The position numbers and the translations under genes were made by a program. A stretch of DNA of 64,000 nucleotides, taken from the NCBI RefSeq assembly GCF_050320075.1, contig NZ_CP190018.1, one strand, 5' to 3'. This document shows positions 1 to 64,000 of this stretch, piece by piece (positions within the stretch are counted from its first letter, which is position 1; the number at the start of each line of letters is the position of its first letter). The notes beneath the pieces are model-generated. The model worked only from the letters and a program-made list of their open reading frames with translations. It was not told the DNA's origin and did no database searches. Origin of the DNA: Escherichia coli. GTDB taxonomy: Bacteria > Pseudomonadota > Gammaproteobacteria > Enterobacterales > Enterobacteriaceae.

Positions 1-813
1 CGTGCTGGCTACGTCCATCGCGACATCACCGCCGCCGATAATTAATGCGCTTTGTGGAATGCTGATATCGCCTTGCGCCTGTCGTGCACGTTGCAAGAAG
101 TCGACGGCAATCTCAACGTCGCTATGCTCAAACAGTGGTAGCCCCGAACCGCTCGATAACCCCACGGTGACCAGTACCGCGCGGTTTTCCGCTTTCAGCT
201 GATCCAGGGTAAATGTGTTACCGATTTCGTTATTGCACTTAATGGTCACGCCCATTTTTTCAATACGGGCGATTTCTGCATCCAGTACTGATTGCGGTAA
301 CCGGAATTGCGGAATGCCGTTACGCAACCAGCCACCGGGTTGTGCTTCTTTCTCATAGATCGTGACGTCATAACCCTGGTTTGTCAGCGTCACACTGGCC
401 TGCAATCCGGCAGGACCTGCGCCAATAATGGCGACTTTGCCGAGCGTTTTAGTACCGGGCTGATAAATTTCCATCCCAGTTTGTTGTTCAAAATCAGTAA
501 CAAAACGCTGTAAGCGACCGATATCAATGGGAGTATCAACACCGGCACGGGTACAACCGCTTTGGCATAATTTCTCCGTCGGGCACACTCTGGCACAAAC
601 GGCACCGAGGGCATTATTTTCGCGAATTGTCTCGGCAGCGCCTTTAAAATTACGAAAGTAGATTGAGCGAATAAATTTCCCCGGATCGGTCTGTGCCGGG
701 CAAGCCTGACTACAGGGGGCGTCATGGCATAATAAACAGCGAGAGGCTTCTTTAATCGCCAGTAACGGTGTAAAAGCCGGAGTGAGTTCATCCAGATAAT
801 TTTGTTGCGGCAT
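1..813 (-). CDS. preT: NAD-dependent dihydropyrimidine dehydrogenase subunit PreT (YeiT), N-terminal 271 codons; gene continues beyond window start
   Basis: Reverse-strand translation from ATG at 811-813 reads MPQQNYLDELTPAFTPLLAIKEASRCLLCHDAPCSQACP... with Cys-rich ferredoxin-like motifs and GAGPAG dinucleotide-binding motif; frame open to position 1. Confidence 0.9.
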   Translation of the reverse strand, partial: MPQQNYLDELTPAFTPLLAIKEASRCLLCHDAPCSQACPAQTDPGKFIRSIYFRNFKGAAETIRENNALGAVCARVCPTEKLCQSGCTRAGVDTPIDIGRLQRFVTDFEQQTGMEIYQPGTKTLGKVAIIGAGPAGLQASVTLTNQGYDVTIYEKEAQPGGWLRNGIPQFRLPQSVLDAEIARIEKMGVTIKCNNEIGNTFTLDQLKAENRAVLVTVGLSSGSGLPLFEHSDVEIAVDFLQRARQAQGDISIPQSALIIGGGDVAMDVAST

Positions 814-849
814 GTGATCTTCCTTAATGCTATGAGTAATTAAGGCGAA

Positions 850-1068
850 CGCTAAATATACTCGTCATACTTCAAGTTGCATGTGCTGCGTCTGCGGGTT
901 ATTCGGCCCATCCATGGGCCTCACCCCTTATGGGGCCGCTGCAGGCAGCGTTCAAATCCGCTCCATGCGGATTTGTCGCTCACCCCAGTCACTTACTTAT
1001 GTAAGCTCCTGGGGACTCTCTCACTTGTCGCCTTCCTGCAACTCGAATTATTTAGAGTATAAATATTG
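850..1068. repeat. ERIC/IRU-type imperfect palindromic intergenic repeat
   Basis: 977-998 is the exact reverse complement of AAGTAAGTGACTGGGGTGAGCG (ERIC2 primer sequence, from memory); adjacent 999-1015 matches ATGTAAGCTCCTGGGGA; flanks form a long imperfect palindrome; boundaries approximate. Confidence 0.6.
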
Positions 1069-1229
1069 CGTGCTGATATTAAGGCTATGCGCGTGGGGAA
1101 ATTTAAACTGTGAAAGGATTCACAAATAGCTGTGGTTCAGAATGTTATATCCGCAGCTTATTGAGTGAAGTAATAATTATTCTCAATAATTAACAGAAAA
1201 GAGAAAATATTAACGATAGAAAATAAGAT

Positions 1230-1238
1230 AAACAATCA
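1230..1238. repeat. Left copy of 9-bp target-site duplication AAACAATCA flanking IS1
   Basis: Identical 9-mer directly abuts both IS1 ends (1230-1238 and 2007-2015). Confidence 0.9.
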
Positions 1239-1293
1239 GGTAATGGTGCCAACTTACTGATTTAGTGTATGATGGTGTTTTTGAGGTGCTCCC

Positions 1294-1569
1294 GTGGCTT
1301 CCATCTCCATCAGTTGTCCCTCCTGCTCAGCTACTGAAGGCGTGGTGCGTAACGGTAAAAGTACTGCCGGACATCAGCGCTATCTCTGCTCTCACTGCCG
1401 TAAAACATGGCAACTGCAGTTCACTTACACCGCTTCTCAACCCGGTACACACCAGAAAATCATTGATATGGCCATGAATGGTGTTGGATGCCGGGCAACC
1501 GCCCGCATTATGGGCGTTGGCCTCAACACGATTTTACGTCACTTAAAAAACTCAGGCCGCAGTCGGTAA
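1294..1569 (+). CDS. insA: IS1 InsA (transposition inhibitor/DNA-binding protein), GTG start
   Basis: 91-aa product [40 protein letters not shown]... with zinc-finger Cys pairs; A6C slippery motif AAAAAAC at 1545-1551 for programmed -1 frameshift into insB. Confidence 0.9.
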
Positions 1570-1991
1570 CCTCGCGCATACAGCCGGGCAGTGATGTGAT
1601 TGTCTGCGCTGAAATGGACGAACAGTGGGGCTACGTCGGTGCTAAATCACGTCAGCGCTGGCTGTTTTACGCGTATGACAGGATACGGAGGACGGTTGTG
1701 GCGCACGTCTTCGGTGAACGCACTCTGGCCACACTGGAGCGTCTTCTGAGCCTGCTGTCGGCCTTTGAGGTCGTGGTATGGATGACGGATGGCTGGCCGC
1801 TGTATGAATCCCGCCTGAAGGGAAAGCTGCACGTAATCAGCAAGCGTTACACTCAGCGCATTGAGCGACATAACCTGAATCTGAGACAACATCTGGCAAG
1901 GCTGGGACGGAAGTCACTGTCGTTCTCAAAATCGGTGGAGCTGCATGACAAAGTCATCGGGCATTATCTGAACATAAAACACTATCAGTAA
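1488..1991 (+). CDS. insB: IS1 InsB frame (transposase expressed as InsAB' fusion by -1 frameshift)
   Basis: 167-aa product [64 protein letters not shown]...; overlaps insA 3' end in -1 frame. Confidence 0.85.
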
Positions 1992-2004
1992 GTTGGAGTC
2001 ATTA

Positions 2005-3982
<1,978 letters not shown>

Positions 3983-4111
3983 GGCGTTGCCTCATAATCA
4001 TGTAATGGGATAACAGTTTACGAACCCGTTGTGGCTTTATATGTGATCTGAATCTCATTAATTATGCAACGCGTGAAACATACATCAAAAATGCGCGACG
4101 CATCGCAAATT

Positions 4112-5238
<1,127 letters not shown>

Positions 5239-5440
5239 TTAATTCGTAAAACGTGCTACCGATCACATTAAGAAATCAGCGCTTATTTTTTCGCTCCCCG
5301 GCATTACGCAATGCGCAGCGAACTCAGGCATACATCAAGCATAGAGAGGGATTGCAGTTTGCAGCAATCCCTCTTTGCAGACCTTTAATCCGCTGACCAT
5401 AGGCGCTAACATAGCGCCTCATTTTTTTGCGGGTGATGAT

Positions 5441-6388
5441 ATGCGTGTGTTATTGGCACCGATGGAGGGAGTGCTTGACTCTCTGGTGCGTGAATTGCTG
5501 ACCGAAGTTAACGACTACGATCTGTGCATCACCGAGTTTGTCCGCGTGGTGGATCAACTGCTGCCGGTAAAAGTCTTTCATCGCATTTGCCCTGAGCTAC
5601 AAAACGCCAGCCGGACACCATCTGGTACGCTGGTGCGCGTGCAGTTGTTAGGTCAGTTCCCACAATGGCTGGCAGAGAACGCCGCCCGTGCGGTGGAGTT
5701 AGGTTCCTGGGGCGTGGATCTCAATTGCGGCTGCCCGTCGAAAACGGTTAACGGTAGCGGCGGCGGGGCGACGTTACTCAAAGATCCTGAACTCATCTAC
5801 CAGGGTGCAAAAGCGATGCGTGAAGCTGTACCGGCGCATTTGCCCGTCAGCGTGAAAGTGCGTCTGGGCTGGGACAGCGGTGAGAAGAAATTTGAAATCG
5901 CCGATGCGGTTCAACAGGCTGGCGCTACGGAGCTGGTGGTGCATGGGCGGACGAAAGAGCAGGGTTACCGCGCGGAGCATATTGACTGGCAGGCGATTGG
6001 CGATATTCGCCAGCGGCTGAATATTCCGGTGATTGCCAACGGTGAAATCTGGGACTGGCAGAGCGCGCAACAATGCATGGCGATCAGCGGCTGCGACGCA
6101 GTGATGATTGGTCGCGGGGCGCTCAATATTCCCAACCTGAGCCGGGTGGTAAAATATAACGAACCGCGAATGCCGTGGCCGGAGGTGGTTGCTTTGCTGC
6201 AAAAATATACCCGTCTGGAAAAGCAGGGCGATACCGGGTTATATCACGTTGCGCGGATTAAACAGTGGTTGAGTTATTTGCGTAAAGAATACGATGAAGC
6301 AACGGAATTATTTCAGCATGTTCGGGTGTTGAATAATTCCCCTGATATTGCAAGGGCTATTCAGGCAATTGATATCGAGAAACTCTAA
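5441..6388 (+). CDS. dusC: tRNA-dihydrouridine(16) synthase DusC
   Basis: 315-aa product from ATG 5441 [33 protein letters not shown]... (FMN-dependent Dus fold); the longer ORF from 5375 is rejected as start. Confidence 0.9.
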
Positions 6389-6760
6389 AAAACCATAGTG
6401 ATGTTTTTTGACAATGTGTTAGCTCTTTATCAATAGGCCGCACGGTTGTTTGGTGGCGTCAAAATTGCCGAGGCGTTCCCTGAAGGCCGGGGCAGCCCAC
6501 ATGGATGTGGGCTGAGGGCGCGTTTTACAGGGATGTTACCTCGCGCCCGACCCGGTAGCCGTAAGGGATAAGCCGAGGGCACCGCGCAGCGGCGATTTTG
6601 TTCGCCAGAGCCCGGGGGTGCAGGGGGCGGCGGCGATTGGCCGCCCCCTGCGCGCTCCTTGCGCCAGTGATTATATGAAGCAATGCACATGACAGGAGCG
6701 CAACAGGATGAGAGACTGAAATATTCTCGTTATTTTCGGACCTGATGACATTAATTAATT

Positions 6761-6844
6761 TTAAAATATCATCTTAAATACGCCAGTCACCACCAGTAGC
6801 CCAATCAGGAAAATAATCAATACAGCCCAGAGTATAATTTTCAT
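6761..6844 (-). CDS. yohP: 27-aa small membrane protein YohP (not in supplied ORF track)
   Basis: Hand translation of reverse strand: MKIILWAVLIIFLIGLLVVTGVFKMIF, single hydrophobic helix, ATG 6842-6844, TAA stop. Confidence 0.75.
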   Translation of the reverse strand: MKIILWAVLIIFLIGLLVVTGVFKMIF

Positions 6845-7067
6845 TGGCGTTCCTTTATTTGTGAGTGCTGAATAAGTATAGGAAAAAACGAAGCCCTTTG
6901 CCGTTATCCATAAACGATTAAGATAAATCGGAAGATATCATTCACTTAGTGTATATTTTTCTGGATATGTCGTTTTATTGCCACTGATGTATTGCCACGC
7001 GAAACTAAAAAATATATCGCAACACACGGTAATCTCCGCGCACCTTTTCTTACCTGATTATTCCCCC

Positions 7068-8504
7068 ATGAATCGTGATTCCTTTTATCCAGCCATCGCC
7101 TGTTTTCCGCTGTTACTGATGCTGGCCGGGTGTGCGCCTATGCATGAAACCCGCCAGGCGTTAAGCCAGCAAACGCCCGCTGCACAAGTTGACACCGCAT
7201 TACCCACGGCGCTGAAAAATGGTTGGCCAGACAGCCAATGGTGGCTGGAGTATCACGATAATCAACTCACTTCCTTAATTAACAATGCACTACAGAACGC
7301 ACCGGATATGCAGGTGGCTGAACAGCGCATTCAGCTAGCTGAAGCCCAGGCGAAGGCAGTTGCCACTCAGGATGGTCCGCAGATCGACTTTTCGGCGGAT
7401 ATGGAGCGGCAAAAAATGTCGGCAGAAGGCTTAATGGGGCCGTTTGCTCTGAACGATCCGGCCGCAGGTACGACCGGCCCGTGGTACACCAACGGTACTT
7501 TTGGCTTAACGGCGGGCTGGCATCTCGATATCTGGGGAAAGAATCGGGCGGAGGTTACTGCCCGCCTGGGTACGGTTAAAGCACGGGCGGCGGAACGCGA
7601 GCAAACCCGCCAATTGCTGGCTGGCAGCGTAGCCCGCCTGTACTGGGAGTGGCAAACCCAGGCGGCGTTAAACACTGTCTTGCAGCAAATAGAAAAAGAG
7701 CAGAACACCATTATCGCGACCGATCGCCAGCTATATCAGAACGGGATTACTTCTTCAGTTGAAGGTGTGGAAACCGATATTAATGCCAGCAAAACCCGGC
7801 AGCAGCTCAACGATGTCGCGGGGAAAATGAAAATTATTGAGGCACGGTTAAGCGCACTTACAAATAACCAGACAAAGTCATTGAAGCTTAAACCGGTCGC
7901 GTTGCCGAAAGTGGCAAGCCAGCTTCCTGATGAACTGGGGTACTCCTTACTGGCCCGGCGGGCAGATTTGCAGGCGGCGCACTGGTACGTTGAGTCATCG
8001 CTAAGCACCATTGATGCGGCAAAAGCGGCATTTTATCCTGACATCAACCTGATGGCCTTCCTGCAACAGGATGCGTTGCACTTAAGCGATCTGTTCCGTC
8101 ATTCCGCGCAGCAAATGGGCGTTACGGCAGGCCTGACGCTACCCATTTTCGATAGTGGTCGTCTTAACGCCAATCTCGATATCGCAAAAGCCGAAAGCAA
8201 CTTGTCTATCGCCAGCTACAACAAAGCGGTGGTTGAAGCGGTGAATGACGTGGCGCGGGCAGCCAGTCAGGTTCAGACACTGGCGGAGAAAAACCAGCAT
8301 CAGGCGCAAATTGAGCGCGATGCCTTGCGTGTGGTAGGTCTTGCGCAGGCGCGCTTTAACGCGGGCATCATTGCGGGTTCCCGCGTCAGCGAAGCCAGAA
8401 TCCCCGCGCTGCGTGAGCGGGCCAATGGCCTGTTATTGCAAGGGCAGTGGCTGGATGCCTCCATTCAACTCACTGGTGCGTTGGGCGGGGGTTACAAACG
8501 CTGA
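7068..8504 (+). CDS. mdtQ: Outer-membrane efflux lipoprotein (OMF/TolC-like), intact
   Basis: ATG 7068 gives MNRDSFYPAIACFPLLLMLAGC lipobox signal followed by ~460 aa of coiled-coil/beta-barrel OMF sequence without interruption. Confidence 0.8.
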   Translation: MNRDSFYPAIACFPLLLMLAGCAPMHETRQALSQQTPAAQVDTALPTALKNGWPDSQWWLEYHDNQLTSLINNALQNAPDMQVAEQRIQLAEAQAKAVATQDGPQIDFSADMERQKMSAEGLMGPFALNDPAAGTTGPWYTNGTFGLTAGWHLDIWGKNRAEVTARLGTVKARAAEREQTRQLLAGSVARLYWEWQTQAALNTVLQQIEKEQNTIIATDRQLYQNGITSSVEGVETDINASKTRQQLNDVAGKMKIIEARLSALTNNQTKSLKLKPVALPKVASQLPDELGYSLLARRADLQAAHWYVESSLSTIDAAKAAFYPDINLMAFLQQDALHLSDLFRHSAQQMGVTAGLTLPIFDSGRLNANLDIAKAESNLSIASYNKAVVEAVNDVARAASQVQTLAEKNQHQAQIERDALRVVGLAQARFNAGIIAGSRVSEARIPALRERANGLLLQGQWLDASIQLTGALGGGYKR

Positions 8505-8556
8505 TGATATGCGCCTTCTATACTTAACGTTTATTCAGCGTTAAGTGGAGAACTCG

Positions 8557-9318
8557 ATGGCACAGGTTGCGATTATTACCGCCTCCGATTCGGGGATCGG
8601 CAAAGAGTGCGCGTTATTACTGGCGCAGCAGGGGTTTGATATTGGTATTACCTGGCACTCAGATGAAGAAGGGGCAAAAGATACCGCGCGTGAGGTAGTT
8701 AGCCACGGCGTACGTGCGGAGATCGTGCAGCTGGATCTCGGCAATCTACCAGAAGGGGCACTGGCGCTGGAGAAACTCATTCAACGGCTGGGGCGCATTG
8801 ATGTGCTGGTGAATAATGCGGGTGCAATGACCAAAGCGCCGTTTCTTGATATGGCTTTTGATGAGTGGCGCAAGATTTTTACCGTTGATGTCGATGGTGC
8901 ATTCTTATGCTCGCAAATTGCGGCTCGTCAGATGGTGAAACAAGGGCAGGGCGGTCGCATCATCAACATTACGTCGGTACATGAACATACGCCGCTGCCG
9001 GATGCCAGCGCCTACACAGCCGCTAAACATGCGCTCGGTGGGTTAACCAAAGCGATGGCGCTGGAGCTGGTCAGGCATAAGATTTTGGTGAACGCAGTCG
9101 CGCCTGGGGCGATCGCCACGCCAATGAATGGCATGGATGACAGCGACGTGAAGCCCGACGCGGAGCCTTCGATTCCCTTGCGGCGTTTTGGCGCAACGCA
9201 TGAGATTGCCAGCCTGGTGGTGTGGCTTTGTTCGGAGGGCGCAAATTACACCACCGGGCAGTCGTTGATAGTGGATGGCGGCTTTATGTTGGCGAATCCA
9301 CAGTTCAACCCAGAATAG
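8557..9318 (+). CDS. yohF: Short-chain dehydrogenase/reductase YohF
   Basis: MAQVAIITASDSGIGKE (TGxxxGIG Rossmann motif), NNAG, and YxxxK catalytic motif (YTAAKHAL); GGAG RBS upstream of ATG 8557. Confidence 0.9.
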   Translation: MAQVAIITASDSGIGKECALLLAQQGFDIGITWHSDEEGAKDTAREVVSHGVRAEIVQLDLGNLPEGALALEKLIQRLGRIDVLVNNAGAMTKAPFLDMAFDEWRKIFTVDVDGAFLCSQIAARQMVKQGQGGRIINITSVHEHTPLPDASAYTAAKHALGGLTKAMALELVRHKILVNAVAPGAIATPMNGMDDSDVKPDAEPSIPLRRFGATHEIASLVVWLCSEGANYTTGQSLIVDGGFMLANPQFNPE

Positions 9319-9369
9319 CGCAGTGAGGTGCGTGGATATTTCATTGGGTAATATTTTGGTCGGCATGAA

Positions 9370-9440
9370 AAGACGCACAAGCGTCGTATCAGGCATGGTA
9401 CTCCGGATGTCGGATGCGGCGCGAACGCCTTATCCAGGGC
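9370..9440. repeat. REP/BIME palindromic units (two copies)
   Basis: GACGCACAAGCGTCGTATCAGGCAT and CGGATGCGGCGCGAACGCCTTATCC match REP consensus classes. Confidence 0.6.
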
Positions 9441-9447
9441 AATGGTT

Positions 9448-10026
9448 TTACGCCTGATGATCCGGCTTTTTCTTCCCGCGTCGTTTCAGCCACCAGCGCA
9501 CGCCCACCACCAGAACCACGACCAGAATCAACCAGACCCAGTGCTTCAAATGCTGGTCGAGATTGTGCAACCACGGCGCAATCACCTGACCACCAGCGTA
9601 ACCAATAGTGGTAAAAATCAACGCCCAGGCAAATGCGCCGAGAATATTCAGCGGCAGAAAGATTTTCGGCGGCAGCTGGCTGGCACCAATCAGCGTCGGG
9701 CCAATCACCCGAAAGCCATACATAAAGCGCGTACCAATGACAAACAGATACGGATGGCGTTGGATAAGTTTCTGCGCCCGCTCAATTTTATCCTGATGTT
9801 TCGAGAAACGGCGTAACAGCTTGCCGCCAAACCGCCGCCCGCACAGATAGAGCACCTGGTCGCCAATCATGCCGCCAAGCGCCACAGAAAGTACCACCAG
9901 CGGGAACTTTAATAGCCCCTGATGCGCCGCAACGCCTCCCAGCAAAGTCACGGTTTCACCTTCCGCCAGGCTACCGATCACCAGCGCGGCATAACCATAT
10001 TGTGAGATAAGTGTATTGAGATCCAT
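9448..10026 (-). CDS. yohD: DedA-family inner membrane protein YohD
   Basis: Internal ATG at 10024-10026 gives 192-aa MDLNTLISQYGYAALVIGSLAEGETVTLLGGVAAHQGLLK... Confidence 0.9.
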   Translation of the reverse strand: MDLNTLISQYGYAALVIGSLAEGETVTLLGGVAAHQGLLKFPLVVLSVALGGMIGDQVLYLCGRRFGGKLLRRFSKHQDKIERAQKLIQRHPYLFVIGTRFMYGFRVIGPTLIGASQLPPKIFLPLNILGAFAWALIFTTIGYAGGQVIAPWLHNLDQHLKHWVWLILVVVLVVGVRWWLKRRGKKKPDHQA

Positions 10027-10195
10027 AGGCCAGTCTGTCTCCCTTTGGTTGCCAGTAAGCATACACCCTGTGAATCATTCACGCTGAAAAAGGACGTTCA
10101 TCAGACAGTGAAAATTACATGGGCGAACAAAAAATAATCACAAGCTGACTTATACTTGAACTGTCAGGTTCATGAACTCACAACAAGGGGGCGGT

Positions 10196-10783
10196 ATGAG
10201 CCATGTCTGGGGACTGTTTTCCCATCCCGATCGTGAAATGCAGGTGATTAATCGCGAAAACGAAACGATTTCTCACCATTACACCCACCACGTTTTGCTG
10301 ATGGCGGCGATTCCGGTGATTTGCGCCTTCATTGGCACTACACAGATTGGCTGGAATTTTGGCGATGGCACTATCCTGAAGTTATCCTGGTTTACCGGAC
10401 TGGCGCTGGCTGTCTTGTTTTACGGCGTTATGCTGGCTGGGGTCGCGGTGATGGGGCGGGTCATCTGGTGGATGGCGCGTAATTATCCGCAGCGTCCGTC
10501 ACTTGCGCACTGCATGGTCTTCGCGGGCTACGTTGCAACTCCGCTGTTTTTAAGCGGTCTGGTGGCGCTTTATCCACTGGTCTGGTTGTGTGCGCTGGTC
10601 GGCACGGTGGCGCTGTTTTACACCGGCTACCTGCTTTACCTTGGTATTCCGAGCTTCCTGAATATCAACAAAGAGGAAGGCCTTAGCTTCTCTAGTTCGA
10701 CGCTGGCGATTGGCGTGCTGGTACTGGAAGTGCTGCTCGCCCTAACCGTTATACTATGGGGCTACGGTTATCGTTTGTTCTAG
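10196..10783 (+). CDS. yohC: Yip1-family inner membrane protein YohC
   Basis: ATG 10196 gives MSHVWGLFSHPDREMQVINRENETISHHYTHHVLLMAAIPV..., polytopic membrane protein. Confidence 0.9.
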   Translation: MSHVWGLFSHPDREMQVINRENETISHHYTHHVLLMAAIPVICAFIGTTQIGWNFGDGTILKLSWFTGLALAVLFYGVMLAGVAVMGRVIWWMARNYPQRPSLAHCMVFAGYVATPLFLSGLVALYPLVWLCALVGTVALFYTGYLLYLGIPSFLNINKEEGLSFSSSTLAIGVLVLEVLLALTVILWGYGYRLF

Positions 10784-10956
10784 AAAGTTCTTTGACGTTG
10801 CATTGCTGGCGTAAATGTCAGCAATGCAGCATTTCCTCACGATTCTCCTTTGACGATCGCACTTTTTGCTCGTTATGATGGCGTCGCTAGCCTCAGTAAA
10901 TCCTTACTCCGGCGGTGCGCAACCCGTGCGCGTGAACCACTATCTGAATGCTCATC

Positions 10957-11889
10957 ATGCCGAAATTTCGAGTTTCTTTATTTAGCCTGGCCCTGATGCT
11001 GGCTGTGCCTTTTGCACCGCAGGCCGTTGCGAAAACGGCAGCCGCTACCACCGCTTCACAACCGGAAATTGCCTCCGGTAGCGCGATGATTGTTGATCTG
11101 AATACCAACAAAGTGATCTATTCGAACCACCCGGATCTGGTGCGTCCGATTGCGTCTATCAGCAAATTAATGACCGCGATGGTTGTGCTGGATGCACGAC
11201 TGCCGCTGGATGAAAAACTAAAAGTGGATATCAGCCAGACGCCGGAGATGAAAGGGGTCTATTCGCGCGTACGACTGAATAGCGAAATCAGCCGTAAAGA
11301 TATGCTGTTGCTGGCGCTGATGTCTTCAGAAAACCGCGCGGCGGCAAGCCTTGCGCACCATTATCCCGGTGGTTACAAAGCCTTTATTAAGGCAATGAAT
11401 GCGAAAGCGAAATCGCTCGGAATGAACAACACGCGCTTTGTTGAACCTACCGGATTGTCGGTGCATAACGTTTCAACTGCCCGTGACTTAACCAAACTGC
11501 TCATTGCCAGCAAACAATATCCGTTGATCGGGCAGTTAAGTACTACCCGGGAAGATATGGCAACCTTCTCTAATCCGACGTATACGCTGCCGTTCCGCAA
11601 TACTAATCATCTGGTGTATCGCGATAACTGGAATATTCAGTTAACCAAAACCGGCTTTACCAATGCGGCGGGCCATTGTCTGGTGATGCGTACGGTTATC
11701 AATAATAAACCGGTGGCGCTGGTAGTGATGGACGCGTTTGGCAAATATACCCATTTTGCCGATGCCAGCCGCCTGCGTACCTGGATTGAAACCGGTAAAG
11801 TGATGCCTGTGCCGGCAGCAGCGTTGAGCTATAAAAAACAAAAAGCCGCCCAAATGGCGGCGGCGGGGCAGACGGCACAGAACGATTAA
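10957..11889 (+). CDS. pbpG: D-alanyl-D-alanine endopeptidase PBP7
   Basis: ATG 10957; signal peptide [25 protein letters not shown]; active-site SISK (SxxK) and SEN motifs. Confidence 0.95.
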
Positions 11890-11926
11890 GTGAATTCGGA
11901 TGGCGATACTCTGCCATCCGTAATTT

Positions 11927-13642
11927 TTACTCCACTTCCTGCCAGTTTTTCCGTTTACTGGTTTTACCGATCCCCGGATTCATGCTGTTGGTCGGATCGT
12001 TCTCGCGATAGAACTTCTGCAACGTCTCCGGTGCTTTATACAAATGACCGACGTTATGCTCGGCAGGGTACTGCGCGCCGCGCTGCTGTAGCAGTTCCAG
12101 CATCTGTTCTTTTAACGCATGCACATCCACGCCTTTTTTCACTATGTAATCCTGATGGAAGACATAGCACATAAAATGGCCGTAATAGAGCTTGTGCACC
12201 AGCTGGCTGTCGATCTCCGGCGGTAAATGCTCATACCACTCGGTGTCGTTACGCCGCAGAGCGATATCCAACGCCAGAATGTCTTCGACTTCATCGGAAT
12301 GCACCGCCTGATAACGAATTGCTGCGCCCGCAGCGGCGAAACGGTGTAAAAACGCTTTGCTGCCTTCCTCCGGCGTACAGACAAAGAAATCGCCTTCGGC
12401 CTGTTTGAAATAATCCACCAGCCACGATTTGGCTTCGCCCACGCCATCGCCCGCCATTTTTAACAGCAGATGATGCTCGTATTTATCGCGCCAGTTTTTC
12501 ATGCGCGGCGGTAAATGGCTGGGGAACAGGTGACCGAATTTTTGCATCGCACGGTCAGTAAAATGCGGACGGAAGAATTTCACTTTCTCCAGCATCGCAT
12601 CGGTGCGTCCCTTGAGATTAAAGAAGAACGGCATCTTGTCGGTGCCTAACTTATCAATCATCAGGAAGGTGTCTTTGCCGTATTTTTCCGCAATATCGTA
12701 GATATCCCGGTGCATATATTCCCCGGCAACCGGCAGATTTTCGAAGTTAGCCAGAATATGACGGCGGATTTCGGTCAGCACTTCCGGCTGGTTGGTGCCG
12801 ATATAAAACACCTGCTGATTTTTTTCCGCTTCGAAGGTATCAAGACGTACTGCAAAGACCGCCAGCTTCCCGGCGCAACCAGAAGATTCAAATAACCGAT
12901 CAGGATCGGCGTTATAACGTGCGGGCGTGTCGGCTTCAATATCACGAACGCGGTGGACATAGTCATAATCGTGGGCGTGACGACCATCGTGACGCACATC
13001 GTCATCTTTGATGCGATCATCATCCAGCTTGCTAAGGATCTGCTCCGGCGTTTCGCCCAGATCAATCCCCAGATGGTTCACCAGCGTCAGTTTGCCGTCT
13101 TCATTTATACGCGCGAATAACGACATTTCGGTATACGCCGGGCCACGTTGCACCAGCGAGCCGCCGGAGTTGTTACAAATACCGCCGATGACCGATGCGC
13201 CTATACACGATGATCCAATCACTGAGTGCGGTTCGCGTCCCAGCGGTTTGAGGGCTTTTTCCAGCGAATAGAGCGTGGTGCCCGGATAGGCCAGCACCTG
13301 TTCGCCCTTGCCAAGAACGTGCAGCTTGTCGAGACGCAGGGTGCTGATGATAACGACATCGCGATCATAATCGTTACCGTTTGGCGTCGATCCTTCGGTC
13401 AGGCCTGTATTGGCGGCCTGCATCAGAATAATTTTGTCGGCGGTGACGCAGGCTTTCAGCACCCGCCACAATTCTAGTAGTGAGCCAGGGAAAACGACAG
13501 CCAGCGCGTCGCCCTGACCAGAACGGAAGCCCTTGCGATAGCGGGCCGTTTTTGCGGGATCGGTGAGCAGGTGTGAAGAACCCACCAGACGAGCAAGTTC
13601 ATTCAAAAAGGCTTTATTATCAGTTGTTGTCATGGAAGACAT
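11927..13642 (-). CDS. dld: FAD-dependent D-lactate dehydrogenase (quinone)
   Basis: ATG 13640-13642 gives 571-aa MSSMTTTDNKAFLNELARLVGSSHLLTDPAKTARYRKGFRSG... Confidence 0.95.
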   Translation of the reverse strand: MSSMTTTDNKAFLNELARLVGSSHLLTDPAKTARYRKGFRSGQGDALAVVFPGSLLELWRVLKACVTADKIILMQAANTGLTEGSTPNGNDYDRDVVIISTLRLDKLHVLGKGEQVLAYPGTTLYSLEKALKPLGREPHSVIGSSCIGASVIGGICNNSGGSLVQRGPAYTEMSLFARINEDGKLTLVNHLGIDLGETPEQILSKLDDDRIKDDDVRHDGRHAHDYDYVHRVRDIEADTPARYNADPDRLFESSGCAGKLAVFAVRLDTFEAEKNQQVFYIGTNQPEVLTEIRRHILANFENLPVAGEYMHRDIYDIAEKYGKDTFLMIDKLGTDKMPFFFNLKGRTDAMLEKVKFFRPHFTDRAMQKFGHLFPSHLPPRMKNWRDKYEHHLLLKMAGDGVGEAKSWLVDYFKQAEGDFFVCTPEEGSKAFLHRFAAAGAAIRYQAVHSDEVEDILALDIALRRNDTEWYEHLPPEIDSQLVHKLYYGHFMCYVFHQDYIVKKGVDVHALKEQMLELLQQRGAQYPAEHNVGHLYKAPETLQKFYRENDPTNSMNPGIGKTSKRKNWQEVE

Positions 13643-13837
13643 TTTCCACTCCTTGTGGTGGCGAAAAAATATCACAAACTAGAATAGCGCCTTGTATAAC
13701 AATTCAGCGAGTGAATATTTTGAAAATTCAGACAATAAACTGAGCATTCTTTTTCTCTCTCCATCATGCTTATGGCAAACTACGGTTTTTGCACCATTTT
13801 CGCTGCCACGTCGGGCAACAAAGGAAGAAAAATCCAT

Positions 13838-16135
13838 ATGAAATGGCTATGTTCAGTAGGAGTCGCGGTGAGTCTGGCCCTGCAGCCAGCACTGGCGGAT
13901 GATTTATTCGGCAACCATCCATTAACGCCCGAAGCGCGGGATGCGTTCGTCACCGAACTGCTTAAGAAAATGACAGTTGATGAGAAAATTGGTCAGCTGC
14001 GCTTAATCAGCGTCGGCCCGGATAACCCGAAAGAGGCGATCCGCGAGATGATCAAAGACGGTCAGGTTGGGGCGATTTTCAACACCGTAACCCGTCAGGA
14101 TATCCGCGCCATGCAGGATCAGGTGATGGAATTAAGCCGCCTGAAAATTCCTCTTTTCTTTGCTTACGACGTGCTGCACGGTCAGCGCACGGTGTTCCCG
14201 ATTAGCCTCGGTCTGGCCTCGTCTTTTAACCTCGATGCAGTGAAAACGGTCGGACGTGTCTCTGCTTATGAAGCGGCAGATGATGGCCTGAATATGACCT
14301 GGGCACCGATGGTCGATGTCTCGCGCGATCCGCGCTGGGGACGTGCTTCCGAAGGTTTTGGCGAAGATACGTATCTCACCTCAACAATGGGTAAAACCAT
14401 GGTGGAAGCGATGCAGGGTAAAAGCCCGGCAGATCGCTACTCGGTGATGACCAGCGTCAAACACTTTGCCGCATACGGCGCGGTAGAAGGCGGTAAAGAG
14501 TACAACACCGTCGATATGAGTCCGCAGCGCCTGTTTAATGATTATATGCCGCCGTACAAAGCGGGGCTGGACGCAGGCAGCGGCGCGGTGATGGTGGCGC
14601 TGAACTCGCTGAACGGCACGCCAGCCACCTCCGATTCCTGGCTGCTGAAAGATGTTCTGCGCGACCAGTGGGGCTTTAAAGGCATCACCGTTTCCGATCA
14701 CGGTGCAATCAAAGAGCTGATTAAACATGGCACGGCGACAGACCCGGAAGATGCGGTGCGCGTGGCGCTGAAATCCGGAATCAACATGAGCATGAGCGAC
14801 GAGTACTACTCGAAGTATCTGCCTGGGTTGATTAAATCCGGCAAAGTGACGATGGCAGAGCTGGACGATGCTGCCCGCCATGTACTGAACGTTAAATATG
14901 ATATGGGGTTGTTTAACGACCCATACAGCCATTTGGGGCCGAAAGAGTCTGACCCGGTGGATACCAATGCCGAAAGCCGCCTGCACCGTAAAGAAGCGCG
15001 TGAAGTGGCGCGCGAAAGCTTGGTGTTGCTGAAAAACCGTCTCGAAACGTTACCGCTGAAAAAATCGGCCACCATTGCGGTGGTTGGGCCACTGGCGGAC
15101 AGTAAACGTGACGTGATGGGCAGCTGGTCCGCAGCCGGTGTTGCCGATCAATCCGTGACCGTACTGACCGGGATTAAAAATGCCGTCGGTGAAAACGGTA
15201 AAGTGCTGTATGCCAAAGGGGCGAACGTTACCAGTGACAAAGGCATTATCGATTTCCTGAATCAGTATGAAGAAGCGGTCAAAGTCGATCCGCGTTCGCC
15301 GCAAGAGATGATTGATGAAGCGGTGCAGACGGCGAAACAATCTGATGTGGTGGTGGCTGTAGTCGGTGAAGCACAGGGGATGGCGCACGAAGCCTCCAGC
15401 CGGACCGATATCACTATTCCGCAAAGCCAACGTGACTTGATTGCGGCGCTGAAAGCCACCGGTAAACCGCTGGTGCTGGTGCTGATGAACGGGCGTCCGC
15501 TGGCGCTGGTGAAAGAAGATCAGCAGGCTGATGCGATTCTGGAAACCTGGTTTGCGGGGACTGAAGGCGGTAATGCAATTGCCGATGTATTGTTTGGCGA
15601 TTACAACCCGTCCGGCAAGCTGCCAATGTCCTTCCCGCGTTCTGTCGGGCAGATCCCGGTGTACTACAGCCATCTGAATACCGGTCGCCCGTATAATGCC
15701 GACAAGCCGAACAAATACACTTCGCGTTATTTTGATGAAGCTAACGGGGCGTTGTATCCGTTCGGCTATGGGCTGAGCTACACCACTTTCACCGTCTCTG
15801 ATGTGAAACTTTCTGCGCCGACCATGAAGCGTGACGGCAAAGTGACTGCCAGCGTGCAGGTGACGAACACCGGTAAGCGCGAGGGTGCCACGGTAGTGCA
15901 GATGTACTTGCAGGATGTGACGGCTTCCATGAGTCGCCCTGTGAAACAGCTGAAAGGCTTTGAGAAAATCACCCTGAAACCGGGCGAAACTCAGACTGTC
16001 AGCTTCCCGATCGATATTGAGGCGCTGAAGTTCTGGAATCAACAGATGAAATATGACGCCGAGCCTGGCAAGTTCAATGTCTTTATCGGCACTGATTCCG
16101 CACGCGTTAAGAAAGGCGAGTTTGAGTTGCTGTAA
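13838..16135 (+). CDS. bglX: Periplasmic beta-glucosidase (GH3)
   Basis: ATG 13838; signal peptide MKWLCSVGVAVSLALQPALA; GH3 motifs incl. GFKGITVSDHGAI. Confidence 0.95.
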   Translation: MKWLCSVGVAVSLALQPALADDLFGNHPLTPEARDAFVTELLKKMTVDEKIGQLRLISVGPDNPKEAIREMIKDGQVGAIFNTVTRQDIRAMQDQVMELSRLKIPLFFAYDVLHGQRTVFPISLGLASSFNLDAVKTVGRVSAYEAADDGLNMTWAPMVDVSRDPRWGRASEGFGEDTYLTSTMGKTMVEAMQGKSPADRYSVMTSVKHFAAYGAVEGGKEYNTVDMSPQRLFNDYMPPYKAGLDAGSGAVMVALNSLNGTPATSDSWLLKDVLRDQWGFKGITVSDHGAIKELIKHGTATDPEDAVRVALKSGINMSMSDEYYSKYLPGLIKSGKVTMAELDDAARHVLNVKYDMGLFNDPYSHLGPKESDPVDTNAESRLHRKEAREVARESLVLLKNRLETLPLKKSATIAVVGPLADSKRDVMGSWSAAGVADQSVTVLTGIKNAVGENGKVLYAKGANVTSDKGIIDFLNQYEEAVKVDPRSPQEMIDEAVQTAKQSDVVVAVVGEAQGMAHEASSRTDITIPQSQRDLIAALKATGKPLVLVLMNGRPLALVKEDQQADAILETWFAGTEGGNAIADVLFGDYNPSGKLPMSFPRSVGQIPVYYSHLNTGRPYNADKPNKYTSRYFDEANGALYPFGYGLSYTTFTVSDVKLSAPTMKRDGKVTASVQVTNTGKREGATVVQMYLQDVTASMSRPVKQLKGFEKITLKPGETQTVSFPIDIEALKFWNQQMKYDAEPGKFNVFIGTDSARVKKGEFELL

Positions 16136-16146
16136 TGCTTTAGTAA

Positions 16147-16168
16147 GGGCGCGACGTTTGCGCCCTTT
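16147..16168 (+). terminator. Intrinsic terminator downstream of bglX
   Basis: GGGCGCGACGTTTGCGCCC hairpin followed by TTT. Confidence 0.55.
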
Positions 16169-16203
16169 GTAGGCCGGATAAGGCGCTCGCGCCGCATCCG
16201 GCA
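16169..16203. repeat. REP element
   Basis: GTAGGCCGGATAAGGCGCTCGCGCCGCATCCGGCA matches REP consensus. Confidence 0.7.
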
Positions 16204-16345
16204 GGAAACGCCGGACCGAATATGCCTCTTAAGTATTTATCTGATTCTGCAACTGAATCCTTCCGCTCAAGCTAACCCCGCCATTATCAACTATGCTTTT
16301 CTCTTAATTCGCTGAAAACAACAGTAAAAGAATGAGGAAAGCATC

Positions 16346-17263
16346 ATGCCACTCTTAAAGCTCTGGGCAGGTTCACTGGTTATGTTGGCAGCCGTGAGCC
16401 TGCCGCTACAGGCGGCTTCCCCCGTTAAAGTCGGTTCAAAAATCGATACCGAAGGTGCGCTACTCGGCAATATCATTTTGCAGGTGCTGGAAAGCCACGG
16501 CGTACCGACGGTGAATAAAGTGCAACTCGGAACGACTCCTGTGGTGCGCGGGGCGATTACTTCCGGTGAACTGGATATCTATCCGGAATATACCGGCAAT
16601 GGCGCTTTCTTCTTTAAAGATGAAAACGATGCAGCGTGGAAAAACGCGCAGCAAGGTTACGAGAAAGTCAAAAAGCTCGATTCGGAGCACAACAAGTTAA
16701 TCTGGCTGACGCCCGCGCCTGCAAATAACACCTGGACTATCGCCGTGCGTCAGGATGTGGCAGAGAAAAATAAACTCACTTCGCTTGCCGACCTGAGTCG
16801 TTATCTGCAAGAGGGCGGCACCTTCAAACTGGCAGCCTCGGCAGAGTTTATCGAACGCGCCGATGCGTTACCCGCGTTTGAAAAAGCCTATGGCTTTAAG
16901 CTCGGTCAGGATCAGTTGCTGTCACTGGCTGGTGGCGACACGGCGGTGACGATCAAAGCCGCTGCCCAGCAAATCTCTGGCGTTAATGCTGCAATGGCTT
17001 ACGGCACTGACGGCCCGGTAGCGGCGCTGGGGCTGCAAACCTTAAGCGATCCGCAAGGTGTGCAACCTATCTACGCGCCTGCACCAGTGGTGCGTGAGTC
17101 GGTGTTGAGGGAGTATCCGCAAATGGCACAGTGGCTACAGCCAGTCTTCGCCAGCCTCGATGCAAAAACATTGCAGCAACTGAATGCCAGCATTGCTGTG
17201 GAAGGACTGGATGCCAAAAAAGTGGCTGCCGACTACCTGAAACAAAAAGGGTGGACGAAGTAA
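16346..17263 (+). CDS. osmF: Glycine-betaine-family ABC transporter periplasmic binding protein OsmF (YehZ)
   Basis: 305-aa ORF with signal peptide MPLLKLWAGSLVMLAAVSLPLQAA; first gene of osmF-yehYXW operon. Confidence 0.9.
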   Translation: MPLLKLWAGSLVMLAAVSLPLQAASPVKVGSKIDTEGALLGNIILQVLESHGVPTVNKVQLGTTPVVRGAITSGELDIYPEYTGNGAFFFKDENDAAWKNAQQGYEKVKKLDSEHNKLIWLTPAPANNTWTIAVRQDVAEKNKLTSLADLSRYLQEGGTFKLAASAEFIERADALPAFEKAYGFKLGQDQLLSLAGGDTAVTIKAAAQQISGVNAAMAYGTDGPVAALGLQTLSDPQGVQPIYAPAPVVRESVLREYPQMAQWLQPVFASLDAKTLQQLNASIAVEGLDAKKVAADYLKQKGWTK

Positions 17264-17269
17264 TTTCCC

Positions 17270-18427
17270 GTGACTTATTTCCGTATTAATCCTGTTCTGG
17301 CGCTGCTGCTGTTGCTGACGGCAATCGCAGCGGCGCTGCCGTTTATCAGTTACGCGCCTAATCGTTTAGTTTCGGGTGAGGGGCGTCATCTCTGGCAGCT
17401 GTGGCCGCAAACGATCTGGATGCTGGTGGGCGTTGGTTGCGCCTGGCTGACGGCCTGTTTTATTCCCGGTAAAAAAGGCAGCATTTGTGCACTCATTCTG
17501 GCGCAATTCGTCTTCGTATTGCTGGTGTGGGGAGCTGGAAAGGCGGCGACCCAACTGGCGCAAAATGGCAGTGCGCTGGCGCGTACCAGCCTCGGCAGTG
17601 GTTTCTGGCTGGCTGCGGCGCTGGCATTGCTGGCCTGTAGCGATGCCATCCGCCGAATCTCCACGCATCCGCTGTGGCGCTGGTTGTTGCATATGCAGAT
17701 TGCCATTATTCCGCTGTGGTTGCTGTACTCCGGCACGCTTAACGATCTCTCACTAATGAAAGAATACGCCAACCGTCAGGATGTGTTTGACGACGCGCTG
17801 GCACAACATCTGACGTTGCTGTTTGGTGCGGTGCTGCCTGCGTTAGTGATTGGTGTGCCGTTGGGCATCTGGTGCTACTTTTCCACTGCTCGGCAGGGGG
17901 CAATTTTTTCTCTGCTCAATGTGATTCAGACCGTGCCTTCGGTGGCGCTCTTTGGCCTGTTGATTGCGCCGCTTGCCGCGCTGGTTACGGCCTTTCCGTG
18001 GCTGGGGACGCTCGGCATAGCAGGAACCGGAATGACACCCGCACTGATTGCGCTGGTGCTCTATGCCTTGCTGCCGCTGGTGCGCGGCGTGGTAGTCGGT
18101 TTGAACCAGATCCCGCGCGATGTGCTGGAAAGCGCCAGAGCGATGGGGATGAGCGGGGCGCAGCGTTTCCTGCATGTTCAGTTACCGCTGGCGTTACCGG
18201 TATTTCTGCGCAGCCTGCGGGTGGTGATGGTGCAAACTGTAGGTATGGCGGTGATTGCGGCGTTAATCGGCGCAGGCGGTTTTGGTGCGCTGGTTTTCCA
18301 GGGGCTGCTAAGCAGTGCCATTGATTTAGTGTTGCTGGGGGTGATCCCGGTAATTGTTCTGGCGGTGCTGATCGATGCGCTGTTCGATTTGCTTATCGCA
18401 CTGCTGAAGGTGAAACGTAATGATTGA
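17270..18427 (+). CDS. yehY: ABC transporter permease YehY (GTG start)
   Basis: 385-aa polytopic permease; overlaps yehX start by 8 bp. Confidence 0.9.
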
Positions 18428-19346
18428 ATTTAGCCATGTCAGCAAACTGTTCGGCGCACAAAAAGCCGTTAACGATCTCAATCTCAATTTTCAGGAGGGG
18501 AGTTTTTCGGTGCTGATTGGTACATCAGGCTCCGGTAAATCCACCACCCTGAAAATGATTAACCGCCTGGTGGAGCATGACAGCGGCGTGATCCGCTTTG
18601 CCGGAGAAGAAATTCGCTCGCTGCCAGTGCTGGAGTTGCGCCGCCGGATGGGCTATGCCATTCAATCTATTGGCCTGTTTCCCCACTGGAGCGTGGCGCA
18701 AAATATTGCCACCGTGCCGCAATTACAAAAATGGTCGCGGGCGCGGATTGACGATCGTATCGACGAATTAATGGCGCTACTGGGGCTGGAGCCAAATTTG
18801 CGTGAGCGTTATCCGCATCAGCTTTCTGGCGGTCAGCAGCAACGTGTGGGAGTGGCGCGCGCACTGGCTGCCGATCCGCAAGTCTTACTGATGGATGAAC
18901 CTTTTGGCGCGCTGGACCCGGTAACGCGCGGCGCGTTGCAACAAGAGATGACGCGCATACACCGTTTGCTGGGGCGTACCATTGTGCTGGTCACTCATGA
19001 TATTGATGAGGCGCTACGACTGGCAGAACATCTGGTGTTGATGGATCACGGTGAAGTGGTGCAGCAGGGCAATCCGCTGACGATGCTGACTCGTCCGGCG
19101 AATGATTTTGTCCGCCAGTTTTTTGGGCATAGTGAACTGGGTGTCCGCCTGCTTTCGTTACGTAGCGTGGCGGATTACGTGCGTCGCGAAGAACGGGCAG
19201 AAGGTGAGGCGCTGGCAGAAGAGATGACTCTACGCGATGCGCTCTCCCTGTTTGTCGCGCGGGGATGCGAGGTGCTGCCGGTGGTGAACACGCAGGGCCA
19301 GCCTTGCGGCACGCTGCATTTTCAGGATCTGCTGGTGGAGGCGTAA
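18420..19346 (+). CDS. yehX: ABC transporter ATP-binding protein YehX
   Basis: Walker [13 protein letters not shown] signature LSGGQQQRV, Walker B LLMDEP. Confidence 0.9.
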
Positions 19347-19350
19347 ACGT

Positions 19351-20082
19351 ATGAAGATGTTGCGCGATCCGCTGTTCTGGCTCATTGCTCTGTTTGTGGC
19401 GCTGATTTTCTGGCTGCCTTACAGCCAGCCGCTGTTTGCTGCCTTGTTCCCACAACTGCCACGACCCGTTTATCAGCAAGAAAGTTTTGCTGCTCTGGCA
19501 CTGGCTCATTTCTGGCTGGTGGGAATTTCGAGTTTGTTTGCGGTGATCATTGGCACTGGTGCAGGAATTATTGTTACTCGCCCGTGGGGCGCGGAATTTC
19601 GCCCACTGGTGGAAACTATTGCCGCCGTTGGACAGACTTTTCCGCCCGTCGCGGTGCTGGCGATTGCCGTTCCGGTGATTGGGTTTGGTCTGCAACCCGC
19701 GATTATCGCCTTGATCCTTTATGGTGTGCTGCCCGTCCTGCAGGCAACACTTGCCGGGCTGGGAGCGATTGATGCCAGCGTGACAGAAGTTGCGAAAGGT
19801 ATGGGAATGAGCCGTGGTCAGCGACTGCGTAAGGTCGAGCTACCGCTGGCGGCTCCGGTGATTCTGGCGGGCGTGCGAACTTCGGTGATTATCAACATTG
19901 GTACGGCGACGATCGCCTCAACGGTAGGGGCCAGCACGCTGGGTACGCCGATCATCATCGGGCTTAGCGGATTTAATACCGCGTATGTGATCCAGGGGGC
20001 GTTACTGGTGGCACTGGCGGCGATCATTGCAGACCGCCTGTTTGAAAGGCTGGTGCAGGCGCTTAGCCAGCACGCAAAATAA
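19351..20082 (+). CDS. yehW: ABC transporter permease YehW
   Basis: 243-aa polytopic permease [31 protein letters not shown]... Confidence 0.9.
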
Positions 20083-20170
20083 AGGTATAACCTGCGAGCA
20101 TGACGCCACCAATTCCGCCTAACGCCATAAACAGGAACAGGGCGATGACCCCAATTTTAGCTATGCGCAT
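20063..20170 (-). CDS. yohO: 35-aa small membrane protein YohO (not in ORF track)
   Basis: Hand translation: [35 protein letters not shown]; ATG 20168-20170; 3' end overlaps yehW 3' end by 20 bp on opposite strand. Confidence 0.7.
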
Positions 20171-20229
20171 AATGCACTCCTTATGTTAACGAAAGGATTG
20201 TACAGTAAAGCGCATTTGTTAACGAATCA

Positions 20230-20961
20230 TTAAATGCCGAGTGGGAAAATATCATGGCCTTGTTCCTGCCAACTGGTGAGTTGCTGCTGTTGGGCGGAGG
20301 TTCGATTTTCACCGCACCACACCAGCAATGTACGGCCTTCGAACAGTTCAGGGCGTAGTTGATTGAGCGAGTGGGCGAGGACATCAATGCGCCATCCTTG
20401 TTGACTGGCAATCCAGCCCTCCAGCCACAGACGGGTGGTATCATGAATATTCCAGCCAACCACCAACGCATCTTTACCCTGTTTTTTACGTGCCGAAGCC
20501 AGGCAAATGGCGATGTAGTTGATCAGTACGCCGTCGAGGATCGCCAGCAGCGCCTGGAGAGTCGGTTGTTGGCACTGAAGTCGTCGGCGCAGAGGAATAA
20601 ACAGATGTGTGGTGAGCGTCTGGGCGGGGTAATCCTGACCGCGCTCTTTGATCCACGTTCGCAGGCTATGCAGATTGCCGCTTTGCAGGTAAGTCAGTAA
20701 TGTTTCTTGCTGATCGCGCCAGCCGTTCTGCACATCAACATTTTCATTACTGAGCAGCATTTTAACTTTGCTGACCTGCACGCCGTTGTCGATCCAGCGT
20801 TTGATCTCGCGGATCCGGTCAATATCGGCATCGTTGAACAGCCGATGGCCGCCGTCTGTCCGTTGCGGTTTCAGCAATCCGTAACGCCTCTGCCACGCGC
20901 GTAACGTGACAGGGTTAATATCACAAAGCAACGCCACTTCACCAATTGTGTAAAGCGCCAT
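20230..20961 (-). CDS. mlrA: MerR-family transcriptional regulator MlrA (csgD activator)
   Basis: 243-aa ORF MALYTIGEVALLCDINPVTLRAWQRRYGLLKPQRTDGGHRLFNDADIDRIREIKRWI (MerR HTH). Confidence 0.9.
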   Translation of the reverse strand: MALYTIGEVALLCDINPVTLRAWQRRYGLLKPQRTDGGHRLFNDADIDRIREIKRWIDNGVQVSKVKMLLSNENVDVQNGWRDQQETLLTYLQSGNLHSLRTWIKERGQDYPAQTLTTHLFIPLRRRLQCQQPTLQALLAILDGVLINYIAICLASARKKQGKDALVVGWNIHDTTRLWLEGWIASQQGWRIDVLAHSLNQLRPELFEGRTLLVWCGENRTSAQQQQLTSWQEQGHDIFPLGI

Positions 20962-21182
20962 CGTCTCACCCTTGCTCGCGAGGTCCCGGTTTAACTTTAG
21001 ACGCAGTTTTGCGAACCAGGTAGTTTTGCCCGTTTTTTGTGCATCTATAGGGTGATTTTATTTTTGCCAGGCGATTTTGAGTGATCGTACTCACGAATTC
21101 TCATTTTTCTGCAAGAGTTCAAAGAAAGTTAAACGCAGGCAATGTATGTTACGCGTTTTAAAGGGAAGTGTGGTTTGCGGGT

Positions 21183-22868
21183 ATGTACGATTTTAATCTG
21201 GTGTTGCTGCTGCTTCAGCAGATGTGCGTTTTTTTAGTCATTGCGTGGTTAATGAGTAAAACGCCATTATTCATACCGTTAATGCAGGTCACGGTTCGTC
21301 TGCCGCATAAATTTCTCTGCTACATCGTCTTTTCCATCTTCTGCATCATGGGCACCTGGTTTGGGTTGCACATTGACGATTCTATTGCCAATACCCGTGC
21401 GATAGGCGCGGTAATGGGCGGCTTACTCGGCGGTCCGGTCGTCGGTGGGCTGGTTGGTCTGACCGGCGGGTTACATCGATATTCGATGGGGGGCATGACC
21501 GCGCTAAGTTGCATGATCTCGACCATCGTTGAAGGGTTGCTCGGCGGCCTGGTACACAGCATCCTGATCCGTCGCGGGCGCACTGATAAAGTCTTTAACC
21601 CCATTACCGCCGGTGCCGTCACGTTCGTCGCTGAAATGGTGCAAATGTTGATCATCCTGGCAATCGCCCGACCTTATGAAGATGCGGTGCGTCTGGTGAG
21701 TAATATTGCTGCGCCAATGATGGTCACCAATACCGTCGGCGCGGCGCTGTTTATGCGTATATTGCTCGATAAACGCGCGATGTTTGAAAAATACACTTCG
21801 GCTTTTTCTGCCACTGCGCTAAAAGTGGCTGCCTCGACGGAAGGCATTTTGCGCCAGGGGTTTAACGAAGTGAACAGCATGAAAGTGGCACAGGTGCTGT
21901 ATCAGGAGCTGGATATTGGTGCAGTCGCGATTACCGATCGAGAGAAATTGCTGGCCTTTACCGGAATTGGTGACGATCACCATTTACCCGGCAAACCGAT
22001 TTCTTCGACTTACACCTTAAAAGCGATTGAAACCGGTGAAGTGGTCTACGCTGATGGCAACGAAGTACCTTATCGTTGCTCTTTGCATCCGCAATGCAAA
22101 CTGGGGTCGACGCTGGTAATTCCGTTGCGTGGTGAAAATCAGCGGGTGATGGGTACCATCAAATTGTATGAAGCCAAAAACCGTTTATTCAGTTCAATCA
22201 ATCGCACGCTGGGTGAGGGGATTGCGCAACTGCTTTCGGCGCAGATCCTCGCCGGGCAATATGAGCGGCAAAAAGCGATGCTCACCCAGTCAGAGATCAA
22301 ACTGCTTCACGCCCAGGTGAACCCCCATTTTTTGTTTAATGCGCTTAACACCATTAAAGCGGTGATCCGCCGCGACAGCGAACAGGCCAGCCAGCTGGTG
22401 CAGTATCTTTCCACTTTTTTCCGCAAAAACTTAAAGCGGCCTTCGGAGTTTGTTACTCTCGCCGACGAAATTGAACATGTGAACGCTTATCTGCAAATTG
22501 AAAAGGCGCGCTTCCAGTCGCGGTTGCAGGTCAACATTGCTATTCCGCAAGAATTATCCCAGCAGCAATTGCCCGCGTTTACCCTGCAACCGATAGTGGA
22601 AAACGCTATTAAACATGGGACATCACAACTGCTGGATACAGGGCGAGTGGCAATCAGCGCCCGACGTGAGGGGCAACATTTGATGCTGGAGATCGAAGAC
22701 AACGCCGGTTTGTATCAACCGGTAACCAATGCCAGTGGGCTGGGGATGAATCTGGTGGATAAGCGTTTACGTGAACGGTTTGGCGATGACTATGGGATAA
22801 GCGTCGCCTGTGAGCCTGATAGTTACACCCGAATAACGTTACGACTACCATGGAGGGACGAGGCATGA
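21183..22868 (+). CDS. btsS: LytS-family sensor histidine kinase BtsS (YehU)
   Basis: ATG 21183; N-terminal multi-TM 5TMR-LYT domain, GAF-like region, His-kinase box [16 protein letters not shown]; overlaps btsR by 4 bp. Confidence 0.9.
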
Positions 22869-23584
22869 TTAAAGTCTTAATTGTCGATGATGAGCCGTTA
22901 GCACGGGAGAACCTGCGCGTATTTTTGCAGGAGCAGAGCGATATTGAAATCGTTGGAGAGTGTTCAAACGCCGTGGAAGGGATCGGCGCGGTGCATAAAC
23001 TGCGCCCGGATGTGCTGTTTCTTGATATCCAGATGCCGCGCATCAGTGGTCTGGAAATGGTGGGGATGCTCGACCCGGAACATCGTCCGTATATCGTTTT
23101 TCTCACCGCGTTTGATGAATACGCCATTAAAGCCTTTGAAGAACATGCTTTTGATTATCTGCTGAAGCCAATTGATGAAGCGCGACTGGAGAAAACGCTG
23201 GCGCGATTGCGTCTGGAGCGCAGCAAGCAGGATGTTTCGCTGTTACCGGAAAATCAACAGGCGCTGAAATTTATCCCTTGTACGGGGCATAGTCGGATTT
23301 ATTTGCTGCAAATGAAAGATGTAGCATTTGTCAGCAGTCGGATGAGCGGTGTCTACGTTACCAGTCACGAAGGGAAAGAGGGCTTTACCGAATTGACATT
23401 ACGTACCCTGGAGAGTCGTACACCACTACTACGCTGCCATCGTCAGTATCTGGTTAACCTCGCGCATTTACAGGAGATTCGTCTGGAAGATAACGGCCAG
23501 GCCGAGTTGATTTTGCGTAATGGCTTAACCGTGCCGGTCAGCCGTCGTTATCTGAAAAGCTTAAAAGAGGCGATTGGCCTGTAA
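22865..23584 (+). CDS. btsR: LytTR-family response regulator BtsR (YehT)
   Basis: ATG 22865; receiver domain [17 protein letters not shown]...LDIQMP; C-terminal LytTR DNA-binding domain. Confidence 0.9.
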
Positions 23585-23630
23585 AAGACTGCTAAAATGG
23601 CTTTTTGCCTCATCAACACCTGAAGGCCTC

Positions 23631-24101
23631 ATGCTAAGTAACGATATTCTGCGCAGCGTGCGCTACATTTTGAAAGCCAATAATAATGACCTGGTGCGTA
23701 TTCTGGCGCTGGGTAATGTCGAAGCCACCACGGAACAGATCGCCGTCTGGCTACGTAAAGAAGACGAAGAGGGTTTTCAGCGTTGTCCGGACATTGTTTT
23801 GTCTTCCTTCCTCAATGGCCTGATTTATGAAAAACGCGGCAAGGATGAGTCTGCTCCGGCACTGGAGCCGGAACGTCGCATTAATAACAACATCGTGCTG
23901 AAAAAATTACGCATCGCGTTTTCGCTGAAGACCGATGACATTCTGGCGATCCTCACCGAACAGCAGTTCCGCGTTTCGATGCCGGAAATTACGGCGATGA
24001 TGCGTGCACCGGATCATAAAAACTTCCGCGAATGCGGCGATCAATTTTTACGTTATTTTCTGCGTGGACTGGCAGCGCGCCAGCATGTGAAGAAAAGCTA
24101 A
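23631..24101 (+). CDS. yehS: DUF1456-family protein YehS
   Basis: ATG 23631 gives 156-aa MLSNDILRSVRYILKANNNDLVRILALGNVEATTEQIAVWLRKEDEEGF... Confidence 0.85.
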   Translation: MLSNDILRSVRYILKANNNDLVRILALGNVEATTEQIAVWLRKEDEEGFQRCPDIVLSSFLNGLIYEKRGKDESAPALEPERRINNNIVLKKLRIAFSLKTDDILAILTEQQFRVSMPEITAMMRAPDHKNFRECGDQFLRYFLRGLAARQHVKKS

Positions 24102-24142
24102 GACGGGTATGGCGGCCATGCAAAAACATGGCCGCCGACAGA

Positions 24143-24604
24143 TTATTTCACTTCTTTAAAACCAGCGGCTTTCATCACCAGTTCCATTTGCGCCATAGTG
24201 ATACCTTTTTTGGCATCTTCAGCAGAAACGTTGATTCCTGAAATACCCTGCAGGGCTTTGAAATCCACTTTTTCCATATCGATAGTCACGTTTTCCTGCG
24301 CGTAGGTATCGGTATAGGTTAATTTTTCTTCAACACCCGCGATGTTTTTGTATTTGGCGCTTAACGGCTCAAGTGTCTTGGCAGCATCTTCTTTGGTGGT
24401 TGCACCAATGGAGGCAAATTGAATTTTGGTTTCAGAAGATTGCTTAAGCACCTTGTCACCTTTGTAGACATAGGTAATGGCAATTTCAGTACCGTTCAGA
24501 TTGGCGCTGAATTTTTTCGATTCTTCTTTGTCACCGCAGCCAGCAAGAGAGAAAACCAGAACAGATGCAACAACGAGGGAAAACAGCTTATTGAAAGCCT
24601 TCAT
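24143..24604 (-). CDS. yehR: DUF1307 lipoprotein YehR
   Basis: ATG 24602-24604; lipobox MKAFNKLFSLVVASVLVFSLAGC. Confidence 0.85.
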   Translation of the reverse strand: MKAFNKLFSLVVASVLVFSLAGCGDKEESKKFSANLNGTEIAITYVYKGDKVLKQSSETKIQFASIGATTKEDAAKTLEPLSAKYKNIAGVEEKLTYTDTYAQENVTIDMEKVDFKALQGISGINVSAEDAKKGITMAQMELVMKAAGFKEVK

Positions 24605-24728
24605 GTAAAACTCCATTTTATTTAATCAAGAAACTGGTGACTCTCACCAGGAGCTATATAGGATATGCCTAATACCGTGACGTGAGCAGTCCGGAACTGG
24701 AGTAGAACTCTTAGTAAAAAGCACTATT

Positions 24729-26729
24729 TCATCCTTGTTGCTGAAGCATGGGGAATAATTGTTCGCAAAGTAAAACACCGTTATTCATTGCTTCTACCCG
24801 TGCCTCGCTTTCTGTATTACGAAATTGTGCCAACACATGTGCCAGCCGATAAAAAACCACCGCGGTGAGGTCATTCGCCAGCAACTCTGCCTGACCAATA
24901 GCACTCTGTTCCTGATAGCGCCAGCCGTTATGGAGCAGTTGAATAAGTAACGCCTGGCAGCGCATCAGCAACTGATGAGCGGTAGACGGCACAGGCAAAA
25001 CGCTGGCAGAAGGTAGCGGTGCCACAGGCGCAGTTTCTGCGTCCAGCGCCCAGGCGCGGGTTTTGGTCATCATTACCCGTGGTTCCAGTGTCAATTGCCC
25101 CTCTACAAAGCTGACAAAGCCAGAAACCAGACTCACGGGGTCGTCTGTTTGTTGCAAAAGCGCCGCCATGCGTTCAACGGCAAAAGGAGAACAGGCAGAT
25201 GCCGGAAGGGATAACGTCAGCAGATTATCTTCACCTTCGCCGCTGATTACCTGCGCGTCCAGCGTCTGGCGGCTGCTATCCCAACCGAGTGAAATACACT
25301 CAGCGACTGGCAGAATAAATAAGTTATCCACCTGATTAAGAGGCCGTATGCAGGCGGGGGGACGCTGGCGTAAATATTCACGCAAAGCCACAATGCCCGG
25401 CTGGCGCAACGGCGCACTCAACATTTGCCAGGCGTCTGGCGACAGTGGAACAACACTACTCAAGCGGTTGCGGGTAGCTAACAGCAGCTCGCCATCGGCA
25501 CTGCGTTTTGCTGCTTGTGAAACAATTTGCCCACCAGCCAGTGCGCCAGCCTGAAAACTAAACAGCCGACGCGTCGCTGCCGGTGAGTTTTCCTGTTCGC
25601 TTCTCGGCCAACTACGCGAAAGATGCAAAATACTGCCGGTGTCGGGATCGGTAAACCAGATGCGTAAACCATACTGCTCAATATCCTGCCAGCAACGCAT
25701 ACCTAAAGACACCAGCCGCAGATGATCAAGCTTTGCTTCTCCGGCAATGCCAGCGCCAACGACCGTGCGCCACGGCATGGGAGGAACTTCACCAACACTG
25801 TCGCGCCGGGCCATCTCTTGTGCACAATTTAATCGATTGTTTAATGCCGCAAGCTGACGTAAGCATTCTCCGGCATGATAGTGGCTGGCGCGGGCGTGGA
25901 AGGCATCAACGCTGGCGCGCAGTTGCCGTAGCGATTCACTCACCCAGCGCCAGTTGCAGCGTTCCGCCGCTTGCTGCGCGCGGCTGAAAGCAGCCTCGTA
26001 ATGAATAAGCGGCTGGCTGATGCCGCCAAGCCATAACGCCTGGCTTAATTGCTGAACATATTGACGACACGCGTCCCCCTCATCGTTGGCAAACGGATCG
26101 TCAGATGATGTGACGTGTTCGCTGCGCATCTGCCAGATTAAATGAGTAAATTCCGCTTGCTGCGCTTTGGCCTGGACAAAGGCCTGTACTGCCAGTACGA
26201 CATGTTCGCAAAGTGTTCCTTCAATACAATCACAGCGAGCGAAACGAATGCTGCTGCGGGAATAAAAACGTACATCGCTCATCGGTAAGCGGGCAGAGGG
26301 AATTTCGCTCGGCGTACAGAACAACTCAATGGTGATGCCTTTAGCGACCAGTGCCTGTGCGCGTTTGCGGGTGGCATCGGGCAGGGTAGCCAGTTCTTCC
26401 AGCCAGATTGCCGGATCCCACTCTTCTTCTTTTTCCGTAGTCTGGGTGGTGGCGCAAAGTCGCTGATAACTTAAAACCAGCATCACGCGATGGCGGCACA
26501 TGCCGCTGGCCCCGCAGCTGCACTGAGCCTCTTTCAGTGCCTGACCGTTCGCCAGCTGGGTACGGACACCGTCACTGAAGGTGGCGATTAAAGCGCCGTT
26601 CTCATGGCTGATCTCCGGGACGTTGCCATTTTCCAGTTCCTTAAGACTGCGCTTAACAAAACCGGCATTGCTTAACGCTGTCAGGGCCTGCGGTGTCAGT
26701 TCTAATAATTCCGGACGTAGTGAATTCAT
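24729..26729 (-). CDS. yehQ: SWIM zinc-finger domain protein YehQ (two CxCx5CxH motifs)
   Basis: ATG 26727-26729 (MNSLRPELLELTPQ...); motifs CSCGASGMCRH and CDCIEGTLCEH seen in translation; start overlaps yehP stop (ATGA). Confidence 0.85.
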   Translation of the reverse strand: MNSLRPELLELTPQALTALSNAGFVKRSLKELENGNVPEISHENGALIATFSDGVRTQLANGQALKEAQCSCGASGMCRHRVMLVLSYQRLCATTQTTEKEEEWDPAIWLEELATLPDATRKRAQALVAKGITIELFCTPSEIPSARLPMSDVRFYSRSSIRFARCDCIEGTLCEHVVLAVQAFVQAKAQQAEFTHLIWQMRSEHVTSSDDPFANDEGDACRQYVQQLSQALWLGGISQPLIHYEAAFSRAQQAAERCNWRWVSESLRQLRASVDAFHARASHYHAGECLRQLAALNNRLNCAQEMARRDSVGEVPPMPWRTVVGAGIAGEAKLDHLRLVSLGMRCWQDIEQYGLRIWFTDPDTGSILHLSRSWPRSEQENSPAATRRLFSFQAGALAGGQIVSQAAKRSADGELLLATRNRLSSVVPLSPDAWQMLSAPLRQPGIVALREYLRQRPPACIRPLNQVDNLFILPVAECISLGWDSSRQTLDAQVISGEGEDNLLTLSLPASACSPFAVERMAALLQQTDDPVSLVSGFVSFVEGQLTLEPRVMMTKTRAWALDAETAPVAPLPSASVLPVPSTAHQLLMRCQALLIQLLHNGWRYQEQSAIGQAELLANDLTAVVFYRLAHVLAQFRNTESEARVEAMNNGVLLCEQLFPMLQQQG

Positions 26730-27862
26730 GACTGAAGATTCTCCGCAAGCCATGATGCCAGCTCGCCCGGTGTCATGGCGGCTATTTGTGCGCCGACATT
26801 AACCAGCGCCTGGGCCGTATCGTGGTCATAGCAAGGTGTTGCGGTGCTATCGAGCGCCGCCAGTCCCAGCACTTTGATGCCGCTCTGGACACACTTTTTC
26901 ACCTGATGCGTCAGTAATGATGATGAACCCCCTTCGTAAAAATCGCTCACGAGGATAATGACGCTTTTCGCTGGTTGTTCAATAAGTTGCCGACCATATT
27001 CCATGGCACTGGCGATATTGGTTCCGCCGCCTAATTGCACTTTCATTAATAACTCTACCGGATCGGCAACGTCTGCCGTGAGATCAACCACGCTGGTGTC
27101 AAACGCCACCAGATGGGTACGAATACCGGGTAACTGCCATAAACAGGCCGCCATCACCGCTGAGTGGATCACCGAGTCAACCATCGATCCGCTTTGATCA
27201 ACCAGTAAGACCAGTTGCCATTGATCGCTATGGCGCTTAATGCGGCTGTTAAAGCGGGGGGATTCGATATACAACTTGCCGTGTTGCGGATGCCAGTGTT
27301 GCAGGTTGGCACGCAGCGTACTTTTGAAATCGAAATTACGCGCCAGTGGAATAAATGAGCGACGGCGGCGATCGCGGACACCAGAAAAAGCCTGGCGAAC
27401 TTCCTTTGCCAGTCGCGCCATAATCTCTTCAACAACCTGGCGCACTATCCGGCGAGCGGCAGCCAGCACTTCGGGATTCATCAGATGTTTGGTGTGCAAA
27501 ACGGCGCGTAGCAGGCTTTCAGAAGGCTGCATACGTTCCAGTACGTCGAGATTCGTCACCACATCTTCAATGCCATAGCGCAGCACGGCATCGCTTTCCA
27601 GCCGCTCGATCACCTGTTGCGGAAACAGCGTGTGAATACTGTTGATCCACTCAGGGGTGGTGAGATTTGAGCAACCTAATCCACCGGAGCGTTCACCACG
27701 CTGGAGCCGTTCAGGATCGCGCCCATACAGCCACTCCAGCGCGTGGTCTATCTGCCGGGCATTGTCATCCAGCCCACAAAGGGTCGTTTCTGCCGCTTCG
27801 CCAAGAATTAATCGCCAGCGTTGTAGCTCACGGGTGGTCAGAAGATCGTTCAGTTCAGACAT
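26726..27862 (-). CDS. yehP: von Willebrand factor A (VWA) domain protein YehP
   Basis: ATG 27860-27862 (MSELNDLLTTRELQRW...); MIDAS motif DQSGS in LLVDQSGSMVDS; overlaps yehM stop by 8 bp. Confidence 0.85.
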   Translation of the reverse strand: MSELNDLLTTRELQRWRLILGEAAETTLCGLDDNARQIDHALEWLYGRDPERLQRGERSGGLGCSNLTTPEWINSIHTLFPQQVIERLESDAVLRYGIEDVVTNLDVLERMQPSESLLRAVLHTKHLMNPEVLAAARRIVRQVVEEIMARLAKEVRQAFSGVRDRRRRSFIPLARNFDFKSTLRANLQHWHPQHGKLYIESPRFNSRIKRHSDQWQLVLLVDQSGSMVDSVIHSAVMAACLWQLPGIRTHLVAFDTSVVDLTADVADPVELLMKVQLGGGTNIASAMEYGRQLIEQPAKSVIILVSDFYEGGSSSLLTHQVKKCVQSGIKVLGLAALDSTATPCYDHDTAQALVNVGAQIAAMTPGELASWLAENLQS

Positions 27863-30134
27863 GGAAAACTCCCCAGTGTTGCAGCGATGCCAGTGCCTGC
27901 TGTTCGAGTTGTTGATGATGTGCAATGGCTTGCGGTGGACAATGCAACGGCATTTGCAGTGCCGAAACGGGAAGTTGCGCCAGTTGATAATGCTCAAACA
28001 CCTGATGCGCCAGCGTCCCGCGTTCTCGTGGTGGTAGCCAGGCCATCGCCGCGCGTAAATCGGGCAGGGCGTTAATAAAATCGTCGTTACTCAGTTGATT
28101 TAAATGACTACTGAAACCGGCGATAAATGCCGGCTGACAGGCCAGTTGATGGCGGGCCAGCGCCAGCAAACCGTGCAGCGCTTCGCCGGATTGTGCCGGG
28201 GATAATTGCGCCAGCATTGTCAGCGCCGCTTCGGCACTGGCGTTGGGATGTTCCAGACGCATTAGTGCGCCAAGAGCCGCGCCGCGATCCAGCGCCGGGG
28301 CATGAATCGCCTGACTGCGGCGCTCCAGTAAGGCTACCGCCGCAGAAAGCGAAACGCCGGGTAAATTAACGCCGCTATGTAGATCGCGCAGGATATGGCA
28401 AAGCGCCTGCCAGCTATGCAGGTGAGCGTGAAACTCCTTTTCCTCCGGTTTGCCGTTGGATTCACACAGCCAGAGTGTGCGATCGATAGCCGCGCATAAC
28501 GTCGTCTGCAATATCTGCGCGCCTTGCATACCGCTGATTTCATCTAACCGCCATAAGGCATATAGCACTTCCAGCGCCTGGCCCATTTCGGCAAATTGAT
28601 TTTCCTGGGCGATTAATAATGTAAGTTGCTCCAGTAATTGTTGACTGAAAGACGCCAGACCCGCTAACGCCGCCTGGCTAAGACATGTGGTGATGATGCT
28701 GATTCCACCCGCGTCCAGCATATCGGCTTCTAATTTATGGCGTGCGGCTTCCTGGAGTGTGGCACCAAAGCAGGCGGCCTCAATCAATGCCGCATGCTGG
28801 CTAAGCGGGCGGGTTAATTTCCAGCATTCTTCACCGTTGCCTGCAAGTGACAGTGTACTTCCCTGCTGGCGCACAACCCCTGGGATCTCCAGTATTGCCA
28901 ACCGATGTAACACCTGACTTTGCGCCAGTCCATCGGGGGTAAAGCGATTTAAGGTAAGCTCCGCCGGAAGAGAGATTCCGGTACGTTCCAGTTCGCAGGT
29001 GACATCTTTTGGCAGAGGCGGTTGTGGCGTAGAAGGGGCAAGTTTACCGAATCCGTCACCCGCTAATGTGTCTATCAACGTTAGCAGAATCGGATCGGTA
29101 TCGGGATGAATAACGCCGCGATAGCTCCACGGCAACGGCGCGTTCAAGGCTTCTTTAATCAGCGAGCCTGCTATGGCATCCAGCCAGTCAGTGCGTAACG
29201 GTAGTGTATGACCGCGCAACTGTGCCAGCGCCATCGCATGCAGATGAGCGGCAGCCATATCAGCGGTAGAAGCGGGCAATTTGTGCTGGCGCAAACGGGT
29301 AAGGATAGTTTTTAGCAGTTGTTCACCGGCCTGCTGTAGGCCCCACTGCCAGCACCAGTTTTGCCAGACCGGGGCAGGCATACCAGAAAGGTATCCTGCC
29401 AGCACATCAAGGCGCTTTTCACTGTAGGGGGTGAGATAACAACCTGTAACGGCATCTGCCAGCTAGGGCAATTCCGGCGTGTTAATTTCCTGCGTGTATT
29501 CGCGCCACATCTTTGCCAGTGCCGGAGCATGCCAGCCGCCGCAGACGACTAACACGTCGCCATTGTTTTGCTGCATCGCCCATCCAATCCAGCGGGCCAT
29601 AAAGGCTTCGCGCTGACGATTGAGGGCATCTCCGGGGGAATCGCCCCGCAGTTGTGCAAAATAGTGCGCCAGCGCAGAGGGTAATGCAGTTTGCTGGCTT
29701 TCATCTTCGAACAAGTGATCCCACAGGGTGTCGCTGTTATCCATGCGGGTGGCACGCAGCAGTAAGGTCTGGCTGTCATCTTGCGTATCGGGTGATTCGT
29801 CTTCTTCTTCACTCTGCGCCCAGCAAGGCAAATCGATGAAGTAAGTTTGTGCCTGAATACGACGTGCGGCTTGTAGCGCCTGCCACTCCGGCGAAAATTC
29901 AGCAAATGGCGTCCAGGCACCACGCCCGGGGGCTGCACCGTCCTGATACTGGCAATAACTGTAAATAGCTACCGGAAGCTGGTGGGCTAAAAACAGTTCG
30001 TCTACCCGGTCATTAAAATCAGCCGGGCCTTCAATCAACACGTATCGTGGCCGCTGGCTTTCGATTAACGATTTCACCAGCCGGGCGCAGGCCGGACTAT
30101 GATGCCGGATGCCGACAATTAACGGCTCGCTCAT
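27855..30134 (-). pseudogene. yehM: yehM (759-codon frame) interrupted by a single in-frame TAG at 29463-29465
   Basis: ORFs 29463..30302 and 27855..29405 are in the same frame; codon-by-codon read gives ...INTPELP-stop-LADAVTGCYLTPYSEKRLDVLAGYLSGMPAP...; start MSEPLIVGIRHHSP at 30132-30134 with GAGGA RBS 10 bp after yehL stop. Confidence 0.75.
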
Positions 30135-30144
30135 GCATCTTTCC

Positions 30145-31222
30145 TCACGGCAGGCGGTGGCGGGCTTGATAATAAGCCTGCCAGTGAGCTTCTTTATGTG
30201 TGGCGACACGCTGTTCGAAGTAACGGCGCAGACGCGCGCGATCTTCTTCGTTATCTTTAACGATGGTTCCGGCAATACAGTCCACCAGATCGGCTGGCTC
30301 ACCTGCGCGATTCGCTAAAAACCAGGCGCGGACGCCCACTGCGTGGGCCACGTTCACGGCTTCAGCGGTGGATATAATTGCCGTCAGAGTATCCATTGAC
30401 GTTTTCTTTTCGCCGTTGGCACGCAGATCGCGGAAGGTGCGGACCAGTAACTCCAGTACCGCGTCAGGCACTTTATGCGGAATACCGCTATGGGCCAGCA
30501 AACGCGCCGAAGCACTGGCGACCAGTTCCAGCTCCTGGGCGAAATCCATAATCGGAAAGACGGTTTCAAAATCGAAGCGACGCTTTAGCGCGGCACTCAT
30601 CTCATTGACGCCGCGATCGCGGGTATTGGCAGTGGCAATAATATTAAAGCCTTCCCGCGCATAGAGCTGACTGGCTTCACCGGTGAGTTCCGGCACCGTC
30701 ATCACCCTGTCAGAAAGCATACCTAACAGACAGTCTTGTACTTCCAGCGGTGTACGCGTTATCTCTTCAAAACGGACGATTTTGCCGTCGCGCATTCCCT
30801 GGTAAAGCGGGGCAGGGACCAGTGCTTCCGTAGACGGACCATGGTTGATAAGCAGGGCGTAGTTCCATTTGATCTTCAGTAGTAGATGCGCCGCCCTGGA
30901 TGGTTAACCCGGCATCGCCGCTAATAGCGGTTGCCAGTAATTCAGACAGGAGAGATTTTGCGGTGCCCGGTTCCCCCACCAACATCAAACCGCGCCCGGT
31001 GGCAAGAGTGACTAACATACGTTCGACAGCGGAGGGACTAATCACCACTTTACGGCTAATATTTTGCGCGCTATCGCCAAGGATAAAAGCACGGGCCGCA
31101 GGCAAACTTAACTGCCAACCGGGCGGGCAAGGTGCGTTATCATTTTGTTTTAATTTTGCCAGTTCATCGGCGTATAACACAGCAGCAGGCGGACGCTGCA
31201 GATGATTATTCTGCGGTGACAT
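30145..31222 (-). pseudogene. yehL: yehL, MoxR-type AAA+ ATPase, split by a frameshift into two overlapping frames
   Basis: N-terminal frame ([12 protein letters not shown]...Walker [11 protein letters not shown]...GGASTTEDQ) ends at 30767; C-terminal part (…[41 protein letters not shown]…ATANTRD…) is in another frame bounded upstream by a stop at 30904-30906; total span 1078 nt is not a multiple of 3. Confidence 0.75.
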
Positions 31223-31338
31223 ATATTCATCCCTGAAATGTATTAATGAAATAAACGATATTTTACGCGCAATAAATGTTTGGCGCATTAGTTGTTTGAG
31301 CGAAAAATATCTGGAAAGCAGATCACAGTAAATAAAAA

Positions 31339-31365
31339 AACCTGCTGGTGAGGCAGGTTCTTTTA
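31339..31365 (-). terminator. Hairpin flanked by A7 (left) and T4 (right); reads as strong intrinsic terminator for minus-strand transcripts
   Basis: AAAAAAACCTGCTGGTGAGGCAGGTTCTTTT; rc gives stem followed by U7. Confidence 0.5.
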
Positions 31366-31445
31366 TTTACTATTTTCAGGCCCAACACCGCAGCCTGTGC
31401 AACATCGTGTTCCAACGAACGAATTATAACCATCGGTGGACCCCG

Positions 31446-31473
31446 TTGCAATTAAGATAATGAGATTTATAAT
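31446..31473 (+). promoter_or_regulatory. Candidate sigma70 promoter TTGCAA-N16-TATAAT upstream of small ORF
   Basis: -35 TTGCAA at 31446-31451, -10 TATAAT at 31468-31473, 16-bp spacer. Confidence 0.4.
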
Positions 31474-31654
31474 CCAGACGGTTGGGACGTTGCGCCGGAT
31501 CGGACCAATTTTAAGTCCTGGCTACCGGACGGGTGGTGCTGCAGGTGGTGCCCTGATCCGGAGTGCAACATCGTGGTCCAACATACGTAAACCAGTATCG
31601 ACAGGCAGTGTAAGGGTAAGGTGCTGGTGTTGCGCTCCTTAATAAGGAGAGCGG

Positions 31655-31744
31655 ATGGACACGCTGACACAAAAGTTAACCGTGCTCATTGCCGTACTGG
31701 AGCTATTAGTGGCTCTGTTACGGTTGATTGATTTGTTGAAGTAA
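31655..31744 (+). CDS. Candidate 29-aa small hydrophobic/amphipathic protein (unnamed; not in ORF track)
   Basis: AAGGAGA Shine-Dalgarno 7 nt upstream of ATG 31655; translation MDTLTQKLTVLIAVLELLVALLRLIDLLK; followed by hairpin terminator. Confidence 0.35.
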   Translation: MDTLTQKLTVLIAVLELLVALLRLIDLLK

Positions 31745-31765
31745 TGGGCAAATTGAAACGCATCT

Positions 31766-31790
31766 AAGGGGGAATACCGTTTCCCCCTTT
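31766..31790 (+). terminator. Hairpin AAGGGGGAATACCGTTTCCCCCTTT after the small ORF and immediately beyond yehK stop
   Basis: 7-bp G/C stem, then TTT AATAAA. Confidence 0.4.
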
Positions 31791-31797
31791 AATAAAG

Positions 31798-32118
31798 CTA
31801 TTTTTCTATTTCTTGGTTGAATATATTCTGTAGTTCGGGATTAAAAATGGCTATTACCGTTTCTGGTGATTCGCCCCGTAATTTTCGCTCATCAATAAAC
31901 TCATCTCTTATATAAATCAACGCATCATTTATTAGCGGGTCGACATCCTCTCGATCACGTTGATGAAATGTTGGATGTAGCCGGAATCGCTCCAGTCGGT
32001 AGACGGAACCTGTAAATAATTCAGAGCATTTATGGATCTCAAGTCTGAAGGAAAACGGATCTTCAGGTACAGGGACCTCATAATCGTAAATAGCAACCAG
32101 CTCTTTTTGCACGATCAT
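31798..32118 (-). CDS. yehK: Uncharacterised small protein YehK
   Basis: 106-aa ORF MIVQKELVAIYDYEVPVPEDPFSFRLEIHKCSELFTGSVYRLERF...; ATG verified. Confidence 0.85.
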   Translation of the reverse strand: MIVQKELVAIYDYEVPVPEDPFSFRLEIHKCSELFTGSVYRLERFRLHPTFHQRDREDVDPLINDALIYIRDEFIDERKLRGESPETVIAIFNPELQNIFNQEIEK

Positions 32119-32178
32119 CGCTTTTCCCGGTGGCAGGTCGTGTTAATAACGGGCAGTCGCATCACTGCCCGCTGTGTT

Positions 32179-35100
32179 TTAATGGAAAATGACGTCGGGT
32201 GCGCTTAACGCTTCACTCAAATCAAACACATCAAGTTCGGCAAAAGTGACAGATTTATTGTCACGGTATACATGAAGAGAACGGAAGCTCATTAGCGCTT
32301 TGCTATCAACATTGTAGTGGTTAAAACCGGATGAAAACTTAAGGACCAGCCGGTACTCGCCCAGGTCATAGACAAATGCATTCTCATAGCCTGACTCCCA
32401 GCCTTTGTATCGCATTCCCATAAGTTGCCCAACGGTAGCAGATTTACCTTCCCAGCGATTCAAACTATTACTGGCTGACTCGTCAGGCGTGAGCAGTACT
32501 GTGCGCCGTGCCAATTGGCGAAAAGGCGGCATAATTTCGTAATCGGCAAAAAGCTGTGCAAACTCACTGCGCATTTCTGCTGCCATTTCTAACGGGTGGG
32601 CAATGCCAATCAGAGCATCGGCAGGCAGGTCAATTGGCTCATCTTGCTCATTGCAGAACTCCCCCTCAGCGGCCACACGAAAGGCGTTGAGTAAACGACG
32701 CGGTTCATTTGCCGGATAAACACCCCATATTAATCGCTGAGTAACCAGACGGGTAAAGGGATGATTAACAAACAGAGAATGAAAATCTGCCAGCGACCAG
32801 CGTCGGGTGGTGCGCAGGGCAGTTTCAAGACGCGGGAGCAGGTTTTTGCTCACCTGAGTGGCATCTTTTTTTAGCCCTTTTAGTCGGGCCAGTGCCTCGG
32901 GTGCTTTCAGTTGATCGTCATCGGCGCGCAACCGGGGAACGCTTTTCTGGCGAACGTTTTGCTGATCAAAGATAACCGGGTTAAGGTTTTCATCGAAGCG
33001 AACGGTAAATTGCCGTGGACCAAAATCAAAAATCAACGCCTGCGGATCATCAAGACCCAGTGTTGGGACTAATCTGTCCGCTAACTGTTCCTGGCTTAGC
33101 CCTCGATTTTCTGCGACCACCTGAAGAAATTCCGCCGCGTTATCACGTAAGGGGCGGGATTTCGCCCGTTGCGATATATGATGCAGCTGTATCAGTGCCA
33201 TATCATTATTCATCTGAGTAAGTATGTTCAGGCCGCTGACGGCACGGGCAGATTTGCCTTCCTGTGGCCAGGCAAGGATCTGTGTCGTCAGATCCCGTGC
33301 CGTGCTTTCGTCGCCAAAGAGACTTAACGCCAGAAATGCCCAGTTGTCTTTTGCGGGAGCACCAGCTTGTTGCCACGCGGTGAAAAGATCCCAGGCAAAA
33401 GCTGCCAGCGTTTGCGGCTGGCAGAAAGTTTTCAGTTGTTCCAGTCCGCTATAAAAACGTCCGCCCTGGGTAAAGCGCAGCATTTCGCCGATAATTTCCA
33501 GTGCGTCATCGGTAACAGGCTGATTATTCGTGATAAGGCGCGGCCTGGACCACATTGCCGGCTGCCAGAAATCAGGGGCTTTTGGAATGCGTGTCGGGTA
33601 AATCTCTATTGGACTCTGTTTAAGTAAATGCTCCAGGGCAGGCCATACATCTGTACGCTGCCAGCGGTTTGCCGCGGTTTGCAGCAATTCACCATGTCCC
33701 TGTTCGTAAAGTAAACGTAGGGCAAGTAATGCAGCTTCGCTATTATCGCTGGATTTGGTGAAGACAAGAGGGATAAGTGCAGTAGCCGTATGTTCCGGCC
33801 ATTGTAAAATCCACTGGCGAGCCAGATCACGCTGCGCCGCGAAACGTCGCCAGACGCGGGCAACGGGCAGGGCCAGTTCTGTTGCGCCAAAATTTAAAAT
33901 TAACGGAAATGTTTCTTTTGGACGATATGAAAAAGCCAACAGCAGACCTGGTAGAGCATCCAATCCGAAGATACTGAGAAAATAGTCCTCACCCGCGAAC
34001 AGATGCTTTTTCTCATTGATACGTAGCCAGAAAGTCAAAGCTATCTCACGCGGCAACTGTGCCAATAAATACAGGTTCCAGATACTCTTTTCCCGACGAT
34101 AGCGTGAGTAGCTGTCATTTTCCCATATGTTAATTAACACTTCTACGTGACCGCTGCGAAGCGCCTGTTCTGCTAATTGTGCTTCCGGGGAGTTCCAGCC
34201 ATTCAGGATCTCTTCAACCCGCCCCTGGTAGTAATGCCACTGAACAATGAGTGAATTGCGTGCAGCATCCAGTTTTCCGGGGAGTATATAATTCAGAAAC
34301 AGCCATACATCATCTCCAAAACCCAGCTCCTGTAGTACAACTCGTCCACTTTTATGTTCCATGCGTTCCGCAAGAGATTCCGTGCTGAAATAACGGGCAG
34401 ACTCAGTGGCGGCAAGCCTCTCTCGTTCGCCTGGTTGCCAGTAAACTTGCGGCGTTAATTCGAACGGTGCCAAATCAAGACGTGGAACTGTCATTTTTTT
34501 CTTACTACGCCACGGTGGTGAAACGAGGATTTCAGGCATTTGGCTGTTATCGGTGCTATCAATAACCGTTTTAGGCGGTGCCGATAAATAACTATTCAGC
34601 ACTGACCGGGCTTGAGTACTTAACCACGGCATCACCTCTTCTGCCAGTTGTGGCTGCGATGCCATCAGCGTTTGTAACAGCGTACGCCAGTATTCATCAC
34701 GTGCTTTTTGCTGTGCAGGCAGCTTTTTGTCTTCGATGATTGGATAACCAGGGCGCGTAGGTGGTTCTTTTAGCGCCAGCAGTTCTGCCAGTGCGGCAAG
34801 CGTCGCATGGGGGAAATTTTTACTGTATTTAGCTACACGTTGCAGGCTGGGTTTGTTTTTATCAGCAACTAACAGCAGGGTGCGGATGACCTGCGGATGG
34901 TTAATTTGTACCAGCAGACTGCCGCAATCTTCTTTATGGGCATACATTGCCAGGCGTGGAACGGCTGCCAGTCCTTGTTCGCGCAAAAGGGCAGCGCAGG
35001 CCGCGTAGCCGAAGTGGTTTTCATGCGACATGTAGCTGGCTTCCCGATCGCTAAATATATCCTGGCTCCAGTAGCGTTCGAGTTTTCTCACCGCTCTGGG

Positions 35101-35811
35101 GTCAATAGCAACAACTTTTAACCACTCCTTAGAATGAAAATGAGTCCACGGGCATTCAAGGCTTACCAACTCATTGGCGATTTCTGGTTTTTCCGGGAGG
35201 ATCAGAGCAATAAAAGGGCGGCGAACTTTGGTTATTCCTGGCAGTGCGGCAATGAGTTTGTCGGCGCAACGCTGCCAGCTGCTTTCCTCTGCCAGAGAGA
35301 GATGCTTACGCAGTCGGAGATCGAATTCGTTATAGGTTTCTGATCGATAACCATAGCCATAATCCTCGTTCTGATACTGCAATGTCACTAGCAGAGGATC
35401 ACTTTCATAACATCGTGTAATAAACTGGCGTGCAATCACCACCTCAGTCGCATATTCCAGTCCCTCTTGTTGGACGATTTCGTCGAGCAACTGTTGGCTA
35501 TCATTTTGCGCGATACAGGCTAGCGCCGCCATTGTCCGGGCCGGAACTGAGGGTTTGTGTTCGCCAATCAAGTTGATGGCCTGCGTAATGGCCGACTGCC
35601 ACTCCAGTGAAAAATTTTCATAACGCCAGACAATGTTTTTTTTCTTCTCAGCTTTTTGTAGCAATTCATCACCCAGTGTCTGGATGAGGCTTTCAGTGAT
35701 AACAGGCACCGGTTCGCCCGGCCAACTGCGATGGCTGAGCGGCGTTTTGCCTTTTTTATATTTCAGTTCCACTTGGGCGTTATCCGCCAGCCACGGTAAT
35801 TCCTTGTCCAT
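32179..35811 (-). CDS. yehI: Giant MolR-family protein YehI (1210 aa, DUF4132-like, no N-terminal WGR domain)
   Basis: MDKELPWLADNAQVELKYKKGK...; shares blocks with the two upstream paralogues (RKHLSLAEES.WQ.C..KLIAA.P, LDFGPRQFTV, RLIWGVY, LFADYE..PPFRQL); ATG 9 bp downstream of preceding gene stop. Confidence 0.9.
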   Translation of the reverse strand: MDKELPWLADNAQVELKYKKGKTPLSHRSWPGEPVPVITESLIQTLGDELLQKAEKKKNIVWRYENFSLEWQSAITQAINLIGEHKPSVPARTMAALACIAQNDSQQLLDEIVQQEGLEYATEVVIARQFITRCYESDPLLVTLQYQNEDYGYGYRSETYNEFDLRLRKHLSLAEESSWQRCADKLIAALPGITKVRRPFIALILPEKPEIANELVSLECPWTHFHSKEWLKVVAIDPRAVRKLERYWSQDIFSDREASYMSHENHFGYAACAALLREQGLAAVPRLAMYAHKEDCGSLLVQINHPQVIRTLLLVADKNKPSLQRVAKYSKNFPHATLAALAELLALKEPPTRPGYPIIEDKKLPAQQKARDEYWRTLLQTLMASQPQLAEEVMPWLSTQARSVLNSYLSAPPKTVIDSTDNSQMPEILVSPPWRSKKKMTVPRLDLAPFELTPQVYWQPGERERLAATESARYFSTESLAERMEHKSGRVVLQELGFGDDVWLFLNYILPGKLDAARNSLIVQWHYYQGRVEEILNGWNSPEAQLAEQALRSGHVEVLINIWENDSYSRYRREKSIWNLYLLAQLPREIALTFWLRINEKKHLFAGEDYFLSIFGLDALPGLLLAFSYRPKETFPLILNFGATELALPVARVWRRFAAQRDLARQWILQWPEHTATALIPLVFTKSSDNSEAALLALRLLYEQGHGELLQTAANRWQRTDVWPALEHLLKQSPIEIYPTRIPKAPDFWQPAMWSRPRLITNNQPVTDDALEIIGEMLRFTQGGRFYSGLEQLKTFCQPQTLAAFAWDLFTAWQQAGAPAKDNWAFLALSLFGDESTARDLTTQILAWPQEGKSARAVSGLNILTQMNNDMALIQLHHISQRAKSRPLRDNAAEFLQVVAENRGLSQEQLADRLVPTLGLDDPQALIFDFGPRQFTVRFDENLNPVIFDQQNVRQKSVPRLRADDDQLKAPEALARLKGLKKDATQVSKNLLPRLETALRTTRRWSLADFHSLFVNHPFTRLVTQRLIWGVYPANEPRRLLNAFRVAAEGEFCNEQDEPIDLPADALIGIAHPLEMAAEMRSEFAQLFADYEIMPPFRQLARRTVLLTPDESASNSLNRWEGKSATVGQLMGMRYKGWESGYENAFVYDLGEYRLVLKFSSGFNHYNVDSKALMSFRSLHVYRDNKSVTFAELDVFDLSEALSAPDVIFH

Positions 35812-35820
35812 GCTCTTTCC

Positions 35821-38800
35821 TTATTCAAACAGGGCTTCAATATCGTTAATGAGTTCGCTGGCGGTGATGTCGTCGAGCACGGAGAACTGCGCTTCCTGAG
35901 TTGAATTACTCCCCCAGCCATAGCTTTCCGCTTTGCCTTCCCATAGCCACAGCTTGCTTAAGACCTGCTCAGCGCTAAGATCGGCTGGTGACATACCCAC
36001 CGCAAAACCTTCGTCGATTTCCATGATTAACGACCAGCGACCGAGAGGTTTGATCATCCATCCGATCCAGCCTCCATCCTGTGGTTCGCCCTTTATCCAG
36101 CCTTTATTTGCCAGCCCCATGACCCGGCCGCTCGGGCATTTTCTGCCTGCCCAGCGGGTCAGTTCGCTGGCGTTGCGCTCGGCTTCTGTCAGGGCGTAAC
36201 TGTTACGTTCAAGCTGACGGAACGGTGGTAGCAGTTCGTAGTCGGCAAAAAGCTGACCAAAGGCGACAGCATCCGTCGGTGATATTTCCAGAACGTGAGG
36301 AATGCCAACAGAGATATCGCCTTCCTGCAAGGTGAAAAGATCATCGTCAGCGGTGCTGTAGCTGTTATCTTCCGCCACCCTAAAGCACGCCTGTAGCTGG
36401 TTTTCGGCGCTATAAACGCCCCAAATCAGACGGCGGGTTAAGTGACGAACCAGCGGATGCTCAACCAGGAAGAGCTGAAAGTTTTCCGGCGACCAGCGGC
36501 GGCGCAGGCACATGGCGGATTCCAGCCTTGCTACCTGCTGGGCGGCGACGGTACGCGCATCTTTTTTCAGCAATTTGTAGCGGTTAACAGCATCGTTTGC
36601 CTGTGATTCATCATCGCTTTTATTGGGTTTAGGTAAGTCTTTCAGGCGGCTGCCGGAAACATCGCGCACAAACGGTTTTAAGGTTTCATCAAAGCTGACG
36701 GTGAACTGCCGTGGGCCAAAATCCAGCAGCAGCGAACCGTTATCATCCAGACCGAGAGCCGGTGCTAACCGATCTTCAAGCTCCGCTACCGTCAGTTCGC
36801 GACTTTCGGCAATGTCGGCAATTTTCTCTTTCGCCCGCTCCTGTAATGCTTTGAATTTCAGTTTCTGGGCAATGCCGTTAAGCTGCATCAGGGCGATATC
36901 ACTACTGATAGCGGCGAGGATATCCAGCCCGACGGTGGCGCGTTTATGCTGGGATTCACCAGGCCAGGCGCGTATTAATGGCGTCAGTTTGCGGGCGGTG
37001 TCATCGTTACCGAGAACGCCTAACGCAGTGAACGCCCAACTCTCTTTCGACGGCGCGCCAGCGGTCTGCCAGGCGGTAAACAGATCCCAGGCAAATTCAG
37101 CCAGTGAGTCGGCGGTACAGGCATCTTTCACCTGCAATAATCCCGGATACAGCGCCTCCTCCTGATGGAAGCGGAGCATTTCACCGAGGTGCTGGAGTGC
37201 GCTATCGGGCAGTGATTGGGCATTTGCTTTTAATACCGGGCGGGTCCAGATCGATGGCTGATAAAAGGCCGGAAGAGTGGGGATTTTTGTCGGGTGATTA
37301 TCTAAGGGATCGAGCGCAAGCATAGCGTTCACCGCATCTGTTACTTCCGGCTGGTTATAACGCCGGGCGATTTCTTGCAGTAATGGTTGATGACCGTTTT
37401 CGGTAAGCATACGCAATGCAGCGCGGGCGTTATCCTGTGCTTCACCGGCTTTGCCGAGCGCCGCAGACAGCAGGCCGGTAATGGCGTGTTCCGGGTATTT
37501 CAGCAGCCAGGTGCGGGCGTCTTGTCGTAGGGTTTTGAGTTTGTTGAAGGCGCGGGCGACGGCAGGTGCCAGCTCACTCGCTGCGAAGTAATTCGTTATG
37601 GGCAAGGCTTCCTGTGGATAGCGTGCAAGTGAGTTTACTAACCCAGGTAATCCTTTGAGTCCAAAATGTAACATGGCGTATTCGGTATCGGTATGCGGAG
37701 ATAGAGTAAGGGCATTCCATGCTCTTACTGCTTTCTCCAGCGGCAATGTTGTCAAAATCCCCAAATGCCAATAATGCCCGGTAGGTGAATGAAACACCTT
37801 AAATTCACTTATTAAAGTTGAATAATCTTCATTTAGCCATGCCTCAACTACCGCTTCGGGAGCTTTAATATATGTACCAGCGATCCGTCGTTGAAAACCC
37901 ATCCTTGCCAACAGATTGGCAGTACTTTCTTCATGACTAACCGTGATGTGTTTTGAATACCAGATATATTTCGCCAAAAGTTGATTACTGATTTCTTCTG
38001 TCAGATAACTGATTGGCTCAATACCTAATGGTGCTAAATCAAGCACTGGAATCGGCGATTTTTTCTTTTTCGAAAGCCATGGTGGGGAGACTACTATGGC
38101 CGGCAGTAGATCGGCGCTGGCATGGTTTGAGGGCTGTGTCAGTTGTTGCTGGCATGATTTCAGCACTGCAACTGCGGGTGTCGAAAGCCAGGGAATGACC
38201 TGTTCTGCTAGTGTCGGTTGCGAGATAAGCATCGTCATTAGCATAATGCGCCAACTATTCTCTTCTTTTTGCACTAGAAGTTCCGCCAGTGCTGCCAGTG
38301 CTGCGTGTGGGAACGCAGCGCAGGCTTTCGTCATTCGATCGTGACAGCGTTTAGTATGCCCTGCTACACGTATAAGCAGTGTTAATGCGAACGGATGATT
38401 GATATGACGCAACACATCGGCGCAGTAGTCACTTGCGACATAGGGAGCAAATCGGGGCAGGGCCGCAACACCTTGCTCCTGTAATACGGTGGCTGACCAT
38501 ATCGCACCACAATAGTAATCATCAAAAATGGCATATGGCTCGTGATATTTTTCTAATGAGGCAAGAATGTGCTCATCAGTCGCCACTATTTTTAGCCACT
38601 CCAGCGAGGGTAATTTCTTTTGCCCCAGTAGACGCTGGGCAATTTCATGTGCAATTTCTGGTTTTTCGGGCAATAACAAAGCAATTAATGGTTGCCGCCA
38701 TTCTGGAATATGTGGAACTGCGGCAATAAGTTTTTGTGCACATTTTTGCCAGAGAGACTCTTCCGCCAGTGATAAATGTTTACGTAGGCGTAATTCAAAG

Positions 38801-39615
38801 CTGGAATATTGCTGCAAATAATCAGGTGAAATGCCAGACGACAGGAAAACAATATTATTGTTGACATAATCCCATTCAATAGATATTTGTTGAAGATGTA
38901 TTATTACATCAGTAGCATATTCCAGACCGCCTTCCTGAATAATCTGATCCATAACATCCGCACGCTCTTTATATCTCGTGCAGTGCAGTTCAAGTGCCGC
39001 GAGTACAGCCATTACCGGTGATGGTAATTTTGTCGTTTTCGGGCTGTTAATCAGATCGATCGCCTGAGCGATGAAGTTTTGCCACTCTAAAGTACAGGCG
39101 CTGAAGTCAAATGTAGCTGTTTTGTTATCCCGTTGCGACACGCCACAGGCTAAGCGACGTAACTGGGTTAATTTATCTACAGGTGTAACAGGATCTCCGG
39201 GAAAGCGGCGATGGCTTAAGGTGGTGGGTACGACTTCAAGCGGAAAAACGACAGCAATATCTTTTGCCAGCCACGGTAAAATAACGTCTGTATTTTTGTC
39301 AGCCACGTAGAATTCTGGTGTAACTGAGGGCTGTTCCTGAATGATGGTAGAAAAGTCAGATAATTCGAGAGATTTCGTTACCGTTCGAGTATGTTTCGAT
39401 GTAGCATTCTCCGCATGTTCCACATACCCCTTTTTCGTTTTCTCCGCAATCAGCTTGAGTTCCGCTTTTTCCGCCGCCGCAGCATCTGCAAAGCTTTTTA
39501 CCTGACTTTGCCCGTTGGTGCCGACTTTGCCCCAACTGATATTCAGTTCGTTTCCCTGCTGCTCCACCGCCCAGAATTTATGTGATTTTTCGTCCTGATA
39601 AATATAGGTTTTCAT
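35821..39615 (-). CDS. Giant WGR-domain MolR/YehH-family protein, paralogue A (1264 aa)
   Basis: N-terminal WGR domain MKTYIYQDEKSHKFWAVEQQGNELNISWGKVGTNGQSQVKSFADAAAAEKAELKLIAEKTKKGY; remainder homologous to YehI and paralogue B; 12-bp gap with AAGGA RBS after paralogue B stop. Confidence 0.85.
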   Translation of the reverse strand: MKTYIYQDEKSHKFWAVEQQGNELNISWGKVGTNGQSQVKSFADAAAAEKAELKLIAEKTKKGYVEHAENATSKHTRTVTKSLELSDFSTIIQEQPSVTPEFYVADKNTDVILPWLAKDIAVVFPLEVVPTTLSHRRFPGDPVTPVDKLTQLRRLACGVSQRDNKTATFDFSACTLEWQNFIAQAIDLINSPKTTKLPSPVMAVLAALELHCTRYKERADVMDQIIQEGGLEYATDVIIHLQQISIEWDYVNNNIVFLSSGISPDYLQQYSSFELRLRKHLSLAEESLWQKCAQKLIAAVPHIPEWRQPLIALLLPEKPEIAHEIAQRLLGQKKLPSLEWLKIVATDEHILASLEKYHEPYAIFDDYYCGAIWSATVLQEQGVAALPRFAPYVASDYCADVLRHINHPFALTLLIRVAGHTKRCHDRMTKACAAFPHAALAALAELLVQKEENSWRIMLMTMLISQPTLAEQVIPWLSTPAVAVLKSCQQQLTQPSNHASADLLPAIVVSPPWLSKKKKSPIPVLDLAPLGIEPISYLTEEISNQLLAKYIWYSKHITVSHEESTANLLARMGFQRRIAGTYIKAPEAVVEAWLNEDYSTLISEFKVFHSPTGHYWHLGILTTLPLEKAVRAWNALTLSPHTDTEYAMLHFGLKGLPGLVNSLARYPQEALPITNYFAASELAPAVARAFNKLKTLRQDARTWLLKYPEHAITGLLSAALGKAGEAQDNARAALRMLTENGHQPLLQEIARRYNQPEVTDAVNAMLALDPLDNHPTKIPTLPAFYQPSIWTRPVLKANAQSLPDSALQHLGEMLRFHQEEALYPGLLQVKDACTADSLAEFAWDLFTAWQTAGAPSKESWAFTALGVLGNDDTARKLTPLIRAWPGESQHKRATVGLDILAAISSDIALMQLNGIAQKLKFKALQERAKEKIADIAESRELTVAELEDRLAPALGLDDNGSLLLDFGPRQFTVSFDETLKPFVRDVSGSRLKDLPKPNKSDDESQANDAVNRYKLLKKDARTVAAQQVARLESAMCLRRRWSPENFQLFLVEHPLVRHLTRRLIWGVYSAENQLQACFRVAEDNSYSTADDDLFTLQEGDISVGIPHVLEISPTDAVAFGQLFADYELLPPFRQLERNSYALTEAERNASELTRWAGRKCPSGRVMGLANKGWIKGEPQDGGWIGWMIKPLGRWSLIMEIDEGFAVGMSPADLSAEQVLSKLWLWEGKAESYGWGSNSTQEAQFSVLDDITASELINDIEALFE

Positions 39616-39627
39616 TGCAAAGTCCTT

Positions 39628-42600
39628 TTAATCAAAAAGTGATTCGATGTCGTTAATGAGTTCGCTGGCGGTGATGGCATCAAGCGCGGAGAACGTGAGC
39701 GAGGGCTGTGTACTGTAGCGTTCCCCTGGTGAAGTGATTTTTACGCTTTCAACAGGTAGCAGGTCGCTATACCCCGTTTCGCCATAAATTAATGAAAAAT
39801 GTTCTGTTTCAAGTTCGAGAGCGCCATAAGGGGTAGATTTGCGCATCGCATAGACGCTGCCGCTTTCTTCCAGACGTTGCCAGCCTCGACGTTCCAGCCC
39901 GACAATGCGCCCGGCCTGGCAAAGACGTCCTTGCCAGCGTATCAATTCATGGGTATCACGTTCATTATCAGTAAGGTGGTAATAACCACGATCGAGTTGG
40001 CGAAAGGGAGGAAGCTTTTCGTAATCAGCATAAATTTGCCCAAATGCAGTGGCGGATTCAGGAGATATTTCCAGCACATGCGGTATACCGATGTTTCCTG
40101 CTGGCAGCGTGAATAACTCATCCTGCGCATCGCTGTAAGTGCTGTCTTCTGCGACCCGGAAGCAGGCGATCAGCGTGTTTTCCTCAGTATATACCCCCCA
40201 TAACACCCGTCGGGTTAAGTGACGTACCAGCGGATGCTCCACCAGAAACAGGCGGAACTGCTCTGCCGTCCAGCGTCTGCGCTGGCACATATCCTGCTCC
40301 AGACGATCAATCTGCTGGCTGGCAATGGCGTGCACATCTTTCTTCAATTGTTTGAAGAGGTTAACGGAGTCAGTTGCCAGTGTTTGATCATCGCTCTGAT
40401 TTGGTTTGGGTAAATCTTTCAGGACTTTGCCGTTTGCATCGTGCACTACAGGTTTTAAGGTTTCGTCAAAACCAACGGTGAATTGACGTGGGCCGAAATC
40501 CAGTATCAGCGAGCCACTGTTATCAAGCCCTAAATCTGGAGCCAGGCGGTCTTCCAGTTCAGCCATAGTCAGCCCACGGTTTTCAGCAACTATGTTGATT
40601 TTCTCGCGGGCATGTTCCTGTAATGCTTTGAATTTAATTTTTCGCGCGATGCCATTAAGCAGCATTAGCGCAACATCGCTGCCAATATCAGCTAATACAT
40701 CCAGCCCGTAAACCGCGCGTTTATGCTGGGATTCACCCGGCCAGGCACGGATAAGCGGGGTTAATTTACGTGCGGTGTCGTCATTGCCTAAAATCCCAAG
40801 CGAAGTAAATGCCCAGTTTTCTTTTGCGGGTGCGCCAGCTTCTGTCCATGCCGTGTAGAGATCCCAGCCAAAGTCAGCCAGTGATTCGTGGGTGAAGGTC
40901 TCTTTGATGGTCGCCAGCCCAGCGTAGGAGGTAATGTCGCGTGGAAAGCTCAACATTGTGCCCAGGTGGCGCATAGCGTCATCTGGCAGAGGCAGGTTGT
41001 TACTTTTAAGCCGTGGTCTGCGCCATAAGGTGAACTGATAAAAGCCGGGCAGTGGGGCGATTTTAGCGGGATATTCTTCCAGCGGATCGCTATCGAACAA
41101 TGTTGCCAGCGCAGCTAAAACATCAGGTTGGTTGTATCTCCGGCCGATTTCTTCAATCGTTTCTCGCTGGTTTAATTTCACTAGCAGGCGGAATGCCTGG
41201 CGGGCATATTCCCGATTTTGGCACGGTTTGCCCAGCGCCAAAGGCAGTAGCCCGGCGGCGGCATGGCGCGGGTTATTTGCCAGCCAATTAATGGCATCCT
41301 TGTAAGCCATTTTTTTCTGTAACCGCTGCGCCATTGGTAAGGCTAGTTCACTGGCCCCAATAAAGAGGGTGAATATCCACAGTCGTTGATGATCTCGTTG
41401 CAAGCAGGTCATAAACGCAGGAATGGCCGTACTACCAAAAACTGCCAGAATCTCTTTCTCACCTGAATATCGCTCCTCAATGATTATTTGGTTGAGAAAT
41501 GAAATCGCCTGTTGTCCCGGTAAGTAACAAAGCGCAGATAGATTCCAGCTTTTGTTGGCATTGTTGTGATATTTCGCAAACTCAGCTTTTAGTGCTGGAA
41601 AATCAAAGCGCAACAAGGCATCAACAGCGCTTTGCGGTATATATTTTTTTTCATGTAAGTCATCTTCGCAATGCAGCCATTCATTAAAACCTAATTGCCA
41701 AAGGATTTGTTGTTCTGGTGTAAAAGGAATGAAAGATGTCTCCCAGCTTTCTTTTTCAATTAGTGGCAGGTCGGTAAATAAGGTTTGCTGTGATGACTGA
41801 TATTGCGCGATTTCACTGAATCTGGATATGTCAGTATGACTGATTAACTCTGTAATTCCTGGCGTGATGTCAGTGACTGCAGGGATGGGAAGCACCGGTA
41901 AATCAAATACGGGTATTACATTCGTTTTCTTATTTATTACCCACGGTGGAGCGACAAACAGCTCCGGCAACATATCCGCAGTGGCGTATTCACATTCTTC
42001 AGCGACTAACTGAGTACGACATTCAGATAAGATGCCTGCCGCTTTAGCATTAACCCAGGGAATGACGTCAGTGACTAAATCTGGCGTGGCGGTAATCAGT
42101 TTGACAAGCGCTTTACGCCACTGTGCATCTTCATGTATTGCCAGTAAAGTTGCATAAGCGGCAAGAGCCGCAGCGGGATGTTTTTGACAGGCTTTGCTTA
42201 AGTATTCCAGGTGCTTTTTCTTGCCAATTACACCGAGGATCAGAATTTGAATCGCATCCGGGTGATTCGTTTTCCATAGCCATTTGACAAGATCTTCAGT
42301 CTCGCTGATGCGCTCGAAGAGATAAGTGGGATTGTCAGAATGCTCTTCCGTAAACTCAAGAAGTATCCGGCTTACACCGCGCACCCCATTATTTGCCAGC
42401 AACATTGCCAGATAAGCGCGAAAATCATGATACAACGGTGGGAAGTCGTATTTTTCTGCTGTAGTCAGAGCGGCGTCATCGGTTACCACCAGTCTTAACC
42501 AGGTCATCGCCGGAACGTTTTGATCTGCATAACGTAGCGCCATAGCATTGGCAATATCCGGGCGTTCAGGGAGCAGTAACGCCGCAAAAGGTTGCCGTGC

Positions 42601-43425
42601 TGGGGATAGCGAGGGAATAGCAGCGAGAACTTTATCTACACAGCGTTGCCACTCATCTTCTGAAGCGAGTGAAAGATGATGACATAGACGTTGATGCCAG
42701 TTCGGTAGTGATTCTGCTTTGAGATCAGGGGGAATAATGGTGGTGACGTCGGCTTTTACTGGTTTATATTTGAGTTGAAGAGCGAGAAGGGCGATTTCAA
42801 CGGTAGTTTCCAGACCACAGCGAATGACTAAGTCATCGACCAGTTCATCTGTAGAGTAAGAGTTCCATAAATTCCAGAGCAATGCCGCATCAGATTGTAT
42901 ACTTCCTGTTTGTTGATTATTCAGAATTCGCCTTTGTAACTCGGCAAACGCCAGCTGCCAGTTTTCAGGATAAGAGCGGTAATTATTGTCGGGGTCATAT
43001 GCCCTGGTGTTATTCGCGATGCGCTTCCATATTTGGCCATCTTTGTACAGATAATTGATCTCTCTGGGGCGAGAGCGATGAGGAAAAGCAAATCGATTAA
43101 TATCGCCAGTTACCGGAATGACTGCATCATCAGCCACCCATGGGCGTTTGTTTTTACTCTCAGGGGAGGTTTCAACTTCAGGAGTGGCTTTGGTGATGGG
43201 GGGGATATGCACGTTTGCTAAAGCATTTTCCACATAGCCTTTTTTCGTTTTCTCTGCGATCAGCTTAAGCTCCGCTTTTGCCGCTGCCGCAGCATCCGCA
43301 AAACTTTTTACCTGGTTTTGCCCTTTGGTGCCAACTTTTCCCCAACAGATATGCAACTCGTTTCCCTGTTGCTCCACCGCCCAGAATTTATGTGATTTTT
43401 CGTCCTGAAAGATAAAGTGCCTCAT
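39628..43425 (-). CDS. Giant WGR-domain MolR/YehH-family protein, paralogue B (1265 aa)
   Basis: N-terminal WGR domain MRHFIFQDEKSHKFWAVEQQGNELHICWGKVGTKGQNQVKSFADAAAAAKAELKLIAEKTKKGY; C-terminal blocks LDFGPRQFTVGFDETLKPVV, RRVLWGVY, IYADYEKLPPFRQL, ELINDIESLFD. Confidence 0.85.
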   Translation of the reverse strand: MRHFIFQDEKSHKFWAVEQQGNELHICWGKVGTKGQNQVKSFADAAAAAKAELKLIAEKTKKGYVENALANVHIPPITKATPEVETSPESKNKRPWVADDAVIPVTGDINRFAFPHRSRPREINYLYKDGQIWKRIANNTRAYDPDNNYRSYPENWQLAFAELQRRILNNQQTGSIQSDAALLWNLWNSYSTDELVDDLVIRCGLETTVEIALLALQLKYKPVKADVTTIIPPDLKAESLPNWHQRLCHHLSLASEDEWQRCVDKVLAAIPSLSPARQPFAALLLPERPDIANAMALRYADQNVPAMTWLRLVVTDDAALTTAEKYDFPPLYHDFRAYLAMLLANNGVRGVSRILLEFTEEHSDNPTYLFERISETEDLVKWLWKTNHPDAIQILILGVIGKKKHLEYLSKACQKHPAAALAAYATLLAIHEDAQWRKALVKLITATPDLVTDVIPWVNAKAAGILSECRTQLVAEECEYATADMLPELFVAPPWVINKKTNVIPVFDLPVLPIPAVTDITPGITELISHTDISRFSEIAQYQSSQQTLFTDLPLIEKESWETSFIPFTPEQQILWQLGFNEWLHCEDDLHEKKYIPQSAVDALLRFDFPALKAEFAKYHNNANKSWNLSALCYLPGQQAISFLNQIIIEERYSGEKEILAVFGSTAIPAFMTCLQRDHQRLWIFTLFIGASELALPMAQRLQKKMAYKDAINWLANNPRHAAAGLLPLALGKPCQNREYARQAFRLLVKLNQRETIEEIGRRYNQPDVLAALATLFDSDPLEEYPAKIAPLPGFYQFTLWRRPRLKSNNLPLPDDAMRHLGTMLSFPRDITSYAGLATIKETFTHESLADFGWDLYTAWTEAGAPAKENWAFTSLGILGNDDTARKLTPLIRAWPGESQHKRAVYGLDVLADIGSDVALMLLNGIARKIKFKALQEHAREKINIVAENRGLTMAELEDRLAPDLGLDNSGSLILDFGPRQFTVGFDETLKPVVHDANGKVLKDLPKPNQSDDQTLATDSVNLFKQLKKDVHAIASQQIDRLEQDMCQRRRWTAEQFRLFLVEHPLVRHLTRRVLWGVYTEENTLIACFRVAEDSTYSDAQDELFTLPAGNIGIPHVLEISPESATAFGQIYADYEKLPPFRQLDRGYYHLTDNERDTHELIRWQGRLCQAGRIVGLERRGWQRLEESGSVYAMRKSTPYGALELETEHFSLIYGETGYSDLLPVESVKITSPGERYSTQPSLTFSALDAITASELINDIESLFD

Positions 43426-43520
43426 TCTGCATCCCTGTAATTTTATCCAGTTGAATGCTGATGCTACCAGTATTTATGCGGGTTAGAGAGAGACAAAATC
43501 GCAAGAAAACAACTTTAGGA

Positions 43521-43554
43521 ATTTATAAAGAAAAGGCGCTGTCGATACAGCGCC
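43521..43554 (-). terminator. Intrinsic terminator of metG
   Basis: GGCGCTGT-CGAT-ACAGCGCC hairpin followed on minus strand by T-rich tract. Confidence 0.5.
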
Positions 43555-43565
43555 TTGAAAGGAGA

Positions 43566-45599
43566 TTATTTCACCTGATGACCCGGTTTAGCACCGGCAT
43601 CCGGGCTTAGCAGGAAAATATCTTTCCCGCCAGGACCGGCAGCCATCACCATGCCTTCGGAGATACCGAAGCGCATTTTACGTGGTGCCAGGTTAGCCAC
43701 CATAATGGTGTGACGACCAATCAGTGCCTGCGGATCCGGGTAAGCAGAACGAATGCCGGAGAAGACATTGCGTTTTTCACCGCCGAGATCCAGCGTCAGG
43801 CGCAGCAGTTTGTCGGAACCTTCAACAAACTCTGCGTTTTCAATCAGTGCCACGCGCAGGTCAACTTTGGCGAAGTCATCAAAGGTGATAGTTTCCTGGA
43901 TTGGATCGTCAGCCAGCGGGCCAGTTACCGGCGCGGCAGCGGCTTTTACTTCTTCTTTAGATGCTTCCACCAGTGCTTCAACCTGCTTCATATCGATGCG
44001 GTTATACAGCGCCTTGAACGGATTCACTTTATGGCCCAACAGCGGTTGCTGGATACCATGCCAGGTCAGTTCTGTATTGAGGAATGCTTCTGCACGCTCG
44101 GTCAGTTTCGGCAGTACCGGCTTCAGGTAAGTCATCAGCACGCGGAACAGGTTGATGCCCATCGAGCAAATTGCCTGCAGGTCGGCATCGCGGCCTTCCT
44201 GTTTCGCCACCACCCACGGAGCCTGTTCATCGACATAGCGGTTAGCCAGGTCAGCCAGCGCCATAATTTCGCGTACTGCTTTACCAAATTCGCGGCTTTC
44301 CCACGCTTCACCAATCACTTCAGCGGCATCCGTGAAGGTTTTGTACAACTGCGGGTCAGCCAGTTCGCTTGCCAGCACGCCGTCAAAACGCTTGTTGATA
44401 AAGCCAGCGTTACGGGATGCCAGGTTAACCACTTTATTCACGATATCGGCATTCACACGCTGAACGAAATCTTCCAGGTTGAGATCGATATCATCAATGC
44501 GCGAAGAGAGTTTCGCAGTGTAGTAGTAACGCAGGCTGTCAGCATCAAAATGATTCAGCCAGGTACTGGCTTTAATAAAGGTGCCGCGAGACTTGGACAT
44601 CTTCGCGCCGTTCACCGTCACATAGCCATGAACAAACAGGTTAGTCGGCTTGCGGAAGTTGCTGCCTTCCAGCATGGCAGGCCAGAACAGGCTGTGGAAG
44701 TAAACGATATCTTTACCGATGAAGTGGTACAGCTCGGCGGTGGAATCTTTCTTCCAGTATTCATCGAAGCTGGTGGTGTTGCCGCGTTTGTCGCACAGAT
44801 TCTTGAAGGAACCCATGTAGCCAATCGGTGCGTCCAGCCAGACGTAGAAATATTTGCCCGGCGCGTTCGGAATTTCAAAACCGAAGTAAGGGGCGTCGCG
44901 GGAGATATCCCACTGTTGCAGGCCGGATTCAAACCACTCCTGCATTTTGTTTGCCACCTGCTCCTGCAACGCACCGCTGCGGGTCCATGCCTGCAACATT
45001 TCGCTGAAAGAGGGCAGATCAAAGAAGAAGTGTTCAGAATCACGCATTACCGGGGTAGCGCCAGAAACCACCGATTTCGGCTCGATCAGTTCAGTCGGGC
45101 TGTAGGTCGCACCGCAGACTTCGCAGTTATCGCCGTATTGATCCGGGGATTTACATTTCGGGCAGGTGCCTTTTACAAAACGGTCCGGCAGGAACATGCC
45201 TTTTTCCGGATCGTAAAGCTGAGAGATGGTGCGGTTTTTAATAAAACCGTTTTCTTTCAGGCGAGAGTAGATAAGTTCTGACAACTGGCGGTTCTCTTCG
45301 CTGTGCGTCGAGTGATAGTTGTCATAGCTGATGTTAAAGCCTGCGAAATCAGTCTGATGCTCCTGACTCATTTCGCCAATCATCTGCTCCGGGGTGATAC
45401 CGAGCTGCTGAGCTTTCAGCATGATCGGTGTGCCGTGGGCATCGTCGGCGCAGATGAAGTTGACCTCGTGGCCGCGCATTCGCTGGTAACGGACCCAGAC
45501 ATCAGCCTGGATGTGCTCCAGCATATGGCCGAGGTGGATTGAGCCGTTAGCGTACGGCAGTGCGCACGTCACCAGAATTTTCTTCGCGACTTGAGTCAT
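43566..45599 (-). CDS. metG: Methionyl-tRNA synthetase
   Basis: ATG 45597-45599 gives 677-aa [31 protein letters not shown] (HIGH motif), KMSKS motif, zinc knuckle CPKC...CEVC. Confidence 0.95.
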
Positions 45600-45730
45600 A
45601 GTAGGCATTACTTCTTAATAGTGAAAAGGGGTTAGATAGTACCAAATGGAAAAATGTTAAGTAAGTACTTCTCTATATTCTTCAGGTAAACTATCAGCTG
45701 ATGGTTTATCTATACAAAAAAGGAGTCGGG

Positions 45731-46840
45731 ATGAACGAACAATCCCAGGCCAAATCACCAGAAGCCTTGCGCGCAATGGTCGCCGGGACACTGGCCAATT
45801 TTCAGCACCCAACCCTGAAGCATAACCTCACCACGCTGAAAGCGTTGCACCATGTCGCCTGGATGGATGACACGTTGCATGTGGAACTGGTTATGCCATT
45901 CGTCTGGCATAGCGCGTTCGAAGAGTTAAAAGAGCAATGTAGCGCCGAACTGCTGCGCATCACCGGGGCGAAAGCTATCGACTGGAAACTGTCGCACAAT
46001 ATCGCCACCTTAAAACGCGTGAAGAATCAGCCGGGAATTAACGGCGTGAAGAACATCATTGCGGTCAGCTCCGGTAAAGGCGGCGTGGGTAAATCCTCCA
46101 CGGCGGTAAACCTGGCGCTGGCACTGGCGGCGGAAGGGGCGAAAGTCGGCATTCTGGACGCCGATATCTATGGCCCATCAATACCCACCATGCTGGGTGC
46201 AGAAAATCAGCGTCCAACTTCGCCGGACGGTACCCATATGGCACCGATTATGTCTCATGGACTGGCAACCAATTCAATTGGTTATCTGGTCACTGACGAC
46301 AATGCGATGGTGTGGCGTGGTCCGATGGCGAGCAAGGCGTTAATGCAGATGTTGCAGGAAACCTTGTGGCCGGATCTCGACTATCTGGTGCTTGATATGC
46401 CGCCAGGCACCGGTGACATTCAATTGACACTGGCACAAAACATACCAGTAACTGGCGCGGTAGTGGTCACCACTCCGCAGGACATTGCGTTGATCGATGC
46501 GAAAAAAGGCATTGTGATGTTCGAGAAAGTCGAGGTTCCGGTGCTCGGTATTGTCGAGAACATGAGTGTGCATATTTGCAGTAACTGTGGTCACCATGAA
46601 CCGATTTTCGGTACCGGTGGTGCAGAGAAACTGGCCGAGAAATATCACACGCAGTTGCTGGGGCAGATGCCGTTACACATCTCCTTACGTGAAGATCTCG
46701 ATAAAGGCACGCCAACGGTTATCAGCCGTCCGGAGAGCGAATTTACCGCTATCTACCGCCAGCTGGCTGACCGCGTTGCAGCCCAGCTTTATTGGCAGGG
46801 AGAAGTCATTCCTGGCGAGATTTCCTTCCGCGCGGTCTAA
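45731..46840 (+). CDS. apbC: Fe-S cluster carrier ATPase ApbC (Mrp)
   Basis: ATG 45731 after AGGAG RBS; P-loop GKGGVGKSS; CxxC motif CSNCGH. Confidence 0.95.
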   Translation: MNEQSQAKSPEALRAMVAGTLANFQHPTLKHNLTTLKALHHVAWMDDTLHVELVMPFVWHSAFEELKEQCSAELLRITGAKAIDWKLSHNIATLKRVKNQPGINGVKNIIAVSSGKGGVGKSSTAVNLALALAAEGAKVGILDADIYGPSIPTMLGAENQRPTSPDGTHMAPIMSHGLATNSIGYLVTDDNAMVWRGPMASKALMQMLQETLWPDLDYLVLDMPPGTGDIQLTLAQNIPVTGAVVVTTPQDIALIDAKKGIVMFEKVEVPVLGIVENMSVHICSNCGHHEPIFGTGGAEKLAEKYHTQLLGQMPLHISLREDLDKGTPTVISRPESEFTAIYRQLADRVAAQLYWQGEVIPGEISFRAV

Positions 46841-46870
46841 CGCGTATTAACCTTTTTGGTTGTTTTTCAT

Positions 46871-46921
46871 ACACCGCAGAGATGTTACATTGATGCGGTG
46901 TATTTGTTTTTGCCGCATTAA
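46871..46921 (+). terminator. Possible terminator downstream of apbC
   Basis: ACACCGCA...TGCGGTGT inverted repeat with long loop followed by TATTTGTTTTT. Confidence 0.35.
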
Positions 46922-47102
46922 TGAACACTTATTTAATGCTGCAAATATTCTGCGGACCTTCGTCCGAAACTCTATAAAGTCGATTGATCGTACAGGCAAT
47001 GCTTCATTATCATCCTTCGTGGCTGTGTAGTGGATGTACAGCTATAGTTTGTTATGCACTCATTCTATCCAGGCATAACCTTTACTACAGGGATAACGTT
47101 CA

Positions 47103-47384
47103 ATGAATAAGTACTGGCTGTCAGGAATTATTTTTCTTGCCTATGGAATGGCTTCTCCCGCGTTCTCTTCACAGACTGCCACATTAACGATTAATGGCAG
47201 GATCAGTCCCCCAACATGCAGTATGGCTATGGTTAATGGTCAACCTCAACAGTATTGTGGTCAGTTAACGTATGATGTTGATACCCGTCATCAGGTTTCT
47301 TCGCCAGTCAAAGGTGTAACGACAGAAGTGGTTGTTGCAGGTAGCGATAGCAAACGTCGAATCGTGTTAAATCGCTACGATTAA
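47103..47384 (+). CDS. yehE: Small secreted protein YehE (DUF2574)
   Basis: 93-aa ORF with signal peptide MNKYWLSGIIFLAYGMASPAFS. Confidence 0.85.
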   Translation: MNKYWLSGIIFLAYGMASPAFSSQTATLTINGRISPPTCSMAMVNGQPQQYCGQLTYDVDTRHQVSSPVKGVTTEVVVAGSDSKRRIVLNRYD

Positions 47385-47416
47385 TTTGCCACCCTGGTTT
47401 TTTAATCGGATTTAGA

Positions 47417-47456
47417 AAGCTGAAATCATTCGTGTGAATGATTTCAGCTTTTTTAT
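47417..47456 (+). terminator. Intrinsic terminator after yehE
   Basis: AAGCTGAAATCATTC-GTGT-GAATGATTTCAGCTT perfect 15-bp stem followed by TTTTTT. Confidence 0.6.
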
Positions 47457-47679
47457 TTATATCAATAATACCACTTACAAAAATCTGCATTAATTAATAG
47501 ATGTGATAAATATTTAATATGCTTAAGTATTTGTTGTGTTTATATTGCAATAGTTAATTTGTTTTAAATCAATAAAACAATATGTTTACATTGCGGCAAC
47601 TTTTTTGATGTGAGAAATTTGTTTCCAAGAGATACAGACTCTTAACAACCAAAAAATAAATTTTATTAAGGAACATATT

Positions 47680-48222
47680 ATGAAACGTTCAATTATTGCT
47701 GCCGCTGTCTTTTCTTCTTTTTTTATGAGCGCTGGGGTATTTGCCGCAGACGTTGATACCGGAACATTAACCATTAAAGGGAATATTGCAGAATCTCCGT
47801 GTAAATTCGAAGCGGGTGGCGATTCAGTAAGTATTAATATGCCAACTGTACCAACCACTGTCTTTGAAGGTAAAGCTAAATACTCGACCTATGATGATGC
47901 AGTCGGTGTAACCAGCAGCATGTTAAAAATTAGCTGTCCGAAAGAAGTTGCTGGTGTAAAACTCTCGTTGATTACCAACGATAAAATAACCGGAAACGAT
48001 AAGGCGATAGCCAGTAGCAACGATACCGTGGGGTACTATCTCTATTTAGGTGATAACAGCGATGTCCTGGATGTTTCTGCACCTTTTAACATTGAGAGTT
48101 ATAAAACAGCGGAAGGTCAATATGCTATTCCGTTTAAAGCAAAATACCTGAAGCTGACAGATAATTCAGTGCAATCAGGTGATGTGTTATCTTCTCTGGT
48201 TATGCGTGTGGCGCAGGATTAA
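47680..48222 (+). CDS. yehD: Fimbrial major subunit YehD (chaperone-usher)
   Basis: Signal peptide MKRSIIAAAVFSSFFMSAGVFA, fimbrial-subunit Cys pair, preceded by long AT-rich regulatory region. Confidence 0.9.
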   Translation: MKRSIIAAAVFSSFFMSAGVFAADVDTGTLTIKGNIAESPCKFEAGGDSVSINMPTVPTTVFEGKAKYSTYDDAVGVTSSMLKISCPKEVAGVKLSLITNDKITGNDKAIASSNDTVGYYLYLGDNSDVLDVSAPFNIESYKTAEGQYAIPFKAKYLKLTDNSVQSGDVLSSLVMRVAQD

Positions 48223-48302
48223 TAAATAAAACTTCAAGTTTCTCCAGGTAATAAACATGGCCGCTATCCCCATGGCGGCCTTTTAATTTAAGAGGCATTA
48301 AG

Positions 48303-48977
48303 ATGAAAGGATTATTAGCTTTACTCATTTCTTCTATGGTCCTTCCTGCACATGCCGGTATTGTTATCTACGGGACGCGTATTATTTACCCGGCAGAAAA
48401 TAAAGAAGTGATGGTGCAGTTGATGAATCAGGGAAACCGTTCTTCGCTGCTGCAGGCGTGGATTGATGATGGCGATACGTCGTTACCACCAGAAAAAATT
48501 CAGGTTCCTTTCATGTTAACGCCACCAGTGGCAAAAATAGGGGCAAATTCCGGGCAGCAAGTAAAAATCAAAATTATGCCGAATAAACTGCCCACTAATA
48601 AAGAGAGCATTTTTTATCTGAATGTTCTGGATATTCCACCAAATAGTCCAGAGCAAGAGGGCAAGAATGCACTGAAATTTGCAATGCAAAACAGAATTAA
48701 ATTGTTTTACCGGCCTGCGGGTATTGCGCCAGTAAATAAAGCGACATTTAAAAAGTTACTGGTAAATCGCAGTGGCAATGGATTGGTGATAAAAAATGAC
48801 TCAGCAAATTGGGTAACGATTTCGGATGTCAAAGCTAATAATGTCAAAGTCAATTATGAAACTATTATGATTGCCCCCTTAGAAAGTCAGAGTATTAATG
48901 TCAAAAGTAATAATGCGAATAACTGGTATCTGACCATTATCGATGACCATGGCAACTATATTAGTGACAAAATTTAA
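48303..48977 (+). CDS. yehC: Periplasmic fimbrial chaperone YehC (PapD-like)
   Basis: 224-aa ORF MKGLLALLISSMVLPAHAGIVIYGTRIIYPAENKEVMVQLMN... typical chaperone N-terminus; ATG preceded by AAGAGG. Confidence 0.9.
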   Translation: MKGLLALLISSMVLPAHAGIVIYGTRIIYPAENKEVMVQLMNQGNRSSLLQAWIDDGDTSLPPEKIQVPFMLTPPVAKIGANSGQQVKIKIMPNKLPTNKESIFYLNVLDIPPNSPEQEGKNALKFAMQNRIKLFYRPAGIAPVNKATFKKLLVNRSGNGLVIKNDSANWVTISDVKANNVKVNYETIMIAPLESQSINVKSNNANNWYLTIIDDHGNYISDKI

Positions 48978-48992
48978 TTGCAGGAGCTGCCT

Positions 48993-51473
48993 ATGTTGAG
49001 AATGACCCCACTTGCATCAGCAATCGTAGCGTTATTGCTCGGCATTGAAGCTTATGCAGCTGAAGAAACCTTTGATACCCATTTTATGATAGGTGGAATG
49101 AAAGACCAGCAGGTTGCAAATATTCGTCTTGATGATAATCAACCCTTGCCGGGGCAGTATGACATCGATATTTATGTCAATAAGCAATGGCGCGGGAAAT
49201 ATGAGATCATTGTTAAAGACAACCCGCAAGAAACATGTATATCAAGGGAAATTATCAAGCGGTTAGGCATTAATACCGATAACTTTGCCAGCGGTAAGCA
49301 ATGTTTAACATTTGAGCAACTTGTTCAGGGTGGGAGCTATACCTGGGATATCGGAGTTTTTCGTCTCGATTTCAGTGTCCCGCAGGCGTGGGTGGAAGAA
49401 CTGGAAAGTGGCTATGTTCCACCGGAAAACTGGGAGCGGGGTATTAATGCGTTTTATACCTCTTATTATGTGAGTCAGTATTACAGCGACTATAAAGCGT
49501 CGGGTAATAGCAAGAGTACATATGTACGTTTTAACAGCGGGTTAAACTTACTGGGGTGGCAACTGCATTCTGATGCCAGTTTCAGTAAAACAAATAGCAA
49601 TCCAGGGGGGTGGAAAAGCAATACCCTGTATCTGGAACGTGGATTTGCCCAACTTCTCGGCACGCTTCGCGTGGGTGATATGTACACATCAAGCGATATT
49701 TTTGATTCTGTTCGCTTCAGCGGTGTGCGGTTGTTTCGTGATATGCAGATGTTGCCTAACTCGAAACAGAATTTTACTCCACGGGTGCAGGGGATTGCTC
49801 AGAGTAACGCGCTGGTAACTATTGAACAGAACGGTTTTGTGGTTTATCAGAAAGAGGTTCCTCCTGGCCCGTTTGCGATTACAGATTTGCAGTTGGCCGG
49901 TGGTGGAGCAGATCTTGATGTCAGCGTGAAAGAGGCGGACGGTTCGGTAACCACCTATCTGGTGCCTTATGCAGCGGTGCCGAATATGCTGCAACCTGGC
50001 GTGTCGAAATATGATTTTGCGGCGGGTCGTAGCCATATTGAAGGGGCGAGCAAACAAAGTGATTTTGTCCAGGCGGGTTATCAGTATGGTTTTAATAACT
50101 TATTGACGCTGTATGGCGGATCGATGGTCGCGAATAATTATTACGCGTTCACTTTGGGGACTGGCTGGAATACACGCATTGGTGCCATTTCCGTCGATGC
50201 CACGAAGTCGCATAGTAAACAAGACAACGGCGATGTGTTTGACGGGCAAAGTTATCAAATTGCCTACAACAAATTTGTGAGCCAAACGTCGACGCGTTTT
50301 GGTCTGGCGGCCTGGCGTTATTCGTCGCGTGATTACCGGACATTTAACGATCATGTTTGGGCAAACAATAAAGATAATTATCGCCGTGATGAAAACGATA
50401 TCTATGACATTGCCGATTATTACCAGAACGATTTTGGCCGTAAAAATAGCTTTTCTGCCAATATGAGCCAGTCATTGCCAGAAGGCTGGGGTTCTGTGTC
50501 CTTAAGTACGTTATGGCGAGATTACTGGGGGCGTAGCGGCAGCAGTAAGGATTATCAGTTGAGTTATTCCAACAACCTGCGACGGATAAGCTATACCCTC
50601 GCGGCAAGCCAGGCTTATGACGAGAATCATCATGAAGAGAAACGTTTTAATATTTTTATATCGATTCCCTTTGATTGGGGTGATGACGTTACGACGCCTC
50701 GTCGGCAAATATATATGTCTAACTCAACGACGTTTGATGATCAGGGTTTTGCCTCAAATAATACGGGATTATCGGGAACCGTTGGAAGCCGGGATCAATT
50801 TAACTATGGGGTCAACCTGAGTCATCAGCATCAGGGAAATGAAACGACAGCTGGAGCGAATTTAACCTGGAACGCGCCGGTTGCGACAGTGAATGGCAGT
50901 TATAGTCAGTCGAGTACTTATCGACAGGCTGGAGCCAGTGTTTCAGGGGGCATTGTCGCCTGGTCGGAGGGCGTTAATCTGGCGAACCGTCTTTCCGAAA
51001 CGTTTGCAGTGATGAATGCGCCAGGAATTAAAGATGCTTATGTCAATGGGCAAAAATATCGCACAACAAACCGTAATGGAGTGGTGGTATACGACGGAAT
51101 GACACCTTATCGGGAAAATCACCTGATGCTGGATGTGTCGCAAAGCGATAGCGAAGCAGAATTGCGCGGTAACCGGAAAATTGCCGCACCTTATCGCGGC
51201 GCGGTTGTACTGGTTAATTTTGATACCGATCAGCGCAAGCCCTGGTTTATAAAAGCGTTAAGAACGGATGGGCAACCATTAACGTTTGGTTATGAAGTCA
51301 ATGATATCCATGGTCATAATATTGGCGTTGTCGGCCAGGGAAGCCAGTTATTTATTCGCACCAATGAAGTACCGCCGTCGGTTAATGTGGCAATTAATAA
51401 GCAACAAGGACTTTCATGCACAATCACCTTCGGTAAAGAGATTGATGAAAGTAGAAATTATATTTGCCAGTAA
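48993..51473 (+). CDS. yehB: Fimbrial outer-membrane usher YehB
   Basis: ATG 48993 after AGGAG; 826-aa beta-barrel usher MLRMTPLASAIVALLLGIEAYA... Confidence 0.9.
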   Translation: MLRMTPLASAIVALLLGIEAYAAEETFDTHFMIGGMKDQQVANIRLDDNQPLPGQYDIDIYVNKQWRGKYEIIVKDNPQETCISREIIKRLGINTDNFASGKQCLTFEQLVQGGSYTWDIGVFRLDFSVPQAWVEELESGYVPPENWERGINAFYTSYYVSQYYSDYKASGNSKSTYVRFNSGLNLLGWQLHSDASFSKTNSNPGGWKSNTLYLERGFAQLLGTLRVGDMYTSSDIFDSVRFSGVRLFRDMQMLPNSKQNFTPRVQGIAQSNALVTIEQNGFVVYQKEVPPGPFAITDLQLAGGGADLDVSVKEADGSVTTYLVPYAAVPNMLQPGVSKYDFAAGRSHIEGASKQSDFVQAGYQYGFNNLLTLYGGSMVANNYYAFTLGTGWNTRIGAISVDATKSHSKQDNGDVFDGQSYQIAYNKFVSQTSTRFGLAAWRYSSRDYRTFNDHVWANNKDNYRRDENDIYDIADYYQNDFGRKNSFSANMSQSLPEGWGSVSLSTLWRDYWGRSGSSKDYQLSYSNNLRRISYTLAASQAYDENHHEEKRFNIFISIPFDWGDDVTTPRRQIYMSNSTTFDDQGFASNNTGLSGTVGSRDQFNYGVNLSHQHQGNETTAGANLTWNAPVATVNGSYSQSSTYRQAGASVSGGIVAWSEGVNLANRLSETFAVMNAPGIKDAYVNGQKYRTTNRNGVVVYDGMTPYRENHLMLDVSQSDSEAELRGNRKIAAPYRGAVVLVNFDTDQRKPWFIKALRTDGQPLTFGYEVNDIHGHNIGVVGQGSQLFIRTNEVPPSVNVAINKQQGLSCTITFGKEIDESRNYICQ

Positions 51474-51488
51474 TAGTCAGGTGGTTCT

Positions 51489-52523
51489 ATGAAAATTCGC
51501 ATAATGCTATTTATATTAATGATGATGGTTATGCCAGTGAGCTATGCAGCATGTTATAGTGAGTTATCTGTTCAGCACAATTTGGTTGTTCAGGGGGATT
51601 TTGCACTTACTCAAACACAAATGGCGACCTATGAGCATAATTTTAATGATTCGTCATGCGTGAGTACAAATACTATCACCCCTATGAGCCCGTCGGATAT
51701 TATTGTTGGACTTTATAACGATACCATTAAATTAAATTTACATTTTGAATGGACCAATAAAAATAACATCACGTTGTCAAATAATCAGACCAGTTTCACC
51801 AATGGTTATTCGGTAACGGTGACACCTGCAGCCAGTAATGCAAAAGTGAATGTTTCTGCGGGGGGCGGCGGTTCAGTGATGATTAATGGAGTTGCGACAT
51901 TATCCAGTGCTTCATCATCGACACGCGGGAGTGCCGCAGTACAATTTCTACTGTGTTTATTAGGTGGCAAGTCATGGGATGCATGTGTAAATAGCTACAG
52001 AAATGCATTGGCACAAAATGCAGGTGTCTATTCCTTTAATCTGGCATTGTCATATAACCCGATAACAACGACCTGCAAACCGGACGATTTATTAATTACT
52101 TTAGAGAGTACTCCCGTTTCACAATTACCAGCCACAGGTAACAAAGCAACAATAAATAGTAAAAAAGGAGATATTATTCTGCGTTGTAAAAATTTATTAG
52201 GTCAACAAAATCAAACATCACGAAAAATGCAGGTGTATTTATCAAGTTCTGATTTGTGGGGCAGTAGTAACACGATCCTGAAAGGTGCGGAAGATAATGG
52301 CGTAGGGTTTATTCTTGAAAGTAATGGTTCGCCAGTCACACTTTTAAATATCACTAACAGCAGTAAAGGATATACAAATTTAAAGGAAGTTGCTGCGAAG
52401 TCAAAACTTACAGATACAACGGTTTCAATTCCGATAACTGCCAGTTACTACGTCTACGATACAAACAAAGTTAAATCTGGCGCACTGGAGGCAACCGCAT
52501 TAATCAACGTGAAATACGACTAA
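51489..52523 (+). CDS. yehA: Fimbrial tip adhesin-like protein YehA
   Basis: 344-aa ORF with signal peptide MKIRIMLFILMMMVMPVSYAA, Asn/Ser/Thr-rich. Confidence 0.85.
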   Translation: MKIRIMLFILMMMVMPVSYAACYSELSVQHNLVVQGDFALTQTQMATYEHNFNDSSCVSTNTITPMSPSDIIVGLYNDTIKLNLHFEWTNKNNITLSNNQTSFTNGYSVTVTPAASNAKVNVSAGGGGSVMINGVATLSSASSSTRGSAAVQFLLCLLGGKSWDACVNSYRNALAQNAGVYSFNLALSYNPITTTCKPDDLLITLESTPVSQLPATGNKATINSKKGDIILRCKNLLGQQNQTSRKMQVYLSSSDLWGSSNTILKGAEDNGVGFILESNGSPVTLLNITNSSKGYTNLKEVAAKSKLTDTTVSIPITASYYVYDTNKVKSGALEATALINVKYD

Positions 52524-52577
52524 TAACAAGCAAGACGAGCAAGTGGCTAATAATAAAAAATAACAAGGTGTCTGCAT

Positions 52578-52606
52578 TTCCCCCTCATGATGAGGGGGCT
52601 TTTTTT
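52578..52606. terminator. Bidirectional terminator between convergent yehA and rcnB
   Basis: CCCCCTCATGATGAGGGGG hairpin followed by TTTTTTT; T-run overlaps rcnB stop. Confidence 0.6.
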
Positions 52607-52943
52607 AGCGATGATAAAAAATCTCACCGTCGTAGGCTTTAATGATTTTACCGTCGGTGTCGCTGATCAACACGTACGCGCCACCCATATAGGTCCAGTG
52701 CGTCCCGGCATCAGGCGCGGGCAGGTTACGTAACTGCCACTGCTTAATGTTGTACTCATCGGTGCGGTACATCTCTGGGACGGTATCGCCTGGTTTGAAA
52801 TGCTTAAAGTCAGCAATGAAACTGCTTAACTCATACTTAGAAATTCCCGAGGTATTGGTCGAACCCGCGGTGGCTGGTGCGGCCCAGGCGGCACTGGTAA
52901 CCAGCAAAAGCGCACCCAGCAACATCTTATTTTTAATGGTCAT
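52605..52943 (-). CDS. rcnB: Periplasmic Ni/Co homeostasis protein RcnB (YohN)
   Basis: Internal ATG 52941-52943 gives 112-aa MTIKNKMLLGALLLVTSAAWA signal peptide + mature domain. Confidence 0.9.
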   Translation of the reverse strand: MTIKNKMLLGALLLVTSAAWAAPATAGSTNTSGISKYELSSFIADFKHFKPGDTVPEMYRTDEYNIKQWQLRNLPAPDAGTHWTYMGGAYVLISDTDGKIIKAYDGEIFYHR

Positions 52944-53161
52944 AAACTCTCCACTTTGGGGATCTGTAATATCAGTCGCATATCTTTCCTGCCATACAAT
53001 ATAACTGGCAAGCGATATTTTGTTAGTGATCCCATGATTTCGTAAAAAGTGTAAATGAAAGGATGCCCTAAAAGCATCCTTAGCGAGCAGAGAGTCAGCG
53101 GAAATAGCTGATTTAAGAATCATCCTGGGCTGAAGATAACATGCAAGCCTAAAGGATTGAG

Positions 53162-53986
53162 TTATCGCATTATGCCCATGAAGCCATGTACGCCCATATA
53201 CACACCAACTAAGCCAATCAACAGACTGGAAAAATAGGGGGCGCGTTTAGCGAGAGTGTTAAATCCGCTCCAGCGTTTTGCGACCTGCTGAACGCTGATT
53301 GCTGCGCCAACGCCTACGGTGACAAGCGTTAACGCCAGGCCAATGCTGAAACTGACGACCAGTGTTGCGCCCAGTGTCAGGGCTTTCAACTGAATGCATA
53401 TCAACAGCACGGTAATTGCTGCCGGGCAGGGGATAAGGCCACCGGTTAAGCCAAATAGCAAAATTTGCCAGTTGGTGACCTCTCTACCATCAAAGCGTCG
53501 TTTAATGTCATTGGCATGGGCTCGTGCATGGGCATCCTGATACTCGCCATGTTCGTGATGGTGATGATGTCCATGGTCGTGGTGATCTTCGTGATCGTGG
53601 TGATGATGCTCATGATCATGCTCGTGCATATTCTCCAGCCAGTTTCGTTCGCCGCGCCAGGTACGCCAGAACATCCAGAACGCGGTGCCAATAATGATCA
53701 CTGCGGAAATCAACTGGAGCCACGGTTCTGCTGATTGAGCAGTAAAGCGCTTGCTGATCACCATCCCGCCAAAGGCAATCAACCAGACCACTGCGGTATG
53801 CGAAATGGTTGCTGCCAGTCCGAGCATCACCGCCTGTTTAATGGTGCCTTTGATGGCGATGATAAACGCCGCCATCATCGTTTTTGAGTGCCCTGGTTCC
53901 AGGCCATGAAGCGCACCAAGTAAGATGGCGCTGGGGATGAAGAACCAGGCGTTTCCTTGCTGAAGAAGAGTTGTAAATTCGGTCAT
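53162..53986 (-). CDS. rcnA: Nickel/cobalt efflux transporter RcnA
   Basis: 274-aa membrane protein with His-rich loop HEHDHEHHHHDHEDHHDHGHHHHHEH. Confidence 0.9.
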   Translation of the reverse strand: MTEFTTLLQQGNAWFFIPSAILLGALHGLEPGHSKTMMAAFIIAIKGTIKQAVMLGLAATISHTAVVWLIAFGGMVISKRFTAQSAEPWLQLISAVIIIGTAFWMFWRTWRGERNWLENMHEHDHEHHHHDHEDHHDHGHHHHHEHGEYQDAHARAHANDIKRRFDGREVTNWQILLFGLTGGLIPCPAAITVLLICIQLKALTLGATLVVSFSIGLALTLVTVGVGAAISVQQVAKRWSGFNTLAKRAPYFSSLLIGLVGVYMGVHGFMGIMR

Positions 53987-54023
53987 GATAATAATTCTTA
54001 GTATTAATTTGGCAATCTGATTC

Positions 54024-54038
54024 TACTCCCCCCCAGTA
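54024..54038. promoter_or_regulatory. RcnR operator site 1 (TACT-C7-AGTA, i.e. TACT-G7-AGTA on opposite strand)
   Basis: Matches known RcnR TACT-G6-N-AGTA recognition pattern in rcnA-rcnR divergent intergenic region. Confidence 0.6.
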
Positions 54039-54043
54039 CCTGA

Positions 54044-54058
54044 TACTACCCCCCAGTA
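54044..54058. promoter_or_regulatory. RcnR operator site 2 (TACT-A-C6-AGTA)
   Basis: Second copy 5 bp from site 1. Confidence 0.6.
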
Positions 54059-54106
54059 GATTAATAGTGCTATGATTTTTCATATTCTTATTAACCAGGT
54101 GTTGCC

Positions 54107-54379
54107 ATGTCTCATACCATCCGTGATAAACAGAAACTGAAAGCGCGTGCCAGTAAGATTCAGGGCCAGGTCGTGGCGCTCAAGAAAATGCTCGACGAGC
54201 CGCACGAATGTGCTGCAGTTTTACAACAGATTGCTGCTATCCGTGGCGCGGTAAACGGTCTGATGCGGGAAGTGATTAAAGGTCATCTGACGGAACACAT
54301 CGTTCACCAGGGGGATGAGCTAAAACGTGAAGAAGATCTGGATGTCGTTCTGAAGGTGCTGGATTCTTATATCAAATAA
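54107..54379 (+). CDS. rcnR: Ni/Co-responsive repressor RcnR (CsoR/RcnR family)
   Basis: 90-aa [48 protein letters not shown]... Confidence 0.9.
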
Positions 54380-54469
54380 TTTATTAACGCGATTGTAAAA
54401 CTGCGGTTTTTACTCGTTTACAACGCGTGCGCTGGACATTACCATCCTCCTCTGCGATTTATCATCGCA

Positions 54470-54600
54470 ATCAAACGACTCGGGGTGCCCTTCTGCGTGA
54501 AGGCTGAGAAATACCCGTATCACCTGATCTGGATAATGCCAGCGTAGGGAAGTCACGGACCACCAGGTCATTGCTTCTTCACGTTATGGCAGGAGCAAAC
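54470..54600 (+). promoter_or_regulatory. TPP (thiamine pyrophosphate) riboswitch, thiM leader
   Basis: Conserved THI-box elements GGGGTGCCC...CTGAGA...ACCTGATCTGGATAATGCCAGCGTAGGGAA immediately upstream of thiM RBS. Confidence 0.8.
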
Positions 54601-54601
54601 T

Positions 54602-55390
54602 ATGCAAGTCGACCTGCTGAGTTCCGCGCAATCTGCGCACGCGTTACATCTTTTTCACCAACATTCCCCTCTTGTGCACTGCATGACCAACGATGTGGTG
54701 CAAACCTTTACTGCCAATACCTTGCTGGCGCTCGGTGCATCCCCAGCGATGGTTATCGAAACCGAAGAGGCCAGTCAGTTTGCGGCTATCGCCAGTGCGT
54801 TGCTGATTAACGTTGGCACGCTGACGCAGCCACGCGCACAGGCGATGCGTGCCGCCATTGAACAGGCAAAACGCTCTCAAACACCCTGGACGCTTGATCC
54901 AGTAGCGGTGGGTGCACTCGATTATCGCCGCCGTTTTTGTCTGGAACTTCTGTCTCATAAGCCAACCGCCATACGTGGTAATGCTTCGGAAATCATGGCA
55001 TTAGCTGGCGTTGCTAATGGTGGACGGGGAGTGGATACCACTGACGCCGCAGCTAATGCGATACCCGCTGCACAAACACTGGCACGGGAAACTGGCGCAA
55101 TCGTCGTGGTCACTGGCGAGATGGATTATGTTACCGATGGACATCGTATCATTGGTATTCACGGTGGCGATCCGTTAATGACCAAAGTGGTAGGAACTGG
55201 CTGTGCATTATCGGCGGTTGTCGCTGCCTGTTGTGCGCTACCAGGCGATACGCTGGAAAATATCGCATCTGCCTGTCACTGGATGAAACAAGCCGGAGAA
55301 CGCGCAGTCGCCAGTAGCGAGGGGCCAGGCAGTTTTGTTCCACATTTCCTTGATGCGCTCTGGCAATTGACGCCGGAGGTGCAGGCATGA
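54602..55390 (+). CDS. thiM: Hydroxyethylthiazole kinase
   Basis: 262-aa [50 protein letters not shown]... Confidence 0.95.
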
Positions 55391-56187
55391 AACGAATTAA
55401 CGCTCTGACGATTGCCGGTACTGATCCGAGTGGTGGTGCGGGGATTCAGGCCGATCTTAAAACCTTCTCGGCACTTGGCGCTTATGGTTGCTCAGTGATT
55501 ACTGCACTGGTGGCGCAAAATACCCGTGGCGTACAGTCGGTGTATCGCATTGAGCCTGATTTTGTCGCTGCCCAGCTCGATTCGGTGTTCAGCGATGTGC
55601 GAATCGACACCACTAAAATCGGTATGTTGGCGGAAACCGATATTGTTGAAGCGGTGGCAGAACGGTTGCAACGTTATCAGATCCAAAACGTGGTACTCGA
55701 CACCGTTATGCTGGCAAAAAGCGGCGACCCGCTGCTTTCACCTTCGGCGGTTGCTACGCTGCGCAGTCGATTATTGCCACAGGTTTCATTAATAACGCCA
55801 AACTTGCCCGAAGCTGCTGCCTTGCTCGACGCGCCACACGCGCGCACCGAACAGGAAATGCTGGAACAAGGGCGATCGCTGTTGGCGATGGGCTGTGGCG
55901 CAGTGCTAATGAAAGGTGGTCATCTGGATGATGAGCAAAGCCCTGACTGGCTGTTTACTCGTGAGGGGGAACAACGATTTACTGCACCGCGCATTATGAC
56001 CCAAAACACCCACGGCACTGGTTGTACGCTCTCTGCGGCGTTGGCTGCACTACGCCCGCGCCATACAAACTGGGCTGACACCGTACAGGAGGCAAAAAGC
56101 TGGCTTTCATCGGCGTTAGCCCAGGCCGACACGCTGGAAGTTGGTCACGGTATTGGTCCGGTTCACCACTTCCACGCCTGGTGGTGA
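55387..56187 (+). CDS. thiD: Hydroxymethylpyrimidine/phosphomethylpyrimidine kinase
   Basis: 266-aa [34 protein letters not shown]...; overlaps thiM stop by 4 bp. Confidence 0.95.
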
Positions 56188-56242
56188 GCACCGTACTATA
56201 GCTGCTTTGGTTATTGTCAGCCTTTGGCACTGACATTCAGGG

Positions 56243-57070
56243 ATGAAACCAATGCAGCTAAGAATCACCAGTCGAAAAAAACTCACCGCTTTATTATGCG
56301 CTCTTGGGCTAATTTCCATCGTTGCGATTCATCCGCGTCAGACGGTGAATTTTTTCTATTCGACAGCAATTCAGATTAAAGACTACATCCACTTCTACGG
56401 TTATCGCCCGGTTAAATCTTTCGCTATTCGCATTCCTGCCAGTTACACCATTCACGGAATAGATGTTTCGCGCTGGCAGGAGCGAATCGACTGGCAGCGG
56501 GTGGCAAAAATGCGCGATAACGGTATTCGCTTGCAATTTGCCTTTATCAAGGCGACGGAAGGCGAAAAGCTGGTGGACCCCTATTTTTCGCGTAACTGGC
56601 AACTAAGCCGCGAAAATGGCCTGCTGCGCGGGGCGTATCATTATTTTTCCCCGTCGGTATCCGCTTCAGTTCAGGCGAGATTATTTCTGCAAACGGTGGA
56701 TTTCTCACAAGGCGATTTCCCTGCCGTGCTGGACGTAGAAGAACGGGGAAAATTATCGGCAAAAGAATTACGCAAGCGGGTAAGTCAGTGGCTAAAAATG
56801 GTCGAAAAAAGTACGGGGAAAAAGCCGATTATTTACTCAGGAGCCGTTTTTTATCACACGAATCTGGCGGGCTATTTCAATGAATATCCGTGGTGGGTGG
56901 CTCATTACTATCAACGTCGTCCGGACAATGACGGAATGGCCTGGCGCTTCTGGCAGCATTCCGACCGTGGACAGGTAGATGGCATCAATGGTCCGGTGGA
57001 TTTTAATGTATTTAATGGCACGGTGGAGGAGTTGCAGGCATTCGTTGATGGGATTAAAGAAACGCCTTAA
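56243..57070 (+). CDS. yegX: GH25 lysozyme-family protein YegX (start could be ATG 56243 or 56252)
   Basis: 275-aa ORF with N-terminal hydrophobic segment and GH25-like IHGIDVSRWQERIDW...AFIKATEG motifs. Confidence 0.85.
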   Translation: MKPMQLRITSRKKLTALLCALGLISIVAIHPRQTVNFFYSTAIQIKDYIHFYGYRPVKSFAIRIPASYTIHGIDVSRWQERIDWQRVAKMRDNGIRLQFAFIKATEGEKLVDPYFSRNWQLSRENGLLRGAYHYFSPSVSASVQARLFLQTVDFSQGDFPAVLDVEERGKLSAKELRKRVSQWLKMVEKSTGKKPIIYSGAVFYHTNLAGYFNEYPWWVAHYYQRRPDNDGMAWRFWQHSDRGQVDGINGPVDFNVFNGTVEELQAFVDGIKETP

Positions 57071-57121
57071 ATAAGAAGCAGTGATATACTCCCACCAGAC
57101 TCCCTGGCAGGAAAAAGACAA

Positions 57122-57868
57122 ATGGAACAAGCGCATACCCAGCTGATTGCCCAACTGAACGAACGTATTTTAGCGGCGGATAACACGCCGCTTTATATTA
57201 AGTTTGCCGAAACGGTAAAAAATGCCGTGCGCAGCGGGGTGCTGGAGCATGGCAATATTTTGCCCGGTGAGCGTGATTTAAGTCAGTTAACCGGCGTTTC
57301 GCGCATTACGGTGCGCAAGGCGATGCAGGCGCTGGAAGAAGAGGGCGTGGTGACGCGTTCGCGTGGTTACGGTACGCAGATCAACAACATCTTCGAATAC
57401 TCGTTGAAAGAAGCGCGAGGTTTTTCTCAGCAGGTGGTATTGCGCGGGAAAAAGCCCGATACACTATGGGTTAACAAGCGTGTCGTGAAATGTCCCGAAG
57501 AAGTCGCGCAGCAGCTAGCGGTCGAAGCAGGAAGTAATGTCTTTTTGCTTAAGCGTATTCGCTATGTCGATGAAGAAGCGGTATCAATTGAGGAATCGTG
57601 GGTTCCTGCGCATTTAATTCATGATGTTGATGCCATCGGAATTTCTCTTTATGACTACTTCCGCAGCCAGCACATTTACCCACAACGTACGCGTTCCCGC
57701 GTTAGCGCCCGGATGCCGGATGCCGAGTTTCAGTCACATATTCAGTTAGATAGCAAAATACCGGTGCTGGTGATCAAGCAAGTGGCGCTTGACCAACAGC
57801 AACGGCCTATTGAGTACAGCATCAGCCACTGTCGCAGCGATCTATACGTTTTTGTGTGCGAGGAGTAG
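57122..57868 (+). CDS. yegW: GntR/HutC-family transcriptional regulator YegW
   Basis: HTH ILPGERDLSQLTGVSRITVRKAMQAL plus UTRA effector domain. Confidence 0.9.
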   Translation: MEQAHTQLIAQLNERILAADNTPLYIKFAETVKNAVRSGVLEHGNILPGERDLSQLTGVSRITVRKAMQALEEEGVVTRSRGYGTQINNIFEYSLKEARGFSQQVVLRGKKPDTLWVNKRVVKCPEEVAQQLAVEAGSNVFLLKRIRYVDEEAVSIEESWVPAHLIHDVDAIGISLYDYFRSQHIYPQRTRSRVSARMPDAEFQSHIQLDSKIPVLVIKQVALDQQQRPIEYSISHCRSDLYVFVCEE

Positions 57869-58807
57869 TTCCTCGCGCGTTGGCGCACAATCACCGCCCC
57901 GATGCCCGACAACCCACGACGCCACTGCATTGCCCAGTAATACGGCATCCGCCAGTGGCAGACCAGAGGCTAGCCCGGCAAGTACGCCACCTGCATGACT
58001 GTCGCCCGCCCCAATGGTGTCTACTACTTGCGTTGGAAATGCCGGAATGCAGCCAGAAGCGTCGTTGCTGAAATACCATGCGCCCTCTTTATCGAGACGA
58101 ATGATCAACGGCGCGGCAAATTTCTCCTGCCATTGCTTGCCAAGTGTTGTTATCTCTGCGGATAAAGCAAAACGTTCGGCGGCAATCTCAGCCTCCTGAC
58201 GATTGAGTGACACTAAAGGTCGACAGGCCATGATCCGCGCCAGCAATGCATCCGGGATATCGCCAATACGTGGGCCAAAATCGATAAACGGCGTCACGTC
58301 TTGCAGCTTTTCCAGCCATTCCACTAATAATTCGCCGCAGGGCGAGGCCAGTTGATAACCGGAAAAATAGAGCAGGCTGCCAGGCGCAACGGTTAATCGC
58401 GCCAGCCACTGGCGATTCCACTGATTTTCCACACCGCTGAATGACATAAAAGTGCGTTCGCCATCCGGCTCAACCAGCGCCAGACACCAGCCGTTATCAC
58501 CTTCGGCGTTATCGATCAGGCTGATTAAGCCCTCTTTTGCCATCCGGTTGCGAATAATCTCCGCCCACACGCCCTGACCGAGCGGCAAGGCGTTACCCGC
58601 TTCGATGCCGAGGCGCTTTAACGCCACGGCAATATTCAGTGCGCAGCCGCCAACGTTAACGCTCTGCTGTTTCAGTTCGATATCGCACCCACGCCAGGGG
58701 AGGGCATAAGCGTCGGCGATCACATCAATGACCGCCGCGCCAATCACCATAACTGGCTGACGCGTGGTTAATTCAGGCAGCAGCGTGTGTAATCGAGCGC
58801 CGCTCAT
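57842..58807 (-). CDS. yegV: PfkB-family sugar/nucleoside kinase YegV
   Basis: 321-aa MSGARLHTLLPELTTRQPVMVIGAAVIDV...; DTIGAGD motif; 3' end overlaps yegW 3' end by 27 bp. Confidence 0.9.
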   Translation of the reverse strand: MSGARLHTLLPELTTRQPVMVIGAAVIDVIADAYALPWRGCDIELKQQSVNVGGCALNIAVALKRLGIEAGNALPLGQGVWAEIIRNRMAKEGLISLIDNAEGDNGWCLALVEPDGERTFMSFSGVENQWNRQWLARLTVAPGSLLYFSGYQLASPCGELLVEWLEKLQDVTPFIDFGPRIGDIPDALLARIMACRPLVSLNRQEAEIAAERFALSAEITTLGKQWQEKFAAPLIIRLDKEGAWYFSNDASGCIPAFPTQVVDTIGAGDSHAGGVLAGLASGLPLADAVLLGNAVASWVVGHRGGDCAPTREELLLAHKNV

Positions 58808-59808
58808 ACCGCCTCCCGTTGTTGACGATATTTCGCCAGCGCTGTGGCATAGCGGTTGAAATCAAGCTGATTTACCGCATCCAGCTCCGCCTTTAACGCA
58901 GGATCGATAGCGTTAATGCCATGCAACGCGCCGCAGATTGCCGTCGCCATAGCACCGATGGTGTCTGTATCGCCGCCAAGGTTAGCGCAGAGGACGGCGC
59001 AACGGTTCGGATCGGTTTGTGCCAGTTCAACCAGCGCAATGGCGCACGGAACGGACTCAATAGTGCTGGTACCTGCGCCAACGACCTGGTAAAGCTGTTC
59101 GCTGGCGGATTCGGTGCCGTCGGCATTGCGCACAATTTTCAGCGCAATCTCCAGCCGCGCCGCCAGTGAGGCGCTGAAGGTGGTGATGCGTTTTTGCTGT
59201 GCATGTCGCGCAATCGAGGGTAGAGAATCAACAATCGCTGACCAGCTTTCTCCGTCAATGGCACGGGAAATCGCCCATGCGATGACTACCGCACCTGCAA
59301 CCGCCAGATCGGATTTATGGGTCGGGCTGGACGCCAGCGCCACATCATCAATAAAGGAATCAACATCGCGCGCCGGAAGCAAACAACCTAATGGCGAGAC
59401 GCGCATCGCTGCGCCGTTGGTCACGCCATTGTTTTCCAGTTCAGCAACGGGTTTACCGTCGCGAATGGCGTTAAGCGCAATCTTCGAGGTCGGACCTAGT
59501 ACGTTTTTGTTAAAGGCGTCGAAACGCAGCGCCCAGTCGAGAATATTACGCCCAATCAGATCCGGATCGATCTTGCCTTTACGTTCCAGTAACGCATCCG
59601 CCAGACACAGCGCCATCGAGGTATCGTCGGTGAATTCGGCGCGGTTAAAATAACAGGCCGCGTTATTCTCCTTTGGTCCAGGCAGAAAACGGTCAATACA
59701 GCCAAAGTGTGCTTTAACGCGGCTGCGTGGCCAAAGCTCGGAGGGCATCCCCATCGCATCCCCTAACGCCTGCCCATAAAGAGCACCGAGAATACGTTCT
59801 GTTTTCAT
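58804..59808 (-). CDS. yegU: ADP-ribosylglycohydrolase-family protein YegU
   Basis: 334-aa MKTERILGALYGQALGDAMGMPSELW... (ARH N-terminal motif); 4-bp overlaps with neighbours. Confidence 0.9.
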   Translation of the reverse strand: MKTERILGALYGQALGDAMGMPSELWPRSRVKAHFGCIDRFLPGPKENNAACYFNRAEFTDDTSMALCLADALLERKGKIDPDLIGRNILDWALRFDAFNKNVLGPTSKIALNAIRDGKPVAELENNGVTNGAAMRVSPLGCLLPARDVDSFIDDVALASSPTHKSDLAVAGAVVIAWAISRAIDGESWSAIVDSLPSIARHAQQKRITTFSASLAARLEIALKIVRNADGTESASEQLYQVVGAGTSTIESVPCAIALVELAQTDPNRCAVLCANLGGDTDTIGAMATAICGALHGINAIDPALKAELDAVNQLDFNRYATALAKYRQQREAV

Positions 59809-61082
59809 TTAACTTCCCCTTGTGTCAACGCAATATCGCGATCATCGACCTTGATAGCCGTAATTTCGTTGTCGGATTCGCGGAAAAAAATCATGAACAG
59901 CACGGCGATAATGGCAATCATCACCGCGCCAAAAGTCCACATCCCGGCCCAGTTGAAAGTCAGTCCGTTTACCGGTTCCTGATAAGCGAACATCTTTTCC
60001 ATCATCACACCGCCAAGACGATAGCCGAGCAAACTGCCGAAGCCCTGGCAGCAGAGCGTGATCAGCCCCTGCGCGGCGGTACGCATATGCACGGGGGCTT
60101 TTTTATCGACATAGATGTAAGCGGTAACGTAGTAAAAATCGTAACTTACGCCGTGAAGCAAAATGCCGAGGAACAGTAACGCGTAGGTGAAATATTCATC
60201 CGCACTACCGTAAATAAAGAAGCCATAGCGGATCGCAGCGGTGACCAGACCAAGTAATAATACCTTTTTGATACCAAAGCGTTTGGTAAAAAACGGCAAT
60301 GCCAGCATAAAGAAGATTTCAGAGAACTGGCCGAGCGTCATCCAGCCAGTGGCGTTTTTCATGCCAACTTCGGTCAGATAACCGTTGGCAAAGATGTAAT
60401 AGAACGCCAGTGGCATCGCAAACAGAAATGAACAGAAGAAAAAGACGAGGAAGTTTTTATCGCGCAGCAGGATCAGCGCATCCAGGCCGAGCATGACTTT
60501 AATGTCCATTTTGCCGGTGCTTTTTGGCGGCGTGTCGGGCAGGAAAAACGCAAACACACCGAGCAGAGCAGAACTTCCGGCGGTAATCAGCAGCGGGATG
60601 TTAGTCGGAGAGATATCGGCATAACCCAGCATTTGCGGCAAAAATCCACATGCCAGACCGGAGGCAATCCAGCCGATAGTGCCCATCACACGAATGCGTG
60701 GGAAATCACGCTCCACATCCGGCACGTTGGCAAAAGCGATACTGTTAGTCAGCGCAATGGTCGGCATATAGGTTAGCGAGTAGGCCAGCAGTAACGGGAA
60801 GAACCCGGCAAAAGTGGTCTGTTGCGCAGCGAAATACATCAGCGCCGCACCAGCGAACATCAATACCGCCAGCACTTTCTGCGCCGAGAAAAAGCGGTCA
60901 GTGATGGAGCCAACCAGAATTGGCGACAGGATCGCCGCAATGGCGGTACAGGCATACGACCAGCCAATTTCTCCGGCACTAAAACCGCTTTTACTTAACC
61001 ACAACCACAATGGCACAAACCACGCGCCCCAGATAAACCATTCAACAAACATCATGAACGACAGCTTTGCTGTTGTTTTCAT
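59805..61082 (-). CDS. yegT: MFS nucleoside:H+ symporter-family transporter YegT
   Basis: 425-aa 12-TM protein MKTTAKLSFMMFVEWFIWGAWFVPLWLWL... Confidence 0.9.
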   Translation of the reverse strand: MKTTAKLSFMMFVEWFIWGAWFVPLWLWLSKSGFSAGEIGWSYACTAIAAILSPILVGSITDRFFSAQKVLAVLMFAGAALMYFAAQQTTFAGFFPLLLAYSLTYMPTIALTNSIAFANVPDVERDFPRIRVMGTIGWIASGLACGFLPQMLGYADISPTNIPLLITAGSSALLGVFAFFLPDTPPKSTGKMDIKVMLGLDALILLRDKNFLVFFFCSFLFAMPLAFYYIFANGYLTEVGMKNATGWMTLGQFSEIFFMLALPFFTKRFGIKKVLLLGLVTAAIRYGFFIYGSADEYFTYALLFLGILLHGVSYDFYYVTAYIYVDKKAPVHMRTAAQGLITLCCQGFGSLLGYRLGGVMMEKMFAYQEPVNGLTFNWAGMWTFGAVMIAIIAVLFMIFFRESDNEITAIKVDDRDIALTQGEVK

Positions 61083-61337
61083 CTTTTAATTCCTTCATGA
61101 CAGGTAATGTAAGGTACGCGATGACAATACCATTTAATAATACCTTTTAAATACCTTTGCGGTGAAAACTTGACCGCGATAACATTTTTTCTGATGAATC
61201 GAGCCAACAGAAAACGCTGAAAAACATCCAAAAGATGGAAAAACTCGCCTGTAACGACCAGGATTATGATTGCCCGCAAAAGGCGGGCCAGGACAATCCA
61301 TAGCCGATATCCAATCGGAATTTACGGGAGCATAGTA

Positions 61338-62390
61338 ATGACAGATATTGCGCAGTTGCTTGGCAAAGACGCCGACAACCTTTTACAGCACCGTTGTATG
61401 ACTATTCCTTCTGACCAGCTTTATCTCCCCGGGCATGACTACGTAGACCGCGTGATGATTGACAATAATCGCCCGCCAGCGGTGTTACGTAATATGCAGA
61501 CGTTGTACAACACTGGGCGTCTGGCTGGCACAGGATATCTTTCTATTCTGCCGGTTGACCAGGGCGTTGAGCACTCTGCCGGAGCTTCATTTGCTGCTAA
61601 CCCGCTCTACTTTGACCCGAAAAACATTGTTGAACTGGCGATCGAAGCGGGCTGTAACTGTGTGGCGTCAACTTACGGCGTGCTGGCATCGGTATCGCGG
61701 CGTTACGCGCATCGCATTCCATTCCTCGTCAAACTTAATCACAACGAGACGCTAAGTTACCCGAATACCTACGATCAAACGCTGTATGCAAGCGTGGAGC
61801 AGGCCTTCAACATGGGCGCGGTGGCGGTTGGTGCGACTATCTATTTTGGTTCGGAAGAGTCACGTCGCCAGATTGAAGAAATTTCTGCGGCTTTTGAACG
61901 TGCGCACGAGCTGGGCATGGTGACAGTGCTGTGGGCCTATTTGCGTAACTCCGCCTTTAAGAAAGATGGCGTTGATTACCATGTTTCCGCCGACCTGACC
62001 GGTCAGGCAAACCATCTGGCGGCGACCATAGGTGCAGATATCGTTAAACAAAAAATGGCGGAAAATAACGGCGGCTATAAAGCGATTAATTACGGTTATA
62101 CCGACGATCGCGTGTACAGCAAGTTGACCAGCGAAAACCCGATTGATCTGGTGCGTTATCAGTTAGCTAACTGCTATATGGGCCGCGCAGGGTTGATAAA
62201 CTCCGGCGGTGCTGCAGGCGGTGAAACTGACCTCAGCGATGCAGTGCGTACTGCGGTTATCAACAAACGCGCTGGCGGAATGGGGCTGATTCTTGGACGT
62301 AAGGCGTTCAAGAAATCGATGGCTGACGGCGTGAAACTGATTAACGCCGTGCAGGACGTTTATCTCGATAGCAAAATTACTATCGCCTGA
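61338..62390 (+). CDS. fbaB: Class I fructose-bisphosphate aldolase
   Basis: ATG 61338 gives 350-aa [40 protein letters not shown]... Confidence 0.95.
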
Positions 62391-62475
62391 TACGCCTTAT
62401 ACGAACAGCACTACCCCGTATGACGGAAAAGGCGTTTACGTCGCATCCGGCATAAAAACACGCGCACTTTGCTAC

Positions 62476-62503
62476 GGCTTCCCTATCGGGAGGCCGTTTT
62501 TTT
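62476..62503 (+). terminator. Intrinsic terminator of fbaB
   Basis: CGGCTTCCC-TAT-CGGGAGGCCG hairpin followed by TTTTTTT. Confidence 0.5.
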
Positions 62504-62505
62504 GT

Positions 62506-63218
62506 GCACAGAAAACCCCCAGCTAGGCTGGGGGTTCCGGAAAGCTTTCAGCTTTGAGCCAGTTATTCAAACCCCTTTTGATTTGTTAAAACACCTTGCG
62601 GTCTGGCAACTGCAAGTGTCAAACAAGAAATCAAAAGGGGGTCCCAATGGGGGACGAAAAGAGCTTAGCGCACACCCGCTGGAACTGTAAATATCACATA
62701 GTTTTTGCGCCGAAATACCGAAGACTGGCGTTTTACGGAGAGAAGCGTAGGGCGATAGGCAGTATTTTGAGAAAGCTGTGTGAGTGGAAAAGCGTACGGA
62801 TTCTGGAAGCAGAGTGCCGCGCAGATCATATCCATATGCTTGTGGAAATCCCACCCAAAATGAGCGTATCCGGCTTTATGGGATATCTGAAAGGGAAAAG
62901 CAGTCTGATGCTTTACGAGCAGTTTGGGGATTTGAAATTCAAATACAGAAACAGGGAGTTCTGGTGCCGAGGGTACTATGTCGATACGGTGGGTAAGAAC
63001 ACGGCGAAGATACAGGACTACATAAAGCACCAGCTTGAAGAGGATAAAATGGGGGAGCAGTTATCGATTCCATATCCGGGCAGCCCGTTTACGGGCCGTA
63101 AGTAACGAAGTTGAATGCAAATGTCAGATCGTATGCGCCTGTTAGGGCGCGGCTGGTAACAGAGCCTTACAGGCGCATTTGAAAAACCTCCGGCTATGCC
63201 GGAGGATATTTATTGCCT
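62506..63218 (+). mobile_element. IS200-like (IS200/IS605 family) insertion element; ends approximate
   Basis: Single Y1 transposase gene flanked by subterminal hairpins CCCCCAGC-TAG-GCTGGGGG (62516-62534) and CCTCCGGC-TAT-GCCGGAGG (63187-63205); second stem-loop 62571-62642 sequesters tnpA RBS. Confidence 0.7.
62647..63105 (+). CDS. tnpA: IS200 transposase TnpA (HUH Y1 transposase)
   Basis: 152-aa MGDEKSLAHTRWNCKYHIVFAPKYRRLAFYGEKRRAIGSILRKLCEWKSVRILEAECRADHIHMLVEIPP... with HuH motif HIHML and catalytic Tyr region. Confidence 0.9.
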   Translation: MGDEKSLAHTRWNCKYHIVFAPKYRRLAFYGEKRRAIGSILRKLCEWKSVRILEAECRADHIHMLVEIPPKMSVSGFMGYLKGKSSLMLYEQFGDLKFKYRNREFWCRGYYVDTVGKNTAKIQDYIKHQLEEDKMGEQLSIPYPGSPFTGRK

Positions 63219-63274
63219 GTCATTCTGATTAATTTTCGAATTGTCGTTTTTGTGATCGTTATCTCGACATTTAA

Positions 63275-64000
<726 letters not shown>

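Follow-up and report, generated by a model that had tools for sequence, protein, structure and literature searches.

A nonsense mutation in yehM and a frameshift in yehL on a 25-kb block shared by unrelated Escherichia coli backgrounds

Analysis of a 64,000-nucleotide stretch of Escherichia coli DNA (contig NZ_CP190018.1; hereafter the window) revealed that codon 224 of yehM is TAG in place of the serine codon TCG. We consider this change, with a probability of about 0.93, to be an inherited nonsense mutation that has made yehM a loss-of-function pseudogene and that is carried together with a frameshift in the adjacent gene yehL on a block of 25 kb. The case is one of ordinary gene decay and is already recorded by RefSeq in near-identical genomes. 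The coordinates of the features are listed in Table 1.

Direct reading of the minus strand gave ...GAA TTG CCC TAG CTG GCA GAT..., with the TAG at window positions 29465-29463, in agreement with the first-pass annotation, which had described a single in-frame TAG splitting a 759-codon yehM frame. Translation of 30134-27855 produced 760 codons with one internal stop, at codon 224 (...EINTPELP-stop-LADAVTGCYL...), and the frame ends with TGA at 27857-27855. In the list of open reading frames the gene appears as two entries in the same frame, 29463..30302 (the N-terminal part, closed by the TAG) and 27855..29405 (516 amino acids, from an internal GTG). A chance juxtaposition of open reading frames is ruled out because the whole frame is colinear and gapless relative to the 2,280-bp yehM of K-12. 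The native start of yehM is preceded by the Shine-Dalgarno motif GAGGAAAG. When codon 224 was set to serine, the protein matched the Pfam family DUF5682 (PF18934) with E=1.7e-98 over residues 20-715, covering positions 1-695 of the 727 in the model. The stop at residue 224 falls inside this one domain, and the part of YehM beyond that residue would on this evidence be essential for function.

Table 1. Coordinates in the window of yehM and its parts, the neighbouring cluster genes and the shared block
Feature	Position	Strand	Remarks
yehM pseudogene (DUF5682 family)	27855..30134	-	759 codons plus terminal TGA; the amber codon is the sole lesion
Amber codon TAG, codon 224 of yehM	29463..29465	-	From TCG (Ser)
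Translatable N-terminal yehM fragment	29466..30134	-	223 aa, ends ...PELP; about 30% of the DUF5682 domain
C-terminal yehM remainder, untranslated	27855..29462	-	535 codons plus terminal TGA
yehL pseudogene (MoxR-type AAA+ ATPase)	30145..31222	-	11-bp deletion relative to K-12, giving a frameshift
yehP (vWA domain), intact	26726..27862	-	8-nt overlap between its start and the yehM stop
yehQ (SWIM zinc finger), intact	24729..26729	-	K-12 copy is an internal-stop pseudogene
yehK, intact	31798-32118	-	
yehI, intact	32179-35811	-	
WGR+DUF4132 gene, intact	35821-39615	-	
DUF4132 gene, intact	39628-43425	-	
Block with both pseudogenes, 25.1 kb	18245..43368		1 SNP relative to M217; both flanks about 1-5% different

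Comparison with other alleles identified the ancestral codon. Codon 224 was TCG (Ser) in all nine other E. coli yehM alleles examined, namely those of K-12 and of eight strains chosen to span the species' range of identity (BLR(DE3), ECOR29, JSWP006, CU37RT-2, UTME-2, WP4-W18-ESBL-08, M7638 and IR53017). Since these alleles all have TCG, the lesion is one change, a C-to-A transversion in the middle base of the codon, which corresponds to G-to-T at plus-strand position 29464. The ancestral codons proposed in the first-pass annotation (CAG, TGG or TAC) were therefore wrong, although its suggestion of a nonsense mutation inactivating yehM was borne out by these nine alleles and by the RefSeq/PGAP label of internal stop on identical sequence. 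The yehM of K-12 (b2120; WP_001294387.1; DUF5682) resembles the window gene in locus, in the synteny yehL-yehM-yehP-yehQ and in its length of 2,280 bp; the two are 96.4% identical in nucleotides, with 83 differences over 2,280 bp and no indels. The K-12 gene is, however, an intact open reading frame with TCG (Ser) at codon 224, whereas the window allele has TAG and 24 amino acid substitutions. When the window allele was paired with each of eight intact alleles, pN/pS was 0.12-0.15, which shows that yehM was under purifying selection until recently, for nearly its whole history. The level of polymorphism in yehM is unusually high for a chromosomal gene of E. coli; its alleles are 3.6-5.1% apart in nucleotides with pS of 0.10-0.14 but pN/pS of only about 0.13, and the intact allele nearest to the window haplotype shows only about 97% identity over 601 bp.

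The mutation is widespread among sequenced genomes. A search of 5,426 complete RefSeq E. coli genomes with the exact 61-mer centred on the TAG found it in 214 genomes, including the high-risk clone ST167, and the same 61-mer with TCG in place of TAG occurred in 206 other genomes. The carriers of the TAG 61-mer were sequenced independently by many laboratories and come from many hosts and countries. When TCG was restored in the 601-bp haplotype of the window, no exact match was found in the collection, the best matches being TAG carriers at 99.8%; the collection thus holds no intact sibling or revertant of this haplotype. yehM is annotated in RefSeq/PGAP as having an internal stop in all five carriers inspected (M217, 51008369SK1, 266917_2, E-1246 and MRSN346647).

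A second lesion lies immediately upstream, in yehL, from which the window and all five inspected carriers lack 11 bp present in K-12. Alignment to K-12 placed the junction of the yehL deletion between window positions 30868 and 30867, and about 215 genomes contain a full-length, exact 60-mer across this junction (414 gapped records subtracted from 629 with full coverage). The genomes with the yehL deletion coincide almost entirely with the yehM TAG carriers. RefSeq labels yehL as frameshifted in M217, 51008369SK1, 266917_2, E-1246 and MRSN346647, and in the annotation of M217 yehL and yehM are the only two genes flagged as pseudogenes in the corresponding 64-kb region. The inactivation of yehL was missed in the first-pass annotation. 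The yehL-yehM region shows zero differences among four carriers, which indicates that the inactivation is recent relative to the divergence of the alleles and that no secondary decay has followed.

The gene order in the window is the usual one for E. coli (metG, DUF4132, WGR+DUF4132, yehI, yehK, yehL, yehM, yehP, yehQ, yehR), and the position of yehM after yehL and before yehP/yehQ matches that in K-12 and in 10 other annotated E. coli loci. yehP, yehQ, yehK, yehI and both DUF4132 paralogues are intact in all carriers. Their intactness could mean that the inactivation is very recent or that these genes are still functional. The region 32179-43425 on the minus strand holds three tandem large DUF4132 paralogues of about 1,210-1,265 amino acids each. 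The paralogues share N-terminal segments of 200 bp that are about 88% identical, seen as repeats at 39413-39616 and 43223-43426. The copy number of DUF4132 genes is two to three depending on the strain, and the copy in E-1246 is recombinant or shortened.

Both pseudogenes sit on a block with a single SNP relative to M217, at window position 31838. The yehM pseudogene of M217 (B7R44_RS09025, internal stop) shows 0 differences over the gene and shares the yehL frameshift, but the genomic background of M217 differs from that of the window; the two match only within 18245-43368 and diverge by 1-5% in the flanks. Strains 51008369SK1 and 266917_2 have the block too, and E-1246 shares it only up to about window position 36 kb. 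M217, Sanji, WCHEC005237 and 51008369SK1 belong to ST167 (PMC7193042). The background of the window itself, judged from its sequence, is not ST167; the flank at window 43-49 kb is 100% identical to MRSN346647, Ecol_545, C1, SCU-109, FXCREC043 and Ec-U3. MRSN346647 has been assigned to ST-32 of phylogroup D and reported as unrelated to CC10 strains (PMC5404521). The block is thus common to ST167 (phylogroup A) and ST32-type (phylogroup D) backgrounds (PMC7193042; PMC5404521). Because unrelated backgrounds share it, the most economical account is homologous recombination that transferred about 25 kb, and the sequence comparison points to movement of the pseudogene-bearing block between unrelated lineages by recombination.

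Two mobile elements were observed elsewhere in the window. A 768-bp copy of IS1 with InsA and InsB frames occupies 1239-2006 at the 3' end of yeiS and is flanked by the 9-bp direct repeats AAACAATCA at 1230-1238 and 2007-2015; M217 lacks it. Between fbaB and gatY (about 62500-63210) lies an insertion of about 700 bp that encodes an IS200/IS605-type Y1 transposase (ORF 62596-63105, MGDEKSLAHTRWNCKYHIVFAPKYRR...) and that neither M217 nor MRSN346647 has.

Lesions in the yeh/DUF4132 cluster (window 24729-43425) are not confined to the window haplotype. The cluster is lesioned, independently, in seven of the 11 E. coli haplotype backgrounds sampled and is fully intact in the other four (CU37RT-2, BLR(DE3), ECOR29 and IR53017), although some of the frameshifts seen in a single genome of this sample may be assembly errors. 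The window haplotype carries the yehL frameshift and yehM S224amber, and K-12 carries a molR-type DUF4132 gene (molR/yehH) with a frameshift and an internal stop, together with an internal stop in yehQ. In M7638 two of the DUF4132 genes are pseudogenes, an IS disrupts yehI, and yehM has a stop at codon 510. The lesions in the remaining backgrounds are a yehI frameshift in JSWP006; a 1-bp deletion in yehM at nucleotide 1568 in UTME-2; a yehK frameshift in WP4-W18-ESBL-08; and a 4.25-kb deletion from yehI into yehM in YDC107. yehM has accordingly been hit in four ways (S224amber, the 1-bp deletion, the codon-510 stop and the 4.25-kb deletion). The K-12 pseudogenes of the cluster (molR/yehH and yehQ) are of the same type as those of the window, point nonsense or frameshift lesions in an otherwise conserved frame; K-12, however, keeps yehL and yehM intact, whereas in the window it is the DUF4132 genes and yehQ that have escaped damage.

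A literature search on the genes and families of the cluster found no functional study, only incidental mentions concerning H-NS, ST131 and Shigella sonnei. ST131 sublineage L1a carries a resistance transposon within the DUF4132 region (PMC9334617), and lineages 2 and 3 of Shigella sonnei have a 7-kb deletion that includes yehM and yehL (PMC12795559). Silencing of yehL and yehM by H-NS is indicated in K-12, since both genes are up-regulated in hns/stpA mutants (PMC3686432). A scan of seven cluster proteins against PADLOC-DB gave no matches, so the cluster fits no catalogued defence system. The NCBIfam scan returned nothing for YehM, YehP, YehQ and YehK, and YehL showed only sub-threshold AAA+ similarity to GvpN and MadB.

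Three readings would leave YehM, or its parts, functional. A sequencing or assembly error, the real codon being TCG and yehM intact, had been offered as one possibility in the first-pass annotation, and a single-base difference is the type of change that an error might give. The identical TAG 61-mer in 214 independently sequenced and assembled complete genomes refutes it; in addition, no genome has the 601-bp haplotype with TCG, and the change is a substitution rather than a homopolymer indel. We give this reading practically no credence: the TAG is a real, heritable nonsense mutation and not an artefact. A second proposal of that annotation, decoding of the amber codon by a suppressor tRNA (or, equally, by efficient readthrough) so that full-length YehM is still made, is extremely improbable. 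UAG followed by C is a comparatively weak (leaky) termination context in E. coli, and the base after the yehM UAG is C; a supD-type tRNA would give back the original serine, and the downstream part of yehM has gained no further lesions. Suppressor alleles were built from K-12 tRNA genes and searched as exact matches in the 5,426 genomes, the search covering supD, supE and supF out of a wider set of possible suppressors that includes leuX, trpT and plasmid-borne tRNAs. Within this scope, supF (tyrT with a CTA anticodon) was found in none of the genomes and supD (serU, CTA) in one, DSM 498; supE (glnV, CTA) was found in 155 genomes, fewer than the 214 TAG carriers, and among the matches listed all 40 were K-12-type laboratory strains or close relatives. 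The supD-type serU of DSM 498 lies at NZ_CP193717.1 2931840-2931929, where RefSeq annotates no feature, as is also the case for the supE alleles. Direct inspection of tRNA genes in one carrier, M217, and for supE only, showed wild-type anticodons in all four tRNA-Gln genes of the glnV/glnX cluster (two CTG and two TTG), and the 64-kb window holds no tRNA gene. The window gene resembles the amber alleles of laboratory supE44/glnV44, supF/tyrT and supD/serU backgrounds in having an in-frame UAG in a coding frame, at which a supD tRNA would put back the native serine, but it differs in that the carrier lineage has none of the suppressor alleles searched and shows no sign of decoding. The stop is also restricted to one haplotype, the other alleles examined having TCG, and yehL, the partner gene of yehM, carries a frameshift in these genomes, which leaves the module broken in any case. 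Programmed recoding is disfavoured because the stop is not conserved among alleles. Decoding of UAG as pyrrolysine was dismissed on the same absence of conservation and because, to our knowledge, E. coli lacks a pyl system. Low-level readthrough of the UAG-C may occur, but full-length YehM would, judging from these data, be absent in carriers. The third reading, a functional split gene in which the 223-residue N-terminal fragment and a re-initiated C-terminal fragment act as two subunits, is very improbable. Both halves are still open and unmutated, and a weak AGGA lies 16 nt before the ATG at codon 252. That AGGA is the only motif of its kind before any restart codon after the stop, and its spacing is too long to convince; the 20 nt before the GTG at 29405 hold no Shine-Dalgarno-like motif, as had been remarked for the 516-codon frame in the first-pass annotation. 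Moreover, all nine other alleles are single open reading frames, so orthologues do not encode two proteins here, Pfam DUF5682 spans the break as one domain, and PGAP calls the locus a pseudogene.

A different question is whether the loss was selected rather than neutral. Inactivation of yehL and yehM might have brought an advantage, such as the removal of a costly or self-toxic module of the MoxR-vWA type, and this advantage would be the reason why the doubly inactivated block recombined into unrelated, successful lineages. Such a reading draws on the adjacency of the two lesions, with no other pseudogene in the matching 64 kb of M217, on the presence of the block, with 1 SNP over 25.1 kb, in both ST167 and ST32-type backgrounds despite flanks that diverge by 1-5%, and on the cluster lesions in seven of 11 backgrounds, with yehM hit four separate times. 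Relaxed selection on an H-NS-silenced operon, however, predicts recurrent lesions equally (PMC3686432). The cluster is wholly undamaged in four of the 11 backgrounds, E. coli commonly recombines blocks of this size, on which the lesions may be passengers, and the caution about assembly errors in single-genome frameshifts applies here as well. We regard selected loss as unlikely. A bolder form of it, in which the yeh cluster (AAA+ YehL, DUF5682 YehM, vWA YehP, SWIM YehQ and two or three DUF4132 paralogues) is a cryptic and costly module of a conflict or defence-like kind, switched off repeatedly by E. coli lineages, the double knockout being selected and spread by recombination, is speculative and more doubtful still. 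The recurrent inactivation and the spread across lineages are adequately explained by relaxed selection on an H-NS-silenced operon.

Under the preferred reading, an inherited loss-of-function mutation, a single C-to-A transversion turned codon 224 of yehM from TCG (Ser) into TAG. Translation from the native start would then stop at codon 224 and yield at most a fragment of 223 residues, about 30% of DUF5682, and since translation ends within a single domain, yehM is taken to be a loss-of-function pseudogene. The fragment is probably non-functional. A C-terminal proline may slow termination and promote tmRNA tagging, and by analogy the ...Leu-Pro end of the fragment may have both effects. Beyond the stop, 1.6 kb of yehM mRNA would be left untranslated. 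The 8-nt overlap of yehM and yehP makes translational coupling of yehP probable, and with it polar effects of the nonsense codon in yehM; the untranslated mRNA together with this overlap would probably lead to uncoupling and to Rho-dependent polarity, and so to lower expression of yehP and yehQ. In that case the whole yehLMPQ module is likely to be functionally off. The yehM amber codon travels with the 11-bp deletion of yehL on the 25-kb block in about 214 complete genomes, including ST167 and ST32-type strains. The H-NS silencing in K-12 and the independent lesions of the cluster in many lineages are consistent with a dispensable module that is seldom expressed and is decaying because selection on it has relaxed.

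On its own the finding is of little consequence, since the pseudogene concerns a gene with no assigned function and is already flagged in public annotation of identical sequences. As a haplotype marker, the combination of yehM S224amber and the 11-bp deletion of yehL is clean and stable, is present in the carbapenemase-associated clone ST167 and in at least one unrelated background, and could help to trace recombination. The repeated and varied inactivation across E. coli shows that most conditions do not require the yehLMPQ/DUF4132 module. Functional work on these y-genes would need a strain with an intact cluster, for which K-12 is unsuitable because its molR and yehQ are pseudogenes.

Follow-up and report, generated by a model that had tools for sequence, protein, structure and literature searches.

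The MoxR ATPases usually work as chaperone-like factors for maturation, together with a vWA partner, and YehL is the type (founding) member of one of seven MoxR subfamilies (PMC3893208). In hns/stpA mutants of Escherichia coli K-12, expression of yehL and yehM is raised (PMC3686432). Hence, both genes are silenced by H-NS in this strain. Our search of the literature on yehL, yehM, yehP, yehQ, DUF5682 and DUF4132 found no functional study. For the yeh region, published work covers only H-NS silencing in K-12, the listing of the MoxR subfamily and regional deletions or insertions.

To place the protein in its family, we used the intact allele of strain MS 115-1 in profile searches. Intact YehL matched Pfam AAA_5 (PF07728) at residues 79-220, with an E-value of 2.6e-34. 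It also gave weak bpMoxR and AAA_3 matches, and matched midasin AAA modules and PDB entry 2r44. A vWA gene, yehP, lies two genes downstream of yehL in the same operon. By analogy, the pairing of MoxR and vWA proteins in maturation is the best available guide to YehL and YehP. The PADLOC models of defence systems, at E<=0.01, gave no match for intact YehL, YehM, YehP, YehQ, YehI or the YehK-like protein. NCBIfam returned only matches far below threshold (GvpN and MadB for YehL, cobaltochelatase for YehP).

We analysed 64,000 nucleotides of an E. coli chromosome (GCF_050320075.1, NZ_CP190018.1), referred to here as the window. It includes a standard E. coli metG-yeh chromosome segment, on the minus strand. 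The intact yehL of K-12, and of most E. coli, has the same neighbours as the window copy (yehK upstream; yehM, yehP and yehQ downstream) and the same start and stop. The features of the region are as follows.

43425..39628 and 39615..35821, minus strand: two further DUF4132 genes
35811..32179, minus strand: yehI
32118..31798, minus strand: yehK
30145..31222, minus strand: yehL pseudogene (MoxR-type AAA+ ATPase, YehL subfamily), 1078 nt compared with 1089 nt when intact
30767..31222, minus strand: N-terminal frame of yehL, by translation; Walker A lies within 118 native residues, which are followed by 33 out-of-frame residues and by TGA at 30769..30767
30145..30903, minus strand: C-terminal frame of yehL, +1 relative to the start frame; W123 to P362, including Walker B IVRFEE
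30770..30903, minus strand: stretch in which both yehL frames are open, from the stop positions
30867..30868, minus strand: junction of an 11-bp deletion; TCAAGTACGGC is missing (nt 356-366, codons I119-G122 of the intact gene)
27855..30134, minus strand: yehM pseudogene (DUF5682), with an amber TAG at 29465..29463; labelled 'internal stop' by PGAP
26726..27862, minus strand: yehP (vWA-domain protein), intact, with an 8-nt overlap between its start and the end of yehM
24729..26729, minus strand: yehQ (SWIM zinc-finger protein), intact, encoding 666 aa, with a 4-nt overlap between its start and the end of yehP

The intact yehL allele has 1089 nt and encodes 362 aa. The length of the window copy (31222..30145) is 1 modulo 3. 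From the normal ATG, the start frame reads MSPQNNHLQ...GEPGTAKS...GGASTTEDQ, then 33 shifted residues (MELRPAYQ...NRPF), then stop. The +1 frame is open back to a TAA at 30906..30904 and extends as far as the usual stop, at 30145. The start frame encodes Walker A (GEPGTAKS, residues 83-90), and the +1 frame encodes Walker B (IVRFEE, residues 152-157). Hence, the two motifs are not part of one continuous polypeptide. When joined, the frames rebuild the intact 362-aa protein minus four residues, so the two-frame pattern is no product of chance. The original prediction was of a frameshift splitting a MoxR-like ATPase gene, with a total length that is no multiple of three, and with Walker A and the C-terminal parts in different frames overlapping at 30770-30903. 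All of this holds. The gene has an 11-bp gap compared with intact alleles, the intact protein contains AAA_5, and the overlap is exact by the TGA and TAA stops. On its sequence, the window copy belongs to the MoxR/YehL family as a pseudogene, rather than as a functional member.

The lesion was defined by aligning the window with the intact alleles of MS 115-1 and K-12 BW25113. In this three-way DNA alignment, GATCAAA-TCAAGTACGGC-TGGAAC of the intact allele corresponds to GATCAAATGGAAC in the window. The deletion is a single gap, after nt 355, and places the junction at 30868|30867. A flanking T creates a one-base ambiguity, so that 30867|30866 is also allowed. This T is the sole microhomology, of 1 nt. 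Apart from the deletion, the alignment to intact alleles was ungapped and contained no second indel. Residues I119, K120, Y121 and G122 are lost from YehL, and the frame is broken past residue 118. In a phmmer comparison, G122 aligned with a conserved glycine, in the ...LIG.. motif, of midasin AAA modules. Nucleotide alignment with intact yehL, the check originally proposed for locating the indel, thus put the junction within the predicted range of 30866-30885, at either permitted position. The accompanying guess, contraction of a CAAAT tandem repeat, fared less well. The intact allele does have ATCAA-ATCAA, yet the 11-bp deletion begins in the second copy and continues for 7 nt after that copy ends; microhomology is limited to 1 nt. 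Therefore, no repeat unit has been contracted.

The adjacent gene carries a lesion of its own. At codon 224 of 759 in yehM, the TCG (Ser224) of intact alleles is replaced by TAG in the window (29465..29463), the amber codon that had been predicted. Also as predicted, yehP and yehQ are intact; both are uninterrupted, at 27862..26726 and 26729..24729 respectively. Along its whole length, YehQ shares 96% identity with an intact orthologue. An exact 60-mer around the yehM amber codon occurs in 214 genomes, and the yehL deletion junction in 215. The two sets are essentially the same. Hence, the yehL and yehM lesions belong to one haplotype. Strain THO-008 differed by one base around the amber codon, but was set aside because its yehL and yehM are intact and on a different allele.

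To determine how often yehL is broken, we compared a 1.2-kb query over the gene with 5426 complete E. coli genomes. The query matched 5223, and at least 80% of it was covered in 5208 records. The intact 1089-nt allele is present in more than 5000 of the complete genomes. Intact alleles were 95.6-97.7% identical to the window over the 1.2-kb query, and the Walker A and C-terminal motifs of the window copy are still recognisable. Identity was at least 99% in 220 records. Among the matches listed, which are a spread sample, there was no identity between 100% and 97.7%. Among the matches listed outside the group at 99% or above, all but one span 1212 bp, compared with 1201 bp in the window. A 60-nt query centred on the junction gave 629 full-length matches. 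After subtraction of 414 gapped matches (84.5%, to the intact allele), 215 remained. Hence, 215 of 5426 complete genomes match the deletion junction over the entire query and with no gap. The carriers were isolated from humans, dogs, cattle, poultry, gulls, molluscs, sewage and surface water, in many countries.

The same sequence has already been flagged in RefSeq. PGAP labels it 'yehL, AAA family ATPase, frameshifted' in strains M217 (B7R44_RS09030), 266917_2 (C4R22_RS05460) and YZLc1-3 (N4725_RS09340), where it has pseudogene locus tags. In these records the sequence and the lesion are identical to those of the window, and the identical yehM alongside is flagged 'internal stop'. The annotation gives neither the nature of the lesion nor its shared-haplotype history; the exact lesion is now defined. 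We tried 'AAA family ATPase', as opposed to 'ATP-binding protein', as a proxy for broken yehL and rejected it, since the gene is intact, at 1089 nt, in STE15, 98201 and ET76. Broken yehL has a disabling lesion, compared with the intact majority allele, and this lesion is repeated in independent assemblies, as for a pseudogene fixed in a lineage. The window copy has no compensating feature, either a restart site with a usable ribosome-binding site or restoration at a second site. We conclude that broken yehL is an already annotated, ordinary and recently formed pseudogene. Overall, we put the probability that the window copy is an inactivated gene, neither recoded nor split, at roughly 93%.

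Several observations bear on the age of the lesions. Outside the gap, the window yehL and its nearest intact allele differ at 16 codons synonymously and at one non-synonymously. For yehM there were 60 synonymous and 29 non-synonymous differences, compared with 48 and 22 between two intact alleles. Hence, codon differences outside the lesions look like those expected under purifying selection, as judged from these counts. There is no further decay, and the carriers compared are nearly identical. Consequently, inactivation was recent.

We used mismatch maps to define the haplotype that carries the broken genes. The following feature was identified.

18245..43368, no strand assigned: 25.1-kb block with broken yehL and yehM, from mismatch maps

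This block has one SNP throughout in comparison with the ST167 strain M217. It also has one SNP in comparison with the ST38 strain 266917_2, over the aligned part (20894 upward). The flanking DNA is different. From 2007 to 18244, the window has 0-1 mismatch per kb relative to K-12, over the aligned part (10098..18244), and is 2-4% divergent from M217. From 43369 to about 52000, it differs from M217, 266917_2 and K-12 and is of a third kind. This mosaic has one breakpoint within yehY and the other where the first DUF4132 gene has its 5' end. Identity of 100% with the mosaic over 25 kb was limited to two complete genomes, YZLc1-3 and Ec-U3. Between the window and YZLc1-3 there are two mismatches in 57.6 kb, plus a different IS1 position. 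In the window, IS1 is at 1237..2006, between preT and yeiS, and this site is empty in YZLc1-3. The latter strain has a different IS1B (93% identical, in the opposite orientation) adjoining dusC.

Among the sequence types carrying the block, ST38 is a phylogroup D clone. Carriers of broken yehL include members of ST167 (Sanji, WCHEC005237, AR_0149/0150/0151/0162, SCEC020007, 51008369SK1, AR435 and M217; PMC6392093) and of ST38 (266917_2 and 28Eco12; PMC6963479). ST167 is close to the K-12 clade (PMC6392093). The yehL gene of K-12 is only 95.6% identical to that of the window. In queries with the 25-kb sequence, ST38 and ST167 gave identical scores. A further 49.9 kb adjoining the yeh region, compared between M217 (1675000-1724936) and 28Eco12 (1802400-1852300), had one mismatch and one gap. 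Hence, the block shared by ST38 and ST167 is at least about 91 kb. The sole gap is in cirA, encoding the catecholate siderophore receptor. This gene is frameshifted in M217 (28950..30927 of the compared 1675000-1724936 segment) and intact in 28Eco12. In the ST38 strain 266917_2, a lambdoid prophage interrupts mlrA just beyond the shared yeh block (30340..41201 of the extracted segment). In the window (20230..20961), and in M217, mlrA is intact.

We found no intact progenitor of the broken haplotype among complete genomes. The nearest intact yehL among the matches listed has 97.7% identity counting the gap, which equates to 17 substitutions. Read most simply, these comparisons indicate a single origin of the broken yehL-yehM pair, which then probably entered other backgrounds by homologous recombination. 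This follows from the near-identical block in ST38 and ST167, and from the 25.1-kb piece beside K-12-like DNA. The broken genes would have spread by recombination and later as multidrug-resistant clones expanded; they would not have arisen repeatedly. Their movement by recombination between ST38, ST167 and the window lineage is the one mildly new element. The yehL deletion and the linked yehM amber codon provide a simple marker of one haplotype. The near base-for-base identity of this haplotype in ST38, ST167 and a third lineage documents recent large-scale recombination between clinically important clones.

A benefit of inactivation, rather than hitch-hiking, could have spread the haplotype, such that loss of YehL and YehM is adaptive. 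We regard this as unlikely. Two independent knock-outs do occur within one operon, and the haplotype occurs in three or more chromosomal backgrounds, among them the high-risk clones ST38 and ST167. Moreover, other lineages show different damage at the yeh locus. In K-12 there are an internal stop in yehQ and a DUF4132 (molR) pseudogene in the same metG-DUF4132-yehLMPQ region. Lineages 2/3 of S. sonnei have lost yehM-yehL-zorO by deletion, TnMB1860 is inserted in the yeh region of ST131 L1a, and a DUF4132 gene is frameshifted in THO-008. These lesions involve different genes and different mutations, whereas those in the window affect the ATPase itself and its DUF5682 neighbour. However, long blocks were transferred (25 kb here, and at least 91 kb for ST38/ST167). 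Hence, any gene within them, or none, could be the driver. Furthermore, 96% of complete genomes keep yehL and, among those examined, only the carriers (about 215) depart from the intact length. The operon is also H-NS-silenced in K-12, so its loss may simply be neutral. The pattern of damage across lineages fits a dispensable, mostly silent module. If loss were adaptive, this advantage would explain why recombination has moved one broken haplotype into several successful, mostly multidrug-resistant, backgrounds (ST38, ST167 and YZLc1-3-like). Repeated independent damage to the yeh locus would then indicate a costly system. The K-12 yehQ internal stop is annotated in BW25113 (10583..12583) and in DH1 (24583..26583), as positions in the extracted segments. 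Hence, the laboratory reference strain is not a fully intact model for YehLMPQ.

Programmed +1 frameshifting of the prfB type occurs at CUU UGA C, with an upstream Shine-Dalgarno-like stimulator. The window yehL resembles prfB in two respects: the downstream part of the gene is in the +1 frame, and the upstream frame ends with a U-rich codon and UGA. The candidate site is CCG UUU UGA A (30775..30767), where programmed or adventitious +1 frameshifting could restore full-length YehL. In principle, though rarely, a ribosome pausing at the stop could allow peptidyl-tRNA-Phe to pair anew with the overlapping UUU. A slip at UUU UGA would land exactly on the native ...R-F-E-E... codons (CGT-TTT-GAA). 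However, all the intact alleles compared read CGT TTT GAA in frame, as ordinary codons. Hence, the site has probably not been selected for shifting. There is no Shine-Dalgarno-like element upstream of the UUU UGA (30772..30767). Any shifted product would be without I119-G122. A shift at the UUU UGA, the sole candidate site and at the end of the overlap, would in addition scramble 33 residues of the AAA+ core, from Walker A to Walker B. Hence, the conserved protein sequence would not be kept. In addition, downstream yehM is knocked out too. The original prediction had singled out orthologues with the same two-frame layout as evidence for recoding. Such a layout is present in 215 genomes, but all represent one haplotype, with 0-1 SNP over 25 kb where compared. 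Hence, they are copies of one mutation, and not a case of independent conservation. The layout is not conserved across divergent orthologues; the other alleles examined are single-frame, as are more than 5000 genomes. Thus, window yehL differs from prfB in its missing stimulatory element, its confinement to one haplotype and the scrambled ATPase core that a shifted product would have. We consider recoding highly improbable.

Equally hard to credit is a split gene, in which the two halves of YehL are made separately and reassemble into an active ATPase. Both halves are still open frames, and the first ATG of the second frame, at 30795 (M147), precedes Walker B. However, the sole purine-rich stretch before this ATG, AGGGA, ends 1 nt away. 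This is too close for a ribosome-binding site, and we found no usable Shine-Dalgarno spacing before M147. The break is located between Walker A and Walker B, within a single alpha/beta domain (the one AAA_5 match, 79-220), and residues 119-146 are missing from both pieces. No divergent orthologue shows such a split. An error of sequencing or assembly, with 11 bases lost from a gene intact in the cell, is less probable still: nothing specific favours it beyond the fact that frameshifts in single assemblies are often homopolymer errors, whereas here 11 bp of non-repetitive sequence are lost with no homopolymer slip, the identical junction recurs in 215 complete genomes from many laboratories, hosts and countries, and a second and independent yehM lesion always accompanies it. 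An assembly artefact is excluded.

The consequences of the lesions can be outlined. An 11-bp deletion with 1 nt of microhomology removed nt 356-366 of the 1089-nt gene. The product expected from the normal start has 151 aa, comprising 118 native residues including Walker A, and 33 out-of-frame residues before the TGA. Walker B, the AAA+ motifs that follow it and the C-terminal helical region are left in the +1 frame, with no ribosome-binding site of their own. The 151-aa product is predicted to lack ATP hydrolysis and hexamer formation. The yehM amber at codon 224 of 759 is an independent lesion in the same haplotype. The MoxR-DUF5682-vWA-SWIM module would therefore be non-functional.

Effects on the remaining genes are also predicted. 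In the intact operon, yehL and yehM are separated by a 10-nt gap, and the overlaps of yehM/yehP and yehP/yehQ are 8 nt and 4 nt, respectively. Since genes of the operon overlap, their translation is probably coupled normally. The premature stops should uncouple translation, expose long untranslated RNA and, by polarity, lower expression of the intact yehP and yehQ. For genome annotation little changes, since yehL is already flagged as frameshifted in RefSeq. For genetics, natural yehL/yehM double knock-outs in widespread clones are ready material for probing the function of YehLMPQ.

Other elements of the window were identified alongside the operon. Between yehK and yehL is a zorO-orzO type I toxin-antitoxin pair, at 31334..31409 (minus strand) and 31655..31744 (plus strand). 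The OrzO-P antitoxin RNA scored 101.3 bits with Rfam RF02083. The ZorO open reading frame encodes 29 aa (MDTLTQKLTVLIAVLELLVALLRLIDLLK), and its Shine-Dalgarno sequence, AAGGAG, is strong. Promoter-like sites in divergent orientation are at 31451..31423 (minus strand) and 31446..31473 (plus strand), and orzO is transcribed toward yehL. The yehK-yehL spacer is 575 nt in the window compared with 306 nt in K-12. Further upstream, 32179..43425 contains three large, intact, tandem DUF4132 paralogues of about 1210-1265 aa each, the middle one with a WGR domain. In K-12, which has one DUF4132 copy fewer, the first is a pseudogene marked as having both a frameshift and an internal stop. Finally, RNA elements were found at 62514..62637, 62647..63105, 54471..54567 and 10872..10952. 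STnc490 adjoins the tnpA of IS200/IS605, a TPP riboswitch precedes thiM and a Peptidase-S11 leader precedes pbpG.

Follow-up and report, generated by a model that had tools for sequence, protein, structure and literature searches.

The spacer between yehL and yehK in the stretch of Escherichia coli DNA analysed here (64,000 nucleotides, hereafter the window) carries a zor/orz type I toxin-antitoxin module, intact and in single copy, a reading that leaves scarcely any room for doubt. It is virtually certain as well that this module is a member of the family known from E. coli O157:H7 as zorO-orzO and zorP-orzP, and nothing in the window sequence contradicts this. Much detail on the zor/orz system is already available. 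Its discovery, as z3289 and z3290 with sRNA-1 and sRNA-2, was made in the yehI-yehL interval of strain EDL933 (Fozo et al. 2010, PMC2887945), and it has been dissected since in at least five later papers, which cover the membrane action of the toxin, the pairing rules of the sRNA, leader processing with a proposed standby site, and the distribution of the family including orphan antitoxins. A preliminary description of this region had compared its layout to that of small-membrane-protein or type I toxin-antitoxin loci, which is borne out by the identity of the peptide with ZorO and by the Rfam match to OrzO-P, though the gene for the antitoxin had gone unrecognised there. The chromosomal site, flanked by yehL and yehK (yehI), is the same in the window, in O157, in K-12 and in five other E. 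coli records, although the gene in the yehK position is labelled only as a hypothetical protein in some of these. The spacer is 575 bp long, as had been described, if yehL is taken to begin at 31222.

The zor gene, its leader and the divergent promoters

The zor toxin gene is located at 31655..31744 on the plus strand, stop codon included, where an entry in the ORF list has 29 codons and encodes the 29 amino acid peptide MDTLTQKLTVLIAVLELLVALLRLIDLLK. This peptide is 100% identical to the published ZorO of E. coli O157:H7 (synthesised by Otsuka et al., PMC6669753), and its names in protein collections include Small toxic protein ZorO and ZORO_ECO57 (UniProt). The search of protein catalogues that had been proposed for it therefore gives a named toxin. 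It is hydrophobic, with a GRAVY of 1.4 and a best 19 amino acid window of 2.52. A Shine-Dalgarno sequence, AAGGAGA, is found at 31644-31650, 4 nt upstream of the ATG at 31655; both this sequence and the 29-codon ORF had been noted before, and both are in the sequence. Scans of the 29 amino acid peptide against NCBIfam and PADLOC found no match, which is due to missing models for so short a protein and is not evidence against function. Longer mechanical ORFs cross the leader (68 aa on the plus strand; 67 and 53 aa on the minus strand) and were set aside, as they overlap the characterised non-coding leader.

Across 12 copies of the zor CDS there are seven synonymous variable sites and two conservative non-synonymous ones (T3S and Q6R), a pattern of substitutions which indicates that the zor ORF is under purifying selection. 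Both T3S and Q6R fall within the N-terminal eight residues, the deletion of which was among the constructs tested in PMC6669753. The preliminary description had hinged on conservation of the ORF and its ribosome-binding site in related genomes. The ORF is conserved in the 12 copies, and the Shine-Dalgarno sequence is invariant, partly by construction since the copies were gathered by a Shine-Dalgarno to ATG pattern.

The GC hairpin described earlier after the ORF is present 3' of zor at 31766..31789 on the plus strand (AAGGGGGAA-TACCGT-TTCCCCCTT), where the fold has nine pairs, five of them G-C. This is a probable terminator of the zor transcript. The terminator scan made no call for 31766-31789, where the T-run is short and weak. 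The hairpin is kept in the O157 copies save for a few base differences. It ends 9 nt ahead of the stop codon (31798-31800) of the convergent yehK. The window is without about 55 nt that are present in O157 between the zorO 3' hairpin and yehK (window 31790-31800 against L003:3100-3175), and the YehK of the window has one extra C-terminal residue (...EIEK rather than ...EIE).

The +1 of zor is placed 8 nt after the -10, at 31481, and on the distance from promoter to ATG the 5' UTR is 31481..31654 on the plus strand, which is 174 nt. The published zor 5' UTR has the same length (PMC5397157), and the start near 31480 and leader of about 175 nt that had been proposed earlier agree with it. The related copies examined have leaders of 174 nt too, apart from one of 175 nt. 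If +1 is set at 31481, AAGGAG at 31644-31649 coincides with the published ribosome-binding site at +164 to +169. The first 28 nt of the leader (31481-31508, plus strand), mapped from the literature, are the counterpart of the stretch that processing takes off to give the published delta28 form. The EAP region, a putative ribosome standby site, is at +73 to +102 (31553..31582, plus strand; mapped from PMC5397157 and PMC11264685) and contains the conserved GGAGTG at 31560-31565. An inverted repeat, GCGCUCCUUA / UAAGGAGAGC (31632..31652, plus strand), is predicted to fold into a hairpin that would sequester the Shine-Dalgarno sequence.

Folding of the leader had been suggested in the preliminary description. 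In the minimum free energy fold of the full-length mRNA, +1 to +27 are paired with +66 to +102 and the Shine-Dalgarno sequence is in a hairpin, with a mean predicted probability of being unpaired of 0.19. Removal of 28 nt raises the corresponding mean for the EAP from 0.30 to 0.41, a small opening in silico, and the fold energy of the leader is modestly below that of shuffled sequences (z = -1.6). The predicted fold of the window sequence reproduces the published structure, both in the pairing of the 5' end with the EAP and in the Shine-Dalgarno hairpin. Probing of the EDL933 allele has found the ribosome-binding site occluded in a stem (PMC5397157). Wen et al. (2017) found that the 5' end sequesters the EAP and that, once the first 28 nt are taken off, the EAP is released and translation is boosted (PMC5397157). 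In silico support for the fold is moderate, and more reliance may be placed on the published probing than on the prediction.

The promoter scan identified a zor promoter at 31446..31473 on the plus strand with 10/12 consensus bases, made up of a -35 TTGCAA (31446-31451), a 16-nt spacer and a -10 TATAAT (31468-31473). This is the near-consensus σ70 promoter TTGCAA-N16-TATAAT of the preliminary description, which is confirmed, whereas the minus strand has a promoter of its own, TTGCAA-N17-TATAAT, that had been overlooked. The latter is the orz promoter (31423..31451, minus strand), also with 10/12 consensus bases, having its -35 TTGCAA at 31451-31446, a 17-nt spacer and a -10 TATAAT at 31428-31423. 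One palindromic -35 hexamer, TTGCAA, is therefore common to both divergent promoters. The 2 promoter-like sites are not above chance, shuffled sequence having 1.5 +/- 1.2, so the plus-strand promoter carries no weight alone. Conservation of the promoter hexamers has been reported for 99% or more of the loci (PMC11264685).

The antitoxin sRNA and its predicted pairing with the zor leader

The gene for the antitoxin sRNA, orz, is of the OrzP type and is located at 31334..31416 on the minus strand. A covariance-model scan matched Rfam RF02083 (OrzO-P) to 31334-31409 on this strand, over the full model (1-76), with 101.3 bits against a gathering score of 60 (E 4e-17). The predicted start at 31416 is 7 nt downstream of the minus-strand -10, giving an RNA of about 83-87 nt. 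This agrees with northern bands of about 85 nt for the sRNA (PMC2887945), and OrzP-type RNA is expressed in EDL933 and MG1655 (PMC2887945, PMC11264685).

On the minus strand, the terminator stem of orz at 31359-31339 is followed by U7 at 31340-31334. The preliminary description had reported a minus-strand hairpin and U7 terminator at 31339-31365 that would end any antisense transcript crossing the region. The hairpin at 31339-31359 and the seven U are present, but the role given to them was wrong. The terminator ends a short divergent sRNA that does not overlap the zor transcript and that is predicted to pair with it through a repeat. The same terminator hairpin is bidirectional, and three weaker Rfam matches driven by it were rejected: OrzO-P on the plus strand (25 bits), the Thr leader (26 bits) and the Trp leader (22 bits), the two leaders scoring under the gathering threshold.

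The repeat is a 20-nt direct repeat, GTGCAACATCGTG(T/G)TCCAAC, at 31397-31416 and 31563-31582, with 2 matches in the 64-kb window and 0 in 100 dinucleotide-preserving shuffles. It had been described earlier with coordinates one base off and with both copies assigned to the leader. The repeat is real and the downstream copy is indeed in the leader, but the upstream copy is upstream of the zor promoter, inside the minus-strand gene. This upstream copy is the predicted 5' pairing segment of Orz, sRNA +1 to +20 (GUUGGAACACGAUGUUGCAC; 31397..31416, minus strand). The downstream copy is the predicted Orz target site, leader +83 to +102 (31563..31582, plus strand), which is the EAP region's 3' end and is 73-92 nt upstream of the ATG. 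In 2010 the target was reported to lie 72-92 nt ahead of the start codon (PMC2887945). Because the sRNA comes off the opposite strand, a direct repeat on the plus strand makes the sRNA complementary to the mRNA.

In the predicted duplex between the first 20 nt of Orz and the leader, 19 of the 20 positions are paired (6 + 13), with an A-G mismatch at sRNA +7 and a dG of -34.0 kcal/mol. Published work has shown that the first 18 nt of OrzO suffice for repression, and the rule given for OrzO is no fewer than 15 contiguous pairs, or no fewer than 17 where there is one mismatch (the mismatch form also in PMC11264685). With 19 paired positions and one internal mismatch, the window pair therefore passes the published threshold.

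Four 5' variants of the sRNA and three main variants of the target were found among the fetched loci, and these change together. Predicted duplex energies are -31 to -34 kcal/mol for cognate pairs as against -16 to -27 kcal/mol for non-cognate pairs. The exception is that two sRNAs of neither the O nor the P type pair well with one common target variant. At the level of sequence, this co-variation is evidence for an interaction between Orz and the leader. The published inability of OrzP to repress zorO fits with it. Further sRNA 5' variants, GUUGAGAUGCCAUG... and GUUGGGGCGCCAUG..., both of which pair with the GUGCAACAUGGCGACUCAAC-type target, are located at L004:931 and 1539, L005:1539 and L008:2149 (core coordinates). 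These probably correspond to the published zorQ/orzQ class, though the peptides there are ZorO-type rather than A20S.

The zor mRNA (31481-31487) and the Orz sRNA (31416-31410, minus strand) share a starting GUUGG. In the predicted fold, the GUUGG at the 5' end of the mRNA pairs with CCAAC (+98 to +102; 31578-31582), which is also targeted by the 5' GUUGG of the sRNA. On this model the mRNA 5' end and the antitoxin look like competing ligands of one site.

The steps by which the module may work rest on experiments with the O157:H7 (EDL933) alleles. Two σ70-type promoters would fire in opposite directions from the one palindromic -35 hexamer. The rightward transcript would be the zor mRNA, with its 174-nt leader and 29-codon ORF for the hydrophobic inner-membrane toxin ZorO, and the leftward transcript the Orz sRNA of about 85 nt, ending at a strong intrinsic terminator. 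In the full-length leader, approximately the first 28 nt would pair with the EAP and the Shine-Dalgarno sequence would be held in its own hairpin, leading to poor translation. Processing of the 5' end to the delta28 form would free the EAP, proposed as a ribosome standby site, and translation would be promoted. Orz would bind the 3' part of the EAP, resulting in a translation block and RNase III-dependent decay, both of which have been described for OrzO, the block being at the EAP as proposed standby site (PMC5397157).

ZorO, if made, would insert into the inner membrane, with depolarisation, damage and a growth stop as the outcome. Overproduced ZorO has been localised to the inner membrane, where it causes depolarisation and damage, and it triggers hydroxyl radicals (PMC6669753). 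That overproduction of the toxin stops growth and that the sRNA rescues it has been published for the identical peptide and an O-type sRNA (PMC6669753, PMC2887945). The growth arrest and rescue function of the window allele, and its expression, should be as for the EDL933 alleles, given the identical peptide and the intact signals. Repression by the window pair is extrapolated, most of the mechanistic experiments having used the O-type pair.

Named modules and distribution

The window allele is a mosaic, combining in a single unit a ZorO-type peptide (T3) with an OrzP-type pairing sequence. E. coli O157 has two tandem units. The yehL-side unit encodes MDSLTQ... (ZorP) and has the pairing sequence seen in the window, whereas the yehK-side unit encodes MDTLTQ... 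(ZorO) and has a pairing sequence unlike that of the window. In zorO-orzO of EDL933 (z3289/sRNA-1; Fozo 2010, Wen 2014, Wen 2017), the 29 amino acid peptide is identical to that of the window. The likeness extends to the promoter hexamers, the 174-nt leader, the Shine-Dalgarno hairpin, the divergent sRNA of about 85 nt, the target position and the chromosomal site. The pairing sequence differs, however, being GUUGGAACACGAUGUUGCAC in the window and GUUGGUACGAAAUGUUGCAC in OrzO, and the predicted cross-duplexes between the two are weak, at -18.9 to -24.4 kcal/mol where cognate pairs reach -31 to -34. The EDL933 zorO-orzO also adjoins yehK as the second unit of a tandem, whereas the window has one unit.

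The zorP-orzP of EDL933 (z3290/sRNA-2) and OrzPmg of K-12 MG1655 have the same sRNA type as the window, with an identical 20-nt pairing segment. The zorP-orzP target is the same as that of the window, and zorP-orzP and OrzPmg adjoin yehL as the window unit does. Of the 87 nt of the sRNA, 2 are not the same in the window as in OrzP/OrzPmg. The third residue is Ser in ZorP and Thr in the window peptide, as it is in ZorO. Unlike the window, K-12 MG1655 has only orz (L002:1535-1610; RF02083, 99.9 bits), both promoters and a leader that stops after approximately 30-45 nt, and its yehL-yehK spacer lacks the zor target site and the ORF.

The peptides, sRNAs and chromosomal sites of tisB and dinQ, which are under LexA/SOS control, are unrelated to those of zor/orz. 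These two systems nevertheless resemble it in having a divergent, non-overlapping sRNA that pairs a long way upstream from the ribosome-binding site in a long leader (PMC5397157). They also share a full-length mRNA that is inert until processing at its 5' end activates it, as well as a proposed standby site and a small toxin of the inner membrane (PMC5397157).

Among 5426 complete E. coli genomes, the orz half is present in 5232 (96%) and the zor toxin half in 3397 (about 63%). About 34% of the genomes (about 1835 of the 5426) are orz-only, in line with the share of approximately 30% given in mSystems in 2024 (PMC11264685). The K-12 orz remnant was considered as an unreported orphan antitoxin and rejected, since it has already been published and detected as OrzPmg (PMC11264685). 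Outside E. coli, a degenerate scan with the back-translated KLTVLIAVLE pattern, run on a single genome for each species, detected the module in two other Escherichia species and, in two copies, in E. whittamii. A lone match outside Escherichia, in Plectonema, is a chance occurrence that lacks a start codon, Shine-Dalgarno sequence and promoter and runs into a stop. The scan missed E. fergusonii, a carrier according to Fozo 2010, so its pattern is too stringent for the taxonomic range to be read from it.

Neighbouring genes, alternative readings and annotation

The neighbouring yehL gene, on the minus strand with its start at 31222, is frameshifted by the loss of 11 bp that K-12 has at gene positions 356-366 (window 30867-30868). 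In RefSeq, yehL of strain M217 is annotated as 'frameshifted' and yehM as having an 'internal stop'. M217 (NZ_AP019189.1) matches the window throughout the 501-nt locus, and between 28300 and 34800 a single base out of 6501 is different. The yehLM part of what the preliminary description called a candidate system looks inactivated in this strain. The unit had been described as sitting between the two operons of that system, but no sign of membership was found. K-12-type strains keep the yeh genes without the toxin, and here zor/orz is intact beside a frameshifted yehL, with an internal stop in yehM of M217; on both counts, no tie of zor/orz to the yeh genes is seen.

Between the yehL start and the orz terminator there is a 16-nt inverted repeat (31257-31272 / 31296-31311) that is 88% complementary, with 23 nt between its arms. 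It may serve yehL as an operator or as part of its promoter, or it may form a hairpin in RNA. Elsewhere in the window, three plus-strand RNA features are above the Rfam gathering score: the Hfq-binding sRNA STnc490 (62514-62637, 143.9 bits), a Peptidase-S11 RNA motif (10872-10952, 72.8 bits) and a TPP riboswitch (54471-54567, 71.8 bits).

The decay of the adjacent yehL is real, and the toxin half has been lost from about one third of E. coli genomes, as seen in the difference between orz and zor counts. The locus might on these grounds be a decaying, non-functional remnant, comparable to the K-12 site, which has orz but no toxin, or to the yehL and yehM pseudogenes beside it. This is very improbable, as all of the functional elements are intact and canonical, from the two promoters, 174-nt leader, Shine-Dalgarno sequence and ORF to the 19/20 pairing and two terminator hairpins. 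More improbable still is a harmless small membrane protein gene run solely by its own structured leader, with the upstream repeat incidental and the minus-strand hairpin serving, for example, to terminate yehL-side or read-through transcription; the hairpin at 31339-31359 does read as a terminator on the plus strand too, and the leader by itself is able to repress translation in the published system, but the minus-strand segment covers the OrzO-P covariance model over its full length with 101 bits and has its own promoter with 10/12 consensus bases, the 20-nt repeat is absent from all shuffles, the sRNA and target co-vary among loci, and the identical peptide is toxic in experiments.

For a locus read as an intact zor/orz module, it is conceivable, if rather unlikely, that Orz acts beyond the silencing of zor, either on further targets in trans or as a regulator in its own right. 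This is suggested by the third or so of genomes from which the toxin, target site and ORF have been lost but in which orz and intact promoters remain. Such a role was already hinted at by the authors of the 2024 study after the detection of OrzPmg in K-12 (PMC11264685). In a weaker variant of this suggestion, a functional link with yehIK and yehLMPQ would account for the constant location of the locus between them.

In the RefSeq E. coli records inspected, neither zor nor orz is annotated, the features under the match being either empty or only yehK. Together with the lack of an NCBIfam or PADLOC model, this RefSeq/PGAP gap is an annotation gap for a characterised toxin, and it may explain why the locus looked unfamiliar and new. 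As a result of this gap, a reader of sequence only, or an annotation-based pipeline, will keep rediscovering zor/orz. Masking of zor/orz in scans of Escherichia genomes, by means of Rfam RF02083 and the ZorO peptide, is therefore advisable.

What the first reader, a model, noticed from the sequence alone, without database searches (positions are those of the whole stretch)
35821..43425. Two tandem, full-length WGR-domain giant paralogues with mosaic near-identical segments at both gene ends
Paralogues A and B are only moderately similar at protein level over most of their length, but their 5' ends (about 39420-39615 versus 43225-43425, WGR domain) are nearly identical in DNA, including a ~50-bp stretch that is almost unbroken, and their 3' ends share an identical 27-mer (TCGTTAATGAGTTCGCTGGCGGTGATG). 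That pattern suggests ectopic gene conversion between tandem paralogues. From memory, K-12 carries only one MolR-like gene next to yehI, and it is a pseudogene, so this strain appears to have an extra intact copy.
Basis: partly seen in the sequence, partly recalled or inferred. Interest (0 to 1): 0.55.

Follow-up and report, generated by a model that had tools for sequence, protein, structure and literature searches.

The report
Tandem molR-like genes exchanging WGR ends
Two old, neighbouring giant genes of unknown function in E. coli keep the first ~200 bases of their coding sequence alike by recombining with each other, and the same recombination deleted one copy in K-12; this is a clear but fairly ordinary case of concerted evolution.

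Summary
The sequence features are real. Two intact tandem genes, A (35821-39615, the molR orthologue) and B (39628-43425), encode WGR+DUF4132 proteins that are 47% identical. Their first 204 nt are 86% identical, with a perfect 39-mer. Their last 67 nt are 85% identical, with the 27-mer. "Near-identical" overstates this.

Gene conversion is well supported at the 5' end. dS is 0.62 there and saturated elsewhere. Across E. coli haplotypes, nt 16-200 show no fixed A/B differences but at least 21 shared polymorphisms. The WGR tract clusters by genus (Escherichia versus Klebsiella), whereas the gene bodies cluster by orthology. At the 3' end the evidence is marginal, and a conserved C-terminal peptide explains much of the similarity.

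The "extra copy" reading is backwards. The order metG-B-A-yehI occurs in Klebsiella oxytoca and in other Escherichia species, so it is ancestral. About 30% of complete E. coli genomes keep it. K-12's single pseudogene is a deletion chimera, with B's promoter and first codons joined to A's body.

Beyond the finding, residues ~70-700 of A are hypervariable within E. coli (37-59% aa identity between allele classes, which are shared with other Escherichia species). Protein function remains unknown.

The parts
39628..43425 (-). Gene B, the metG-proximal WGR+DUF4132 paralogue (1265 aa, intact). It is absent from K-12-like genomes.
   Evidence: ORF. Pfam WGR aa 5-67 and DUF4132 aa 999-1182. Annotated as WP_001215556.1 in the 100%-identical record NZ_CP042973.1. 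The B body is found in 1643/5426 complete E. coli genomes.
35821..39615 (-). Gene A, the orthologue of the K-12 molR (yehF/yehH) pseudogene (1264 aa, intact here).
   Evidence: ORF. Pfam WGR aa 7-69 and DUF4132 aa 988-1173. It is 92.2% nt identical to the K-12-type single gene over its full length. Annotated as WP_000860770.1.
43223..43426 (-). 5' homology (conversion) tract in B, encoding the WGR domain. It contains the perfect 39-mer at 43370-43408.
   Evidence: the repeat finder D3: 204 nt, 86% identity, spacing 3810. Alignment. dS and shared-polymorphism tests.
39413..39616 (-). 5' homology (conversion) tract in A, encoding the WGR domain. It contains the perfect 39-mer at 39560-39598. Only the first 5 codons (MKTYI versus MRHFI) carry fixed A/B differences.
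39628..39694 (-). 3' box of B: the last 22 codons plus stop, encoding the conserved C-terminal helix ...FSALDAITASELINDIESLFD. Includes the 27-mer at 39650-39676.
   Evidence: the repeat finder D6: 67 nt, 85%.. The AF2 model places a terminal helix here in A.
35821..35887 (-). 3' box of A: the last 22 codons plus stop. Includes the 27-mer at 35843-35869.
39616..39627 (-). 12-nt B-A spacer carrying A's ribosome-binding site (AAGGA). It marks the tandem state.
   Evidence: Sequence. The junction (B 3' end, spacer, A 5' end) is present in 1634/5426 genomes. The same 12-nt spacing is seen in all tandem loci fetched.
37500..39412 (-). Hypervariable segment of A (aa ~67-705, the N-terminal half of a predicted alpha-solenoid). 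Allele classes within E. coli share only 37-59% aa identity.
   Evidence: Sliding-window diversity. Identity matrices. Coordinate mapping. Structure model and HEAT/ARM-like fold hits.
43426..43565 (-). metG-B intergenic region. It holds the metG terminator (43533-43556) and the region homologous to the K-12 molR promoter. It is nearly identical to the region upstream of K-12's single gene.
   Evidence: Alignment of K-12 versus B upstream. Terminator scan. BglJ-RcsB activation of the K-12 molR promoter is from PMC3950696. That it drives B-A-yehI as one operon here is inferred.
32179..35811 (-). yehI, a third DUF4132 paralogue that lacks WGR (1210 aa), 9 nt downstream of A. It takes no part in the end-tract homology.
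   Evidence: Its 3' end differs at 33-38 of 66 nt from A and B.

Best explanation
A and B are ancient tandem paralogues. The duplication predates the Escherichia-Klebsiella split. They encode WGR / alpha-solenoid / DUF4132 proteins of unknown function.

Their bodies have diverged to saturation at synonymous sites. The ~185-bp WGR-coding tract (gene nt ~16-200) has been exchanged repeatedly between the two genes by homologous recombination. This could be non-reciprocal gene conversion, unequal crossover, or both, and it has happened in both genera.

The tract holds perfect blocks of up to 39 bp. That is longer than the ~25-bp minimal processing segment reported for RecA-dependent recombination in E. 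coli (my own knowledge: Shen and Huang 1986). It can therefore keep acting as a recombination substrate, and each exchange restores the identity that allows the next one (inferred).

A reciprocal or intrachromosomal crossover in the same tract removes one 3.8-kb repeat unit. The product is a single chimeric gene with B's promoter and first codons fused to A's body. That is the state seen in K-12 and in about 70% of complete E. coli genomes.

The 3' box (last 22 codons) is conserved mainly because it encodes a constrained C-terminal helix. Occasional exchange within Escherichia is possible.

Shown: the sequence patterns, their phylogenetic distribution and the chimeric structure. Inferred: the recombination pathway, operon status and any functional reason for keeping the WGR domains alike.
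For: (1) Window A versus B: dS is 0.62 in WGR codons 7-65. It is above 2.2 or saturated in every other segment, including the DUF4132 region, where amino-acid conservation is also high (70-90% in 30-codon windows). Same-codon use at identical residues is 73% versus 46% (p = 2e-4).

(2) Eight A and nine B genes from nine tandem E. coli haplotypes (A of the ninth is split by an insertion): fixed A/B differences occur only at nt 5-15. None occurs in nt 16-200, against at least 21 shared polymorphisms. Mean A-B distance (17/150) is similar to A-A (12) and B-B (15). At least 12 recombination events are needed to explain 155 nt.

(3) The tandem order metG-B-A-yehI occurs in K. oxytoca. The same B-A-yehI order occurs in K. 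spallanzanii, E. whittamii and Escherichia sp. E1V33. The variable parts cluster by orthologue: K. oxytoca B is 45-47% identical to Escherichia B and 27-31% to Escherichia A; K. oxytoca A is 35-58% identical to Escherichia A and about 28-31% to Escherichia B.

(4) The WGR tract clusters by genus instead. Mean paralogue distance is 0.135 in Escherichia and 0.192 in Klebsiella. Escherichia-Klebsiella orthologue distance is 0.267 for A and 0.236 for B. Site-bootstrap support is 100% and 94%.

(5) A-B WGR dS (0.62) is lower than Escherichia-Klebsiella metG dS (0.81).

(6) Allelic dS within the WGR tract (0.36-0.61 in eight of ten pairs) exceeds that of the rest of the same allele pairs (0.08-0.55, mostly 0.15-0.4). 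This is expected if two loci share one pool of variants.

(7) The K-12-type single gene is B-like through the upstream 150 nt and about the first 165 nt of coding sequence, then A-like (92% over the whole gene). All 7 single genes sampled start MRHFIY like B, and all 8 tandem A genes start MKTYIY.

(8) Genomes with the B body (1643) nearly equal genomes with the tandem junction (1634), so the loss always removes B's body.
Against: In this genome the two tracts differ at 17 of 150 sites, so no recent conversion is visible here. Within-genome A-B pairs are only weakly closer than between-genome pairs (permutation p = 0.09, n = 8). Much of the sharing may therefore arise through strain-to-strain recombination plus unequal crossover, rather than strictly intragenomic non-reciprocal conversion.

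The sample is 8 A and 9 B genes from tandem genomes and 7 single-gene haplotypes, chosen by BLAST rank and not at random. With no fixed differences inside the tract, the K-12 crossover cannot be placed more precisely than nt ~16-170. The 3'-end signal is marginal and absent in Klebsiella. No experiment was done.
Confidence: 0.8

Rival explanations
1. No exchange at all. The ends look alike only because the WGR domain and the C-terminal helix are under strong purifying selection, perhaps with extra nucleotide-level constraints near the start codon.
For: dN is very low in the WGR tract (0.036). The C-terminal peptide is conserved as far as Erwinia. The 3'-end excess of synonymous identity is only marginal (p = 0.05). 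In Klebsiella the two 3' ends are not close to each other.
Against: The DUF4132 region is also highly conserved in protein, yet it has saturated dS and 48% same-codon use against 73% in WGR. The same tract differs by 20-27% between Escherichia and Klebsiella orthologues, so its silent sites do change freely. Selection alone predicts neither 21 shared polymorphisms without a fixed difference nor clustering by genus.
Confidence: 0.05
2. This strain gained B as an extra copy, by horizontal transfer or recent duplication, on top of a K-12-like single-gene ancestor.
For: Only about 30% of complete E. coli genomes carry B. K-12 has a single gene.
Against: The same B-A-yehI order with 12-nt and 9-14-nt spacers occurs in K. 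oxytoca, K. spallanzanii, E. whittamii and Escherichia sp. E1V33, with orthologous bodies. metG lies immediately upstream of B wherever the contig reaches that far: K. oxytoca, E1V33 and E. albertii. dS between A and B is saturated outside the tracts, so the duplication is not recent. The single gene is a B-start/A-body chimera, as a deletion would leave.
Confidence: 0.05
3. The shared variation in the WGR tract comes mainly from cycles of unequal crossover (deletion to one gene, then regain of the tandem state by recombination with DNA imported from other strains), not from intragenomic non-reciprocal gene conversion.
For: Within-genome A-B pairs are barely closer than between-genome pairs (p = 0.09). 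The one-gene and two-gene states are both common. Single genes with the same A-type body carry different B-type 5' ends: the K-12 type resembles SCU-113 B and the MS20677 type resembles ST131 B. The whole locus is a mosaic of deeply diverged alleles shared across Escherichia species.
Against: Some genomes do show locally shared rare variants between their own A and B. SCAID shares T78 (gene nt 78), seen in its B only among the nine B genes, and T87; Chlos shares T96/C100/T137 and differs at only 6 sites. This is not truly exclusive of the main explanation, because both are ectopic recombination through the same tract.
Confidence: 0.3

Closest known systems
E. coli K-12 molR (yehF b2115 + yehH b4499 pseudogene) and yehI (b2118)
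   Same: Gene A is the syntenic orthologue of K-12 molR: 92% nt identity over 3.8 kb, between metG and yehI. All of these genes carry DUF4132, and A, B and molR also carry an N-terminal WGR domain.
   Different: Here A is intact, and a second intact paralogue, B, sits between it and metG. K-12's gene is disrupted and is a B-5'/A-body chimera. YehI lacks WGR and does not share the end tracts.
Concerted evolution of bacterial paralogues by gene conversion (textbook cases recalled from my own knowledge: tufA/tufB in Salmonella, rRNA operons)
   Same: Paralogue segments cluster by lineage rather than by orthologue. Synonymous divergence is reduced in the tract. Polymorphisms are shared between the copies.
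   Different: Only a ~185-bp domain-coding tract, about 5% of the gene, is homogenised, while the rest is saturated. The copies are adjacent direct repeats, so the same tract also causes copy-number loss. Homogenisation is loose (86% identity here), not near-perfect as in tuf genes.
Deletion by unequal crossover between tandem direct repeats, giving chimeric genes
   Same: The single gene has the promoter and first codons of the upstream copy and the body of the downstream copy. Exactly one 3.8-kb repeat unit is missing.
   Different: The repeat that mediates it is short and only ~86-90% identical. The event is old enough for the chimera to be the majority state in the species and to have decayed to a pseudogene in K-12.
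HEAT/ARM-repeat alpha-solenoid scaffolds (CAND1, karyopherins, PP2A A subunit)
   Same: The AF2 model of A aa 65-1264 is mostly stacked helical repeats. The best Foldseek matches are such solenoids.
   Different: The matches are weak (E about 1e-3, TM 0.14, ~11% identity) and reflect general architecture only. The WGR, DUF4132 and C-terminal beta domains have no counterpart in those proteins.

Membership tests
WGR-domain proteins (Pfam PF05406) | Significant match to the WGR profile at the N-terminus | tested here: met
   A aa 7-69 and B aa 5-67, each E = 1.1e-17. The WGR part also matches PDB 2ra8 by sequence.
DUF4132 proteins (Pfam PF13569; the MolR/YehI family) | Full-length match to the DUF4132 profile in the C-terminal part | tested here: met
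   A aa 988-1173, E = 3e-51. B aa 999-1182, E = 8.9e-48. Model positions 1-179 of 179 are covered.
Orthologue of K-12 molR | Same genomic position (metG ... yehI) and full-length high DNA identity | tested here: met
   Met for A only: 92.2% over 3796 nt. B matches K-12 molR only at nt 1-197 (90.9%), at the conserved C-terminal part (70.6%) and at the last 67 nt. Synteny is shown.
Interparalogue gene conversion / concerted evolution | Synonymous divergence in the tract much lower than in flanking, equally constrained coding sequence | tested here: met
   5' tract dS 0.62 versus above 2.2. Same-codon use 73% versus 46-48%, p = 2e-4.
Interparalogue gene conversion / concerted evolution | Shared polymorphisms between paralogues and few or no fixed differences in the tract | tested here: met
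   nt 16-200: 0 fixed differences and at least 21 shared. 3' box: 5 fixed and 3-4 shared.
Interparalogue gene conversion / concerted evolution | Tract sequences cluster by lineage while the rest of the genes cluster by orthologue | tested here: met
   Met for the 5' tract (bootstrap 100% for Escherichia, 94% for Klebsiella). Not met for the 3' box in Klebsiella: A-B distance is 20-25 of 66 nt, against orthologue distances of 10-21.
Interparalogue gene conversion / concerted evolution | Evidence of a recent conversion in this particular genome (identical or nearly identical tracts) | tested here: not met
   There are 17 differences in nt 19-168 between the window's A and B, about the population mean.
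Known anti-phage defence systems (PADLOC-DB v2.0.0) | Match of any component to a defence-system profile | tested here: not met
   No hits for A, B, YehI or for YehQ, YehP, YehL, YehM.

The most novel reading that the evidence does not exclude
The metG-yehI locus could be a diversity-generating cassette system. The conserved WGR tract on the 5' side and the conserved C-terminal half on the 3' side would act as recombination anchors. These would let strains, and the two paralogues, swap a hypervariable ~630-residue alpha-solenoid 'recognition' module. The WGR-solenoid-DUF4132 proteins would be polymorphic sensors of an uncharacterised conflict (for example anti-phage) system, working with the linked MoxR-type ATPase, DUF5682, vWA and SWIM proteins YehLMPQ.

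The evidence does not exclude this. Allele classes are 37-59% identical within E. coli and are shared across Escherisia species. The genes are linked to yehLMPQ homologues in Escherichia, Klebsiella, Erwinia and Intestinirhabdus. Pseudogenisation is frequent. However, nothing here tests any function. dN/dS in the variable part is 0.17-0.44, which indicates relaxed or purifying selection rather than positive selection. There is no match in PADLOC.
Probability: 0.15. Interest if true: 0.7.

Novelty: new member of a known kind. Interest (0 to 1): 0.4.

Why it matters
This is a clean natural example of one short domain-coding tract doing two things. It keeps two otherwise saturated paralogues alike at one end, and it serves as the breakpoint for copy-number loss.

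It also corrects how the K-12 molR/yehF-yehH pseudogene should be read. That gene is a deletion chimera of two ancestral genes, not a decayed single gene.

In practice, pangenome and orthology pipelines will confuse A, B and the chimera. The region is also already used as a marker and insertion site in ST131 (PMC9334617).

The hypervariable solenoid segment with alleles shared across species flags an unstudied E. coli locus whose diversity, in this small sample, is far higher than that of its own C-terminal half. That may justify functional work on the yeh cluster.

Tried and rejected
Dead ends and rejected ideas:

I reran it on the first 1200 residues.
- PADLOC gave nothing for A, B and YehI or for YehLMPQ. 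NCBIfam hit only a WGR-containing Leptospira family, far below its cutoff.
- Literature searches for DUF4132, molR/yehI, yehLMPQ, WGR+SWIM+MoxR+vWA and yehH/yehG returned only the ST131 insertion-site paper and the BglJ-RcsB promoter paper. The yehH/yehG and WGR/anti-phage searches were noise.
- An internal patch with raised third-position identity (A aa 973-1027, window 36535-36699) was tested as a further conversion tract. Escherichia A-B third-position distance is 33-45% against 42-62% across genera. That is only a hint, so I did not claim it.
- The test for within-genome versus between-genome similarity of WGR tracts was not significant (p = 0.09).
- dN/dS gave no sign of positive selection in the variable part.
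- The fold search gave only generic HEAT/ARM solenoid matches.
- I considered recent duplication, horizontal gain of B and pure purifying selection. I rejected them for the 5' tract, as set out under the rival explanations.


Full report
**What is in the window**

The minus strand carries, in transcription order, metG (43566-45599), gene B (39628-43425, 1265 aa), gene A (35821-39615, 1264 aa), yehI (32179-35811, 1210 aa) and yehK. The spacers are 140 nt (metG-B), 12 nt (B-A) and 9 nt (A-yehI). The window is 100% identical to E. coli CFSAN061768, where A and B are annotated as intact DUF4132 proteins. Pfam finds WGR at the N-terminus and DUF4132 near the C-terminus of both.

**Checking the observation**

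- A and B are 47% identical in protein.
- The repeat finder reports two in-register direct repeats: 39413-39616 versus 43223-43426 (204 nt, 86%) and 35821-35887 versus 39628-39694 (67 nt, 85%).
- The 27-mer occurs exactly at 35843 and 39650.
- The longest perfect block is 39 nt, at gene nt 18-56.

The coordinates and the mosaic pattern are therefore right, but "nearly identical" is too strong. The two WGR tracts differ at 17 of 150 sites.

The 5' pattern is not chance and not just protein conservation.
- dS is 0.62 in WGR codons 7-65 and above 2.2 or saturated in all other segments. That includes the DUF4132 region, whose amino-acid identity is also high.
- At residues identical in both proteins, the codon is also identical in 73% of cases in WGR, against 46% in the body (Fisher p = 2e-4).
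- For the last 22 codons the figures are dS 0.60 and 71% (p = 0.05), based on about 14.5 synonymous sites. That is marginal.

**Population evidence**

I fetched eight further tandem haplotypes, making nine with the window; in one of them A is split by an insertion. I also fetched seven single-gene haplotypes from complete E. coli genomes.

- In the first 200 nt, fixed A/B differences occur only at nt 5-15 (MKTYI versus MRHFI).
- From nt 16 to 200 there is no fixed difference, but at least 21 sites segregate for the same two bases in both A and B.
- Mean A-B distance in nt 19-168 (17) is about the same as A-A (12) and B-B (15).
- The four-gamete test needs at least 12 recombination events in 155 nt.
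- Allelic dS inside the tract (0.36-0.61 in eight of ten pairs) is higher than in the rest of the same allele pairs. That is expected when two loci share one pool of variants.
- Within-genome A-B pairs are only slightly closer than between-genome pairs (p = 0.09). This genome shows no recent event.

**Outgroups and polarity**

One scan of species-representative genomes and ORF typing gave the following.
- metG-B-A-yehI occurs in Klebsiella oxytoca and Escherichia sp. E1V33.
- B-A-yehI occurs in K. spallanzanii and E. whittamii, on loci that do not reach metG.
- B lies next to metG in E. albertii, where the contig ends.
- Erwinia has a single A-like gene.

In the variable part, K. oxytoca B is 45-47% identical to Escherichia B but 27-31% to Escherichia A. 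K. oxytoca A is 35-58% identical to Escherichia A but about 28-31% to Escherichia B. The duplication therefore predates the genus split.

In the WGR tract the grouping is reversed. Mean paralogue distance is 0.135 in Escherichia and 0.192 in Klebsiella, against orthologue distances of 0.267 (A) and 0.236 (B). Bootstrap support is 100% and 94%. This is the standard signature of concerted evolution. It excludes a simple nucleotide-level constraint, because the tract does diverge between genera. A-B WGR dS (0.62) is also below Escherichia-Klebsiella metG dS (0.81).

**K-12 and the "extra copy"**

MG1655 has metG, yehF (a WGR fragment), the yehH pseudogene and yehI. That is one disrupted 3.8-kb gene.
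- Its body is A-type: 92% over its full length.
- Its upstream 150 nt and about its first 165 coding nt are B-type.
- All seven single genes sampled start MRHFIY like B, while all tandem A genes start MKTYIY.

Together with the outgroup data, this makes the single gene a deletion chimera, formed by a crossover between the two WGR tracts that removed one 3810-bp unit.

The B body is present in 1643 of 5426 complete genomes and the B-spacer-A junction in 1634. The tandem state is thus a ~30% minority that includes ST131 and O157:H7. The loss essentially always removes B's body. This fits the WGR tract being the effective recombination substrate and the 67-nt 3' box not being one.

Single genes with the same A-type body carry different B-type 5' ends: the K-12 type resembles SCU-113 B and the MS20677 type resembles ST131 B. 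Either the deletion happened more than once, or the 5' end has since recombined between strains.

**The 3' box**

The last 22 codons encode FSxLDxITASELINDIExLF(D/E). This peptide is conserved in Klebsiella and recognisable in Erwinia, and it is modelled as a terminal helix.
- In Klebsiella the A and B boxes differ at 20-25 of 66 nt, which is more than the orthologue distances (10-21).
- In Escherichia A-B is 7-16.
- There are 5 fixed differences and 3-4 shared polymorphisms.
- The window's 27-mer reflects two silent sites (GAACTCATT) that A and B share here. Most other strains have GAGCTG/GAGCTA at those sites.

I conclude that selection explains most of this similarity. Some exchange within Escherichia is possible but not shown.

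**What the genes may be**

No function is established.
- The AF2 model of A aa 65-1264 (27-sequence alignment, mean pLDDT 74.8) is a long alpha-helical repeat array, followed by mixed alpha/beta domains and a terminal helix. Foldseek gives only weak, generic HEAT/ARM solenoid matches.
- No PADLOC match exists for A, B, YehI or YehLMPQ.
- DUF4132 genes are followed by yehL/M/P/Q homologues in Escherichia, Klebsiella, Erwinia and Intestinirhabdus. This suggests one functional module, which is an inference.
- The K-12 molR promoter is activated by BglJ-RcsB (PMC3950696). The homologous region lies upstream of B here.

**An unexpected feature beyond the finding**

Among E. coli A alleles, nt ~200-2100 (aa ~67-705, window ~37500-39412) show a mean pairwise difference of 30-40%, with a maximum of 55%. 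The remaining 1.7 kb differs by about 5%.
- In protein, the variable part is 37-59% identical between allele classes, while the C-terminal 560 aa are 93-98% identical.
- Classes are shared across species: ST131-type with Escherichia sp. MOD1 (82-83%), Chlos-type with E. whittamii (86%), and the short 1010-aa type with E1V33 (90%).
- dN/dS there is 0.17-0.44, so the region is less constrained but not shown to be positively selected.
- B is less variable (87-95% nt).
- Disruption is common: K-12, both genes in O157:H7, and IS1, IS4 or IS1203 insertions. In ST131 a blaCTX-M-15 transposon sits in this region (PMC9334617). In this strain yehL and yehM are themselves pseudogenes.

**Verdict**

Gene conversion or ectopic recombination is well supported for the 5' WGR tract and unproven for the 3' box. 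The "extra copy" is in fact the ancestral state, and K-12 carries the recombinational deletion product.

The mechanism is a known kind (concerted evolution plus unequal crossover) in a new, well-resolved example. The hypervariable solenoid segment is the part most worth following up.

Noticed in passing
window 37500-39412 (gene A aa ~67-705); compared with L003, L004, L009, L010, L012, L016, L020, L021, L026: The N-terminal half of A's solenoid is hypervariable within E. coli: 37-59% aa identity between allele classes, against 93-98% for the C-terminal 560 aa. The allele classes are shared with other Escherichia species. A length varies from 1010 to 1264 aa.
   Followed up: partly
window ~27855-31288 (yehM and yehL, minus strand): In this strain the downstream partner genes are pseudogenes. 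yehL (AAA+ MoxR-type ATPase) is frameshifted and yehM (DUF5682) has an internal stop, while B, A, yehI, yehP and yehQ are intact.
   Followed up: no
L005/L007 (O157:H7), L002/L055 (K-12), L013 (W619), L017 (F11); hits H20, H22, H45: The DUF4132 genes are often disrupted. Both A and B are pseudogenes in O157:H7. K-12 and F11 share a W15R change at an invariant WGR tryptophan, plus stops. IS1, IS4 and IS1203 insertions occur in other strains. A blaCTX-M-15 transposon sits here in an ST131 sublineage (PMC9334617).
   Followed up: partly
L028:4053-7898 (Intestinirhabdus alba): A single gene next to metG has a WGR domain fused to a YehI-like body (54% identical to YehI, 40% to A). E. coli YehI starts exactly at the PWLAD motif that follows WGR and its linker in A and B. 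WGR has therefore been lost from, or gained by, the YehI lineage.
   Followed up: no
L024:10001-13720 (Klebsiella grimontii); L021:758-3544 (Escherichia sp. MOD1-EC7003): K. grimontii has a single gene with an A-type start (MKTF), which indicates an independent loss of B. In MOD1-EC7003 the gene in B's position is a third type (50% identical to A, 43% to B).
   Followed up: no
window 36535-36699 (A aa 973-1027) and the matching part of B: This is an internal patch in the DUF4132 region with third-position identity of 0.65-0.70 against a background of 0.38. Outgroup comparison gives only a weak hint of an old exchange.
   Followed up: yes
window 43566-45599 (metG): metG dS between this strain and other E. 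coli is 0.13-0.19, and yehI dS is 0.08-0.25. From memory this seems high for E. coli core genes and might reflect diversity linked to the variable locus. No genome-wide baseline was computed.
   Followed up: no
hit H29, NZ_OZ501614.1 (111-kb E. coli plasmid), 81639-83724: A metG copy with 94% identity lies on a plasmid. In all, 221 matches to the 13.7-kb query region were on plasmids.
   Followed up: no

Follow-up and report, generated by a model that had tools for sequence, protein, structure and literature searches.

Two TACT/AGTA inverted repeats, each enclosing a homopolymeric G/C tract, lie between the divergent genes rcnA and rcnR of Escherichia coli. Does the length of these tracts tune nickel and cobalt efflux, or is it held constant as part of a repressor-binding site? 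We analyzed the element in a 64,000-nucleotide stretch of E. coli DNA, referred to here as the window, and compared it with the corresponding loci of other strains and species.

A tandem RcnR operator between rcnA and rcnR

The 35-bp element, as read from the sequence, has the following parts:

54024-54038: RcnR site 1 (rcnA-proximal), with TACT at 54024-54027, C7 at 54028-54034, and AGTA at 54035-54038
54039-54043: spacer between the RcnR sites, CCTGA, 5 bp
54044-54058: RcnR site 2 (rcnR-proximal), with TACT at 54044-54047, A at 54048, C6 at 54049-54054, and AGTA at 54055-54058

On the minus strand, site 1 reads TACT-G7-AGTA and site 2 reads TACT-G6-T-AGTA. In a repeat search, the two sites were paired as a direct repeat of 15 nt, spaced 20 nt. 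This start-to-start period of 20 bp corresponds to about two helical turns, which places both RcnR sites on the same face of the helix.

The shortness of the motif is the sole point in favor of regarding the two palindromes as a functionless chance occurrence. The pattern TACTN7AGTA has only two matches in the 64-kb window, both of them in the operator, compared with 0.17 expected from shuffles. The matches adjoin one another at 20 bp within the cognate intergenic region, and the sites are conserved from Escherichia to Vibrio while their flanks diverge. Chance is refuted by these observations, and we assign it no probability. A search for the stricter pattern TACT-V-C6-AGTA with up to two mismatches gave no further match within the 64-kb window. 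Runs of six C or G residues are scarce in the window (11 found versus 21.5 expected), and three of the 11 fall inside the 35-bp operator. A G-quadruplex or i-motif at the operator was rejected, because two G/C runs are too few for an intramolecular structure.

Three genes are relevant to the function of the element:

53162-53986, minus strand: rcnA, Ni/Co efflux permease with a His-rich loop, the target of repression (NF007454)
54107-54379, plus strand: rcnR, CsoR/RcnR-family repressor that responds to Ni(II)/Co(II) and regulates its own expression through the same operator (NF011613)
52605-52943, minus strand: rcnB, periplasmic accessory subunit, downstream of rcnA and in the same direction (RefSeq syntenic loci)

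The 274-aa ORF of rcnA scored 560 bits against the NCBIfam nickel/cobalt efflux transporter model NF007454 (cutoff, 195), and the 90-aa ORF of rcnR scored 197 bits against the NCBIfam RcnR equivalog NF011613 (cutoff, 138). The coordinates of rcnB were carried over from the RefSeq annotation of syntenic loci, and the ORF is present in the window. The divergent gap between rcnA and rcnR measures 120 bp and contains the operator. Farther out, yehA and rcnB lie on one side, and a TPP riboswitch, thiM, and thiD lie on the other. The rcn region was matched in 5,363 of 5,426 complete E. coli genomes, with rcnA/rcnR as the annotation there, and the gene arrangement around the operator is the E. coli chromosomal arrangement. 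The RcnR protein is WP_000019944.1 in all E. coli loci read except that of FG92-1.

The operator is base-for-base identical to that of E. coli K-12 MG1655, in which its position and flanking genes are also the same as here. From the start of rcnA to the first rcnR codons, K-12 and the window differ at three positions in 147 bp, all of which lie outside the operator. Passages of three papers (PMC7055735, PMC3902906, PMC7105576), all of which cite Iwig and Chivers (2009) and Blaha et al. (2011; Biochimie 93:434), give the RcnR recognition motif as TACT-G6-N-AGTA, with two copies in the intergenic region of rcnA and rcnR. According to the same passages, each site binds apo-RcnR 1:1, the TACT/AGTA half-sites are contacted through the minor groove, and the unbroken G-tract has A-form DNA character, a shape that RcnR reads. 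The type-1 operators of the CsoR/RcnR (DUF156) family are described as having one G/C tract of 3 to 8 bp and AT-rich inverted repeats 6 to 9 bp apart, sometimes in tandem (PMC3902906). The element studied here resembles them in its unbroken G/C tract, its TACT/AGTA dyad, its 7-bp spacing, and its tandem arrangement. CsoR proper differs in using type-2 sites with two shorter tracts. Tract length differs between members of the type-1 family, whereas it is almost fixed at 7 within RcnR orthologues.

Two exact copies of the motif, an rcnA/rcnR intergenic location, identity with K-12, and conservation between diverging flanks are all found at this locus. The element is thus the already known RcnR tandem operator, and the finding adds nothing new as an identification. 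No observation speaks against this assignment. The sequence-only reading had reached the same assignment. It described two TACT-G/C-tract-AGTA sites 5 bp apart, with coordinates and composition that are exact; its tract of seven residues in site 1 and of six plus one A in site 2 is confirmed by the sequence; the operator that it named has the sequence found in K-12 MG1655; and the divergent rcnA-rcnR setting that it gave is supported by NCBIfam matches above the curated cutoffs for both genes and by the RefSeq annotation of matching genomes.

Half-site spacing is conserved across species

For a comparison between species, we took one genome per species with RcnR, which yielded 80 loci from Enterobacterales plus Vibrio. 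The genera sampled include Escherichia, Citrobacter, Salmonella, Raoultella, Kosakonia, Rahnella, Hafnia, Erwinia, Edwardsiella, and Morganella, and the sample extends to Vibrio europaeus. Site 1 is present in 79 of the 80 loci and has a C7 tract in 73 of these 79; the exceptions are singletons. A second site follows 4 to 6 nt further on in 69 of the 80 loci, and its tract reads ACCCCCC in 59 of the 69. The exact canonical geometry (C7, 5-bp spacer, 7-nt site 2) is found in 64 of the 80 species loci, and the canonical operator was also found in 108 of 120 metagenome loci. Across the 80 loci, column-wise information is near maximal over both sites and near zero in most flanking columns. Because the flanks diverge while both sites stay near maximal, the pattern is a classic phylogenetic footprint. 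The final A of the CCTGA spacer is conserved across species, and the other positions vary. This comparison indicates that strong purifying selection maintains the 7-nt distance between the half-sites.

A single intact RcnR site is found in Morganella, Edwardsiella anguillarum, Erwinia psidii, and one Enterobacter; to judge by these loci, one RcnR site can evidently suffice. Morganella carries a degenerate remnant, ACTACCTCTTTGTA, at the expected place of site 2. In Salmonella enterica subsp. arizonae, site 2 is TACT-A-C5-AGTA, with 6-nt spacing, in two independent sequences (the type strain and a metagenome contig). Site 1 of these S. arizonae-type loci has C6T in one sequence and C5T in the other. 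A shorter spacing is thus carried by a natural lineage.

The operator overlaps putative promoter elements of both genes

Conservation across species also pointed to candidate promoter elements on either side of the operator:

54020-54025, minus strand: putative -10 hexamer of rcnA, TAGAAT (cross-species conservation)
54069-54077, plus strand: putative extended -10 of the rcnR promoter, TGcTATGAT (conservation)

The ATTC directly to the left of site 1 is conserved, and together with the TA of TACT it forms TAGAAT on the minus strand. The hexamer therefore shares 2 bp with the outer TACT half-site of site 1. Its T, A, and final T, the most diagnostic -10 positions, are invariant across the species columns, and equivalent hexamers occupy the same place in Morganella (TATACT) and Vibrio (TATGAT). 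Since this putative -10 overlaps site 1, the C-tract of site 1 would lie between it and any -35 element. On the rcnR side, Salmonella, Citrobacter, Hafnia, Vibrio, and others have TGCTATAAT-like sequences at a fixed distance of 10 nt past site 2. The corresponding -35 position, at about 54049-54054, would fall within the C-tract of site 2. Thus, site 1 appears to overlap the rcnA -10 and site 2 to cover the rcnR -35 region, a predicted layout that fits the published operator shared by both genes.

A scan for consensus promoters returned a single candidate, TTGCCA-16-TATTAT (minus strand, 54015..53988). We rejected it as the rcnA promoter because only 2 nt separate the end of its -10 from the rcnA ATG, which would put the start of transcription inside the gene, and because its -35 is not conserved across species. 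The conserved TAGAAT at 54025..54020 is favored as the probable rcnA -10.

Tract length varies among E. coli genomes

Tract lengths were counted as exact matches in 5,345 complete E. coli genomes, using queries of 62 to 64 nt with SNP-free flanks and one tract altered in each. Earlier queries of 73 to 80 nt had been confounded by SNP haplotypes in the flanks (CATGTTCTT on the right; CTTATTC, GGTAAT, and GACAAT on the left). The counts come from a band of at least 99% identity that may hold up to about nine partial alignments; they are therefore upper bounds and are given as ranges:

Canonical C7 / AC6: 4,816 of 5,345 genomes (~90%), exact 63-mer
Site 1 = C8: about 99-108 of 5,345 genomes
Site 1 = C6: about 137-146 of 5,345 genomes
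Site 2 = AC5: 19 full-length (28 in band) of 5,345 genomes
Site 2 = AC7: 29 of 5,345 genomes

The remaining ~245 genomes include substitution haplotypes, such as a change of the spacer from CCTGA to CATGA. Length variants make up 4.4 to 4.75% at site 1 versus 0.9% at site 2 (odds ratio, 5.1; p = 1e-31). Site 1 is therefore about five times more variable than site 2, as expected if the indel rate rises with run length. A literature search for reports of rcn tract-length polymorphism found none.

The sequence-only reading had suggested comparing tract lengths across strains and had called the homopolymers slippage-prone. When the comparison was run, the lengths were not invariant, with ~4.5% variants at site 1 and 0.9% at site 2. 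The description as slippage-prone is also borne out: alleles one base longer or shorter occur on several RcnA backgrounds, and at least two of them, C8 in O121 and C6 in O111, are inherited within lineages.

Two strains differ from the canonical operator in other ways. In E. coli HCM-25C-3, the outer half-site of site 2 reads GGTA instead of AGTA (a substitution equivalent to 54055 in the window), the only half-site mutation among the E. coli loci read. In E. coli 97_3250 (NZ_CP074773.1), a clean 20-bp deletion fuses both sites into a single TACT-C7-AGTA, and rcnA and rcnR are intact despite the deletion. The deletion probably arose by recombination or slippage between the 15-nt direct repeats.

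Lineage-shared alleles are not assembly errors

If all of the +/-1 variants were homopolymer errors of long-read assemblies, the operator would be effectively invariant in E. coli. We gauged the background of such errors with a control, the G7 tract at 43198-43204, the sole 7-nt G/C run of the window outside the operator, which lies in a 1,265-aa DUF4132 ORF (39628-43425, minus strand). The control tract was called G6, a frameshift, in four of 315 matching assemblies (1.3%), and one of these calls, in CFSAN061763, differs from the sister isolate CFSAN061768. This background is not significantly below the 2.7% frequency of C6 at site 1 (p = 0.15), in a comparison that polymorphic flanks limited to 315 genomes and that is underpowered (p = 0.15-0.19). 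A frog isolate series (ET210, ET450, ET625, ET5, and ET791) recurs among the AC5 calls at site 2, and in ET791 both tracts are shortened at once. In addition, the K-12 derivative ER2683 has C6, whereas K-12 has C7. The control background and the ET series together suggest that a substantial share of the sporadic variants may be assembly artifacts.

Assembly error nevertheless fails as a complete explanation, since it is refuted by alleles shared within lineages. Among the genomes with C8 are many of O121:H19 that come from different laboratories; O121 strain RM8352 has C8, as do two independent NCBI draft assemblies that carry its RcnA allele (three of three sequences). Many O111 genomes are on the C6 list, including O111:H- 11128 (NC_013364.1, GCF_000010765.1), which has intact rcnA and rcnR and an intergenic gap of 119 nt. 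Variants also appear in metagenome contigs, which are mostly short-read: of 65 loci of the E. coli type, three have C6 or C8, one of which is covered 16.7x, and this frequency is similar to that in complete genomes. It is accordingly barely credible that every variant is an error, and some are real and inherited, namely C8 in O121:H19 and C6 in O111.

The RcnA alleles of the variant strains bear on how often these changes arose. C8 occurs with WP_000134636.1, WP_021539233.1, and WP_000134592.1, and C6 occurs with WP_000134647.1, WP_000134636.1, and WP_001400613.1. Because each variant is found on at least three RcnA alleles, these length changes are recurrent. Every variant strain read has WP_000019944.1 as its RcnR, and the repressor thus carries no compensating change. 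The O111-type RcnA allele failed as a lineage marker; it is widespread, and 10 of the 10 loci that it returned were canonical.

Tract length as a possible determinant of efflux

The polymorphism raises the possibility, put forward in the sequence-only reading, that tract length tunes Ni/Co efflux. A change of one base would turn one half-site about 34 degrees against the other, and at site 1 it would also shift the predicted spacer of the rcnA promoter from 17 to 16 or 18. Given this rotation and the altered promoter spacing, a regulatory effect is plausible. The site-1 tract is a recurrent +/-1 slippage hotspot, with C8 fixed in STEC O121:H19 and C6 in STEC O111. It is conceivable, but doubtful, that these alleles and the 97_3250 fusion, by altering RcnR half-site spacing and the putative rcnA promoter spacer while RcnR is unchanged, would produce heritable differences in basal and induced Ni/Co efflux between pathogenic lineages. 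Likewise, we consider it possible though unlikely that the fixed O121 and O111 alleles would measurably alter regulation.

A stronger version of the idea is that the operator is a contingency or tuning locus, in which slippage at site 1, and less so at site 2, would create differences in basal Ni/Co efflux that are heritable, perhaps reversible, and exposed to selection. Such a role would be consistent with the polymorphism among the 5,345 E. coli genomes, the similar variant frequency in the mostly short-read metagenome contigs (3/65), the occurrence of each variant on at least three RcnA backgrounds, and the fixation of alleles in O121:H19 and O111, where rcnA and rcnR are both intact and the RcnR protein has not changed. 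The position of the tract between the putative rcnA -10 and the upstream promoter region also has the geometry of known phase-variable promoters. The Neisseria porA and opc promoters and the Bordetella fim promoter are phase variable and have homopolymeric G/C tracts in the spacer between -35 and -10. The rcn tract is like these in being a G/C homopolymer near a predicted -10, with +/-1 alleles in natural strains. It differs from them in being short (7 nt), conserved in length in about 80 species, and represented by variants that are rare and apparently stable within lineages, and its primary role is as part of a repressor-binding site.

These differences speak against a contingency locus. Length does differ among strains, with part of the variation possibly reflecting assembly error, but it is not variable between related species: C7 is found in 73 of 79 loci, with singletons as the exceptions, and AC6 in 59 of 69. 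Within E. coli, both lengths are kept in ~95% of the genomes. Within a lineage, the variants seem to be retained rather than to switch; the three O121-allele sequences read are uniformly C8. Runs of 6 to 7 nt are shorter than typical G/C contingency tracts, and, given the 1.3% background at the control G7, a large part of the sporadic variation may stem from errors of assembly. The near-invariant 7-nt spacing over about 80 species, the low frequency of variants, their apparent stability within lineages, and the shortness of the tracts all count against a dedicated role in tuning or phase variation, which we regard as quite improbable. The constancy of the 7-nt spacing across species argues for constraint rather than a switch. 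The constraint is not absolute, given the lineage-fixed C8 and C6 alleles and the 6-nt site 2 of S. arizonae.

The explanation that almost certainly accounts best for the data as a whole is a shared rcnA(B)/rcnR operator whose spacing is constrained and whose +/-1 alleles are by-products of slippage rather than a dedicated switch. In this model, the 35-bp element serves as the operator common to the divergent rcnA(B) and rcnR promoters. It comprises two type-1 sites, each with inverted TACT/AGTA half-sites 7 nt apart around an unbroken G/C tract. As in the published model, one apo-RcnR tetramer would bind per site, contacting TACT/AGTA and reading the A-form-like shape of the G/C tract. With site 1 over the putative rcnA -10 and site 2 over the putative rcnR -35, bound RcnR would occlude both promoters. 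Binding of Ni(II) or Co(II) would release RcnR, again following the published model, and RcnAB efflux and rcnR would be derepressed. The C7 and C6 runs are ordinary slippage hotspots at which +/-1 alleles arise infrequently, and the longer run yields more of them than the shorter. Certain alleles have become fixed in lineages; they are mutational by-products, with a possible, unproven regulatory effect.

The RcnR operator itself is textbook-level knowledge of nickel and cobalt homeostasis. The modest addition made here is a population survey, which reveals near-invariant 7-nt spacing in Enterobacterales together with rare natural alleles that differ by one base. At least two length alleles are fixed in major Shiga-toxin-producing lineages with an intact, unchanged repressor. 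They are ready-made natural mutants for testing how strict RcnR is about half-site spacing and G-tract shape, and they could explain differences between strains in Ni/Co tolerance or in the behavior of RcnR-based biosensors.

Other features of the locus and the window

The window and K-12 share an annotated rcnA length of 825 nt, but the gene is annotated with 846 nt in O157:H7 F8798 and with 789 nt in HCM-25C-3. This suggests a length polymorphism in rcnA, perhaps in the repeat-like loop rich in His, Asp, and Glu (~53480-53590). In E. coli ET979 (NZ_CP100876.1), an IS1A element lies directly upstream of the rcnA start codon, at the equivalent of ~53987 in the window, and the operator and rcnR no longer adjoin rcnA.

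A 10-nt direct repeat, ATTCTTAGTA / ATTCTTATTA, is found at 53994-54003 and 54084-54093. The two copies are 90 nt apart and sit roughly symmetrically on either side of the operator. The left copy overlaps the ribosome-binding region of rcnA and is moderately conserved across species. Presumably, both copies lie within the flanking DNA that is reportedly wrapped by RcnR.

An Rfam scan found no structured-RNA family overlapping the operator. The nearest match is the TPP riboswitch (RF00059, 71.8 bits) at 54471-54567 on the plus strand, upstream of thiM and between rcnR and thiMD. Elsewhere in the window, three further Rfam matches scored above the gathering score:

62514-62637, plus strand: STnc490, Hfq-binding sRNA
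31334-31409, minus strand: OrzO-P antitoxin RNA
10872-10952, plus strand: Peptidase-S11 cis-regulatory RNA

Follow-up and report, generated by a model that had tools for sequence, protein, structure and literature searches.

Convergent excludons of Escherichia coli, such as relBE-ydfV and mscL-arfA, are opposite-strand neighbours that produce transcripts with overlapping 3' ends. The yegV-yegW pair was recently placed among 165 such excludons, each detected in 50% or more of the 58 RNA-seq samples from MG1655 (ExcludonFinder 2025; PMC12288877). Like these systems, yegV/yegW is a pair of opposite-strand neighbours with a listed transcript overlap; it differs from other excludons in two respects. 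The coding regions themselves overlap, so that transcript overlap is obligatory and does not arise from long 3' UTRs, and one partner is a repressor whose only target operon contains the other.

Coding overlaps of this type have been surveyed by Lillo and Krakauer in 2007 (PMC2174442), who recorded 58 convergent CDS overlaps in E. coli. Phase 123:321 accounted for 32% of overlaps longer than 4 bp, compared to 34% expected under a model of stop-codon mutation, and in 21 of the 58 convergent overlaps at least one gene had a predicted rho-independent terminator inside its partner (PMC2174442). The yegW/yegV overlap is one of the 58 tail-to-tail cases, and its phase and an origin by stop-codon mutation fit the general pattern. 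The earlier survey was statistical, whereas the evidence presented here is specific to one pair and consists of retention of the overlap in three families, RNA pairing that favours one strand and synonymous constraint.

Two other arrangements are close to this locus. In the first, convergent genes are separated by a short spacer with a shared hairpin, as in an outgroup locus described below (L075); the gene layout is the same and one hairpin is placed for both genes. Transcriptomic studies of E. coli have revealed terminators that act bidirectionally. The E. coli locus differs from the outgroup state in having no spacer and in having a hairpin that lies within yegW and looks unidirectional. 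The second arrangement is that of single-target repressors encoded beside their operon, such as those of the LacI type and the NagR/YvoA relatives. The yegW product, GgaR, shares with these a low copy number, an adjacent single target and a small-molecule effector, and it has the GntR helix-turn-helix and UTRA domains in common with its GntR/HutC relatives NagR and YvoA. Unlike such repressor genes, yegW is neither divergent from nor co-directional with its target operon but converges with the end of that operon and overlaps it.

The yegW/yegV junction of E. coli

The DNA analyzed was a 64,000-nucleotide stretch of E. coli (the window), in which the genes of interest and their overlap were located as follows.

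57122 to 57868, + strand: yegW (ggaR) coding sequence, 248 aa, a GntR/HutC-type repressor (ORF list, Pfam, RefSeq).
57842 to 58807, - strand: yegV coding sequence, 321 aa, a PfkB-family sugar/nucleoside kinase (ORF, Pfam, RefSeq).
58804 to 61082, - strand: yegU and yegT, which precede yegV in the yegTUV operon repressed by GgaR (ORFs, Pfam, RefSeq, PMC10819704).
57842 to 57868, both strands: tail-to-tail coding overlap of 27 bp, comprising yegW codons 241 to 248 plus stop and yegV codons 314 to 321 plus stop.

A sequence-only reading of the window had claimed that yegW and yegV converge and share these 27 bp, and the ORF list, the sequence and RefSeq agreed exactly with that claim. The yegW stop codon is a TAG at 57866-57868, and the yegV stop codon, also TAG, appears as CTA on the + strand at 57842-57844. 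The overlap is in phase 123:321, in which the antisense codons are aligned, such that yegW Leu241 (CTA) faces the yegV stop and yegV Leu314 (CTA) faces the yegW stop. Identical overlaps were present in the RefSeq annotations of E. coli Ch1, which was 100% identical to the window over 2 kb, and of K-12 MG1655 (2182035-2182061). The junction was found in 5,423 of 5,426 complete E. coli genomes, with an identity of at least 99% in 5,090.

YegW matched the Pfam families GntR (PF00392; 3e-16) and UTRA (PF07702; 2e-36), had the N-terminal GntR winged helix and C-terminal UTRA domain of the GntR/HutC subfamily and aligned over its full length with NagR/YvoA. YegV, whose gene ends the yegTUV operon, matched PfkB (3.5e-56), while yegU and yegT encode members of the ADP-ribosylglycohydrolase and nucleoside:H+ symporter families, respectively. 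The two genes thus formed a convergent overlapping protein-coding pair that shares 3' nucleotides and in which both ORFs are genuine up to their stops.

The function of the regulator has been established experimentally. YegW was renamed GgaR in 2024, a name already used in the K-12 MG1655 RefSeq annotation, and was described from ChIP-chip, gel shift, Northern blot and RT-qPCR data as a repressor with yegTUV as its single target and ADP-glucose as its inactivating effector (PMC10819704). ChIP-chip detected one target, at fbaB/yegT; a 3.3-kb yegTUV mRNA was visible only in a ggaR mutant and was undetectable in the wild type; and the level of GgaR protein was steady at 20 to 30 molecules per cell across growth phases and media (PMC10819704). 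These data, together with the GntR and UTRA domains, bore out the earlier assignments of yegW as a GntR-family regulator and of yegTUV as its "probable target operon". The overlap, the repressor-target relation and the excludon listing are therefore already known (from RefSeq, in 2024 and in 2025, respectively), and the additions made here, a conservation analysis and an embedded hairpin, are modest.

Conservation of the overlap and of the codons facing the stops

The length and type of the yegW/yegV overlap are unremarkable and are expected by chance. In phase 123:321, only the codons CTA, TTA and TCA in either gene place a stop in the partner frame. In the local genes these three accounted for 3.05% of codons, which gives a probability of ∼0.78 for an antisense frame remaining open over at least 8 codons.

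The conservation of the overlap, by contrast with its length, is far beyond chance. A scan for YegV in one genome per bacterial species yielded 71 loci, of which 68 contained both genes and were informative. An overlap of exactly 27 bp was detected in 64 of these 68 loci, as well as in the window. These loci spanned the Enterobacteriaceae, the Pectobacteriaceae (Pectobacterium) and the Budviciaceae (Leminorella), with YegV identities as low as 63%, and the genera included Escherichia, Citrobacter, Enterobacter, Lelliottia, Leclercia, Trabulsiella and Mangrovibacter. Both stop codons were always TAG or TAA in the orthologues, and their positions were conserved in the 64 loci. The sequence-only reading had named different stop codon usage in orthologues, removing the overlap, as the finding that would count against it; when the orthologues were compared, the 27-bp overlap was kept across three families of Enterobacterales.

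Two codons within the overlap were of particular interest.

57842 to 57844: yegV stop (TAG; TAA in relatives) opposite yegW Leu241 (CTA; TTA in relatives).
57866 to 57868: yegW stop (TAG/TAA) opposite yegV Leu314 (CTA/TTA).

Of the leucine codons, only CTA and TTA place a stop in the yegV frame, and Leu241 of yegW was encoded by one of these in 62/62 sequences, compared to 0 to 44% at 18 other conserved leucine columns. This exclusive usage indicated that selection keeps the yegV stop in place. Similarly, yegV Leu314 was CTA or TTA in 64/65 sequences. The final eight residues of YegW, LYVFVCEE, were near-invariant, and the YegV tail, LLLAH[K/E][D/N/H]V, varied where the third codon positions of yegW varied, indicating that the overlap evolves mainly as yegW coding sequence. 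Both C termini are ordinary elements of their folds. The RSDLYVFV segment of YegW, in the last UTRA beta-strand, aligned with the terminal strand of NagR/YvoA (RGDRYTFV), and YegV, which ends in the last PfkB helix, aligned with ribokinases up to residues 313 to 316, these homologues running 7 to 10 residues longer.

Departures from the 27-bp overlap were observed in a few loci. In Citrobacter amalonaticus S646 (L008), a duplication of ∼90 bp had provided the two genes with separate copies of the junction, leaving a 56-bp gap, and Leu241 was now encoded by CTG. One duplicate copy carried an 11-bp deletion, and the former yegV stop was CAG in both copies (L008:3928-4109), such that loss of the stop may have preceded the duplication. 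In Citrobacter sedlakii (L020), the YegV tail was replaced by REQLLVSLKR and the genes were separated by a 69-bp spacer with two strong hairpins, of approximately -33 kcal/mol on either strand (L020:3955-4045). This YegV variant was found on 14 contigs and appears to be species-wide. The existence of these two un-overlapped lineages indicated that the overlap can be lost without the loss of either gene. A 1-bp deletion within the overlap of Yokenella regensburgei ATCC 49455 (L030, 3940-3981) shifted yegW into a long antisense extension, which represents either a pseudogene or a sequencing error, and yegV was frameshifted in a Pectobacterium locus (L066).

More distant relatives were obtained from a search of representative proteins, as a word-index search gave close relatives only. 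In one outgroup contig (L075; YegV 48% and regulator 37% identical), a yegT-yegU-yegV operon faced a GntR/UTRA gene across a 35-bp spacer containing a GC-rich hairpin. In another (L074; 60% and 64% identical), the genes overlapped by 14 bp in a different phase. Among the nine outgroup loci examined, no convergent regulator was found besides those of L075 and L074, the convergent gene of L079 being unrelated. The layouts of L075 and L074 indicated that the convergent arrangement is older than the overlap; an ancestral spacer is suggested by a single outgroup contig, L075.

Two side observations were made during these comparisons. The YegV variants of 295 aa from a set of E. coli strains (P0005-P0013) had an in-frame internal deletion of 26 aa, CLALVEPDGERTFMSFSGVENQWNRQ, located between two tryptophans (∼58408-58485 of the window, - strand), which probably inactivates the kinase and leaves the C terminus and the overlap intact. 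A locus titled Chryseobacterium sp. 18061 (L043) held a yegV/yegW region of the Enterobacteriaceae type that had two differences over a 123-bp junction alignment from that of Citrobacter sp. 18056 of the same project (L048); this assembly is probably mislabelled or contaminated.

A hairpin within yegW on the yegV-sense strand

The region past the yegV stop, which lies within the yegW coding sequence, was examined for structures in the yegV-sense RNA.

57760 to 57806, - strand: 19-bp hairpin with two 1x1 internal loops and a 5-nt loop, 35 to 82 nt after the yegV stop and within yegW codons 213 to 229.
57749 to 57759, - strand: U-rich tail AUUUUGCUAUC directly after the hairpin, with a predicted yegTUV 3' end at ∼57752-57757 (K-12 ∼2182146-2182151).

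Hairpin and tail together occupied the stretch 35 to 90 nt past the yegV stop (yegW codons 210 to 229). Folding of the - strand of E. coli gave -27.9 kcal/mol with a z score of -4.8, a stability reached by 0 of 200 shuffled sequences, whereas the same hairpin on the + strand gave -21.4 kcal/mol and a z score of -2.2. Across 63 distinct sequences, 95.9% of cells were paired on the - strand with a covariation score of 0.134, compared to 79.7% and 0.027 on the + strand; the covariation consists of double changes at only 3 pairs, being limited by the coding region, and the shuffle control ignores phylogeny. Many of the changes in the - strand stem were from G-C or A-U to G-U, and there was one compensatory change of G-C to U-A. 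A G-U wobble is tolerated solely on the yegV-sense strand and becomes A-C on the yegW-sense strand. The hairpin was also recovered by RNAalifold. The stem was complete, with all 19 pairs, in 34 loci; another 19 loci formed 18 pairs and 7 formed 17. This strand-specific pairing argued against a DNA site and against a structure in the yegW mRNA.

A corresponding constraint was detected in the codons of yegW. Synonymous variation fell over codons 201 to 248 of yegW, and no such fall was observed in the 3' part of yegV. Third positions that are paired in the stem had a mean entropy of 0.62 bits, compared to 1.05 bits at other conserved degenerate codons (p = 0.003). Arg228 was encoded by the non-preferred codon CGG in 93% of sequences, compared to 0 to 45% at other arginine columns, and P214 (CCG) and L216 (CTG) were each constant in 62/62 sequences. 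The embedded stem of C. sedlakii, a species with separate hairpins in its spacer, formed 15 of 19 pairs, and P214 was CCC there; this relaxation concerns a single lineage, and equally low pair counts were present in four overlapping loci.

As in intrinsic terminators, the stem-loop was stable, contained GC pairs and lay downstream of a stop codon. The U-tail was variable. Among 64 overlapping loci, 59 had five to seven U residues within the first 10 nt past the stem, and the other 5 had three or four; the U-tract was mediocre both in E. coli (AUUUUGCUAU) and in Citrobacter (CACUUUGCUG) and was absent in Trabulsiella. The site did not resemble a bidirectional terminator, as the + strand was weaker, was less completely paired and was followed by CCUAUUGAGUAC, which has no U-tract. 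A simple promoter/terminator scan detected nothing at the junction, the long interrupted hairpin being seen only by folding and alifold, and the 3'-end maps in the supplements of PMC12207403 and PMC7815308 had no entries for yegT, yegV or yegW. The 3.3-kb yegTUV mRNA seen in Northern blots was roughly consistent with an end near the yegV stop (PMC10819704). Overall, these features suggested that the embedded hairpin is probably an intrinsic terminator or a 3' stabilizer of yegTUV. Given its position close behind the yegV stop, the hairpin should halt most convergent polymerases after ∼115 nt of yegW.

The yegW transcript, which leaves its gene in the opposite direction, enters a region of different composition.

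57869 to 57968, + strand: C-rich, G-poor RNA antisense to the yegV 3' end, without a conserved hairpin; possible Rho-dependent zone for the yegW transcript.

The first 80 nt after the yegW stop contained 33 C and 17 G residues, ranking 5th among 157 windows on the + strand of the operon, and the mean excess of C over G in this region was +2 to +7 per 40 nt across species. An alifold search for conserved structure past the yegW stop yielded a consensus of merely -4 kcal/mol, and none was found. From this composition, we would guess at Rho-dependent termination of yegW in the C-rich zone.

Two other structures were considered as functional elements and rejected. A palindrome, GCGAGGA-GTAGT-TCCTCGC (57858 to 57876), is centred on the yegW stop, with z scores of -2.6 and -3.7, and results from Glu-Glu codons of YegW and YegV that face each other; its outer part was variable in relatives (at the YegV E312 codon) and it had no U-tract. 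A terminator-like hairpin followed by TTATATT near the 5' end of yegW (57172-57192, + strand, codons 17 to 24) formed all its pairs in just 18 of the 65 orthologues and was considered lineage-specific and probably fortuitous.

Compaction of the junction and transcriptional interference

The reading that best accounted for these results, to which we assign a probability of roughly 60%, was that the DNA between a repressor gene and its convergent target operon was compacted long ago and that the result is held by double purifying selection; it does not look built for regulation. An ancestor within the Enterobacterales would have lost a short spacer between yegV and yegW, such that the two C termini came to share 27 bp. 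From then on the arrangement has been locked: each stop lies opposite a conserved leucine codon of the partner, insertions or deletions would damage both proteins, and the YegW tail is near-invariant. Once the intergenic DNA had gone, the yegTUV 3'-end signal would sit inside yegW, where a hairpin and U-rich tail are conserved specifically in the yegV sense, constrain the synonymous sites of yegW and presumably act as a terminator or stabilizer. The yegW transcript, having no conserved hairpin, would run into C-rich sequence antisense to yegV and would probably be ended by Rho. Whenever both mRNAs are made, they would be complementary over at least ∼115 nt, and this obligatory complementarity explains the presence of the pair in the excludon list. 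The dual-coding constraint likewise explains the conservation without a regulatory benefit.

A rather unlikely alternative was that the overlap is a selected excludon or feedback device, kept since convergent transcription matters. On induction, ADP-glucose would inactivate GgaR, and the yegTUV polymerases and the antisense 3' end would then lower ggaR expression through polymerase collision and RNase III cleavage of the RNA duplex, giving positive feedback; in the reverse direction, read-through from yegW would dampen leaky yegTUV expression. The excludon listing (PMC12288877), the identity of the partners as a regulator and its sole target, the retention of overlap and convergent layout across three families and the necessary complementarity of the mRNAs all speak for this alternative, and with just 20 to 30 molecules of GgaR per cell small changes could matter. 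However, listing as an excludon is near-automatic for overlapping coding regions. The constant level of GgaR across the growth phases and media tested argues weakly against reciprocal expression, and the conserved terminator-like hairpin should halt most yegTUV polymerases early in yegW. Furthermore, the overlap was lost in two lineages without gene loss, and the outgroup works with a spacer. Dual-coding lock-in and selection for regulatory cross-talk would look alike in conservation alone, for which the dual-coding constraint was a sufficient explanation.

The strongest form of this alternative, in which the overlap and the embedded terminator have been a selected feedback element through the whole history of the Enterobacterales and induction by ADP-glucose cuts the synthesis of the ∼20 GgaR molecules per cell, was considered doubtful; if it were true, derepression of yegTUV would be switch-like or hysteretic. 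Interference between yegW and yegTUV, as proposed in the sequence-only reading, may occur, and the transcript overlap that it would require is in the literature through the excludon list (PMC12288877). Any such interference would act mainly upon derepression of yegTUV and would probably be modest. The constant level of GgaR, the probable terminator near the yegV stop and the functional un-overlapped variants argued against interference as the reason for the conservation.

A different alternative concerned the hairpin alone and was considered improbable. The low synonymous variation over codons 201 to 240 could be due to codon bias, to structure required in the yegW mRNA or to a DNA palindrome for protein binding, with yegTUV transcription ended deeper in yegW by Rho or collision. 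CCG, CTG, GTG and GCG are indeed common enterobacterial codons, the U-tract was weak or absent in some genera, and neither the simple terminator scan nor the 3'-end maps of PMC12207403 and PMC7815308 reported the site. Against this, pairing, covariation and energy were all better on the yegV-sense strand, and the preference for CGG at Arg228 runs counter to common codon usage. The single GgaR target at fbaB/yegT and the size of the 3.3-kb mRNA, compatible with a 3' end near the yegV stop (PMC10819704), also spoke against this alternative. Finally, the notion that the overlap is a product of chance or annotation, with one ORF ending earlier or not being a gene, was rejected as having a negligible probability: although chance alone readily gives so long an overlap in phase 123:321, stop codons, unlike starts, are unambiguous, both stop positions were conserved in 64 loci, and Pfam matches and alignments to solved homologues reached both C termini.

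Under the compaction reading, the locus carries little weight as a discovery and represents a tidy, ordinary case of genome compaction. It may serve as a teaching example of spacer loss, in which stops become locked to leucine codons of the partner and a terminator is moved into the coding sequence of the partner with a synonymous footprint. The natural un-overlapped variants, C. sedlakii and C. amalonaticus S646, are ready-made controls, and a low-copy repressor with a sole target is a convenient system for asking whether a catalogued excludon regulates at all.

Several minor features were observed in the surrounding genes. Start/stop overlaps of 4 bp and of the ATGA type, the usual sign of translational coupling inside operons, were present at yegU/yegV (58804-58807), yegT/yegU (59805-59808) and thiM/thiD (55387-55390). 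An Rfam scan of the locus gave no match besides the known, RefSeq-annotated TPP riboswitch upstream of thiM (54471-54567, + strand; RF00059, 71.8 bits). For yegX (56243 versus 56252) and fbaB (61266 versus 61339), the longest ORF began upstream of the RefSeq start, which represents start-site ambiguity only.
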